NCBI RefSeq assembly: GCF_006345805.1
Contig: NC_043015.1
Coordinates: 25,730,001-25,794,000, forward strand
DNA length: 64,000 bases
Reading direction: 5' to 3'
From: Octopus sinensis
Taxonomy: Eukaryota
Shown: in pieces, positions 1 to 64,000 of the stretch
Layout: each line of letters opens with the position of its first letter
Numbering within the stretch: position 1 is the stretch's first letter
The notes under the pieces: model-generated
What the model was told of the DNA's origin: nothing
The model's input: only the letters and a program-made list of their open reading frames with translations
Databases searched by the model: none
Program-made: the position numbers and the translations under genes

Positions 1-240
1 TTTGTGTCGATATATACAGAAATGCGTGACTATATATGGGTGTGTGTGGGAGAGTTCAGTGTATTTAGTACAAATCAGAATGAGCGGTGTGTTTAATACA
101 GATCAAGAGAAAAGAATTGTACTCTTAGAACTAGTCTTGGGTTTAGTTTTGGTTTATATCTCTTTCTCCAGGTTATATATAAATTTGTATAAATTTATCC
201 TCCGATGGTAGTAAAATAGTAGAATAGTGGGAATTCAAAA
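1..240 (-). mobile_element. Possible 3' end of a Penelope-like element (C-terminus of the endonuclease region)
   Basis: Minus-strand frameshifted translation ...FYYHRRINLYKFIYNLEKE / KRYKPKLN resembles the YKPKLN-type C-terminus of PLE GIY-YIG ORFs; short and weak. Confidence 0.3.
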
Positions 241-294
241 GTTCTGGGACTAAAAACAAGGAAAGTTTCTGGTTTCAGGCACTCCCTTAGTGAC

Positions 295-850
295 ACAGTC
301 CAGAGGATGAGCTACAGCGAGCGACTGTAGGCACTAAGTCTCTACACCCTGGAGCACAAGGCGGGAGAGTGCGACCGACTGGTGTCAAACTTTGGCATCA
401 AGTGTTATACTTTGGCATCAAATGCTAAACTTTGGCATCAAGTGTTATACGAATGCCCGCACAGGGCGCCACTGCATATTACCACTACATCTCACACAAG
501 AACGAGGTATTGTAACAACACCGGTTTCAGAGGACCTCAGCTCTTTAATACCCTGCCGAAACAATTGAGAGACTTGCAAGATGTGGATGTAGAAGTCTTC
601 AAAACAAAACTCGACACTTTCCTATCCACGATACCAGACGAACCGATGACTCGAAATGAGATACAGATGAAGGCAGCGATGTCAAATTCTCTTGTACACC
701 AGATGTGACATCGAAACTCTTAATTGGACTACATCAGCTGGCAGAGAACAGCCATGCAAGGAACGTGCAAAGAGCAGAGTATAAGGATGGAAAGTCATGG
801 TGGTGCTCCAGCCCGAATGCAGCTAATTGGCTGAAACGAATAAAAGAATA
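295..850 (+). mobile_element. CR1-like LINE 3' fragment (degenerate RT C-terminus plus 3' UTR)
   Basis: ORF 382-708 ends FRGPQLFNTLPKQLRDLQDVDVEVFKTKLDTFLSTIPDEP, typical of CR1-group C-termini; the tail ggtgctccagc...gctgaaac (~803-840) recurs at SINE ends at ~43750, ~46411 and ~61320. Confidence 0.75.
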
Positions 851-1090
851 TATAAATAAATATACATACATCCAGCCATACACATACGTATACATACATA
901 CATGCATACACATACATATACATACACATACATATACATATACATACATATACGTACATATACATACACATACATATACATACATATACATGCATATACA
1001 TACTTGCATATACATATACATACTTACATATACATACATACATGCATATATACATATACATATATACAAACATATGCATACATAATATAC
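850..1090. repeat. Compound (TA)/(CA)/(TACA) microsatellite, representative of dozens in the window
   Basis: Directly visible low-complexity repeat; source of the Y/I/H/T/C/V-rich spurious ORFs. Confidence 0.95.
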
Positions 1091-1134
1091 ATATTTATTT
1101 TGTTTGACTCTAAGCATCTGGAACTTTGCTCGCC

Positions 1135-2470
1135 CAGAATGTGGTCTGCCCAGCATTTTGATCCATGCGAGGATTTGACATGTTAGAGTTCCATCCAGCT
1201 TTTGTGAAAAAAAAGTCTTTGTTTTTCGAGCGTTGGGTGGACAATGGATATGATTTTCACAAGATAGATGCAGGAGAAGTGCTATTTGCAGAATATGGAT
1301 CTTGTGCAGGTGTTCATTGATTTAATCAAGACCTTCGATACTGTGATTAGGGCCTTGCTATGGAAAATACTTGGCAAACGTGGATGTCCGGTTCATTTTG
1401 TATTAATAATTAAATCATTTCATGATGGGATGGAGGCTTGGGGCCCATTCCTGTAGAGAATATTGTCAAGCAGGGTGACACTTTTGCCCCAGCTCCTTTC
1501 TTTTTACTTTGTTACTGTTTTTACTTATGCTTTAGCTAAGGTTCTCTCTCTGGGAATATATGTCCAGTATTGATCTTCTGGCCGCCTTAGTCATTCGTAC
1601 AGCGGAAGACGTGCAAATACTTATGAATCATATTTCTGCTTCTTGCAGGGCATTTGGTCTCGGCATTAGCTGTTCTTGTTCCCTGGATGAGGAAAAAGCT
1701 ATCAGGCTGCAAAGAGTAACCGATTTCTTCAGGTCTCTTCACTCCCGTGTCTGGTCCCAGCATGACATCACAAACCAAACAAAAATTACTTTGTACCGTG
1801 CATATGTACTGACATCACTCCTTTGCTCATGTGAGACGTGGACCCTTTATAAAAGTCATGTAAGGGTCCTTGAACGCTTTTATCAGAGATGTCTAAGACA
1901 TTCTGAATGTTGACTAGACCTTAGAAGTTCCAGACACACAGGTCCTGAGGACAGCTAATATCTTGAGTATTGTGGCGATGGTGCACAAACACCGGTTACG
2001 TTGGACTGGTCACCTTATTAGATTGAAGGATAGCAGAATCCCTAAACAGATGCTATATGAGGAATTTGTTAGTGGAAAGAGACCCCGGCTGAAACCAAGA
2101 CTGCAATTTAAGGACTGTTTCAAGTTGACATTAAAGCCCTGTGATATGCTCAGAGGGCAATGTCTGTTATCACCACAGATGGAGAAAGCAGGATAAGGAG
2201 GGGGTCGATAGCTTTGAGAGAAAACGTATTTTGCATGGGGAATTTAAGCGTACTGCTCAAAAGCGTACTGTTAGTGTACTGCTAGTGTAGTGAATGGGAA
2301 AAGATTGGTTTACAATGTTTGCTGTCGTGTAAGCTTGACAAGAGCAGGGCTCCTCAACCACCAACGGAGCCGCAAATGCAAAATATAAGTTAGTCCTAGA
2401 ACGCACAATGTTCCTGAAGATCAGCGGTCAGCAATGGTCTTCCTCAGTCACGAGTGGACGGCCGTCATTA
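1135..2470 (+). mobile_element. RTE-clade (BovB-like) LINE, degenerate RT with internal deletions
   Basis: Frameshifted pieces MQEKC...VFIDLIKTFDTV.RALLWKILGKRGCP..F..IIKSFHDGM; VKQGD; TKITLYRAYVLTSLLCSCETWTLY; LRWTGHLIRLKDSRIPKQMLYEEF..GKR match RTE RT motifs. Confidence 0.9.
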
Positions 2471-3594
2471 TATATATATATGTGTGTATGTGCGCGTACA
2501 TATATGTGTGTGCGCATACATATGTGTGTGTGCGCATACATACATATGTGTATGTGCGCATACATATATGTGTGTGTGCGCATACATATAATGTGTGCGC
2601 GCGCATGCATTTATTTGTGTGCGCATATATACATGTGTGTGTGCGCATACATAAATGTGTGTGCGCAGACAAATGTGTGTGCGCAGATATAAATGTGTGC
2701 GCGCAGACATATGTGTGCGTGTGCGCATACATATGTGTGTATGTGTGTGTGTGTGTGTGTGTACGTATATAGATAGACAGCTATGGCAGTTAACGATAGA
2801 ATCGATAATGTTTCGAATAGAATTACCCTACGGTATTTTTACTCTGTTTATATTTACTTTGATGTTGGTTTTTTCTACTGCTTTTCGTCGACCAAAGCTG
2901 ATAGTATAGCACAGCTCTATACTAGGCTCGGTATCACCGAGAAACCAGCATGTCTCGAAAGCATTAAAAATAAAAATAGAATACATAAAATGAAAGATAA
3001 AAGAATTACATAGAATTATAAATCGACAGCGAACCCCAAGATATTGGTTCTTTTGAGAGTAGTGAGGAATCCAGTTAGTTAGAAAAGAGATTCTGAAATG
3101 AAAATAATCCCGGCTTTTGTGTTAGATATTCTTTTAAATATTGCTAGTGATGTAATATGTTTATTCAGAGGTTTCACCTATTGGAAATTAATTAGAAAAC
3201 CAAGCCGAAATCCAATTACATATAAGAATACCAAAAGAATTAGATTATTTTATACGTTTTCTTAGCAACGAGGAGGATTATCGGATCTGTGAAGATATAT
3301 CTGGTTTTTATGATTTTTCTATGCGTTCGACCTAGTCTACTATTCGCTGCTGTGTGCGCTTGCGCACAGACATAAACGGAGGGAGAAGTCTTTGTATGTA
3401 TACCCAAATATAAGTACACAAGTACATGAACGAATATATATATATATATATTCAAACATGTTTATATTACCTGCACACGTGCAAATACTAATAGTATCTT
3501 GCGCGCGCACACACATATTACATATATGAAATATGTATATCTTTCCGTACATATACATTTGTGTGTGTGTGTGTGTTTGAGTGTGTTTGTGTGT

Positions 3595-4330
3595 GTTTGG
3601 GGAAACCTTAGGCGTCGAAAAAGATCAGCTAGTTATTCTTTTCCGGAGAACTTTCGGGCCTGTCCGAGATGTGCGCAGGACGATAAGACGATCCTGCATG
3701 CACTCGTCCAGTGCCCGAACATGGCTAACCTGTAGGCTTATACCGAACACCTGTTGTTGCGTGTAGGAAGGATCCGTCTGTCAACTGAATCGATCTTGAA
3801 GATCGCCCCGCCGCTTTCCTTTAACCCGGAAGGGAAGGCTCACTTTATATGCCTGTTGACTATGATGAAAGTGGTTGTATGGTGGACTGAAAGGACTGAA
3901 GACAATCACTTTTCTGTTTGGCCGATCCGTAATCAACTTCTCCATATTTCACTTGTAATGGTAAATAGGGATAAAAAGGAAGTGTTGCTTCTAGCCAATT
4001 TGCTGAGAAGTGGATGAAAGGGGCGAGAATGGCGTGTGTGAACGGACCTGCCCTGAGTATACGCCCGTAGTTGGAGAAAAGGAAAAAGAAAAAAAAGGCA
4101 CCTGCCCCAAACGTCAGGGTGCCCATGGTTATTATGTGGTTTTTCCATGAACACACATCGATGATCTCCTCCCTCTTGAGGAATACATAGAGTTGAATTT
4201 GGTTTTTCTTTTTCCACACGCAAAACCCTCAGAACGACGACAACAACAACAACACACACACATTCTTTGATTTGTCCTGTACTGTCCTAAATGTTTTTCA
4301 GTAATGTAAACACTTGTGATTAATAAAAAA
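3595..4330 (+). mobile_element. L1/Tx1-like LINE 3' fragment with C-terminal zinc knuckle
   Basis: RACPRCAQDDKTILHALVQC matches the CxxC-x-HxxxxC zf-RVT pattern; in-frame stops; ends near AATAAA plus an A-run at ~4322-4333. Confidence 0.6.
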
Positions 4331-5186
4331 AGAAGATTCATTATTATTAAGAGATTAGTTTATTTTCCTGCTAATCCTTCTTATCAAAATTGTTTTGACA
4401 CGCAACCTATTTGTAACGTATTCATAGAAGTCTTGCTAAGTCATTACCATTTCAGTCTCTTTAATAACTTCACCATTAAAGTCAAAACAAAAGTGATATC
4501 CTTCCAAATTAAATATAAATAAAATGCTAACGTGTTATTAAACAGATTAATTAACAAAAGAGTTATGAGTATTTACATATTCGTGCGCTTGCTCGGGATA
4601 CCGCAGTCCAATTTTTGTTGTTTTCGGATTATTCTGGACTCATTATAATCCTTCAGACCTATGAACTCAAACCAAAGATCATTCTTCACTTATCATACTT
4701 GAAAGGGTGAAACACAAAATGTACCTCACTTGGTATGATACGAACTGAAATGAAAGAGGGCTGGATCGAATACTGCAAGTCATTCTGTCTAACACCATAA
4801 AGAATCGACCAACTGGTCACTCAATACAAACACATTTCTACAATGTTATTAGACATTATTATCTTCTTTCATAACATCAGTCAACCGTCATTATTATACT
4901 ACATCGATGATATCCTGTTAACTTGTATTCATTTTTTTCTGTTTTTCAGAAAACTTTGTTTGACAAAACTAAGCTAAATCTACAACAACGCGTCTTTGCG
5001 ACTGATACAAGCTAATAAAAATCTATAATAGGCAATAAAATAATGTTATTTTTTTCTTACATAACATCTCATAAAGAAATACTTAGTAAGTGTTTATAGT
5101 CGAGTTATTTAATGTTCGTCAGTTTGGAAACATGAGAGTCGTTTATAATGTGTAATTTCAGCTGTGGTCTGTTGTATGCAAGCATT

Positions 5187-5284
<98 letters not shown>

Positions 5285-5510
5285 CATATATATACACATA
5301 AATACATACATATACATACATATGTGTATGTGAATGTATGTATGTATTTATGTATATATATTTGTATATATATGTACATATATAATATATATAATATATA
5401 TGCATGTTTATGTATGTAACTTCCTACATACATATATAAGTTGTTCACATTGTACTAATTTTTTCATCATTGAGAAAACTTTGGGTTATACGAAATAAAT
5501 TATGCCTCAT

Positions 5511-5571
<61 letters not shown>

Positions 5572-6249
5572 GTTTGTATGGTGTCTATGTATATATGTAT
5601 GTCCCTATATACATATAAAGGTATACTAGTGTTTTTCCCCCTCTCCACGTGTATTTCTTTAACATTACCAAATACAAAATGGAAATTTAATGAAATTGCT
5701 ATACAACAGGATTTCAGAGTATATGTTTGTACGCACCTGTATATACTCTTTTACCAGAACTTTCTCTCGTTCTTTTTCCTATTTCTGTTGCAGCTGTATT
5801 TCGAAGAATCAACCTTGTCACACTCTGTGTCACGCTGAATCTCCCCGAGAACTACGTTAAGGGTACATATGTCTGTGGAGTGCTCAGCCACTTGCTCGTT
5901 AATTTCACGAGCGAGCTGTGCCGTTGATCGGATCATCTGGAATATTCGTCGTCGTAACCGACGGAGTACCACGTATATACGTATGTATATATTTATGTAT
6001 GTATGTATGTATGTATATACGTATGTATGTGTGTATGTATGTATGTATGTATGTATATGATACTGTATTCTATGACGTATGTATATATTTATGTATGTAT
6101 GTATGTATATACGTATGTATGTATGTATGTATGTATGTATGTATGTATGTATGTATGTATGTATGTATGTATGTATGTATGTATATGATACTGTATTCTA
6201 TGAGTGATTATACATTAACTATTTGTATTTAACTTCAAGATGGTGTCCC

Positions 6250-6600
6250 CCACCATGAAGTCAAGTGGCTATGTTCACTGGAACTTCAGGAATTTGAAGG
6301 GCTTCTAACACCCATGAGTAGAGGACAGAGTCAAAGGCATCCTTGTAGTCCATCCCCATTCATATGAGTTTTCTCCTATGCTTCTGCACCTCTGACATTA
6401 CAGTTTTGTTTATCAACAGTCCTCTTCACATCCCTGGAAATCAATCTGCATAGGGATCCACAAGCGAAACTGACCCAACATTCTATGCTTGCAAGAAATT
6501 CACTTGTAACTCACTCAGTTTATGCCAACAGTGCTACCTGTACAAGATATATGCCAGAAACAAAGGCCAGCATACGAACTAAAAAGATTCTCTGCGAATG
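6250..6600 (-). mobile_element. R4/Dong-like LINE RT fragment
   Basis: Minus strand reads LLINKTVMSEVQKHRRKL / MDYKDAFDSVLYSWVLEALQI, resembling the LLINK...WIDYxKAFDSVPHSW motif. Confidence 0.6.
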
Positions 6601-6788
6601 AGAAAGAAGAACTAATAAATGGTAGATAAGTTTCTTACTAATGAAACTGAAGCTAGGTAATTGTCTCGTGACTGATGTTTCAAACCGAAGCTTCAAGTGA
6701 AGTTAAACACATCTCATTCACTCACTCACTCACTCACTCACACACTCACTCACTCTCTCTCTCTCTCCGCACAAACACTCACATACAG

Positions 6789-6826
<38 letters not shown>

Positions 6827-6962
6827 ACATACACACACACACATATATATAAGAGAGATGTGCATTATTTAAGGCAGTTTAATTCGTAGGCTTCAGACAT
6901 AAACCTGACTCGTCGAGTTCAGGCAGCGGAATGGAGAGATGCGAGATGTCCAAAATTGCTAT

Positions 6963-7740
6963 ATATGAAGTTCCAGAACTACTCATCAAAAAATACCAAA
7001 ATAACTTATTTACCTAAATTTTAACATCATCTCATTCGAAATAATCACTTTCCGCAGCAATACACCGGTTCTGGCTTTCTTGCCACTTTTGGAATTCGGC
7101 CTGGAATTCGTTTTCCATTTGCGAATTGAGGACCTTCTACGTTTTGCTCTTGATCTCGTCAACAGTGTTAAGACGACGAGCTTTGAGTTGCATTTTCATG
7201 TTGGGGAAGAGATGGAAGCCAGCAGGTACTAAATCTTGAGAATAATGCGGATGCGGAAGGGACACCATGTTTATTATGGCGAAAAACTCTCCAGTGAGGA
7301 AAGCGCGGTGACAGGGCACATTGTCGTCGTGAAGATTCCAGTTCTTCGGCTCCACACTTCCGGTCACTGTCGCCGAGTGTCCTCCCTCAAGCGCTTCAAA
7401 ACATCGTCGTTGATTTCCCTCCAATGTTCTTCATGTGCAAACTCATGAAGTTTCTGCATGTTTTCTCGGGTGACGTTCGTGGTAGGCTTTTCAGATCGCT
7501 CACCGTCTTCCGGGGACGATCAACTGTTTTTGATGTACCTGTGCTACTTGAAACATAGCGTACGACCCATTGCCTCATCGCTGTAAGCTTTACGAAACAT
7601 TCTCAATGTCTCTGTAGCAGACTTTCCAAGTTTAATGCAAAATCTCACGTTGGCTCTTTGTTCCTGCCCATGACAAATTCGCAGACATACAGCAGACACA
7701 AACATGATAAAATAAAAAGCAAATTTCACAACTTGCAATG
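6963..7740 (-). pseudogene. Mariner (Tc1/mariner) transposase pseudogene, internally deleted
   Basis: N-terminal HTH EQRANVRFCIKLGKSATETLRMFRKAYSDEAM; catalytic region LHDDNVPCH...LPHPHYSQDLVPAGFHLFPNMK (HDNA...YSPDLAP motif); C-terminus FQKWQESQNRCIAAESDYFE. Confidence 0.9.
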
Positions 7741-8782
7741 ACAGGGAGAGTATTCATACACTTGCATGTACGCATGCTAACGTATGTACGCCTAATAGCA
7801 AACAGCAGCGGTCAATGTGAGAGGCATTGGGGCTGGTAGAATCAATGAAATTAAGAGATGTAGTCACTGAATCACGCTACTGCAGTGAATCAGTGTAACA
7901 TCGTAAATGTAACAGCTGGAGGGAAAGATTGCTTTACAAGTATTGGTCTGGTGTTCTTTTGGCCCAAGAATATTACTACAAAGTCAAATTAGGATATTTG
8001 CTGAAGGATATAACGCCATGCCACAAGCAGATTGAGGAATAGAATCCACAACATTATCATTGTACAACGAGCCCTCTAGGGTCTGCACATTATTAGACAG
8101 TGTATGCGAAGAGAATAGAAAATCCGCAAAAATTAAGCGTTACAGGAGGCTAATATATATACGAAAATGTTATCAGATGAGACATTAACACATGCAATAA
8201 CAATGTTATAACAATTCCCGTTTCGGTGGTTTATCAAAAGTGTATTGCATGTGCGGTACTTGTTATGGATCCTTAGGTTCCGAGTTCCAATTTGCTTCAT
8301 GATAATAACGATTGCAGTTGTTTTTTCGATTTCATTGCTGAAACCGCAACACTTGAATTAGTTTCTCTTATTTTGAAGATTGACAGAATCTTTGGAACAA
8401 CGGGCAAAAGACAGGGGAGGTATTTCATCTGGGTGTTTATTTTCCAAGTTCAAATCTCGGCCGAGCTCAATTTTGCCTTTGCCACGACTAATATAGTACC
8501 AAGCCTATACTGGGGTCAATATTATCGACTGTTTTGCCTCTCTACATAAAATACGTAGCAATCTTTAAGAAAATCAATGAAGATGGTGACGACGATAGTG
8601 ATGATGATGATGGTGGTGGTGGTGGTGGTGGGGTGATCAGAAAATCAACCGCAGCAACAGCAGCAGCAGTGGTAGCAGCAGCACCATCAGCAGTGGTAGC
8701 GGCAGCAGCAGTAGCAATGGTAACGGCAGCGGCGGTAGCAGCAGCAGCAGTAGTAGTAGTAGTCATCGTCGTCGTCGTCGTC

Positions 8783-8818
<36 letters not shown>

Positions 8819-9668
8819 ATAGCAGTTGGATGTAAATGAGGATTATTGTGTTAAAATATTAATGACAATGGCGGAGTTTACATCAACAAGAACGATTATG
8901 ATGATGACGACGACGACGACGACGATGATTATGATGATGTAAACGAGAAGGAGGAAGGTTATGATGAGGATAATTGTGACGTAAGTTGCCAAGATTGGGA
9001 TTATTAAGACGATGGTGGTGGCTGAAGTCAATAATGAAGGGGCTGATGGTGATGATGGTCGAGACGATGATAACGATGATGATGATGAGGAGGGGAGGAG
9101 AAAGAGGAGAAGGAACACCTTCTTCACGCCGGTAAAGCTACTACCTCGAGGCCCTGGTTTTAACGCCTCCACAAGAGAGGGCGCCCATCGTTTTGTGCGG
9201 TGACGAATCGATGCCACTGACGTAGTTTCACGATCACAAAAGACATGGACATATATTTAATTTGGTTTTCTATAACAAACATATATTGACCTATGTAGGA
9301 ACTTGAGCTTAGATATTCTATTGACTAGTTTGAATTGGAAGGGAGGAATCGAATTTCCGATGCTGGTAATAGAGACATGGAACAGGTGAGCGTTGAATAA
9401 GAGGTGCGCTTTGTGTGGGTGTCGTTGACAGGAAGGGTCCAACACAAAGGAGCTACTTATCACGTACAAAGACAAAACTTTTAGAACAGACACACACACA
9501 TGCACACACATATTCACATGTACATATATGTATGTATGTATGTATGTATGTACGTATGTATGTATGTATGTATATGTACATATGTATGTGTCTTTGCCTA
9601 TCGACATCTATCCACCCATAAGTATGTATGCTCGTACACGCACACACACACAAACACACACATATATG

Positions 9669-9717
<49 letters not shown>

Positions 9718-9820
9718 CCGTATATGTGTGTTTGTGTGTGTGTGCGTGTACGAGCATACATACATGTATATATAATTTACACACATATCCATATAATTTA
9801 CACACGCATCCATATATATA

Positions 9821-9865
<45 letters not shown>

Positions 9866-9899
9866 CATATATACATACATACATACATACATACATACA

Positions 9900-9933
<34 letters not shown>

Positions 9934-10794
9934 CAGACATATTTTTACAAATACATACATATGCCCGCATACATACACACAAACGCACATAAATGTATAT
10001 ATGCATTTATGCATTAGTGTGTCTCTGTCTGTGTACCTCTGGGCCAAGCGATGTACAGACTCAACGAATGCTTTACACATAAGCTTGCTCCTTGATTTCG
10101 CACACGTGGTGTAATGTTGATTGCGCTGGTATATGTTTGTGTGAGTGTCCGTATGTGTGTGTATGTATGTGACACAATACGCATCCATCTATCCATTAAT
10201 TCATTCGTCCATCCATCGATCGATCCATCCATCCATCCATACACACATATCAATCATTACACAGACACATATAACCATAAAAAAAACAGGCTGTGACGAC
10301 TCCGACCAGAATCCTCAGCTGAATAACAGTAAGAAGGAAGTGTAAACGAATTACTTTGTCTATTCTTAAGACTTCGTGTTTACATTGACTCCATATCTAA
10401 TCTTTGTTGTATTGTCTACCCTTAGGAACGAGGATTCTGCTAATGTATGTATGAATGAATGAATTTATGTATGTATGAAACTATGTATGTATATATATAT
10501 ATATATATGCATGCGTTTGTATGTTTGTAAGTATGTAAATGTGTATTAATTATTGTGTGCGTAGTGATGTAATTCCAACAAGAGTGGAATTGTTTATCAA
10601 ACATATTTTCCTTCAAGTTGTAGGATCGAATATGCAGTTCCATTAATGTTTCTCCTATTATATCTTATAAGCAGAAATAGTAACAACAACAACAACAGCA
10701 GCAGCAACAATAACAACAACAGCAGCAGCAACAATAACAACAACAACAATACTACTACTACTACTACTACTAATACTAATACTACTACTACCAC

Positions 10795-10829
<35 letters not shown>

Positions 10830-10837
<8 letters not shown>

Positions 10838-11110
10838 CCTATGACATGATCCCACACTCATGGCTAAGTGAATGTCTGAGTATATTCAGCATTGCAGACA
10901 ATATAAGAGAATTAATTAGCTTTAGCATGAAGAAGTGGAAACTAGACCTTTACTCAGGTGACACAGTTTTAGGGAAAGTTAATATCAAAAGATTCCAGGG
11001 TGAGTCATTGTCTCCTTTAATATTTGCCTTATGTTTGATTTCCCTCAGTTTAGTATTAAAGAAGGCAATGGCAGGGCATTAGTTCAGAAACCGTACGGGG
11101 AAAATTAGAA
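10830..11110 (+). mobile_element. R4/Dong-like LINE RT fragment directly after (AAT)n
   Basis: YDMIPHSWLSECL...SMKKW...LGKVNIKRFQGESLSPLIF resembles AYDMVPHSW...RGIFQGDSLSPLLF. Confidence 0.8.
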
Positions 11111-11317
11111 GTTTGTTTTAAAAGTAATTTGATCATAAGTATGATCTTTAGATGTGTGTGTGTTGGTGACTATCAGTTTGAGTGCATGTGTGCGTGAGTA
11201 TATGGACAAATTCGAAAGAAATTTCTTTTGGTCTGCGTTGACAACACTTGTATTTTTATTTACATTATTTACATTATTTACATTTGATGGATATTTGGCC
11301 TCATCTTATTTGTTGTT

Positions 11318-11363
11318 AACACAGCGTTTCGGCTGATATACCCTCCAGCCTTCATCAGATGTC
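11318..11363 (-). ncRNA. Minimal type I hammerhead ribozyme motif (inverted copy, cleavage triplet mutated)
   Basis: Minus strand: gacat CTGATGA a GGCTGG agggtata TCAGCC GAAACGCT gtgtt. Confidence 0.6.
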
Positions 11364-11426
11364 TTGAGGAAATGTGGTTAAGAGCGCGGATAACTAACCC
11401 CAAGATTCCGAGTTCGATTCCAGTGA

Positions 11427-11521
<95 letters not shown>

Positions 11522-11554
11522 TAGAATGAGAACCCAGGTTCGAAATTTCCCCAA

Positions 11555-11600
11555 GACACCTGATGAAGGATGGAGGGTATATCAGCCGAAACGTTGTGGA
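11555..11600 (+). ncRNA. Minimal type I hammerhead ribozyme motif
   Basis: gacac CTGATGA a GGATGG agggtata TCAGCC GAAACGTT gtg; helix III is the ACGT palindrome; one mismatch in stem II. Confidence 0.65.
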
Positions 11601-11953
11601 CAAGATGAGGACAAATATCCATCAAATGTAAATAATGTAAATAATGTAGATAATTCCTCATTTTTTAAATATTGAACAGGTATTTCCTTGTCATGTACTA
11701 CACACATATATATGTGTTCGTGTACGTGCGTGTGTAGGTCAGTGTGTAAAATATATGTATATCTATCTCTCTGTCTATCTACGTATATACACAAGTGGTC
11801 CATCCCTGCTAAGACGATTTAGCGTCTTCCATCTTCCCTTGGTGGATATCTTCTAATTTACTAATGGTATTTTAAGGCTTTTGTAATACTGTTGTATTAC
11901 GAAATCATGAGCTTACGGGTACTTCTCAAACTGATTTCATTGAAGACACTTTT

Positions 11954-11987
<34 letters not shown>

Positions 11988-11988
<1 letters not shown>

Positions 11989-12219
11989 CATCTTATAATT
12001 AAGGGCTAAAGAAGGTTATTCTAAAGCCAATACACTGATTTATCCACTTATAATCCACTTGTTACAGGAAAATTGAACTGAAAGCGGGCAACTAACCTTT
12101 AGAAAATAAAGGTTAGTTGCCCGCTTTCAGTTCAATTTTCCTGTAACAAGTGGATTATAAGTGGATAAATCAGTGTATTGGCTTAGAATAACCTTCTTTA
12201 GCCCTTAATTATAAGATGT
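11988..12219. repeat. Near-perfect fold-back hairpin (~114-bp arms, 5-nt loop) within a (TA)n-flanked element
   Basis: 11988-12101 is the reverse complement of 12107-12219 with one visible 1-nt indel; loop gaaaa. Confidence 0.95.
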
Positions 12220-12339
12220 GTATACTTCAACCGTAAAAGTTTTTTTAATATACTGCCACGCTTTTTGATGGGATCCTTTTCTGTAGAGAAAGGGACTTCA
12301 TCCTATATTGTTAGTATACATATATATATATATATATAA

Positions 12340-12418
<79 letters not shown>

Positions 12419-12543
12419 CACACACACACACACATATATTCATAGCTCATACACAATGTATGTGTTTCGTGTTTACGTTGAATTTGCGGCAGAATACCGT
12501 CTCAGGAGAGACTCCCTGATATATATATATATATATATATATA

Positions 12544-13250
12544 TAAGGAAAGATTTTTTTTTAAATGCAGAATGCTCAAATGAAAGAAAATTTTAATAAA
12601 ATGAGAAATTGATAAAATATATAAATATATATTTATTCAACCGGTTTTCGTCATTGTATGACTTGTCAAGAATATTTATGTTTTAAAAAGTTTTTTTTTA
12701 AATTAGAAAGGGGAAAAAAAGAAAATTGCATTGTTTTTTATAATTTGGGTTTTATTGAAGAATTCAAAAGAGTTGTCTCCCCTTACTCACAACACAGGAA
12801 CTGAAGAACCAGAAACACAATTACTACTACTTCCTGTCCTGCAAACATGCTGAATTAAACAACACAACACATGCTCTTAATCCCTTTGGATCTTAACACC
12901 TCAAGGTAATTTTTTCGTGAACAACCATAAAACTCAAGATACACAACGAACTCACAATGTATCGGAGAACTTATTTTTTAATTTTTGTACATTTTTATCA
13001 TTATTCTTTTACAAAAAACAATGCAATTTTTTTTTTCCCCTTTCTAATTTTTTAAAAAACTTTTTAAAACATAAATATTCTTGACAAGTCATACAATGAC
13101 GAAAACCGGTTGAATAAATATATATTTATAATTTTACAATTTCTCATTTTATTAAAATTTCTTTCATTTGAGCATTCTGCATTTTTAAAAAAATTTTTCC
13201 TTACTTATCATTTCTCCACGTGCGGTCAACACAACCCCACCATTTATTGA
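12544..13250 (+). mobile_element. (TA)n-flanked PLE-derived element with ~200-bp inverted arms
   Basis: 12544-12741 is the reverse complement of ~13008-13203; each arm has an HHR-like motif; (TA)n on both sides. Confidence 0.8.
13076..13116 (+). ncRNA. Hammerhead-like motif, U3-A8 core variant (inverted copy at 12634-12674)
   Basis: tattc TTGACAA GTCAT aca ATGAC GAAAACCGGTT gaata: 5-bp stem I, 5-bp stem II, palindromic helix III; one extra A makes the register ambiguous. Confidence 0.6.
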
Positions 13251-13252
13251 TC

Positions 13253-13301
<49 letters not shown>

Positions 13302-14250
13302 CACCCGCAGCGTAGAACTACCTGTAGAAAAATACGGATTTTCTTTCTGTGGAACCGTTTTCGATTGTAATGGCAAATACAGAAATACGGAACCGTAATC
13401 CGTTAGTTATACATGTTCGGTTGACCTGTCATGTGAACTTGCAACATTTAGCTGAGATCTGTATTTTGATTGATCGAATATTACGCGGGAGATGGATATC
13501 CGATCCAGTCACGCTGTGCGTAATACATTCTAAAACAACTAAACTGAAACATCGTTGGAGCTTATGTCTGTCTATATATTGGGTTTACAAAATCTCTATC
13601 AACAGAGAGATGAGAGCATTCCAGGAGGACGAGTGATGATATTTCTCCTGCTGTTATAACGAAACACATGTCACCAACGAAGGTGAAAGCTGAATTATTC
13701 AATCGATGGATGAATTATACAACCACCAGAAGCCGTGATGTGTGTATTTCGACCACTTTATAATTTAGGAATAAAGTTGCGGTGTTATTTAAACGTTTGT
13801 TTCTTGTATTATTTCCACGAGTTAACATGCAACACATGGTATATAATGGTATTCAAGATTCCATAGCAAAACCAAGGGTGACTTTATAACCGCACAGCTA
13901 AAGACACTTTGGTAGCTTGGTCTTACACATAAACTTAAACGCACGTCCCTACACTCAAGCAAGCACACTCACAATTTATAAATTGGTACAATAAGAATTA
14001 CTGTTTAGACCCTGCCCACGAAACCAAGTGCTGTTGAAAATACCAAATACTTAAGACATAACATGATTTCACTCTATCTAATTATCTATTTATCTGCCTG
14101 CCTGCCTTTCTGCCTGTCTGTCTGACTGTATGTCTATATACTTAGGGACGCATACATACAAATATCTACACATAGATAGATACTTATACACATACATACA
14201 TATATTCATATCTGTTTATGTGTGTGTGTGTTTGTGTGTGTGTGCATGTG

Positions 14251-14281
<31 letters not shown>

Positions 14282-14819
14282 ATTTGTGTGTATGGTTGGT
14301 TGTGTATTTATACCAATTAGAAAACAAAGAACTGGTAAGTCTAACTTCGTCATAAAAGCATGAATTGGGAGGAAACATTTTGTTTTTTGAAATACAAAGT
14401 TCAAAGTTATCTACAGAGAAGATACTTTGTCTTCCATTGTTTTCTTTTGATTAGATTCAGATTGCCGCTTATCATCACACACACGCACGCATGCACACAC
14501 ACACGCACACACACACACACATATATGGCTAGCTAGCTAGCTAGATAGATATCTGTATATATACATATATAAATGTGCCTGTATATATATATATTATATA
14601 TATATACATGTATATATATAAATAAATACATATATATGTGCGTATGTAAATACATATATGTATGTATATGTATGCATATATATATATATACAAATATACA
14701 TATAGATATACGAACATAAATTTACATATATATATATATATAAATATACATATATATATATATATATGTGGGTGTATGTGTGTGTGTGTATATATATACG
14801 TATATATACCAACAGTCAC

Positions 14820-14887
<68 letters not shown>

Positions 14888-15395
14888 TAATAATTATATT
14901 GACAACAACATGTACAGTATATATGATTACAATGTTGATTCGCAATAGTAATATATTTGGAAACTTAAGTAGGGAAAAAACAACAAATACAATGCTATTA
15001 AGGAAGGAGAGGTGACAAGAGAGAGAGAGAGAGAGAGAGAAGAAGAAGGGAAGGAGAGAGAGACAGACAGAGAAAGAGAGGGGGGAGGGAGGGAGGAAAA
15101 GTGACAGAGAACTCATACACCACCTTGTTGCTATCTCGCCCGAGTCGAAAATTTAATTCTGAAGTGAAGCTATGCAATCGCAGCAGACAGTCACTATATA
15201 CGACTAAATTAACGTGGATTGTGTTTGCATAAAAGATATTTAAACTAGCTTATGATGTCTGATGCGGCAGTTGTATGCACGTGTGTGCTTATGTGTAGGT
15301 CTACACACATACATATATGCATACATACACAAACACACACACACATATATATATATATATCTGTGTGTATGAATGTGTGCGGAAATGTGTGTATA

Positions 15396-15436
<41 letters not shown>

Positions 15437-15501
15437 TATATATATGTATATTATATATATATATATATATTATATATATATATATATAAAATAATAATGT
15501 T

Positions 15502-15582
<81 letters not shown>

Positions 15583-15731
15583 AGTATATATATGTATATA
15601 TATACTTCAGCAAAAGTTTAGATTCAAATGAATATGGTACTTAATTTAGTTGCACCAGAATTTTGTATGGTGTATCCATAAAAATCCGTGGGGTGATTAT
15701 AATCAAAATAAGCAACAACAATGACTCCGGT

Positions 15732-15822
15732 AATTTGGTACAATCGTTTCGTACTACATCATTTTATTAAATGTTGTAAGTATTACAAGAGATTTAAAAT
15801 GCCGAGTACTCATCAGCCAATT
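15732..15822 (-). ncRNA. Type I hammerhead ribozyme motif with long loop II
   Basis: Minus strand: aattgg CTGATGA GTAC...GTAC GAAACGATTGTA ccaaatt. Confidence 0.75.
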
Positions 15823-16175
15823 ATAGAGGTTTTCCATTAATACAAAAATTTTCATATCAAGTGGCAACATTATAGAGAAGGTAGATATATAGACAAAGAT
15901 GTGGATTTAAATTTTAAGAACATTTGAGGTAGTGGAGCCTATCAACTGACTGACTAAGATTTGGTTGATCCAAACTATTGTAAGAATATGAGAGGGAAGA
16001 ATAAGTTGAAGGAGACAATAAAGATTTTCTAATTATAGAAATGGGGTAATGGGGTTTCAGAGCTCCATATAAGGAATTTATGTGGAAGACAGCATTGTCA
16101 CTACTAAATGCCAATTACTACTATTTGATGAACAGATTCAGCGTTAGGAGAACTAGGTCAATGTCAAGTGGTCAC

Positions 16176-16266
16176 AATTGGCTGATGAGTACTCGGCATT
16201 TTAAATCTGTTGTAATATTTATAACATTTAATAAAATGATGTTGTACGAAAAGATCGTACCAAATT
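16176..16266 (+). ncRNA. Type I hammerhead ribozyme motif (one helix III substitution)
   Basis: aattgg CTGATGA GTAC...GTAC GAAAAGATCGTA ccaaatt; the copy at 44827 shows the intact GAAACGATCGTA. Confidence 0.7.
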
Positions 16267-17506
16267 ACCGGAGTCATTCTTGTTGTTTTTTTTGAGTATA
16301 TATATAATGCGAGCACATGTGTGCATATTAATTCATGCATGTGCTCATATGATTGTACACACTTCTACATAAACACGCACACACACATATACATACACAA
16401 GTATATGTGTGGGTGCGTGTGTGTATGTATGTATGTGTGTACGTGTGTGTGTCGTTATTGGAATGAAATCACACAACATACTATATTTCTTATCGTACAT
16501 AATCTCAAGCTTATTTCCCACCTGTCTCTAAGGAATAATATACATTTCGATCTCATTGCAATATTTTTGAACAATCTTGGTTAAAATATTGCCGTTGCCT
16601 TCAAATTGCTATCAAGAATATTCATATTATTATCCAAGGACCATTTCTTACATGCCGACGTTAATGGCCCCTATCAAAGTGGTAACACGGAAGGATTCTT
16701 AAAAAAGCAAGAAAGCCTGTACTTTTCATAGCAAATTTCATTTGGATTAAAAAGTATAAATATACTCCTTTCAAAGTGAGTAGTCGTTTAATGTTTACAA
16801 ATATCGCCAACGTTACAGTTAGTTTAATCATTTTCTCATTTTCAACGCCGTGCGTACGAGATTCTCTGATATGTCTGCAGAGTTTTATCATGATCAATTT
16901 CTAATCGATAAATATTTGGTAAGAAAGTCTTCGACTTCTTGAAATATTTTGGATTCTTAACTACATTTAAGAAACTAGTCAACTTTTGTTAATTTCCTTT
17001 AAATTTGGTGTCTCATTATGCATCATATGAAAATTTAGAATAAATCAACATATTATCCCCGTATATCAATGATTTAATTAAACGTTAATAAAATACTAAT
17101 CCTTAATTGTCCTGAAATTCAACGTAGAAAGCGATCTGTAACATGTTATAATCCCCTATATTATTTACAAGTAATAACATTCGTAGCTTAAGGATATTTG
17201 AAATTCCCTTTTAATCGTTACCCCTAGGTACAAGCAGTAACTTTTGTGACAAAATGATGCAAAACGAAATTTATCAGCATAATCACCCTTTTAAAATTAA
17301 GGCATAAATGGAAACACATTGTTGACCGAATATATTTGGTATTTAAACCAGGCAGACATATTACTGGATATAAAATGGAATACCCTATATTTTGTAAAAT
17401 CATACTCTGTAGGTAATAAATACAGGCGAACTTTATGTCTCTGAAACCTTTATAAATCTGTTTTCCCATACTCTACTTAATAAATACTCTACTTAATAAA
17501 TACATA

Positions 17507-17769
17507 GGATCGCGGTTTGGATTCCCAGACCGAGTGTTGTGTGTGTTTATTGAGCGAAAACACCTAAAGCTCCACGAGGCTCTGGCAGGGGGTGGTGGCG
17601 ATCCTTGCTGTACTCTTTCGCCACAACTTTCTCTCACTCTTTCTTCTGTTGGCCTGCTCGCTTAGCCTGCGGGGTGGCGTCATTTAAAGGCTAAAACCAT
17701 GCAAAGTGCATTGTGACCAGCGATGTATAGCAACATCTGATAGCCTGGTCGGTCACGGTGATCACGGTA
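17507..17769 (+). mobile_element. SINE, 5'-truncated
   Basis: Degenerate B-box-like start; the 3' ~120 bp are nearly identical to 60638-60760. Confidence 0.7.
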
Positions 17770-17982
17770 ATATATATATATATATATATATATATATTCC
17801 ACATTAAGACCCCCAGTTCATTTGCTTTTATCACGGGCTATATGTAATGTGTATTTTCTCACATGGTCTAAATATCATTATAATATCATAATCTAAATTT
17901 GTTTGTTTACTTCCTTTCTATTTCACACAAACCACGTATCACAGATGGTTGTTGTTGCAAGATATACTCACTTTGAACTTGC

Positions 17983-18062
<80 letters not shown>

Positions 18063-20832
18063 GTGTGTGTGTGGATACAGGTATTACTGTAAATTTAATA
18101 TATCCCTATATGGAAATTATGCGACATGATGCAATCTAGCTTATTACGTTACAGAATTTTTTTAAAACTCGTATTCCTTTACGAAGTTATTGAAGTAATG
18201 ATTTAGCCCAGCTTATCTATCTCACCTTTTATATCAATCAAAACTATCATTTATTCAACAAAAGAAATTCCTGCTTCAACAATATATCCGCCGAAACAAT
18301 CTTCAAGAAAGGAAAGGAAACAGGGCAGTGGGTTGGCAGAATCATTAGAGTGGTATTTCTTTCAACTTGTTACGTACAGAGTTCATATCCTGTTCGAGTC
18401 AGTGTTTCTTTTCATTATTTTGGGTTCGAGAAAATAAAGTGACAATAGATTTCTTGGATCAGTGATACCAACTAACGCCGAACACTGAAGTTCTAGATCT
18501 TGTTCTCATACAAAATGTTGTTTTGTTTGATTGAACAGGCCCATCATAAAAGAAGCTGCTGCAAACGTCAAACATATCTTAAGGGTATTTATGATTTTTT
18601 TAAATGTGAAGTGTTGTTCCTTAGTAGATGCTGATAAAAATTTTCAGCTATTTCCAGTAAGTCGAGCAACCACTTTGGTTTATCCTTAGACATTCTTATT
18701 TCTAGATGTGAACAATAATTTTCAAACTAGAGTTGGATCAAGTCATAAATAATTGCGGAAGTCTTATAATGCCTAAATATGAACATCAACAGAGCCATAG
18801 ATGTGTATACAAAAGTGGGAGGCTTAGTTTGTTCCACCCACCCAACTTCCGATGATGTAATAGAGATGGTTTCATAATATACCCCACACAAGTCTTCTCC
18901 ATCCGAATGGCAGGTTGTATGCCAGAGTTGCTGGAGGCCGTACATTTGCAGAATAGTGAGAGCGTTGGAAGAAATGCCAAACGGGATTTGGTTAGTTCAG
19001 TTCTCTACATTCTGAATTAAAATCCGACAGATGGAAAATTTATTATTCATCTTAATCAGAACCAATAAAAGCAGAATCAATCAAATGTTGGAATCGATTC
19101 AATCTAGTACATCCATTCGAAATATCAAGTCTCGTGCTTATGTCAGAAAGTAATGTTAATTCCCAAATTATTCAAAGAATTTCTTCCACAACTTTGTATG
19201 ATATTTAAGCATTATTTTTCTGATCGGAATTTGCTTCAAAAACTCTGAAGTAAGCTGCCGTGATTTGGTGGCACCTTAACTCTGCAATGCTGAGAGTAGA
19301 TTTGGATTATTAGTCAGCGAATAGTTGGGGAGCGATGCACTCCATCGAAGAAGTTGCAAAGGAGGCCACTTGATGGCAAGGGATAAAAACGGCAGATCAG
19401 TGGCTCGATGGGTTAAATGGACAAGATGGTCTGATATTTGAAAGATTTAAAACCCTTGAAGACCCCAGAAACATTATCGATAACGGATGTTAGGGAATTC
19501 GTGCTTTGCATTTAGGGAACTACAATCCGAAATGTCATTGTTATGAAGCGAACTTATTTACCGTTCATTCATTCATTCACATTATATATGGCCGTACTAA
19601 AATCCCTGAAAATAAGAGTAATGCGTAGGCATACACACACGTATATGTCTGTGTATGCGTGTGTGTATGTGTGTGTATACATACAGATAGATAGATAGAT
19701 ATGTGTGCGTGTTATATAAGTAGGTGCACGTGCGTAAGTGTATGAATGTAATCATATACGTACGTATTTATAAGAAATTATAAATTACCATATGAATGTA
19801 TTTGTGTTTGTATCCCTTATATGTTTTTGTTTGTCCCAGCGTGTGTTAGAGTACACGAATACATATAAGTATGTATGTGTGCATATGTGTGTACATGTGT
19901 GTGCGTGTGCTTCCAAGCGTGCATACGTTACGCTGACGGTAACAGAAATCAAAAGAAAGAACATGATAGAGTAATAACTGTTGACAAAAAGACATGAGAC
20001 AGCAGTTAATTTAATTCTTTGAGAGATGTTATTTAATCGAAGAGTATCTGAATGGTAAACGCTGGTTCAGCAACATCGTTACGGTTGACTGGTGAACGCT
20101 TTCGCAGTTTCTGTTTTTAGACCTCACTACATAAGTAACTCCAATCTGTAATTAAACGTTCTCACAACGTAAAATGTTCAAGAACATTGGGCGTAACATA
20201 TGAGAGGTCAGTCATTGTTAAAAGGCATTTGGCCAGAGCCGAACCTGAAGCAAGAGAGCAGAAGCGGCAACAACAACAAATGTAGCTGGAGTTAGCGCTA
20301 TAGTGATGTCTATTATATTATCTGACCAAACACGAAGATAGATGAACAACTGCAGTAGTCAGGATAGCTGCAGCTACAACAACAGCAGCAAGGGTATCTA
20401 TTATTTCATTTAAACAAAAGCGAAACTGGAAGCCACGGAAGCAGCAGCAGCATCACTTGCAGTCGTGTCTGTTGTATCATTTTGAAGTCTTCTCCTTCAA
20501 GTGTTGCTCACCAAAAAGAACGTTTTACGCGAAGTAAATTGTTATTGGCTTTCTCGATCGTTCGCTAACAAACGTTCAGCGAAGCAGCACCGATAATATG
20601 CTTGCAAATAGGTACAAGGGTATGTCTGTACGAGTGTATGCGAGTGTGTGTATGCCTCCACGCATACATAGGCATGCACACACACACACACACACACACA
20701 CACCCAAACAAATTTATAAACATATATAAACACACGGATTCATATGTGCACTTCCAAAAACGCACACATACATATATGTAAATTACTGCGTATATGCATA
20801 TGCATATTTGCATGTATGTATATGTATATATA

Positions 20833-20880
<48 letters not shown>

Positions 20881-21461
20881 TATGTATGTGTATATATATA
20901 TATATATATATATGTAATACATATATATACACACACACATAAATATATATATATATGTATGTATGAATGTATATGTCCACACACGTAAATCCGTATATGT
21001 GTGAACGCATTCACACAAAATTTGGCATAGACATAGAAACACGTATACTACATACGTACGCGTGTATATTACATGTGTCTGTTGCATGTGCGTAAGTGCG
21101 TATGTAATCCCGAACTTGCGCTTGAACGTGTATGCGCGCTCGTGCATGTGTGTGTGCATGTATGTGTGCGTGTGTGTGTGCATGTGTGTGCCTGTATGTT
21201 TCGCCATCTAATTGCTCGATGGTGGAGAAGTGGTTCTCTAGTGATATGATATAAATTTTTCTCACTTGAATAGCTATTTTCATTTCCCCTTAGCAACAAC
21301 TAAAGCAGCGCATTGAGCTTAGCTACGACACTCACTAAATTTCCTCAAGTTTAGATTCGTGCTAAAGACATCACTTGGAAATTACATACCATGTAAATCA
21401 CTCGAATAATAATAACAACAACAACAACAACGATAATGATAATAATATAATAATAATAATA

Positions 21462-21499
<38 letters not shown>

Positions 21500-21938
21500 G
21501 TAATAATAATAAAAGTAATAATGATAATAGAAACTACAATGGCGGTAATAAGAGTAATGTTAATAACAAAGGGTTTATGAAACATTTTGTCTCATAACTG
21601 TAATCATCGATTATAGATTGGTGCTGTCGAGCGTGAGCTGTTATTGGTTACGATGAGACAGTCACGTGTGTGTGTGTGTGTGTGTGTGCGTTTTGTCGTT
21701 GTGATATATCTTACCTATAAAAGCAGCTTCAATGTGTTTGACAGAGAATAAACAGATTACGATGTTATGTGCTGGTCTTGGTGTTAGTGATGGAGAAGAA
21801 AGAATGTAGACAAACGTACATAAAAGTGTGCGCACGTACACATAGACACACACATACACACATACATATCTATGTATATGAGTAAATAGATACATGCATA
21901 CATATACATATATATATACGTGTGTTTGTGCATGCGCG

Positions 21939-22022
<84 letters not shown>

Positions 22023-22980
22023 CACACATACATATATGCACACGCACATGTATATATAAGTGATAGACATGAAGATGCGTTCACAATCTCTCGTGCACTC
22101 GCATATGCACACACACACGCACACATACAGACACAGACACGTATGCATGTGTGTACATATGTATGTCTATTAAAATGCAAGCACATACGCACAAACAATA
22201 GAGCGCGCTCACTATATATGCCACATGTACAGTAAGACTTGTGCATACATCCACAGATGGACCTCGAAGGCTTTATTGATGACCACATTTACATACACAA
22301 TACTAACACCAAAGATTCACCGGTGATACTTGTCACAGTTGGTGTTTTCTTATTTTTTCGCTCTCAGCACAATAAATATACCTATCCGATCCTATTTACG
22401 CTAATTCAGGCATCTTATGATGGTAAAGATTACAGTTCAAAGCCGTTTCACTGTTATTTATAATTGATGGGATTTATATCAGTTCGCTGAAAAATTTGCT
22501 GAAATCCTATACTGGGATCAAACGATCATTTGCGGCAATATTATAAGCAAATTTTTATGAAACCGGATGTAACTTTCAACACTATTGTGTAGGCATTTCC
22601 CTCCGGTTAATATGTGTGTGTACATACATGCACGCACACGCACTCACATATATACATATATGTTTATGTATACATGCATGTATATCTATCTATCTAGCTA
22701 TATATCCCTTTCTCTCTCTCCATATATATATACCCACATACGTACAAGTATAAATATATGTGTACACACACACGCATGCACAAACACACACACACATGAC
22801 CACTTGCTTTCAGCTTTCTTTCCACTGCGCATAATGTAGGTGAATTGAATTTCAAAGGAGCCTTTACTCGACCAATTACACTTTTAGCGTAATTTGGATG
22901 ATGGAGCATCTATAGAAGCTCTGGGTATATAAGGTATATAAGGGAGGGGGTCTTTTTCCATTAAATATATATATATATAA

Positions 22981-23312
22981 GGGGTAAAGACCACCCCCCT
23001 TTTAGTCATGAATGACTATGGGATTGCACCTAGAAAGTTACCCTCTAAGGTACAGGGCTGGGCAAGGTTGTTTTGGGGACGTCAGCAATAGGCCATGCAT
23101 ACCAACCTCTCCTCTCCACCTCACCGATGTTATCCAAGGGAAAGGCAAAGGGGCTGATACAGCTTGGCACCAGGGACATCAAAACGCATTTCTACACCTG
23201 AGTGAACTGGAGCAACGTGAAATAAAGTGTCTTGCTCAAGAACACAACACACAGTCCGGTCTGTGAATCGAACTCTCTACCTCATGATTTCAGACCGACG
23301 CTCTAACCACTA
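22981..23312 (-). mobile_element. tRNA-derived SINE
   Basis: Minus strand begins tagtggttagagcgtc...gagttcgattc (A/B boxes); homologous along its length to 48448-48780. Confidence 0.85.
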
Positions 23313-23616
23313 AATTATATATATATATATATATATCGTAGCACAAGCTGCGTTCATGAAGGGGAGTTCACTCCCTAACCTAATGAGTTAGGAGTTGAGT
23401 AACATTATGTGTGTTGTGAATACAGCAGGCCTGACTGTAGTACAATACGTTACAATAAAAACACCGACCAAAACAATTGTAGGAATAAAAGATAACTCGT
23501 ACATCTGTTTCACAATATATGTGCACACACACAGATATATGCGTATATACATACATATATATATATATTATACGGGAAGCTTTATGAAAATAGACAAAAG
23601 ACGAAGGCAGGTGGAA

Positions 23617-23661
<45 letters not shown>

Positions 23662-23669
23662 TATATGCG

Positions 23670-23709
<40 letters not shown>

Positions 23710-23746
23710 ATATAATATATATATATGCGTATATATATATAATATA

Positions 23747-23792
<46 letters not shown>

Positions 23793-23831
23793 TGTATATA
23801 TACATAATCTATATAATATATATATATGTAT

Positions 23832-24180
23832 GACTCAAAAGAGATACCCGAAGAATAGGATATCTGACTCGCTAGAAAGAGCAGTTAAAACTCCAAGCCA
23901 CCGAGGTTTCTGCAGAAACCTTGCAGGGTCTAGGATTAAGGTAAAAGCTTTTATTTTTCAATCACTTTCGGAATTACAACAATTGGTGGCTTGGAGTTTT
24001 AACTGCTCTTTCTAGCGAGTCAGATATCCTATTCTTCGGGTATCTCTTTTGTGTTTGAACGTACACTGTATTCTTCTCTGAATAATGTATAGTCTATTGA
24101 CTAATTTCTTCTTTCTCACTAGACCACTGGTAACTAAGAATTTTTCTATGAATATTCTTGCTACCCTAAGATTTTAATTA
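23832..24180. mobile_element. (TA)n-flanked element with a perfect 67-bp inverted repeat
   Basis: 23836-23902 is the reverse complement of 23985-24051; terminus similar to the 37413 and 60777 elements. Confidence 0.75.
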
Positions 24181-24188
24181 TATATATG

Positions 24189-24390
24189 TAGGGAGAGTTT
24201 ATGAAAAAAACAAACGACGAAGACAGGTGGTGTACAAAACAAACATATGTATTAGTATAACTCTCAAGAATAGAAAAAGTCTTTTATGTTTCGAGCCTAC
24301 GCTCTTCTACAGAAAGGGACACAAAAAAAAAAAAAACAAGGAGAGAAAAAAATGTGTGTAGTGGCTAACGATCTATCATGGCATCTAACT
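24189..24390 (-). mobile_element. PLE-derived element with degenerate HHR at 24281-24316
   Basis: Minus strand: cttt CTGTAGA a GAGC gtag GCTC GAAACATA aaag; related sequence at 23570-23620 and 25153-25405. Confidence 0.6.
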
Positions 24391-24419
24391 CGAACAGACG
24401 GGTCACCCACGAGGAGGAA

Positions 24420-25020
24420 AGTAGGGGAGATAACAAAGTAAAGATAACCCCCAACACGAAGGTGCGTGTGTATAAGAGAGTATGTATGTGCGTGTGAAAG
24501 AGGGGTGATGGTCTGGACGTGTGCGTGTATGTATGTGTAGGTGTGGAAATGTGGGGATGGGTGTATGGATGGTGTGTTGTGATGTGATGTGTAATGTTGG
24601 GAGGTGGGGAGGCGAGAGTAGGGAAAGCACGGGTGGGGTGTGGGTTCGGCTGAGGGTTGGCGTTAGTGGGTAGACAGAGGGTGGGGTAGAGGTGGGGTAT
24701 GTTGGGGAGGGTGTGTGGGATAGGATAGGGGGATGGGATAGGGGGATGGGAAGGATAGGGAAGGTGGAGTAGGAATGTGTAGGGGTGGGTGGGCGTATGG
24801 TAGAGGGGAAGGTGGGTATGTGAGGAGAGACAAGAGGAGAGAAGAGAGAAAGAGAGTAAGAGAGAAGATAGAAAGAGAGAAGAGAGAAAGATAGTAAGAG
24901 GGAAGAGGGAAAGAGGGGAGAGAAAGAGAGAAAGAGAGTAAGAGAGAAGAGGGAAAGAGAGTAGGAGTGAAGAGAAGTAGGAGTGAAGAAAAGTAGGTGT
25001 TGGGGCAAGGGAGGAGAGTT
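24420..25020 (+). repeat. G-rich then GA-rich low-complexity tract
   Basis: Dense GGG/GGGG runs at ~24540-24820, then an almost pure purine tract. Confidence 0.85.
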
Positions 25021-25118
25021 GGTACATATATAAATACATATATATACATATATGTATGTTTTGTTTTACTAAAAGTTTCAATAATATGTGTGTGTGTACA
25101 CACACACACACACACAAC

Positions 25119-25149
<31 letters not shown>

Positions 25150-25152
25150 CAC

Positions 25153-25405
25153 ATAGTTGAAATTTATAGAAAATCAAAAGACGAAGACAGGTGTATGAAC
25201 AACAAGCAGGTATATTAGTTTACGTTTCGAGCCTATGCTCTTTAACAGAGTGGAATAAGAGAAAATAAACAGAGATGACCGCAAAATCTACTATAGGCTC
25301 GAAACGTAAAATACTTTTTTCATTTTCCCAAGCGTCAAACTAATACAACTGCTTGTTGTTCATACAGCTGCCTTTGTCTTTTGTTTTTCTGTAAATTTAA
25401 ACTAT
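25153..25405. mobile_element. Inverted-repeat element with HHR 3' halves (GGCTCGAAACGTA) on both strands
   Basis: 25153-25236 is the reverse complement of 25293-25405 apart from an internal deletion; same family as 24189-24390. Confidence 0.7.
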
Positions 25406-25591
25406 ATATTATACGCGCACGTGGTCAGTCCAATTTTATCCTGTCTTAACTCTCTACTCATTGATATTGCACATCAACCACTTCCCGAGCATTCTGAACC
25501 TCTCCTCATCTACATGCCAGCACTCCACCCGGATTACCAATGGATATACTGACTCTACTTTCGCGGACTTCATTGGGTTTTTTCGTTGATA

Positions 25592-25678
<87 letters not shown>

Positions 25679-26227
25679 TATATATATATATATAATACAG
25701 CAATTAAATACAGGCATATACATAAACCTGATGAGTATATTTGATGGAATTAGAAAATACATAAATAAAAGATGCCAAATACAGAAATGGAGTTTTGTAA
25801 TAGGCTTACCTTGATAGTTGTTTAGAATGAACAATGGCTTATATATTATTAATTAACCACGTTTATTGTATAATAAAAATCCACAGTGCCTCTTCCTACA
25901 GCCATGCATCTCCCCTTATTGATGTCGGACCATGTATTGAAACGAACCGATGCAGAGATATGAAACGTCCAGTTTGTCTTCATCAACAGGGTTCTCCACA
26001 ATACAACTCAACCTAGGGTGATCAGGGAACCTGAGGTGGCCGGCGCGAAAGGAACCAGCTTAGCCCCCACCCTGTAAATGTCCATATCCTTCTCCTCTTT
26101 CTAGGGGTTCAGCACCACCAAAATAAATTGGACGCCATCCAGGCCAACTTGATCTCGGACGGGCTGGTGCGCCGACCTCACCTGCACCGCCTGGCATGTT
26201 TTCGTTAAGCCTCCCAGCCTCACAGTT

Positions 26228-26473
26228 GTGGCTCGCTCAACGCAGAGCCATCATTCTTTACATCATTCGCCATTCTCTGACAGGTCTTGTGATCTGCCTA
26301 TGGTAGTGGAGACCCTCCGGCGTTCTTGGCCCAAACTACAACCCTGCCCACTGCTATCTGGTGAAAGATGGTTTTCCGCAACTGCCAACCCCGTATGTCA
26401 GACTGGTTGTTCCAGTGCATCTCCCTTGCCATACACCAGGGCAACACCTTCACGTCGGTCACGATGCTACTAA
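26228..26473 (+). mobile_element. CRE-like RLE non-LTR retrotransposon C-terminal remnant
   Basis: Frameshifted DLPMVVETL... and DWLFQCISLAIHQGN resemble PxAVETLG and WLFQRISLAIQRGNA. Confidence 0.5.
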
Positions 26474-26961
26474 TCATCTCTTCTCGGTTAGTAACAAGTT
26501 ATCCTTCTAATCTGTTTCTTCATATTGCCAAACCTTTAGTAAGCACTACAGATTCTGATCTAATCGCTCATTTCATGGAGATCCAACACCGGCTTCTATT
26601 GATTGCTCCCGTCAACTGCCGCTTAACTAGTTCATTAATCCGGTCCCTGTAAGGACGCGCTCAACTTGCAATCACTGGATCCCTGTATACAGGTTCTAAC
26701 TAAATTGGTTGAGCAGATCCAAATCCAACCAAAGACACCTCTCAGAAAATTTTCAAACTCTTCTGCGATCGGACTTCTACGAGTTTTCTTGTTAAGACAT
26801 ATTATATAGATCACAGTTTGTGTGTGTATGTAATCTGATCCTTGAAGCCTAGTGGTAGAACAAGAACGGGTGAAACGGGCCGCACCTATCCCGACGGAGG
26901 CGGCCGTATATCGCAGCTATTGCGACGCGACGAGTGCACGGTCCCAAGTGGGCCACTTTTG

Positions 26962-27172
26962 GTAAACAGATTGGTGCAAGGGTGAAGGTAGAACACCTAC
27001 AAAATCAGCATTGCTTGGAACTACGAGAATCCTTCGCAGAGGTGTTGAAGTATGACCAGAAAACAAGTGTCATCTTAGCCTGATAGCTGTGGACAGCTGA
27101 CACCATCATATTCAGCAAAGTAAGCAGAGGGTTTTCATTAAATACTACTACTAATAATAATAATAATAACAA
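26962..27172 (+). mobile_element. R4/Dong-like LINE 3' end with (AAT)n tail
   Basis: EHLQ / KSALLGTTRILRR resembles LQKSALLGTARILRRVL; followed by a short UTR and (AAT)n. Confidence 0.7.
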
Positions 27173-27401
27173 TTACTTTTATTGATCCTAATAAACATTA
27201 TGATGACGATGATACTAGCATTCAATGCTCAAATCTAATGCGCAAATTGTAAAATAAAGTATGGGAATATATGTTAAGATTCATATATTGATATATGTGT
27301 GTGAGCGTTTATATTACGTACACTTGTATGTGTGTGTGTCTGTATGTGTATGGCTTTGCCCGCGCGCGCGTATGTTGATATATGTATATATATATATATA
27401 T

Positions 27402-27723
27402 AGGGAGATGTACTCGCATAGCAAGTGATTTGAGCTGAGATCGTGTGCTGGAACGAAAACAATTGCAGCGTGGAAGGTGCCTGTAAGCCATTTAAGAAAC
27501 ACACAAAAGCCGTTCGATTCACTTCAACATTAAGTTTAATCCGCGACCTGTTCACTGACAAAAATCCGTGCTGCACGGATTTTTGTCAGTGAACAGGTCG
27601 CGGATTTTAGCGAATTTTAGCGACGAAAATATTTTGAAAAATTAAACTTAAATGTTGAAGTGAATCGAACGGCTTTTGTGTGTTTCGTAAATGGCTTACA
27701 AACACCTTCCACGCTGCAATTGT
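27402..27723 (+). mobile_element. (TA)n-flanked element with nested inverted repeats
   Basis: Outer arms ~27459-27540 and ~27640-27723; inner perfect hairpin ~27538-27606 with a 1-nt loop. Confidence 0.85.
27581..27640 (+). ncRNA. Hammerhead motif, G3-C8 core variant
   Basis: ttttgtca GTGAACA g GTCGC...GCGAC GAAAATATTT tgaaaa: 5-bp stem II, AATATT palindromic helix III, stem I with one mismatch. Confidence 0.65.
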
Positions 27724-27805
<82 letters not shown>

Positions 27806-27870
27806 CATAGATGCATACATACATTATATATACATACATGTATATATATATATGTATATATATATATCTA

Positions 27871-27910
<40 letters not shown>

Positions 27911-27980
27911 TATATATATATATATACATAAATATATATATATAATATATATATATTATATATATATACATACACACACA

Positions 27981-28053
<73 letters not shown>

Positions 28054-28477
28054 GTATGTATATGTATTTGTACATAACTGTACATTACAAAAGTCACTGA
28101 AAAGTCATTCATTCCAAAGTCCAAGGGCAGTAAATGCGAATAATCATGCCCCTCATACAAAGACATGTATTACATTATACACACACACACACAGACACAC
28201 ACGCTCATACATACATACATACATACATACATACATACACATACATACATACATACATACATACATACATACGTACATACATACGTATCTGCGAACAATT
28301 TTACAGATGAAGAAGCGAAAATAAAAGTAAAACTAAATACAAATAAAATATTATATAATTAGCCAATAATTAATTATAAGCATTTATATTACGTACATCG
28401 ATAGGAAAAGAGAGAACAACGGACAGAAGAACAGACAGAGAGAGAGAAGGAGAGAGAGAGAAGGAGAGAGAGAGAAG

Positions 28478-28529
<52 letters not shown>

Positions 28530-29011
28530 GAAAGGTAGAGAGAGCAGGTACTGAATAAAATTTTAAACGCTGCCACAAACTTAACAATTATTTAGCAGCG
28601 ATGTAACTGCTCACCAGAATTATTAAGCGTGTTTTTCAAGATTGCATTTCAAACGGCAATGAAATATCATTGAATTTGTCTTTTATGTTTTGTGAGAATT
28701 ATAATAGAAAACTGGCGATATATATGTTACTTTATTCTATTCTTTTTTTTGTTTTCATTCTCTTTTTCTTCCATTTTATCGTTCTTTGTTTCTTTTCTTA
28801 TTCCCATTATGATTATTGTCGCAGATATCTCGGAAGAATTTTCAAACATTCATTTGTATGTGCTGTATAATAATACCAGATCGGAAACGAGAGTAGGTTT
28901 TCAGTGTTTTGTTAGTCAATTGTGTCAATCTTTTGAAACGAAATTCATTCACAATATTGTAATTATAACAAAAGGACAAAAAATATCATTTATATAATAA
29001 AGGAATTATGG

Positions 29012-29076
<65 letters not shown>

Positions 29077-29322
29077 GCACACACACAATACACACACGCA
29101 CACATACATGCACACACACACGCACATAGTGAAACACAACTATATGCGCATTGAAATATATATGTATATATATAAAAGCATATTACTATATTTACTACTA
29201 CTACTACTACTACTACTAATACTACTACTACTACTACTACAGCTGCTATGGCTCCACTTCGAGCATATATATATATATATATATATATACATGCATATAT
29301 ATGTGTATATACATATACATGC

Positions 29323-29374
<52 letters not shown>

Positions 29375-29437
29375 CTATGCACGTATAAATGTATGTTAGT
29401 GTATATATATGTGTGTGCATATACATATATGCGTGTT

Positions 29438-29473
<36 letters not shown>

Positions 29474-30723
29474 AGTATATATATATATTTGTATGTGTGT
29501 GTGTGTGTGTGTGTGTATCAGTGAGAGAAAGAAAAGTTGTAGAGATTAGTATACGTCTCAATACACTTCTATGCTATAAAAACACAAAGATCTCTCTGCA
29601 TTATGTACAACTCACTTGAATGACGCATTCAGCTTCCAGTAACCCGAGACCTGTCTATGGCTTCTCTTTATACCAAACAATCATTTCACAAATGTTTCAA
29701 ATGTGATATTCGAATAGTGAAATGTGTCGGCATTCTATATTATTCTATACGCTGATCTAACAAATACCCACTATGTAGAATGGATGAGGATGAGGGAAAC
29801 AGATGTGTACATTTCAAACAGTTGGAAAATAATTTTGTGTCTTTTACACATTTCGCTCAACTGGTGACGTGCAGTGGCAGCGTGCGTCAAAAATGTCTTT
29901 CAAGTCTCCGATTAGCGCTGAATGTTGAAACATACCAAAGCTTCTCGATTCCTGGTGAAATATGGCATAGGCAATCACTAATCTCCCTGCACCGTCCTTG
30001 TTGTAGTTCACTTAGTGCAATGCCAGTTTGTCCAACGGGTTCAAGAAGACCGTTCTTACCTAAAAATCGGAAAATTTAGCAGCAGCTTCATCTCCACCAT
30101 TTCGTAATGTAAACCTTATAATCTTTCTCTACGGGTGAGGTGTGTACAGCTCGGAAATTCTTGTCTTCAATATGGTTTTCACTTCTATATTTAATGAAAA
30201 GAGATCGTTATGGAAGCAGCCTTACATTTAGGCTGACCTCAGGTGACCTGCTTTTATTCATTTTAAGGCTCATTTTACACATTTTGACCGGAAATAATTC
30301 AAAGAAAGCAGTCACTCGTGAAAGACAGTTAATCCTGTCTTTGAGCGAGTTGAAGATCCTTGGGTATATATATATAATACATGTCTACATGCATACAGAG
30401 AGAGAGAGAGAGAGAGAGAGGTTGAGATTTTGTCCTGGTGTTGCCTCTTCCAGTCACAGGGCATTTGGATATTCTTCCTCCGTTAGCTGGGACACATCTA
30501 GAACTAACTTCACCGAATATTCATTTGATGGAGGTTTTGAAATTAAACCTTTCGAAATACTCGCTCTTGGTCCCTATGCCTTTCTTTACAGCAATGTACT
30601 GCAATCGATGATAATGCCTGACCCCCTCCTTTTCGAAACTGCTTGAATCATCATATCGTCGCCGTCGTCAACGCAGTTGTGGTAGGCACCATCATCATCA
30701 CTATCACTATCATCATCATTACC

Positions 30724-30881
30724 AGTAGTAGTAGTAGTAGTAGTGGTGGTGGTGGTGGTAGTAGTTGTATTTCTGATTGAATCGTAGGCAGCAGAAAATC
30801 AGAGCCAAAATATTAGCAACCGCGAAAAATAAAATTTTTGAATAACACCTCAATTGAATGTCGATGTATTTTGCCAAATCC
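30724..30881 (-). repeat. Dispersed ~120-bp repeat with (TAC)n tail, copy 1
   Basis: 30761-30881 is nearly identical to 32502-32621; both abut (GTA)n. Confidence 0.85.
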
Positions 30882-31266
30882 TTGCTTGGTGCAGACAGAA
30901 ATAGGCTGGTAGTTGACTTCGACACAATATCAAACCCCACGAATGCAATGCACACAAAGAAATACCTCATTTACTGTACTCACTGTTCTTATAAACGATG
31001 TCATACATTACTCGAGCGGAAATTAAAATAAACACAAATTATATAAGGATTTTAAAAAAAAGTGATAAAAATAAAATTATGAAAATAAAATAAGATAAAT
31101 ATGAATACGAAATGAACAGCGTGCATGTTTGTTTGATTAATTTATAGTTTGTAATGTTTGTAAATCATAATTCAATGTCCTAAGAGATATGACTACCGAT
31201 CTGTTTTGCCCATTCTTTGCATGAGAAAATACTCTCTGTAAAGAAGCAAAAAAAAAAAAGGAAAAA

Positions 31267-31330
<64 letters not shown>

Positions 31331-32438
31331 GCAATAAACACAAGAAGTTTAAAAACCAGCCTGTAGATCAAAAGGAAAGCTATTATAATCAGACCATTTA
31401 CGTTGGCTTGAAACCGGTTTGTTTGGAGTTTTTGTTTTCGATAAATTAATAGCGTGCCATAATTTCACCTCTTAAATTGATTATTAATGATCGTTTTTCA
31501 GTATTTGATGTGTTTCATGTTGATATTCATTCAGAAAGATAAACTATGATTTAGTCTCCGAATGTCAGAAGCTTTAACCTAATAGTTTAATAATGTGGCT
31601 CCTTTTAAAGTGGTAATCGCAATTCTATTGAGTAGCCTAAACGTTTATGGTATGTATGTATGTATGTATGTATGTATGTATGTATGTATGTATGTATGTA
31701 TGCATGTATGTATAATGTCTGTATATATGTATGTATTAACCATATATGAATGTATGTATATATTTATGTACGTGCGTATGTATGCATGCATGTACGCATG
31801 CACGCATGCATGTATGTACGTATGTATCTATATATGTACATACGTATACATGCATGCATGTATGCTTACACACATGTATGTATGTATATTTGTATGTATG
31901 TATGTATGTATGTATGTATGTATGTATGTATGTATGTATGTATGTTTGTATGCATGTATATTTTTGTTTTTTGCTTTTCCTTTACTGGTTTCAGCCAAAG
32001 GCTTGGGCCATGCTGCAGCAGCACCGTCTCTCAATGTATTTGAGCTTCCTTTCCGTGATGTTTTTTGATGGAGTAGTGAGGTAGACTGAGCTATCTTACT
32101 TTGTGCCATCCTGTCACGTTTGTTCATCTCGTATATGAGAGAGAAATTTGTCCAAACGCCCTTCCGTGATCCACACATGTGTACCTCGCAAGTCTCTGAG
32201 AAAGTTCGATAGACTATTAAATTGTTGTGAACCTATGAAAGCCAAAATTCTACAGTGCTAAGTCCTAATTCAACAAGGAGAAGACATGATCTTTAGTATT
32301 GTGCAGCGCTGTCTACTTCGGTAGTTGGTATATCTTTCAGTTCCAAAGTTGGGATCTAGACCGTCCGAATATTCCATATGCATTTCATTGTATATTTTCA
32401 CGTCTTCTCTCTAGAGAGTAGAGCGTCAGTTTCTTTAA

Positions 32439-32446
32439 CCTCTCTC

Positions 32447-32496
<50 letters not shown>

Positions 32497-32630
32497 TGGT
32501 AGTAGTTGTATTTCTGATTGAATCGTAGGCAGCAGATAATCAGAGCCAAAATATTAGCAACCGCGAAAAATAAAATTTTGAATAACACCTCCATTGAATG
32601 TCGATGTATTTTGCCAAATCCTCTCTCAGT
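32439..32630 (-). mobile_element. Retroposed ~120-bp fragment with (TAC)n tail and target-site duplication, copy 2
   Basis: cctctctcagt at both 32439-32449 and 32620-32630. Confidence 0.75.
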
Positions 32631-32673
32631 TCCAAAATATATATATATGCATATATATATGTATGTATATATA

Positions 32674-32730
<57 letters not shown>

Positions 32731-32963
32731 GCATGTAAGTATGAATATAAGGAGGTACGTGTGTGTGTGTGTATGTGTAAGCATAGATATATGTATACTT
32801 TTACGCATGTGTGTACTTATGTGTATATATGGATGCGCGCGCGTGTGTGTGGTGTGTGTGTAGGGTACGCATGTACATGTGTATGTGCGTGTATGTGTAT
32901 ATGAGTATGTATGTATGTGTGTGCGTATATTTGTATATGTATGTATGTATATGTATGTGTGTG

Positions 32964-33011
<48 letters not shown>

Positions 33012-34151
33012 GTGTGTGTGTGTATGTGTATGTATGTATATGTATATGCGTATGTGTATGTATTTGTATGTGCATGCATGCGCGTATATATATGTACGTA
33101 TATGTATACGTGTGGGTGTGTGTATGTGTATAAATGTATGTATGTATGTATGTATACGTATGTATGTGTATGTGTGTATATGTATGTATGTGTATGTGTG
33201 TGTATATGTATATATATATATATATGTATATGTGTATATGTATGTATATGTATATATATATATATATGTATATATATATGTATGTATATATATGTGAATA
33301 TGTATATATATGTATATATATATACATGTATGTATTTGTATGTAGGTGTATATGTATGTGTGTGTATTTATATTTATTGGTGTATATGTATAGACTAGCC
33401 TTCTAAGAGTGTAGACATGAATCTGTAGGTACGCGTACGTATGTGTATATACGTGAATGTATGTAGATGTATGTATGTATGAATATAACGCGTGCGTGCG
33501 TGTATGTGTATGAGTGTGCGAATGAGTGAGTGTACGTGCTAAAGAGTGTGCGTGAGTAAATGAGTGCTTGTTTTCCAGTAGACAGATAAATGGACTGGCT
33601 GTCATAGCCAAGATGTTTGTGACCAGCGATCAAAGATAACAAAAGTAATAAATGAAGATAATAAAATTAAAATTAGGGAATGGGTCTGTATTTGTCTGTG
33701 TATATATATGTGTGTATGTGTAGGTATGCATAGGTACACATATGTATATATATATATATATATATGTATGTATATGTATGTGTGTGTATATGTGTGTGTA
33801 TGTGTAGATATGTATATGTTGTGTAAGTGTATATATATGTAATATGTGTGTGTGTACGTATGTGTGTATGGTATGTATTATGTTTGTATGTGTGTGTATA
33901 TATGTTACATATGTGCATAGGTATAAGTGAGAATCTCCTTAGTTACCTAAAACTCTATTCCCTTTTTTATATATATTTTTATATATTTTTTTATATATTT
34001 TTTTATTTATTCTTCTATCTAATTTAACACTGATCCTTGACCCCCCCCCCAAGTATGATATTTTGCGCTATGCCTACCCCCAAAAAGTCCCCCACCAACA
34101 CCCCTTTAAACCTGCCTAAATGTATAAATGCCAATACAATTCTTGTTAACT

Positions 34152-34202
34152 AGCTTCCTGAAGATTTCTCTTGAATGAAACAGTTCTAGTCCTGTAGAAG
34201 CT
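34152..34202 (+). ncRNA. Type I hammerhead motif with a conventional stem-loop III
   Basis: agcttc CTGAAGA tTTC tctt GAAt GAAACAG ttctagtc CTGTA gaagct: perfect 6-bp stem I, 4-bp stem III, GUA triplet; weak stem II; host element ~33925-34290 ends in (TA)n. Confidence 0.75.
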
Positions 34203-34289
34203 CCTTCTATATAATAAATTAATTTTACTCTACTATGTATTGAGTACCTTATTTACTGTGGTTAACCCCGAATCAACCCGGGACCTACA

Positions 34290-34335
<46 letters not shown>

Positions 34336-34794
34336 TCTGTCCTCTCTCTCTATATATATATGTAAATTGTTGTTGTGTGTGTGTATGCACTCACACACAT
34401 ATTGATATATACTTATGAATGGTATACATAGTATACACACACATATGATATAACGTTGTTTCTAAATATACCTACACGTATTCATTCACCTACAGGCATG
34501 TCTTATCAAAAGTCAACTCAGACAAATGCAGACAAATTCAGAATTGTGTTCCGCCCACGAACTCTATGTGGCTTCATTTATAAATTTTCCATATTCTAAT
34601 GAATACATTTCACATGCATAGAGTCAAACGTTCACACATTTATACGTTGTGTGTGTGTGTGTGTATGTGTGTGTGTGTCAGTGTGTGTGTGCGCGCGTAT
34701 TATGTCTGTGTGTTGGCAATGGTTTGCCTGAAACGTGTGATGAGTTACCAGTTCAGGAATAACTCTATGGCAACAATCATGGATATACTCTTGT

Positions 34795-35373
34795 TTTACT
34801 TGTTTCAGTTTCATTCACGTGACTGCAGCCATGCTGGATCACCGCCTTCAAGAGTTTTTCAGTTGAAACCGCCCCCACCATGAATTATTCCTTTGTAAGC
34901 CTAGTACTTATTCTATCTTTTGACGAACCACTTGATTACGGAGACTTAAACTCGCCAACATCAGTTGTAAAGCGATACGGTGGATGGGGAGACAAACACA
35001 GACAGAAATATATATATATATATTTAATGTACGATAAAATTTTTTCGAAAAAAATTTTTATCAATGGCCAGCATATTAAAAAATATCATAAATAACTTAT
35101 AAATAAAGGCAACCGAAAAAATTTCTAATGCCAAATATGCCGAAAATTGGACATATTGTCCATTACCATATAAGTTTTCACAATACGCACGCTATTCGAA
35201 AAAAAAGTCGACAGAAATTTCTAAAAAATTCCATTAATGGAATTTTAGAAATTTCTGTCGGCTTTTTTTCGAGTAGCGTGCGTATTGTGAAAAATTATAT
35301 GGTAATGGACAATATGTCCAATTTTCGGCATATTTGGCATTATAAATCTTTTCGTTTGCCCTTATTAATAAGT

Positions 35374-35409
<36 letters not shown>

Positions 35410-35570
35410 TATATACGACTTCTTTAAGTTCTTGTGTACCATATCCACTTACAAGGCCTTGGTGTGATCCGAGATTGTAATGGAAGATACTTACAGAAGC
35501 TTCCACGCTGTGTGACTGAAACCAGAACCATGTTGTTTGAAAGCAAGCTTCTTATCACTCAGTGACGCCT
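34795..35570 (-). mobile_element. Degenerate tRNA-SINE split by an insertion in its internal TA tract
   Basis: Tail 34795-35005 and head 35415-35570 match the 3' and 5' halves of the 61293-61701 SINE. Confidence 0.7.
35094..35374. repeat. Loopless fold-back palindrome (~140-bp arms) between (TA)n tracts
   Basis: Centre ccattaatgg at 35231-35240; arms are reverse complements with scattered mismatches. Confidence 0.9.
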
Positions 35571-35587
35571 ATACACACACACGCACG

Positions 35588-35628
<41 letters not shown>

Positions 35629-37098
35629 GCACACATACACACACACACACACGCACGCACACACACAGATATATATATATATATAAAGGGAAGTGCACAC
35701 AGTTTGCATAGTTTTGATATATTTTAAATGAAAGAGTATTATAGTTGTCAACTGGTTTCGCTTTCGCTAATCATAACATTGTAATTATTGTAATTTCGTA
35801 TTTTCTTCAGAAACTTTATTCCACGTTCTTGTATAAAAGTTTGTGAATGAACCAACATGAAGAAAAATCAGTTGATAGTTATTACTCGGGACAGGGGAGG
35901 TAATTTCTCATTTTTGGGATAGAATAAATAAAGATACAAAACTCATACGCTAAACAAGTGAGATGTAATATGTAGAGTGGTGGATGTGTGATCATGAATT
36001 AAAATATATACTGCGACCTATGTTGGTTATGCGTTCATATTTAGATGTTTTTTTTTGTATTTTTCGATAAATAAATTATCTTTATTTAAACGTTCATGTA
36101 CAGAAATGGTTTCTTTGCCCTGATAGATGGGAAAACTCTGAAATTTGGTTGGAGATTCCCTGCACATCTCTCTATGTGTTCATTCAATGGTATTTGTCAA
36201 TAGAGAATGAAAAGAAAGGTGTAGAGTTAAACGCCCCAACATAGCGGCCGATTAAGAAAAGAGGTTGAAAGAAAGGGAGATAATAATTAAAAAAAGAGGT
36301 TGAATGAAAATGAGTTGACGAGAGGGTGTGCGCGCGCGCGTGTGTATGTGAGAATGATGTGTGTGAGAGTGTAAGTGTTTATGTGTGAATAGGGGTGAAT
36401 GACGCTGACGTGTGTGGGTGGGCGTGTGTGACGTGTGAGTGTGTGTGTGTATGCTGTGTGTAGCAGTTGATTGTGCTTTTTCATGTGGTGTGTGCACGTG
36501 TCTGTTTGTGTATGTATGTGTATGCTTGTATATGTATGTGTTTGTGTTTGTGTGTGCGTGTGTGCTCACATGTTCATTACACAATGCGCTGAAATGTGTG
36601 ATACGTTACTAAAAGTTTTGGGTTCGATTGATAGTTCTAACCGCTACGTGATAAGCTCTGACGATAACTGTCCCCAAACATGCTAATGTGCGAAGCCTGA
36701 GCCACATTATAGTAATAATAAACACTTAAGACGTTATCGTTATTTCCTATTGTTTATTAAGTTATTTACCGTTATCACATAAGGCTTTTGGCTCTCTTAC
36801 GTTATAAAGTCGAATGACTTTCTCTGTATTATCAGTAAAAATTACAATCTGAAAATATGTGAATACCTTCATATATAGCAGTACAAAAATTTTGCCCCAT
36901 TTACTTGGTAAATCAGAATAAAGAATGGCAGTGTGTGAGGCAGTAGCATTGTGTGAGAGAGAAATATTAGCGGGGAGATAGGAATGCTTTAATGCCTACA
37001 CTTAACCTAGTACACATTCTTCTGGATCAACACGCACTCACACACCCTTACATCGAAACACGCACATACAAATATACATACACACACACACACACACA

Positions 37099-37145
<47 letters not shown>

Positions 37146-37381
37146 GTATGTATATGTATATATATATGGATAAATTAAGAAATGGAGTCAACTGCAGGTG
37201 TTATTCAAATCATTTATATTTTCGAAACATGTTATACCAAAACATCTCACTTAACCCTGGAATTTCTACTCTTATAAGAAGGCTGTAATATCTTTGGCAC
37301 TTATGTGAATTTTCGTTACCTTGGTAAATATGTTTATTTTTTTCCTTGTTATTTACACACACTGAGAAAAGATATGCATAC

Positions 37382-37412
<31 letters not shown>

Positions 37413-37419
<7 letters not shown>

Positions 37420-37728
37420 TTAATAAGGGTGAGAGAATTAGATACTAATTTAATAGTATATTTATTCAACACCAAGTGGCCTAGTGCTACGAGAAACCTG
37501 GATTATTATAATATTTTATAACATATTATAATATTTTTACAAAATAAATATATAAGAGGTGGTCACTATATTGCTCACTCTAGCACCAGTTAATCCAAAA
37601 GGTTTCAACCACGAAAATACATGTTTCCCATGAAAGCCAGTACGACTGCTAGCTCACACGGACAGGGCAAGTAAAAAATAACAAAAATACAGATTATTTT
37701 GGGACAATTGTTTCGCTATTAATGAATC

Positions 37729-37732
<4 letters not shown>
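37413..37732 (-). mobile_element. (TA)n-flanked element with truncated HHR (3' half)
   Basis: Minus strand 37716-37697: GC GAAACAATTGTC ccaaaa (ACAATTGT palindrome plus GUC); the 5' core is missing. Confidence 0.55.
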
Positions 37733-37787
<55 letters not shown>

Positions 37788-37854
37788 TTTTTTTTCAGAA
37801 TGAGATTTAAAAAAAACAAGGCTGTGAAGATTTTAGAACATTTACAGATAGAAG

Positions 37855-37902
37855 GTCTTACAGCTGTTTCCAGGATATTGATCATATCCCTTCATCGGAG
37901 AC
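37855..37902 (-). ncRNA. Hammerhead motif, U4C variant
   Basis: Minus strand: gtct CCGATGA a GGGATAT gatca ATATCCT g GAAACAGCTGTA agac. Confidence 0.7.
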
Positions 37903-38232
37903 GGTGTGAGAAAATGGTTAATTAGATAAGATATGAAATAGAGAGTTAAGTGAAGGAATGAAAATAGACGTGAGATATGCAGGGATATTGCATTTGTAGA
38001 TCCATTATTTAAGCAGAATGGTATATATATAAGATTCCAATACCTTGTGAGTAAACTCCAATAGTATTTTACTCAAAAAGTATTAGAATCTTATATGTAT
38101 ACCATTCTGCCTAAATAATGGATCTACAAATACATTATTCCTGCATATCTCACATATATTTCCATTCCTCCACTTCACTCTCTATTTCATATCTTATCTA
38201 AATTAATTATTGCTTAAGCATCTTCTCACACT

Positions 38233-38281
38233 GTCTCCGATGAAGGGATATGATCAATATCCTGGAAACAGCTGTAAAGCC
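38233..38281 (+). ncRNA. Hammerhead motif, U4C variant (second arm, stem I 3' strand altered)
   Basis: gtct CCGATGA agggatatgatcaatatcctg GAAACAGCTGTA aagcc. Confidence 0.65.
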
Positions 38282-40145
38282 TTCTATTTATAAATGTTCT
38301 AAAATCTTCACAGCCTTGGTTTTTTTTCATCTCATTCTGATAAAAAGTTTTTTTTATATATACTGATATATGACCTACGTTGGACTCCTTATTCGCATAA
38401 TCACCGAACCTGGAGCTTAACTATAATCTATCCGTAGCACTTACTCAGCAATTTTTGGCACCTTTGGGTTTTATTGACACCATTACCTCTCGTAACCTCC
38501 TATATATATATATATTCTATCCATACTTTCTAAAGGACACTTAGCAGGACATTAATATTTCCAGAACCATTATCAATCACTATAATCAATATTGTACCTT
38601 GTAGTAGCCAAATACACCAACAGGCATTGGCTTTGACAGTTCCTAGATTTGCAACAAACGAACCAATAATATTAGACACATGAGATACTACACTTGTCCC
38701 ATAAACGCCTTATAGATGCCATTCGAAGCCATGGGGTGTTTTGTTGACTTACGCAATGTGCTTCAATGATTTAATCTTATAGATGAGATCCTTTCATACA
38801 AACATTCGAATGCTTTGTAAGGCCTACATTAATGTTGTGCATTACTTCCATTTCATGAAAGACTCAAAATTCATGATATTGCTCTCAAATTCCAGCCTTC
38901 TCAAATCACTCTCAGTCTTGGCTTTCTTCTTTTGCTTTTACAACTTCAATGGCTTCAGATTCCCTCATCTCTTCGCCAGCTTTTATCACCCATATCGCGT
39001 ACACTCCACGCCTTTCTATTAAACACCTCATCTGAATTTTTCTGTCAAGACTGGCCTTCAAATGGAATTTTCACACTGTTCAATTTTTTCCAGGTGTCAC
39101 ATTGCAGCTGTTCGAGAGAGTTACGTACAAGGTAGACCACATTATTTCGGAGAGGCCAATCAATGCCATGGATACGGTTTGTCCTCTTTCTTAACACCAA
39201 AACATATGATCAGGTTTCCTCAACTAAACATTATCTGGGTGCCCATGAAATGTATATTATTGTGCGAATTCATTCAATACTTAAAGTTAAAAAAGAAAAA
39301 ATCTCTTTGAGACTCCTTCCATTGACAGGACACCAATCGGCTTCATCTCCTCAACCCCTGGTTAGGGCTTGTAACCATCTCAACTGAGTGGATTGAAGCA
39401 ACATAAAATTAGATGTATTGCTGGAGGATACAGCTTACCACCCTGTTCAGGAATCGAAGCAACGCCCTTATAACCTGAAGCCCATGACCGTAACATCTAG
39501 CCTGCTGAGTGATATTCATTTCTAACACTGACACAACTACACATATTTAATGTGTGGAATATAGTCAGTTTTTCACTGGTATTTTATTTTATGAACCTCT
39601 GAAAGCTAAAAGGCCAAGCTAAACTTTAGCAGAGTTTGAAAGCAGAATGCAAAGAGTCATAATTACGTAGGGCAAGGCGAGACAGTTTTGTTGGAGATTG
39701 TAATGATTCTGCCAGCCCAGTATTTGCTTGATAGTGTTTCTATTTCAACTTTATTACATCTGAGCTTCATTGTTGTCTCTGTCACATGTTGGTCTAATTA
39801 GTCGTTCTATGTGAGTCAACCTATAAATATCAAACATTTGTCGTCCATTAATGTGGAGTCGGCAATTACTTCGTCACAATGATTACGCAATCCATCACAG
39901 AGCGAATTAATTGCTCGTAGGGGAAATTAATTTCGTTAATCCTCTATTAGAATACATAATATAAGAATACATCATTCATTAATCCTCTATAAGAACAATT
40001 AATCGTATACATATTTAAATCACGCTCTGTTGATGTAGTAGAATGCTTAATTACTGACACAAGTGAGCGTGTTTGAGTGTGTGTGTGTGCGTGTAATTTA
40101 GTAGGTACAAACATACATAATCGCATATATATGTGCATATTTTAC

Positions 40146-40176
<31 letters not shown>

Positions 40177-40404
40177 CATATATGCATACACTCAGATATA
40201 TTACACATATATATATATATATATACACATATATACATACATACATATATATATATATACTACATGATGAATTTATTCGTAAAATTCTTCCCGGCATGCC
40301 CGCGTAAATTTTGCGTCTGCGCAGAGATTTGAAAAGTTAAGATCTGCTAGTAGTCGGGTTTAACGTATAGCCCCACATCGCTGCAGACCTCGATTAAATT
40401 CAGG

Positions 40405-40482
40405 CAACTCGCTGATGAAGCTGGCCTTAGCAAACATATTCTGTGTTTTGCTAGAAAGAAGCAGAAACCGCGGTACGAGTTG
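40405..40482 (+). ncRNA. Type I hammerhead ribozyme, copy 1 (predicted cut after 40475)
   Basis: caactcg CTGATGA aGCT...TAGCAAAC..GTTTTGCTA...AGCa GAAACCGCGGTA cgagttg: perfect 7-bp stem I, ACCGCGGT palindrome, GUA triplet. Confidence 0.85.
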
Positions 40483-40849
40483 TTAAAGTTATCGGTAAAC
40501 GTTTTTGATTTTCACTCTCGATAAATTCATCCCCTTTTTGTGTTCCCAGCACTCGGCATCTTTATTTAGGAGCCCTTAATTGTATAACTACATGAATAAT
40601 ATTTTTCTATATGAATAATATTTTTGTCTTATGACTAATTCGTCTTTTGTGCTGGGCACCTGGTAGTAAATAATATTACTACCCTTCTTGTTTATATTCG
40701 CATACTACATGATGAATTTATTCGTAAAATTCTTCCCGGCATGCCCGCGTAAATTTTGCGTCTGCGCAGAGATTTGAAAAGTTAAGATCTGCTAGTAGTC
40801 GGGTTTAACGTATAGCCCCACATCGCTGCAGACCTCGATTAAATTCAGG

Positions 40850-40927
40850 CAACTCGCTGATGAAGCTGGCCTTAGCAAACATATTCTGTGTTTTGCTAGA
40901 AAGAAGCAGAAACCGCGGTACGAGTTG
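40850..40927 (+). ncRNA. Type I hammerhead ribozyme, copy 2 (predicted cut after 40920)
   Basis: Same sequence as 40405-40482. Confidence 0.85.
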
Positions 40928-41023
40928 TTAAAGTTATCGGTAAACGTTTTTGATTTTCACTCTCGATAAATTCATCCCCTTTTTGTGTTCCCAGCACTCG
41001 GCATCTTTATTTAGGAGCCCTTA

Positions 41024-41065
<42 letters not shown>

Positions 41066-41875
41066 TGTGTGTTTATGTATGTATGCATTACGTATATATG
41101 TATGTATGTACACACACACACATATAACATCAGCGGTTCTTATGGCTGATAATTTCTATTTCTTCCCATCAAAAGAAATATCAGCAGGAAGACATAGGAA
41201 TGGTGTGGATTTCCTTACAATGGACATGGACAGGCCATGTACTGAATCCCGCCTGCTATGGCTTCAAGGCCATCCATTGTTTCACATATAGGCATTATCA
41301 GTCTCTGAAATGCCAATGAACAGCCGCCTATTCGGTTTTAATCTGGAATAGAATAGGATATCTGATCTAGCCCTCGTCTGTCAGTTCGGACCTTGTTAGA
41401 ATCGGACACTGATGATGTCTACATTCGGTTGATCAGCTTCTGCGTCTGTAGACATGTTGATCCTGTTCGAGCCGGTCTGGATTCTCTTATTAGTGTGTGT
41501 GTATCTATGTATGTATATGCATATATTTTATAAAAATATATACATACATACACGCGTGTGTTTATAACATTATAAAGAATATGAGGGGTTTAGTTCACTG
41601 ATGATCGAATCCAATAACTAAGTGACTGGTCATCCGTTAGGCTCCATGCAACATTATTCCTCCATCTTACTGCTTTCTTCTTCTAAATACTGTGAATTCT
41701 CTGTCTGCAACTTTCCTGCATACACACTTTGCCTCTAATGATAGAATATCCAGTGTATGGAGATGTCGACCCATCGCATGACCCATCTCATGATCATTCA
41801 TAACCGAAACGGTTCCTTACCCTTTGTCATGTGTGTGAGTGTCTGTGTATGTACGTGGTGTGTGTGTATGTGCGT

Positions 41876-41924
<49 letters not shown>

Positions 41925-43258
41925 TGTGTGTGCGTGCGTGCGTATTTCTGTGTGTGTGAGCAAGTTTTAAAACCGATATCCTTTCGAGGATGGCCAGCGA
42001 GAATAAGCCGGAATTTTTGCAGATAAAATTGATAAATATATTTAATTGTAGTGAAATATCTCTCGCAAAGTATCGCCTGTCAAGCAAATGAATATAACTA
42101 AAAGGCTGGAAACGGCGTTCACGAAGTCTAGTTTAATTTATTTCTAACACAAACCTTGAATGGAAATTAATGTCAATTGATATTGAAGACTATAAAGTAG
42201 GAATAAACTTAATGTTTCTCTGATCCTTTTGTTAGATTTAACAGGAGAAGCAATGCATTTCTTTTAATCTTTTTACAACAAATAATTTTTCCATTTTATT
42301 TTTGTTTCTTCTTTTTTGTGCCTTTGTTATTTTGTTATCGAATTAACAAACATTGCGCATGTTTTGCTTTATTGATATTATTTATCTGCTCTTCTTAACT
42401 TAATTAGATGAGTAAGAAATGTTTGTTTTGCGCGGAAGAACAAAACGCCATTATGGTTTATTCGCCCTCCACTGCTTACATAAAGATTTTACTTCCACTA
42501 AATTGGTTTTTATTTATTTACTCCTAATAACCAACCGACATTTTTGTCATTGCTTTCGGTCCTGCTGCTACAGTTCTCCTCCTCCTCCGCCTCCTCCTCC
42601 GCCTCCTCCTCCTCCTCCTTCTTCTTCTTCTTCTTCTTCTTCTTCTTCTTCTTCTTCTTCTTCTTCTTCCTGCTACTGTTGTTATTGTTGCCGTAGTAGT
42701 ACAGTTCTTATTTAGATCTACATCAGCCATCATTAAGTGGATCTACAGTCATAGGCGATCCCAAACCAGCTCACCAATTGTATATGAATATCTTTCTGAC
42801 ATAATACATCTAACGGGACGTTATTATATCTATCCTTTTTTTTATTATATTAAGACCCAATCCTGTAATTTGCAGGCAATATGGCTGATATTTTTTAACA
42901 ATATCACCAAGGAAATGGTTCTGCGTCGTTTTTGTAACCTGAACAGCCCCACCACACCCGGACACCACTGCGAACGAAGTCTTTGCAGTTCTTCTTAAAG
43001 TGTGTGATCCAAGACAGAGAAAACTGATTGAACCCATTAGTAAGCTGTTTGTTAGAACATTTTGAATGCCGAACCCTGTCGTATTGAATGGAGATGTCAT
43101 GCTGTAACAATTTAGGTTCATTCAAATTATTTGAAGATGAGCGTAGAGTGACATAAGTGATATGAAGGAGCAGGGCTTTAGCAGAATTTCTTTTTAAATG
43201 GAGATTTATAATGACTCAAACACAAACTGACGCACACATACATTCACATATACATATA

Positions 43259-43302
<44 letters not shown>

Positions 43303-43804
43303 TGTGTGTAAACATCTATTAGTCAATTCAATGAGACACATTAGCCAAGAAATGAGTTGTCCAAGATAACTCTACTTCTTAGAATTGGCCATTGGTAAGT
43401 CTTCCGTAAAGTCAGATCTTAAGACATGTTCTGAGTGATGCTCCCTTCCCCACCCCTAACCCATTTTCGTTCGCCTTTGAGAAAATCTGACAGAAACTGT
43501 ATACTTCTAACATGACTTCAGCGTTGAATTCCATGCTGACATGCAAAAGTCTTCAAACAAAACTAGCTGCTACCAATGAAATAATAGATATAAATACATC
43601 CGTGAGATAATTGGATTGAAAATATACGAAAATCTGGGTCTACTTTAAACGAGCAACTTCTTCTCTAACACCAGACGCATCACTGTCGTAAATATATGCA
43701 TTTATATATGTGTGTGTCTGTATATATATATATATATTATATATATATCGGTGCCCCAGCATGGCCACAGCTCATTAGCTGAAACTGGAAAAATCAAAAT
43801 CAAA

Positions 43805-43843
<39 letters not shown>

Positions 43844-44162
43844 GTGTGTGTGTATGTATGTAATATGAATATACACTTGCACGTATAAATATATATATAT
43901 ATATTATACAAAATATTTCACATCAACCCGGAGTTTCTACTTTTACAATCAGGGTGTTACGTTCTTATTACTTGTGTGATTTTTTGCTGCCCTGCCAACT
44001 GTTTATCTATTTTTTCCGTCTTAATTGTAAACAAGGGAAAAATACACACATCCATTTCTATATGTATATATGTATATACATGTTTATATATTTATATATG
44101 CATATATTTGTATATGTTTAAATATATACATATACACATTTTCATGCATAGATGCATATTTA

Positions 44163-44199
<37 letters not shown>

Positions 44200-44679
44200 T
44201 TTCTCCTTGTTCTGCTCCTCCTTTTAAATACATATACACTTATATTTAAATAACGGAGTAGAAAATATTTGCTGGGAAACGAAACCATTCCGTTGATTCT
44301 CTTACTGGATGAAATTTTGCAGTTTGATCTTCACTGTCAACAACGTTGCTGGTGAAATGCTTAATTCAGAATAATATTGCATTAATTAGCTGTCAATTAC
44401 TGTGGAATAGGATTGTTTCTTTACGAGACTATATAACTCACTTTCGCCAGTGCTAATGGCAATTGTCTAGCAAAATATATAATAAGCTAAAGTGTTTGAG
44501 AGATTTCTAATCGACGAGAGTTACTGTAACTTTATAAGAAGAGAGAGAGAGAAGGGAGAGGAGAGAGAGGGGAGAAGAAAGAGACAGGGGAAAGAGAGAG
44601 AGAGAGAAGAGATTCAGAACTATACATTGATAAATGGATAAGGATATACATACATATATAACTATATGGGTCATTTCAA

Positions 44680-44971
44680 AATGTAACCACATGTGAACCG
44701 TTGGCAATTTTCTTCCTCTTTTTCTATTCGACTTTCCTCTGTTTCTGAAGAAAAGTTCTGCTCGAAACGTTAAGACATTTTACAACTGTTGTAATACTTA
44801 CAATATTTAATAAAATGATGTAGTACGAAACGATCGTACCAAATTACCGGAGTCATTCTTGTTCCTTATTTTGATTCTAATCACCCCACGGAATTTTATG
44901 GATAACATCATACAGAATTCTGGTGCATCTAAATTAAGTGCCATATTCATTTGAATCTAAATTTTTGCTAA

Positions 44972-44972
<1 letters not shown>
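44680..44972 (+). mobile_element. Two abutting HHR-element fragments
   Basis: 44741-44776 gttt CTGAAGA aaagttctgctc GAAACGTT aagac (degenerate); 44785-44972 matches the reverse complement of ~15607-15790, with GTACGAAACGATCGTAccaaatt at 44823-44845. Confidence 0.7.
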
Positions 44973-45002
<30 letters not shown>

Positions 45003-45101
45003 TACATATATATATATATACATATATATATGTACATATACACACATATATATATATATACATACACACGCACACACACACACACTCATATATATATATA
45101 T

Positions 45102-45151
45102 ATAGATAGATAGATAGATAGATAGACAGACAGATAGATAGATAGATAGAT

Positions 45152-45197
<46 letters not shown>

Positions 45198-45199
45198 CG

Positions 45200-45289
<90 letters not shown>

Positions 45290-45290
45290 T
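45102..45290. repeat. (GATA)n microsatellite
   Basis: Direct observation. Confidence 0.95.
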
Positions 45291-45531
45291 AACAGAGTCA
45301 GGCAGACAGATGGATACATTTAATTGAAGATTGCGTTTGCGAGATCATCATTTGTTTAACTTGAACAAACGATGCGCACAATATGAACCTTTCAGGAGAC
45401 CGTTAGTACAATTCTGGTCTTATTCGTTTCGTTGTGGAACACTTTCAGCGAATGCAACTGATTGTTTCAAAGTTAGGAAATTCTAAATGTCTGCACCCCA
45501 CCACACAAACATACAAATACACACACACACG

Positions 45532-45564
<33 letters not shown>

Positions 45565-45669
45565 GTATATATATATATAAATATATACATATATACAATA
45601 TATAAATATGTATGATATATGCGTGCTTATGTATATTTTTGAATACACATACAGACGTATACTCATATA

Positions 45670-45707
<38 letters not shown>

Positions 45708-46721
45708 TATATATATTTGTATATATATATGTATGTATATATATATGTATATATATATATTTGCATGCATATATACACACCCATACGTATGTGTGTGTGC
45801 GCACGCCTGTGTGAGCGCGTTTGTGTATGGATGTGTGTGTGCGTGCATGCGTGTGTGTCTGTATGTGTGTATGTAATTTACTAAATACAACAGATATACA
45901 ACTTCTACGATGACCTACTTAAAACCATTCTCACGAGATTAATTTTAATGAAAATTGTGATAATTAGAAACAATATACAATATTTTTTTACTCTTGCTTT
46001 TATTTGTCATTTTCCCCTCTCCTCCATTCCCTGTTCTTCATACATATCTATATTTAAGTAAAAATGTATAATTTTACAACCTGCTTTAATTAGCTAATTA
46101 ATTTTACCTATTTCACTAATATCCATTTCCAATCCTAAGGCTTTTATGACGATTGTTCGCACGTAGTTTTTCTTTTATTTTTGTTGTTTTTCTGGGTTTT
46201 TTTTTTACTCTTAATTTATTCGTCATATGATTCATATTTAATATATTTAGGTATTTTCATCTAGTACCGGAAATAAATGAATCCATATTTGCTATTAAAT
46301 TGTATAATATGGTGTTGTATGTTATTGCATTACAATTTCATTTTTTATTGTTGTACAGTATTATAATTTTATAATAATGTACTTTAATGTAATGTATTAT
46401 ATTATATTATCGGTGCTCCATCATGGCCGTACTCAAATGACTGAAAAAAAGTAAAAGTAAATGAAGACTGTATAGCACAGTCATCCATTCTATGATATTA
46501 TCTTGTATTGCATACCACTACATAAAGCTATGCAAATACATAGGCACACACACACACAAACACATACACACATATAGGTACATGATTTAAAATTGAACTG
46601 CGATAAGTTTCATCCTCACCATAGTAATTTAGTCAGGTGAGCTTGTGTAGCTTGACGGGTACTATCGAACATTTTTTTGTATTCAAAATACAACAGGGTA
46701 CCCTACAATATATGGGACGCT

Positions 46722-47107
<386 letters not shown>

Positions 47108-47169
47108 AAAAATGAAGGAGGGCAAAACAATTTTCAAGTGAATTTATGCATAATACCCAGGTTGAACAG

Positions 47170-48440
47170 CATAGTCTACCTAAATGCGAATGTTCTTGAA
47201 ATGAGGAGAGGGAGAAAGGTAAACCGCCGTGGATTAGTTATTCCTGATGATGAGTATATAAGAGGAGTGAACAGAGAAGGCTACAAGTATCTACAAGTGG
47301 AAAAGTTATGTAGGTCTAAGCTAAGTGGAGAGAAACTGATCACATAGAACAACGTGTGAGCTGTAAAATGGACAAATGAAGAACTGGCCAGTATGAACCG
47401 AAAAACTAGGAAGATAATAACCATGCAGGGGTACCTTCATACTTGAGGTAACGTAACAAGGCTTTACTTACATAGGCAAGGTGTTGAAATGGAGGATAGT
47501 GTTACGAATGAGAACAAGTCCTTGCATGACTATATTTGAGCTTGTAATGAAAGAATGTTGCTGGCTGCACTGATTGAGAAGGTGTAGAGAGAAAACGAGA
47601 AGAGCCGCCAGGAGTAAAAGTTAAGGATTAAAGAAGAAAAGATCAGTGACTGGAAAGAGAAAGGCGTACACAGAGAACTTTTCCAAAAAGAACGGATGAA
47701 GCTGACGAAGAATCTGGAGATGGTTAAGACATGGATTTTTGAAGAGGAATAAGGACTGATTCTTGCCGCTCATCAACAAACTTTACGAACCTATTCAATC
47801 TAGTACAGCAATGATAAGATAGCAGACCCCACCATTTTATATAGTTTGTGTGAAACATCCTCTGCGACACATAGACTTAGTGGATGCTTCAATCTAGACC
47901 AAAAGGTATGCAAAAATGTTATGACAGTCATTGCGAATACAATAGGGTTGTTCAGGAAGCATAAGCTAGAAGTGTCTCAACATCTGATGCGAACACCAAC
48001 TTTTGCTAGAAACAAAGAATGGTCAGGTGAAACTCAAGTGGGCGATGCCAATCTACAAAGATAAGGTACTGCAACGTAATCAACCAGACATTACTCTCCT
48101 ACGAAAAGAGCGTAAAGAATGGACATTCATCGACGGAACAATAATAATTGCCGACCAGAATATTGGGAAGATAGAGAATGATAAAGTCGAAAAGAACCAA
48201 AATCTAGTATTGGAAGTGAAACGCATGCACGGAGTTTCGAAAGTGAGTGTGGTACATTTGTGATCAGTGATCTTGGGGGTCGTACAAAGAAAGCAATATC
48301 TTGATATGAAAGCTGCAAATGCTAAACTTTATTGGAAGTACACAGTTGTCGGCAACAATTGGAACAGCTTATGTATTGAGAAAAGTGTTGAGCCTCTAAA
48401 CTGCAGGGAACAGCTGAGACGTGACGTTGATAACTCTGGA
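47170..48440 (+). mobile_element. R4/Dong-like LINE, degenerate 3' half (RT end, zinc knuckle region, RLE endonuclease)
   Basis: MRRGRKV..GLVIPDDEYI...GYKYL; KWTNEELASMNRKTRKIITMQGYLH..NVTRLYL; GLILAAHQQTLRT; NQPDITL...FID; DKVEKNQNL..EVKRM; IGTAYVLRKVL; preceded by (AAT)n. Confidence 0.85.
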
Positions 48441-48447
48441 GAAGAAA

Positions 48448-48780
48448 AGGGAGACCCTTTCGGTCATGAATGACCATGGGATTGCTCATAGGAAGTTACC
48501 ATACCAGGCACAAGCCTGGGCAAGGTTGTTTATGGACGACCAGCAGTCGCCCATACATACCGGCCTCCCCTCTCGACGCCACCAGTGTTATCCAAGGGAA
48601 AGGCAAGGGCCGATACAGCTTGGCACCTGTGACGTTGCAACTCATTTTTACATCTGAGTGAACTCTAGCAACGTGAAATAAAGTGTCTTGCTCAAGAACA
48701 CAAAACGCAGCCCGGTACAGGATTCGAACTCAAAACCTCACGATCGTAAACTCGACGCTCTAACCACTGAGCCATGCGCC
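48448..48780 (-). mobile_element. tRNA-derived SINE, near full length
   Basis: Minus strand head ggcgcatggctcagtggttagagcgtc...gagttcgaatcc; homologous to 22981-23312. Confidence 0.85.
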
Positions 48781-48865
48781 TTCATAATAATAATAATAAC
48801 AATGATTAGTAGTAGAGACAATGATGGTGGTGGCGGTAGTGGTCGACGTCGTCGTCGTCGTCGCC

Positions 48866-48908
<43 letters not shown>

Positions 48909-49595
48909 AATTACGAATGTATTGTGAGAAGAGAATTCTGCAGAAGACGACAAGAAGTTACAGTAGACATAATAATAATAAGTTACGAATGAAGCAAAGC
49001 AATCTGTCAGATACATGAAGGTGAGACATAAAATAGAAGACAGCAATCAAGTATCATTAGAAACACTAACAGGTGTAATTAATTATGTTCTCTTATTATT
49101 CCCTAATTATATTCTTCGAGTTTCTTTTCTTTTTTTTTTTATTCAACTTCGAAGCAAGAAACAAATGAATTTCAAAACTGAACCTGAAGGCGAAAGAAAG
49201 ATAAGAAAATTGAAATTAAAAACTGACAACTATTTTCCCACGGCCCCTCTCCTCGCAAGAAAATGTGTGGGAGGAAGGGGAAACAAAAGTAGAAAAATAT
49301 TCAGGGAAACGCGTTTCTATGAATCATCTTTAGATAATTAGATATTAATGTTTGAGAAGTTGAATAATAATAATAAGAATAATAAAGAGTATTTTAGATA
49401 TTTATACAACAGTCAATTATATATTTGTCTATAATTAATCTGTATATTTGTATTATTTTTTTACATTAATATGCAACATTTATTAATTCCCTGTGTGTGC
49501 GTGTGTAGGTTGTGTGCGAGCGTATATGTATATATGCTATATGCATATATTGTTTATATATGTGTATACATATGCATACATATGTATACACATAT

Positions 49596-49654
<59 letters not shown>

Positions 49655-49859
49655 TATATAAATATATATAGACGATAAGAAAATGGAGGCAAAACAACAA
49701 ATAGAAGTGTGCCTGTTGTGCTAAAAAAGCATTATTTATTAATTAAGCAAGGTGTCGTATACCTTATACCAAGGACCATACTTACTGAGGTAATTACTAG
49801 GAGTGCCTCCGGATACTTCTATCCCTTAGAGGGCTTAAAACCTCTAATTTATACATTTT

Positions 49860-49905
<46 letters not shown>

Positions 49906-50374
49906 TATATATATGAAGGTCGATTACTCCACCTATAGATGCATTTCGTTGCCCAAAGCAATTCTTATACATGAAGCATGTACATTCGATTGTTGGAATG
50001 TAGAAGTTATCCTATCCCCAAACAAGGCAAACAGAAGACAGCAGATCGTGAAAATAGGAAGGCTCTTCAAGTGTAAACTTTTTCATATTTAGTAATGAAC
50101 AAAGAATGGGAAATCAAAGTTCATGAGGTAAAAAAAGAATTGAAGTGTATAATTGAAGTATTTATTTAAATTCTTGTAGTTTATTACGTCATCTTGTTAA
50201 ATAGGTTGGTCGTTACAAAATTAGTTTTCCTGTAGTGGTAGCGATTACAGAAGACCTTATTATTTACGCCGCTCTATGAACATATTTTTCCTATGACAGT
50301 GAACTGAGAAAAGATGAAGCAATACCAAGAATTTCCAAATGGAAACAATCTAGAAACAATTTTACGATTTATTC

Positions 50375-50802
50375 ATTATTTTCTACTCTAGACAGAAGGC
50401 CCGAAATTTTGGGGGAAGGGGCTAGTCGATTAGCTCAACCCCAGTGCGCAACTGATATCATTTCGACCCCGAAATGATAAAAGACAAAGTCGACCTCGGC
50501 GGAATTTGAACTCAGAACGTAAAGACAGACGAAATACCGCTAAGAATTTCGCCAGGCTTGCTAACGTTCCTTATTTCTTTATTACCCAGAAGGGGCGAAA
50601 CATAGAGGGGAAAAACAAGGACAGACAAAGGGATTAAGTCGATTACATCGACCCCAGTCCGTAACCGGTACTTATTCAATCGAGCCCGAAAGAATGAAAG
50701 GCAAAGTCGACCTGAGCGGAATTTGAACTCAGAACGTAATGGCAGACGAAATACCGCTAAGCATTTTGTCCGGCGTGCTAAAGTTTCTGCCAGATCGCCG
50801 CC
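50375..50802 (-). mobile_element. Two tandem copies of a tRNA-like SINE family with different tails
   Basis: Shared ~150-bp body (...ttctgagttcaaattccgc...gtcgactttg...) at ~50425-50570 and ~50635-50802; older copies near 8390, 18330, 18940 and 39570. Confidence 0.8.
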
Positions 50803-51643
50803 CTAATGAATTCCCAAACCAAAAGTAACCAAGAACAGACGTGATTAAATTGTTGTAAAAGTCAAATCAGTACGCTCTTTACAAGCTCTGGAACAATGCA
50901 CATATGGCAACTGAATGCTTTGAAACAAAAGCAAATCTCTAGCAATGCAGAGCCTTTCTAGATTGATACCGAGGAATATGACCCTTTTGACAAAGCCTCC
51001 TTAGTTTATACATTCTTTAATAGAAAGAAAAAAAGAAGCACACACACACACACACACAAACGAAACCAAGGCCATTGTTAAATGATCTATCAAGTTTTCG
51101 GGCAATAAAACAATGATTCACACTATCTTTAATAAAAACGCTTAAATATCTATTTTTACAAGAGAAAAACCTTTTATTTGTCATAGAAATAGACAAACCT
51201 GGTTGACTTTCATTAATCAACATTTTAATATATTTCTAAAGAGAATTCCAATTAAAAGTTGCCCAAGAATTTGAATAATCCATACTATGTTTATATCGTA
51301 ATGACAGGCCCATTAATACGAGTGTTCTGAATATAAATTTTAGAATATTTCAAAGACAAGCACTTGAAAACTGCAATTTAGTTAAATATTTTTGATACTA
51401 CTTTAGATTTAGAAGCAAACAGGTAAGCATTTCATATGATGTAGCAACACATTCCTAACAAAGCAATATTTTATGATGACAACATGCCTCCATCCATCAT
51501 TGCAATGGTTTTGGCGTCATCAATTCCAATTTGCCCTTGAAACGTTTGAAAATGCATGATGGCTAGATGTTAACTAGATATTGTGACAGGGTCCACCAAA
51601 AGACATATAATCTCAATTGTGTGTTATATATTATTATATATAT

Positions 51644-51688
<45 letters not shown>

Positions 51689-52554
51689 ATATATAATATA
51701 TATATTATATATATATATCTATATATATATATATATATATATATGCATGTATGTATGTAATGTATGTATGTATAATAAAATATAAAACTAACGCGATGCA
51801 GGAGTGTATATGCGTATGTGTGATACACTTATGCATGAGTGCTTGCATGTGGGGGGATGGTCGGGCAGGGTATATGCGGGTCAATGAATACGTACATATA
51901 TGTACATGTATGTGGCTCGCACATGCATGTGCACGTGTGCGAATATATATACATACATACAAACATACATATATATATATATATACACCAGAGTAAGCAC
52001 ATCAGTGCGAAACAAGGTGGAAAAAGTTAAGAATGGAGCTAGAGAAAGTTATATGCAGAAATACAATTACTTTGATAGATACACATTTGAAAATGGTTTT
52101 GTTTCAATAGTCCTTTCAACTAACGGTCTTTTCAATAACCAGTTGCATGAAATTACAATGGCTGTTTAAAATCACATTATTATAAAAATCGTGAATGCTT
52201 ATACAAAATAGTTGTTACAGACGAAAGAAAGAACAGGAAAAAATCAGAGAAGTGGGTGAGAAAGAAAGAAAAAGGGAAGAGAAAAGGAATTAAAAGAAAC
52301 AGAAAATTAGAGAGAGAAAGGGAAAGATAGGGAGAGGTAGAGCGAATGAAATGATTGACATTCCTATAAGTATCTAACTTTCGTTAGATACTTCGCTCAG
52401 CTTGCGAAATGCACACATAAAGCAACTTGCAATTCTATATAAATGAAAACATACATACAAATACACACACATATAGACGCGCATACGAATATACAAATAA
52501 ATATATACGCAAATACATGCCACAGGTACACACACACACATATATACATACATG

Positions 52555-52650
52555 GCGCAAGAGTGACTTTGTGACAAGCAGCTTGCTTACCAACTATATG
52601 GTTCCTGGTTTCTCGCTTCGTGGCACTTCGGGCAAGTGTCTTCTACGACG
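52555..52650 (+). mobile_element. SINE head fragment
   Basis: Matches the 5' head of the 61293-61701 SINE (agcttgcttaccaac..atggttcc...gggcaagtgtcttct). Confidence 0.7.
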
Positions 52651-52775
52651 TGTGTGCTGGTCCCTTGCTGGATACCGACAGTCTGATGTCGGACCAGTAT
52701 ATCTGACCCTGCCGGGTGCAACACTGTCACCATCACGGGCTTCTGTTTCATTACCACCGTTATTCACAATATTTT

Positions 52776-52875
52776 NNNNNNNNNNNNNNNNNNNNNNNNN
52801 NNNNNNNNNNNNNNNNNNNNNNNNNNNNNNNNNNNNNNNNNNNNNNNNNNNNNNNNNNNNNNNNNNNNNNNNNNN
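52776..52875. other. Assembly gap (100 N)
   Basis: Run of N. Confidence 1.
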
Positions 52876-53170
52876 TGCGAAAATTTTCAGAACATTTGTA
52901 ACGAGAAAGTCTTACAGCTGCTTCCTGGATATTTTATATATCCCTTCATGAGAGACGGTGTGAGAAAATGTTTAAGTAATATATACTATAGAGAAGATAT
53001 GAAATACAGAGTGAAGTGGGGGAATGAAAACAGTCATGCTAATATATGACCTACGTTGGACTCTTCATTCGTATCATCATCGAACCTGAAGATTAACTAT
53101 AGTCAGACCATAGCACTTACTTAGCATTACCTGACACCTTTGGGTCTTGACACCAATACCTCTCAAACCC
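52876..53170. mobile_element. Diverged copy of the 37783-38500 family with internal inversion and inactivated HHR
   Basis: 52876-53033 resembles the antisense arm (HHR remnant 52909-52956 with CTCATGA and GAAG); 53040-53170 resembles the sense tail 38365-38500. Confidence 0.75.
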
Positions 53171-53209
53171 TATATATACATACATAGATATATACATACA
53201 TATATATAT

Positions 53210-53246
<37 letters not shown>

Positions 53247-53458
53247 CACTCGTTGACGGATAGCTAGATAGCTGCATACACAGTCAGGTATAGGCAGATA
53301 GCTAAAGTGATATAAAGAGACAAATAGAGATATAAATAGTGTTAGATGGACACATCAATAAGAGACCTTTCATAGCTTTTCTCTGTAGGTTTTACAGCTA
53401 CAATCCAAAGACTCCTTACATCGAGGAGCTCATTGTCACATACATGGTGTGTGTGTGG

Positions 53459-53490
<32 letters not shown>

Positions 53491-53994
53491 AGTGAGAGAG
53501 GACAGAGAGAAAGGAGAAAAAAGAGAAGCGTAAAGGTGAGAGGAGAAAGAGAAAGTGTGTGTGAGCGTGGCTTCTATTTCGCTTCTGTCTAGTAATTAGA
53601 GGTTTAGATATGGAGGCTATCTTTTTTAATTCCACATCATACCACTTCCCGCTTCCTCCCTGTGTTCACCTTCCTCTCCTCCACCTCCTCATTGCTATTG
53701 TTTTCCCTGTCTCTATTGAATGCAATTCGTAAGTTATTTAGCATACTATCATATATGTGTGTGTGTGTGTATAGAGACATATACATATGTGTGTATACAC
53801 ACACACACACACACACACACACTATATATATATATATATATATATAATATTATATATATATATATATATACAGAGAGAGAGATTGAGAGAGATCTCCACA
53901 CGTGCATACATCTTTTCAATATATATATAACATATAAAAAAAGTATACATATATATGTCAAATATACATACATGCATCAAATAATATATATATA

Positions 53995-54034
<40 letters not shown>

Positions 54035-54519
54035 TGCGTGGTGTGTGTGTGTTGTGGGTGTATGTGTGTGTGTGTGTGTCTGGTGTGCGCGTATGTTTAT
54101 GTATGTGTGTGTACACATGCAAACACACATGCACACACTGAAACACACAAATATATAAGTTAGCGTTATGTTATGTTTGCCCTGAGAATCTTTGGTGCGT
54201 CGTAGTTTAATCCGGTTATTGTTAGTACCAGCTCTAGCATATTACCAGCGATGTCAACATGGCCTTTCAGCCCAACTGATAAAGCAACATCATTTCCTTG
54301 TTTTCGTACAACAATGACACATGGGTGATTAAGAAGTGAATAGCTACATCCTAACATCAGTCATAGGATATGGACTTGGGAAGTATAATCCATAAGAAGC
54401 TTGTAAAATTGGGGAAGGTAGAAAAGCCATAGGGGACGGCCGAAGAAGAGAGCCAGGAAGCAAGCTGCCTCTCTAGGTAACCCATGTAGGTTTATCGAAA
54501 CAACAGCAGTGGCAGCGGT

Positions 54520-55940
54520 GTAATTGTTAATTCATCTGCTCCAAAGCCGTGTTCAGCATTCACCTTAGTGCCACCTTCAGAAATGATTCTAGGGATCAAG
54601 TCCCAGGACACTGCAACTTCTTGATTTATCCGACTGCACCTAATATTGGAAAGAATCTGAATTGGAAAGAGACCCCGAATGTGGTCAGGAAGGCAAGAGG
54701 AGGTGCAACATCAGAGTCGAGTGGGGGTTCTTTACAAGGTTTATTAGAAGGGCCAAAGTGTGCTCCACAGGCTCTAGATCACTCTTATGGTTATTTGGAG
54801 AAGAGTAAGTTGGCTCAGCAGTTGAGATATGTGGATGGGATACACCTTAAGCTCGCGAGCCTGCAGTTTGAATAACATCAGAGCAACGCAAGCTCGAGAA
54901 AGCCATTATCACTGGTTCTACCATTTCAGTGAGTCTTTTTGCAACGAAAATGTTGGTGAGGTGAGCGGAAGTGCAGTGTCCAGGGCCACTCATCTAGTTC
55001 GAGATTCAGCAGCGTCCCATTTTGGCTGACCAAACTTTGACAATAACAACTTTTATGAGAAGTAGGTAGATTCTAAAGTGCCGTGAGGAATTGATGATTT
55101 GGACTGGCATAAGTTTCGAGCCAGTCAAGAGAGCTTGTGCTGAAGAAAGGCTGGGTTTTTGGCAAGTTCGGCTTTCGTTCAGTAACATTTAGATGCTGTT
55201 CACCACCGAGAAACTAGTGAAGAGCCTAGGAAAGGTGTTTAAGAGTAGTCTGAAAGACATACATTCCATTCAGGACGAGTCAGTGATGTCTACCTGGAAA
55301 TTTGTGGTCTGGATTTACCAGCATAGCACCTCTGCAATTAAAGAAGTTCATCACTTTTATCAAGGTTTGAGAGAAGATGGCCGCTGCAAGTTTTCACCTC
55401 GGGCCAACTTGCAACGACTAAAAAATTGGGAGCTAAAACTCGACTTGAGAGGCATCGGAAGTTCCCAGAAACTGTCACCTCAATATTACTAAGGCTGAAT
55501 ATGATGCTGATATCAGAAATTTCCACTCAGGTGGTTCTGTTGGATCTCTCCATTCCATAGAGTGTTAATATGAGTAAGGGGAGGAAATATATTATGAGCA
55601 AGTGAACTCATGCCAAAACAATGGTTGGCAAGCAAGGTTTGGGACCCAATCAACGTGGGATGCAGCAGGTTTTCAGGTCAAACTCTGAACAGAGTTTACG
55701 GCATTACAAGGACCAATAGGTCGAATGCTATCAGGTTGACTGCGGATGTAGCAGAGGTTACCACAAAGTGGCAATGGATCAGGAGATGTGAGCACTGGAA
55801 GTGAGCGTGCCACCAGATGTAGTTTCTAACTGGACATATGAAGCTGGGTAAGTGAGAGTGTCCAATGTTCAAGAACCCGAAACACATAATGAAATCATTG
55901 AGGATGTGTCCAGGTACGCCACAGGATGATGTCGATGAAA
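54520..55940 (+). mobile_element. Hero-like (R2 group, RLE) LINE, heavily degenerate
   Basis: WKETPNVVRKAR; TEKLVKSLGKVFKSSLKD; KFVVWIYQH; PINVGCSRFSGQTL...AEVTTKWQWIRR resemble PIEVGCRGF...AExASRWLWxKR. Confidence 0.65.
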
Positions 55941-56385
55941 AAGTGCTTTTAGCAGATTCTTTAAAGAAGTTGACTGATTTTAGTTGTTTTTTCTCTGCAG
56001 CCACCTAGCAGCTTAACCAGTCACACGTACAATATTTCTTTTCTCGTTGGCTGGCACTGCAATGATTTTGACAAGGAGTGTGGTAGACTAACTGCTAAGA
56101 CAGCCATACCATAAATCTTAATAAATTTTTACGAACACACAGAAATCGAAGCGAATCAATCGGAGACAACCGAACTTTGAGGAATCAATTTCTTCGGAAA
56201 AATCTAATTGAATTTATTGCATATTTTCCAAGTATCGATAAAAGACAAGAGACAAGTTAGTAATTGGTGTGAACTGTAAAAATAATTAAATGATTATGAA
56301 CAGATCAGGTGCATCTTATCTAATGGTAAGGAGGAGGAGGAGGAGGAGGAAGAAGAGAAAGAAGAAGAAGGAGAAGAAGAAGAAG

Positions 56386-56416
<31 letters not shown>

Positions 56417-56581
56417 GGAAAAGGAAGGAGATGAACAACAACAACAAGAATGAAAAGAAGAGCATGAAGGAGAACAAGAAGAAAAAAAGAGAGATTAGAA
56501 TGTGCTAGATGCTATAACAGCTGATTAAATTCGATAATATTTGTATGTGGGTGTATATGTGTGTATATTAACTGTGTTCTG

Positions 56582-56612
<31 letters not shown>

Positions 56613-56757
56613 TACATACACACACATATGTAATCAATGGTATATATATAGGTATAGAGAATACGCATTGCTTCTCTGTCTCCATGCGTAAAACTTCGTC
56701 ACGCATACACACGTGTACACACACGCACTCGTAAATAATGTATGTATACACACATAC

Positions 56758-56840
<83 letters not shown>

Positions 56841-57211
56841 CATATACATACATATATATATATACTTTTTAGTACAACGTATGTATATACGTACTTATAG
56901 ATGCATACATATGTAAGTATCCATATATCAACTCATTTCCATCTTTACCAGTCTTGTATATATAGGGTATATGTGATTGCAAGAATATGTAAGCTTCACT
57001 GCTTTATATCACTTTCTCTCTCTCCCTCTCACTCTGTGTGTGTGTCTCTCTCTCTTTCTCTCTCTCCCCTCTCTCTCCCCACGAGTCATTGGAAACAAAA
57101 AGTTCAGTAATCGTGTAAAGATCATGTAATTATCATTGTAATAAAGTTTTTAGTGCTAGAAAGTAGGACAGAACGTTAATGAATTTAAGAACACACACAC
57201 GCATATATATG

Positions 57212-57302
<91 letters not shown>

Positions 57303-58123
57303 CGCGCGCGTGTGTATTTATGAATATGTATATGTATATATATACTTTTGATAAACTATAATAGAATGACGAAGAATAAACACTTCCACAAATGCACGGG
57401 AGCACACACCTACACCTCTGAATATGTATACATATGTGTATGACTCTCTTTTTGCCTTCTGTCGTCGCCTCTTAGCTGATGCTGCAACCATGCTTCCATC
57501 ATCTCCCGCTGTTATATAACACTTTTCCTTTCAGGTTCTTTAACTGTTGTTTACTTTTTGTCCGTTTATATTTATTCAGTTGTAATTAAAATGTGATTTG
57601 CGACACTCATCTAACACGCATTTGCATTTCCGTTAAAATACTTATTCCTTCAATTTCTCTTTGATTTTAAAATCTGCATCTACTTAATTTGTAATGAATC
57701 GGCCACAAAATGAAAGACTACATTTGGTCGTGACCTTAATTTGAACTTGTATTCATAAATTTGACTTCTCGTTGAAATTAATTCCAGTCAGGTAATACGT
57801 CGTTTTACAATTGGTGACACGTCTTACTAAGCTAATCACTAACACTTCGGAAGATCATATGTTGTAGAGCAAGTGCAGATTACGGTCAGAGTGAAGTGTA
57901 GTTGTCCCTTTTATAAGTGATTCGCAACAAAGACGTTTCCAACTATAACGACAAGGAGAGAACGTGTTGTACTCAAAACCATTCTCTCTTGACAAACGTC
58001 TGAGCACTCTGAACGAGGCAGAAACAGACGGGCAGCAACGACAATTGAAACATAGGAATACAGCTAAGAACGCAACACCTCTGTATGCAATGATTTACAT
58101 CCACACACACACACATATATAGA

Positions 58124-58168
<45 letters not shown>

Positions 58169-58596
58169 CCAGGTATACTACTCACGCACAAACGCATATA
58201 TAGACATAACCTAGGCACAACTTGCAGAAAAGTACTCAGACACATAACTGCGCACTTGCACACTCACACTTACCAGCCTATATATGTATAGTATATATAA
58301 AGCGGAAACGTCCCTAAGCGCCTTAATTAATGCACGAATGAAGGCCGAGAGCCTCTTATCTATACGTAAAGTTGGTTGATTTAAGTTTCCACTTATTTTT
58401 CCCTTTATTACTAAAATACAATCTTTAAACGCTATTCGTGTTCCTTATCTATTTCTCTTTCTTCCTTTTAGAGAGCGAACGCTGCTTGGGTGGGGAGAAA
58501 GCGGGAAATTCTGAAAATCTCGAAAAAATATAAATAAGAAGGTGATGATTGTGGGATAATATAGAAAAAGGAATCAATGATGTGTAAGAGTTGAAA

Positions 58597-58661
<65 letters not shown>

Positions 58662-60637
58662 TGTTTGTGTGTGTGTGTGTATTCTTTCACTTTCTAACAA
58701 CATTTTCGATTTCAGTGATAAACAATTACACAAATAGAAGTGTATGAATATATTTTGCAATTATTTATATTTGCACTTACGTTGTCAGTAGTTTCTTTTT
58801 GAATGTCGAAGCATTTCAAAGTTTCAGAAAATGAAATTAATCATAGTATAGGTTTAAACTATTGATTGCAAATTAACTTCTAATCTCTTTATCTATTGAT
58901 TACACATTACTTCCCTCAGTTCTTCCGTATAAAAAACATTCCACTAGCCGTCAGTAGTGCTGTATAGTTTCAATAGAACTATTGACATTTTTCAGTCCCG
59001 TACATTTCTTTCTTCATCATTGGAAATATACAAGCCTTTGTTTCGTTATTTACTGAATTGTGTTATTTTTTTATGCATAAAAATCTCTATACACACAATT
59101 TCAAAGGACTTCATTACAAAGGTTATTAAAAGAAGATCCCACTAAATAATGTGGTGTAATAGGTTGTCAAATACATGAGGTTCCTTCTTTCGAAATAATA
59201 CTCTCTTCATAATTTCGTTGTAATCCCTAGAGCCGAAGATTTTTGTTTTCAATTAGCAGTCTCGAAAATGGAAGGACAGAATATCTAAGAAACAATGTGA
59301 TTTGACCAATGGAATGTCATCCCTAGAAATTCCATTTGTTGAATTACTTTTATTTTCGGAATGTCAAAGTATTATTTAAAAAACAAATTGCATATAAATC
59401 ATTAAACACGCCAACAATATTCTATCAATAATGAATTAAAGTATCATTGAAATAATAAAATTAAAAAAGTAATTTGCTGTAATATTTTCCTACAGAGATC
59501 CTCTTCTAAAACTGAAAACCAAAAGACCACTAATAACTTACTGAAATATTTATCAAGTGTTTTTTCCCGATATTTGTTAAAATATAATTTTCAGTCCATT
59601 TAACCATTCATAGTGCAAACGCCAGACAATGTAGAATATATTTCTTGATTTTCATTGTCTTAAATTGCATATCACACTGAAGACGTTCTGTTTCTACTGA
59701 AACAACTATATGTAATTGGAGATTCATGATATTTATTCACCGCGAAATATATTCAAGATATCTGAAATACGATTCTGCATTTATCTTAAAATGATTATAT
59801 TTATTATTAAGATATAATTGTGAAGAGAATATATTTTCTCTTCCTCGTAAAGTGAAACGTCTTGACCAATCACAATTACGGTTATGAAAGAAAGAAACCA
59901 AGTCATCTATTGTTTATTATGGATTCATTTTAAATAAATATGTATGTATATTTATGTAGATGTGTATGCATATGTATGTATATGTATATATGTATGTATA
60001 TATATATTGTGTATGTGTGTACAACAGCTACAGAATACCTAATTCGAAACCGAATATAATTTCCTACTCGTTGTCAAACAAGTCCTCGACCTAATACTTT
60101 CGCTTTTCTTCACAGAGATTAATGGGAGTGAACTGGTCGCTCAGACCTTTCTCCAGTGATATGGTGAAGAATACCATTGTTCTCGGTTGACCTAATGAGA
60201 TTAACAGAATCTTAAATACACAAGCAATCGTTCTCTGACAGTCATCCTACGTCTGGCCGAGATTGTGGACCTCTTACCGTCGCGCTCTAAGAGATCTGTG
60301 CGTGCATACGTAGACCTCTTACCGATTCTATCTGCATACATTCCTTTGCTTGTCTTAATCTAGTAATAACAGGGATGAAACTTAACTTTTATACAGAATG
60401 GTAATCTACAAATATGCTATGTACAAACAAGTAGCTCAATGAAGTTGTATGTTTCTTACATATTGTAACGACCAATATTGTAATCTTCGTTATAAATGAC
60501 CAACTGGATAATTAGCTAATAATGTTCTTCAATCATTTCTCCAATATATAATTTTAATTCCCTTTCTACATACATTTTTCATACATACACACATACAGAT
60601 ACACACACACACACACACACACATATGTATATATATA

Positions 60638-60760
60638 TTGGCCTGCTGGCTTAGCCAGCGGGGTGGCGTCATTTGAAGGCTAAAACAATGCGAAGCGCAT
60701 TGTGACCAGTGATGTGTAGCAAAATCTGATAGCCTGGTCGGTTACGGTGATCACGGTGAT
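60638..60760 (+). mobile_element. SINE 3' fragment
   Basis: Near-identical to ~17649-17769. Confidence 0.75.
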
Positions 60761-60776
60761 ATATATATATATATAT

Positions 60777-61223
60777 AATCAATGATTAAGGGTAAAATCA
60801 ATTAATTATTAATTAATTTCACCAAGTAGTGTTCAGTATGTAAAAGGCGTAGTACTTTACATACTGAACACTATTACATACTGAACACTATTACAAGGCG
60901 TATTCAAAATATTACGTTATATAATTAGGGCTCAGTAAAATAATTTACTTTGCCACATACTGAAATTTTTAGAAATAGCAGCCAAAAAATGTCGAGTTTA
61001 AATTCGACTAATCTAGAAACGTGAGCGTTCTCAAATAATCTTTGTACATGTGATATTTTGGTGTTTTCCCTCCATATCTACGTGAATTATTTTTGAGTAA
61101 ACACTATCTGGGAGACTCTTCTTAAAGTAGTAGAAATGGTTAAAAAAACTTTTTGGCTGCTATTTCTAAAATTTTCAGTATGCGGCAAAGTAAATTATTT
61201 TACTGAGCCCTAATTATATAACG

Positions 61224-61229
<6 letters not shown>
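60777..61229. mobile_element. (TA)n-flanked element with ~80-bp inverted repeat and a small internal hairpin
   Basis: 60909-60989 is the reverse complement of 61150-61229; an 18-bp hairpin near 60827-60873 has its right arm tandemly duplicated. Confidence 0.8.
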
Positions 61230-61292
<63 letters not shown>

Positions 61293-61293
<1 letters not shown>

Positions 61294-61701
61294 TCTTTAC
61301 TCTTTCTCTTTTACTTGTTTCAGTCATTTGACTGCGGCCATGCTGGAGCACAGCCTTTAGTCGAGCAAATCGACCCCGGGACTTATTCTTTGTAAGCCCA
61401 GTACTTATTCTATCGGTCTCTTTTGCCGAACCGCAAAGTGACAGGGACGTAAACACACAAGCATCGGTTGTCAAGCAATGCTAGGGGGACAAACACACAC
61501 ACAAACATATACACACACATACATATATATATATACATATATACGACAGGCTTCTTTCAGTTTCTGTCTACCAAATCCACTCACAAGGCATTGGTCGGCC
61601 CGGGGCTAAAGCAGAAGACACTTGCCCAAGATGCCACGCAGTGGGACTGAACCCGGAACCATGTGGTTGGTAATCAAGCTACTTACCACACAGCCACTCC
61701 T
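61293..61701 (-). mobile_element. Full-length tRNA-derived SINE with internal microsatellite and CR1-like tail
   Basis: Head ggagtggctgtgtggtaag...gggttcagtccc; tail gctccagcatggccgcagtcaaatgactgaaac resembles the CR1-like 3' end at ~803-840. Confidence 0.85.
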
Positions 61702-62537
61702 CATATATATATATGTGTGTGTGTTTGTGTATGTGTGTGTTTGTGTGTGTATGTGTGTGTGTGTGTATGTGTGTGTACATACATATAAATAGATAGAGAG
61801 AGAGATAGACAGACATGAATATATGTGAACTATTGTCTTCGTATATCTGTGTATTAGGATGCCTGAGGACGTCATTGTTCATAGTTGACCATGTCTATGT
61901 GCTGCGGTGCTGTGCGGTAAGCATAATGGCCGATGCACTTTGTGTTTACTTGTGTGTTTTTGTTTGCAGAGTATACGGCAACAAAGCATACACAGACATA
62001 AAGCCACAAATATATCTACACGCAGAGATAAATATATAAACGTATTGATATAAATCAGTGTATTTACATACGTAAAATAACAATCGTTAGTCTTTTGATA
62101 AAGCATACATAATTAACACTATTGTCAGTCTAGAATGAAAGATGGATCTGCAAAAACTAGGAGGGGAACAGAATACCTTCAAGTGTTTAATCATGTCTAG
62201 CAATGTTTTACGCTCAAGTCACCCAGGTCATGATTTTTTGATACATCACAAAACAATTTACAGTTTCAGTAATGGCACTACAGTTCTCGAAAATAAATAT
62301 CCCCCGAAATACATGGCTGTTTGCGTCAGTTTGTAATAAGTGGTGTGTGCGTCCCTGTGTTAGGGATAACCTGGCTGTTCAGTAAAACAGAACGATATAA
62401 TAAATGTCAAGCTTTTCAAAAAAGTACTGCAAGGTGAGGGTTATTCGTTCGTCTACAACCCTTTAAGGTGGTGCCCCAGCCTGATCGTAGTCTGTAGACA
62501 AGTAAAACATAAACACACACTCAAACTTATATGTATG

Positions 62538-62569
<32 letters not shown>

Positions 62570-62696
62570 TATATATATATATATTATATATATAATATAT
62601 ATATATATATGTATGCGTGTGTGTATGTGTGTATCTATATATACATACACACACATATACTTATATAAAACTTATGTATATAAATATAAATATATA

Positions 62697-63158
62697 TGAG
62701 GTATATTTGCCATCTCAATATGGCTAACCACTAAGGGTGGGTGTTACAAGCTACAGTAACACCCATCCTTAGTGGTTAGCCATATTGAGATGGCAAATAT
62801 TCCTCACATTGTCGTGCAGTTACTGTTTATACCTCGTTCAGAGATTTATTATTGCTTGCATACAGTTTTTCGAGATCAGTGACGAAAAGTTACTGGAAAA
62901 ATGATATAAGTATTTGCATTGGGACCCCTTTTATCGAAAACCGGTGATTGTCGTACACTAATGACACGTCAATACCTAGAAACTGCAGTCCGTGCGTATC
63001 ACTTAGGTTGACTTAAGTGCACAGAAAGTGTGACTAAAGCCAGTTCTCCTGGGGCTACAAGCTACAGTAACACCCACCCTTAGTGGTTAGCCATATTGAG
63101 ATGGCAAATATACCTCACATTGTCGTGCAGTTACTGTTTATACCTCGTTCAGAGATTT

Positions 63159-63161
<3 letters not shown>
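62697..63161 (+). mobile_element. Retrozyme/pLTR-like element: 5' inverted segment plus 106-bp direct repeats (period 311 bp)
   Basis: Hairpin 62697-62806; 62745-62850 repeated at 63056-63161; TA-rich tracts on both sides. Confidence 0.85.
62952..62996 (+). ncRNA. Degenerate hammerhead motif (G5A)
   Basis: cgtaca CTAATGA cacgt caat acct a GAAACTGCAGTC cgtgcg: ACTGCAGT palindrome plus GUC. Confidence 0.6.
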
Positions 63162-63198
<37 letters not shown>

Positions 63199-63359
63199 AG
63201 TAAAATATGAAAAATCAACGAAAATGCGCATTGCAAATAAAAAAAAGGCTTTTTATGAAAGGTAACGACAAATATATACATTTACATAGACGGATGTAGT
63301 CATGAGAGTCATAAAAGTCATTATTATGAGATGATTATAAGATGATAAGAAAGTAAGAA

Positions 63360-64000
63360 AACATTACAACCCACAGAAAACACTAAAAAACTATCCTCCT
63401 TACTCCAAATTTATGGAAAGGGTCTCACTACACATGAAGTAGACTATTTATCCAATTTCAAATGCAGTTCTAGTCTATTCTACGGATTATCCTCGAACTC
63501 AAGTTATACCAATCATCACTAGAAAAATATGGCGCCTCTTTTAATTGTTACTTAAAGGAAGAGATATTTGGATGATTGCTTCATACTTTGGAAAGACAGC
63601 ATGGATAAACTCCTTGATTTCAAATGAATGCTCAACAACATACACAGCAATATACAATTCACTATGGAACACAACAGTAAACAACTCCCTTTTCTAGACA
63701 TCTTGATTAGAATAGTTAACAACCACATAGAAATAGACATCTTTTATAAACCCACAGATTCTAAACAATACTTATCATTTAACTCCTGCCACCCCAATTA
63801 CATAAAAATCAACATACACTTTAACCTAGCGAAAAGAATCTGCACCATAGTTTCGGATACATTTACTCGAGAACAAAGACTCCTTGAACTTAGATCTACA
63901 CTAACTAAAAGACATTACCCAATCTCATTAGTAAATGAAGGCATCAAAAGGGCTAAGGAAATAGATATACAAATGTTAAGGAAAACTAGCCGAAATACTA
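63360..64000 (+). pseudogene. Penelope-like element reverse transcriptase (decayed; continues past the window end)
   Basis: Manual translation: GLTTHEVDYLSNFKCSSSLFYGL, deletion, LELKLYQ..., KRYLDDCFILW (YLDD 63565-63576), stop at 63625, IQFTME...LPFLDILI...DIFYKPTDSKQYLSFNSCHP..IKINIHFNLAKRICTIVSD...RHYP; all PLE RT/thumb motifs; absent from the ORF track. Confidence 0.92.

Follow-up and report, generated by a model that had tools for sequence, protein, structure and literature searches.

The window analysed here, 64,000 nucleotides of the Octopus sinensis genome, contains a hammerhead-like motif in which core positions 3 and 8 read G and C, the reverse of C3 and G8. Are these two letters private mutations of one copy or the state of a repeat family and, if the latter, does the family encode an RNA that still cuts itself? 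The C3G/G8C exchange is the classic laboratory rescue supporting the tertiary pair between positions 3 and 8, so that with a natural, fixed, high-copy G3-C8 family, if true, evolution would have run the experiment itself. Such a family would also provide a test of whether cleavage by Penelope hammerheads is under selection, which is still debatable because PAc, the one Penelope element to have been reconstituted, inserted in vitro even without hammerhead cleavage (PMC11167929).

Hammerhead-like cores in the window

Most of the hammerhead-like cores in the window carry C3-G8 (11358-, 11560+, 15816-, 16182+, 40412+, 40857+, and 44745+), and the statement of an earlier, sequence-only reading that CTGANGA predominates is borne out by these seven cores. 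In five inverted elements, the motifs point away from the middle of the element, and the orientation of the G3-C8 motif is outward as well, as in the nearby C3-G8 motifs. A one-sided tail could be recognized as family sequence only in the 15606-16300 element. The coordinates of the features are collected in Table 1.

Table 1. Hammerhead-like motifs and the inverted elements that carry them (window coordinates; a dot marks features spanning both strands)
Feature	Position	Strand	Remarks
Comparison inverted pair, C3-G8 cores 11358 (-) and 11560 (+)	11256-11653	.	Private defects in each
Inverted element with both U3-A8 copies	12546-13252	.	Arms ~12546-12743 (-) and 13009-13202 (+)
Identical U3-A8 motif, left arm	12634-12674	-	U3 at 12669
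U3-A8 minimal hammerhead-like motif	13076-13116	+	Helix I, 13076-13080 with 13112-13116
U3-A8 core	13081-13087	+	TTGACAA
Helix II of U3-A8 motif	13088-13092 with 13096-13100	+	Then GAAA and an additional A
Palindrome of U3-A8 motif	13105-13110	+	U17 at 13111
Comparison inverted element, C3-G8 cores 15816 (-) and 16182 (+)	15606-16300	.	Longer left arm is family sequence common to 44776-44972
Stretch between left arm and (TA)n 27378-27402	27403-27458	-	56 nt; possibly one-sided element tail, possibly host flank
Left arm of inverted G3-C8 element	27459-27576	-	Keeps G3-C8 core 27549-27555; lacks 38 nt; no complete motif
Right arm of inverted G3-C8 element	27572-27723	+	~1 unit of high-copy repeat; then (TA)n 27723-28067
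G3-C8 minimal type I hammerhead motif	27582-27641	+	Motif fit, shuffle descriptor, family letters
Helix I of G3-C8 motif	27582-27588 with 27635-27641	+	
Core of G3-C8 motif	27589-27595	+	GTGAACA
Extra G of G3-C8 motif	27596	+	Between A9 and helix II
Helix II of G3-C8 motif	27597-27601 with 27620-27624	+	5 bp
GAAA of G3-C8 motif	27625-27628	+	
Palindromic helix III of G3-C8 motif	27628-27633	+	6 nt
U17 of G3-C8 motif	27634	+	Predicted cut 3' of U17

Anatomy of the G3-C8 motif

The core GTGAACA, a Watson-Crick helix II of 5 bp, GAAA, and a palindrome are all found where the sequence-only reading had placed them, except that helix II, described as following the core, is separated from it by the extra G; a base at this point is common in minimal Penelope hammerheads. 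Helix II is closed by the G10.1-C11.1 pair. U4 G5 A6 N7, A9, G12 A13 A14, A15.1-U16.1, and H17 are all present, and the family shows no variant at these positions at the 3% level. The literal C3 and G8 are absent, with G3 and C8 in both the window copy and the family, which makes the motif a variant, but one in which positions 3 and 8 can form a Watson-Crick G-C pair, family-wide at the same 3% level. The region of helix III is palindromic and could form a dimer; the AAUAUU duplex is weak (-0.2 kcal/mol).

The complete motif is present in the right arm of the inverted element only. With 38 nt missing, the left arm has neither GAAA nor the 3' strand of helix II, and both helix III and the predicted cut site are gone as well. 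Helix I of the window copy consists of 3 bp, a mismatch, and 3 bp. When this copy is folded, the minimum-energy structure is a competing hairpin of -15.5 kcal/mol that buries GAAA, compared to -0.9 kcal/mol for the hammerhead fold. The window copy is probably crippled: its helix I contains a mismatch, its loop II is longer, a hairpin competes with the hammerhead fold, and it has no partner on the same strand.

The G3-C8 repeat family

Family letters for the 27572-27723 repeat were read in four sequencing runs, with 1979-8445 contigs, which drop rare variants, aligned per run at an 80% cut-off. The summed depth over 27589-27594 ranges from 79,000 to 1,008,000 across the runs, and at 27589 (G3) and 27594 (C8) no other letter reaches 3% of the depth in any of the four. 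Rather than being private mutations, G3 and C8 belong to the family consensus of this very abundant repeat, in line with the sequence-only reading. Its copy number is roughly 10^4 (8,000-45,000 when the summed depth is divided by the depth of the listed contigs, depth being no true copy number).

The family fits the hammerhead better than the window copy does. Position 27638 is C in 96-99.5% of the family depth and pairs with G27585, giving a perfect 7-bp helix I that is broken by the A of the window copy. The substitutions 27637 A>G (6-12% of the depth) and 27621 C>T (0.6-3.5%) each yield a G-U pair, and pairing is kept or restored by all three variant sites listed inside the motif. Variants are fewer within the motif than in the flank, but not significantly so (0/42 versus 3/81 sites at >=20%, p = 0.55). 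The earlier proposal that the double compensatory changes point to selection for catalysis goes beyond these data, given that this difference is not significant and that PAc cleavage was dispensable in vitro. Separately, positions 27586/27637 show what may be a compensatory change in a single loose-end consensus (run X8); it is absent from the variant table and was not counted.

In all four runs, the loose-end consensuses show the core, GTGAACAG, joined to the 3' half via a shorter loop II, with an agreement of only 0.63-0.72 and a median length of 12-14 nt. The family unit is short, and its flanks become heterogeneous ~20 nt upstream of the core. The joints include other fold-back copies at 27573 and a go-back from 27722 to 27619, in three of the four runs; tandem joints occur in a few contigs only. 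The depth of the 3' half is ~3 to 8 times that of the core, so that many copies lack the core region or have diverged there, and a sibling subfamily with C3-G8 could be among them.

Chance expectation and database searches

In shuffled windows, a Watson-Crick core with a 5-bp helix II and GAAA was found 0.22 times per window and its non-Watson-Crick counterpart 0.56 times; with the palindrome added, these values dropped to 0.034 and 0.077, respectively. When helix I, G10.1-C11.1, and H17 were added as well, 2034 shuffles yielded no Watson-Crick match and one non-Watson-Crick match, for a descriptor that was composed after the motifs had been seen and follows the published consensus. The features invoked by the sequence-only reading (paired core, 5-bp helix II, GAAA) are, on their own, weak evidence, near chance; the full minimal-hammerhead anatomy is not a product of chance.

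Nothing in the window reached the Rfam gathering score, C3-G8 motifs included, and no hammerhead covariance model matched the G3-C8 or U3-A8 motif at E up to 10; an E-value scan apart from these listed, among 150 of 605 matches, microRNA matches driven by microsatellites. The descriptors in the literature either require CUGANGA or allow U3-A8 besides, and would therefore miss the G3-C8 family; together with the Rfam result, this upholds the earlier contention that CUGANGA-only searches overlook such motifs. The exact G3-C8 family motif had no match in genome contigs and viral contigs. A degenerate pattern (core plus helix II) matched at 109 loci in prokaryotes and one in viruses, and 3 of these 110 possess the palindrome and three helix I pairs (one with G17); these matches were treated as chance and not as relatives.

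The U3-A8 motif

The other variant core, TTGACAA, is present in both arms of its inverted element, with the 5-bp helix II, GAAA, and palindrome that the sequence-only reading had noted, but the motif is off by one base: the register requires either an extra A after GAAA or G17 together with an unpaired C before position 3, and without that adjustment GAAA, the palindrome, H17, and helix I are out of register. The arms are one inverted fold-back duplication, with 54 nt identical, and are not independent evidence. The element has a spacer of ~265 nt, a 50-nt one-sided extension (13203-13252), and (TA)n on both sides. The U3-A8 pattern had three matches in metagenomes, none with the palindrome plus helix I, and none in genome contigs and viral contigs.

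The U3-A8 motifs probably go back to one insertion, decayed or atypical, from a different family whose core variant is already known. Natural U3-A8 covariation has been published (PMC3088659, PMC4209133); this part of the observations adds little. The broader suggestion of covariation of the 3-8 pair between families does not hold in that form: beyond the motif itself the families cannot be aligned, and what was compared are separate cores, with no traced change.

Possible affinity with Penelope-like elements

Several traits found in the window, namely inverted 5'-truncated copies, partial tandems, a one-sided tail, and (TA)n targets, recall Penelope-like elements, for which inverted 5'-truncated copies, one-sided tails, and a (TA)n bias have been described (PMC8557442). 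By this analogy, the inverted arrangement between (TA)n stretches resembles that of Penelope. Among the 175 ORFs of the window, a Pfam search detected no Penelope reverse transcriptase or GIY-YIG domain; apart from a mariner HTH, the sole match was weak and unrelated. Nor did the U3-A8 spacer match any protein, Penelope reverse transcriptase and GIY-YIG included; a resemblance by eye to a GIY-YIG end was abandoned after the translation, read through with X, matched nothing. Stubs truncated at the 5' end would be expected to carry no Penelope ORF.

Probable origin and predicted activity of the G3-C8 repeat

We favour, at a probability of about 0.7, the reading that 27582-27641 belongs to a very abundant repeat of ~150 bases, that the family combines the full minimal-hammerhead anatomy with fixed G3-C8, and that the repeat likely stems from the terminal repeat of a Penelope-like element, a retroelement whose RNA would slowly cut itself when two copies pair. 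Two motifs in a head-to-tail transcript could join by their AAUAUU palindromes and so build helix III; G3 would pair with C8 in place of C3-G8, and the RNA would be cut after U17, probably slowly and perhaps with the aid of the element's protein. Judged from its sequence, the G3-C8 repeat is likely a natural self-cutting hammerhead variant, one that the literature searched records only as a laboratory mutant.

The most serious challenge to this reading, although itself unlikely, is that G3-C8 characterizes one subfamily only, a larger sibling with C3-G8 or another 5' half having failed to align, so that the swap would be recent and not family-wide. The depth step between the 3' half and the core is what such a sibling would produce, the loop II difference splits the alignments near 27603-27619, and the short loose ends agree only loosely; however, two changed letters should pass the 80% cut-off and none are listed at 3%, 5' truncation is another explanation for the depth step, and a G3-C8 subfamily would still be very abundant. 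Slightly less probable again is that the motif derives from a hammerhead whose cutting is now too slow to be of use. Its fold, with the 3-8 pair, would then have been kept for protein binding or RNA folding or have hitchhiked in one successful master copy. Minimal hammerheads are weak cleavers, the double mutant regains activity only in part, PAc inserts in vitro without cleavage and shows no RNA ends at its cut site, the window copy folds best into the competing hairpin, and a single master copy could account for the fixation, the variant deficit being non-significant. Yet the family has kept the rest of the core intact, together with both helices and the palindrome, and drift would rarely hit on just those two transversions by which positions 3 and 8 pair again.

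Far less credible is an unrelated short element, such as a SINE or MITE, with an end that resembles a hammerhead by chance. It would account for the short unit with heterogeneous upstream flanks and for the lack of Penelope protein matches in the 175 ORFs and the U3-A8 spacer; furthermore, the descriptor is post hoc, weak versions of the pattern are common in shuffles, and even among the prokaryotic and viral matches 3 of 110 display the palindrome and three helix I pairs, none of them taken as real. Against it stand the absence of paired-core, full-anatomy matches from all 2034 shuffles, the better fit of the family, with its 7-bp helix I and short loop II, which would not be expected by chance, and the outward orientation common to the G3-C8 motif and the nearby C3-G8 motifs.

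The preferred reading, a self-cutting G3-C8 family, has a wider corollary that we put forward tentatively, at slightly less than even odds: a family of tens of thousands of copies, common to four differently labelled animal taxa, would run on an active reversed hammerhead missed by natural-sequence surveys, and animal hammerhead censuses would overlook whole high-copy families. Thousands of copies in several related taxa offer material for tracing the double change across inactive intermediates.

Comparison with known hammerheads

The closest counterparts are the metazoan Penelope minimal type I hammerheads (Cervera and De la Pena 2014, PMC4209133), which share with the motifs in the window the short helix I, the extra base between 9 and 10.1, G10.1-C11.1, the palindromic 15.1-16.1 region, the NUH site, and opposite-strand pairs 100-700 bp apart. 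U3-A8 families are described there too, with about 1,300 matches in Schistosoma mansoni and also in Saccoglossus (Fig. S3); one of the examples carries G17. The differences are that the G3-C8 core occurs in none of the 56 rows of Fig. S3, that the extra base, H in the consensus and G in one published row, is G at 27596, and that no Penelope ORF is linked to the repeats here. The section on natural core variants in Perreault et al. (2011, PMC3088659) reports natural U3-A8 covariation, notes that the GAAA region tolerates an insertion (U13a), and names no natural G3-C8. No natural G3-C8 core was found in the literature searched, which did not include the main survey of Penelope hammerhead variants (Lunse et al. 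2017), where such a core may be listed.

Non-LTR retrozymes (bioRxiv 10.64898/2026.07.22.740005) are likewise short non-coding repeats with type I hammerheads, for which an origin from Penelope terminal repeats has been proposed, but they are defined by head-to-tail tandems, whereas the copies in the window are inverted pairs. The same swapped pair as in the 27589 motif has been engineered into hammerheads including that of PAc, where the single C3G or G8C change abolishes cleavage and C3G/G8C partly rescues it (PMC11167929). The earlier assertion that compensatory 3-8 swaps retain activity is accordingly supported by the active double mutant, but only to the partial extent of that rescue. There, C3G/G8C is a laboratory rescue mutant; here, it is the natural state of a high-copy family.

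Motifs and their chance expectation

Most of the hammerhead-like motifs in the window have the usual C3-G8 core pair, as the sequence-only reading had noticed, with a recognisable hammerhead context at 11358 (-), 11560 (+), 15816 (-), 16182 (+), 40412 (+), 40857 (+) and 44745 (+). The two paired variants that it singled out are found at 13081 (+) and 12669 (-) (TTGACAA, U3-A8) and at 27589 (+) (GTGAACA, G3-C8), and at all three sites the 5-bp helix II, GAAA and palindrome are borne out. These features by themselves discriminate at a level close to chance: across 2034 block-wise dinucleotide shuffles of the window, a core with 5 bp and GAAA yields 0.22 Watson-Crick and 0.56 non-Watson-Crick matches per shuffled window, and 0.034 and 0.077, respectively, when the palindrome is added. 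A strict descriptor of the full anatomy (G10.1-C11.1, palindromic A15.1 to U16.1, H17, and at least 3 pairs in helix I), which was formulated after the motifs had been seen, in terms of the published consensus (PMC4209133), gives 0 Watson-Crick matches and 1 non-Watson-Crick match in total over the 2034 shuffles, and 1 in 150 in a smaller set. Applied to the window itself, it is passed by 27589 alone, and by 13081 and 12669 once an extra A is allowed. None of the seven C3-G8 motifs passes; in the aligned pairs 11358/11560 and 15816/16182, the four motifs show defects private to single copies.

Features of the G3-C8 and U3-A8 motifs (window positions)
Feature	Position	Strand	Remark
G3-C8 helix I	27582-27588 with 27635-27641	+	one G-A mismatch at 27585/27638
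G3-C8 core	27589-27595	+	extra G directly after
G3-C8 helix II	27597-27601 with 27620-27624	+	
G3-C8 palindrome	27628-27633	+	
G3-C8 U17	27634	+	
Inverted element holding U3-A8	arms ~12546-12743 and 13009-13202		54 nt identical around motif

The G3-C8 core in a high-copy family

A fold-back element (27459-27723) carries the G3-C8 motif in its right arm; its left arm retains the core and has lost the 38 nt holding the rest of the motif. The window copy is probably inert because it is inverted, has no same-strand partner and has a broken helix I. Its minimum-energy fold, at -15.5 kcal/mol, is a competing hairpin that uses the 5' strand of helix I to pair GAAA and the end of helix II. By comparison, -0.9 is obtained for the hammerhead fold and -0.2 for the palindrome duplex. 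A 10-nt tandem duplication sits in loop II here (27603-27619), the family loop being shorter.

The right arm belongs to a high-copy repeat, which we followed in contigs of four of the 24 runs listed (X1, X2, X7, X8), each with a different organism label, aligned to 27571-27722 at an 80% likeness cut-off, with variants reported from 3%. Between 1979 and 8445 contigs aligned per run, at a depth of ~4-61 per listed contig; summed depth over the core is 887,000, 1,008,000, 79,000 and 179,000, respectively. The depth ratio, which is no copy number proper, points to ~10^4 copies (8,000-45,000). The expectation that family consensuses would prove the variants fixed holds for the G3-C8 part: none of the four runs lists an alternative letter at 27589 or 27594, in contigs that drop rare variants and in alignments that are split by the loop II difference. 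Of 11 variant rows, 3 are inside the motif, all of which maintain or restore pairing, and 8 are downstream, with three of these sites at 25-57%; the motif's deficit does not reach significance (p = 0.55 and 0.71). In the family, helix I is a perfect 7 bp, C making up 96-99.5% of depth at 27638; a G-U pair results at 27637 from A>G (6-12%) and at 27621 from C>T (0.6-3.5%). A 4-nt deletion at 27615 accounts for 2-4% of depth. Before 27619, loose-end consensuses from 41-68 contigs in each run (agreement 0.63-0.72) connect the core, GTGAACAG, with the 3' half by way of a loop II shorter than that of the window copy; the two halves are also spanned by single contigs of X2, X7 and X8, with ~9-12 gap letters.

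Flanks become heterogeneous ~20 nt before the core begins and again at 27720-27721, giving a family unit of ~150 nt. Contig joints comprise opposite-strand junctions (27573) and go-back joints (27722 to 27619) in three of the four runs, which indicates that the family includes further fold-back copies as well as some arranged head to tail. The 3' half is deeper than the core, ~3x in X1 and X2 and 7-8x in X7 and X8, an excess that is compatible with 5' truncation and also fits a sibling subfamily with a different 5' half.

The U3-A8 motif and other motifs

The presence of the U3-A8 core in both arms is confirmed, yet as these are arms of the same inverted element, the two copies count once and are not independent evidence. 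Helices I and II, of 5 bp each, are good, as is the palindrome; the register is one base off, with either an extra A after GAAA or G17 and an unpaired C before U3. No relatives were found in metagenome, genome or viral contig collections. The U3-A8 core variant is already known, from Penelope minimal hammerheads (PMC4209133) and more widely (PMC3088659).

A third core variant, CCGAUGA, which the sequence-only reading had not listed, carries C at position 4 together with A17 and a helix III that is an 8-nt palindrome; it is present once per arm of an inverted element at 37783-38352 (cores 38237 (+) and 37898 (-)), with a decayed third copy near 52924-52960 (-). Each unit of a two-unit head-to-tail repeat at 40257-41058 (~445 bp per unit) combines a C3-G8 core with a long helix II, a helix I of 7 bp and a palindrome of 8 nt; the repeat is retrozyme-like, and a dimer is possible in principle. 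At 44745-44972, the predicted cut site of a minimal C3-G8 motif is followed within a few bases by a 5'-truncated member of the 15816/16182 family, perhaps a nested insertion. Further long fold-backs (11984-12224, 23833-24054, 35083-35384, 60909-61229, 62694-62809) pass no hammerhead descriptor.

Element type and setting

The window is microsatellite-rich and non-coding (29-43% GC), and Rfam gave nothing at gathering score over it. By eye, it holds decayed LINE-like frames; broken frames at 1268-2196, 47200-48330 and 54500-55800 resemble LINE reverse transcriptase remnants by eye, with no Pfam match. A mariner HTH remnant lies at 7547-7753 (HTH_48, E 5e-5); the composition, the LINE-like frames and this remnant together point to an animal genome. 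An assembly gap (100 N) is at 52776-52875.

In five inverted elements, the motifs read outward from the centre (11358/11560, 12669/13081, 15816/16182, 27555/27589, 37898/38237). Two of these (12546-13252 and 27403-27723) have (TA)n flanks and one arm longer by ~50 nt; in 15606-16300, the arm extension is family sequence common to 44776-44972. Penelope-like elements are described as having copies that are inverted and truncated, tails on one side and microsatellites as targets (PMC8557442), and also opposite-strand minimal hammerheads 100-700 bp apart (PMC4209133). No Penelope protein was found among window ORFs searched against Pfam or in the spacer between the U3-A8 arms, so the Penelope-like assignment draws on layout and motif type.

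Comparison with known hammerheads

The literature texts surveyed, figures and Lunse et al. 2017 apart, contain only engineered G3-C8 cases (PMC11167929; PMC3884650), and the core is absent from all 56 motifs shown in PMC4209133 (Fig. S3). A natural G3-C8 core, fixed in an abundant repeat, thus appears to be new, with self-cleavage putative on sequence grounds. According to published work, monomers of minimal hammerheads lack activity, and dimers show weak activity. In head-to-tail transcripts of a master element, two motifs would pair via the palindrome, the G3-C8 pair would substitute for C3-G8, and slow cleavage of the RNA would occur after U17. With U at this position, the strong G3-C17 trap expected of a C would not arise, which fits weakly with a remark in PMC3884650, based on unshown data, that G17 serves a G3-C8 variant better than C17. 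In PAc, a Penelope element reconstituted in vitro, cleavage requires protein and is dispensable for in vitro insertion; C3G or G8C alone abolishes cleavage by its hammerhead, and the double change partly restores it (PMC11167929).
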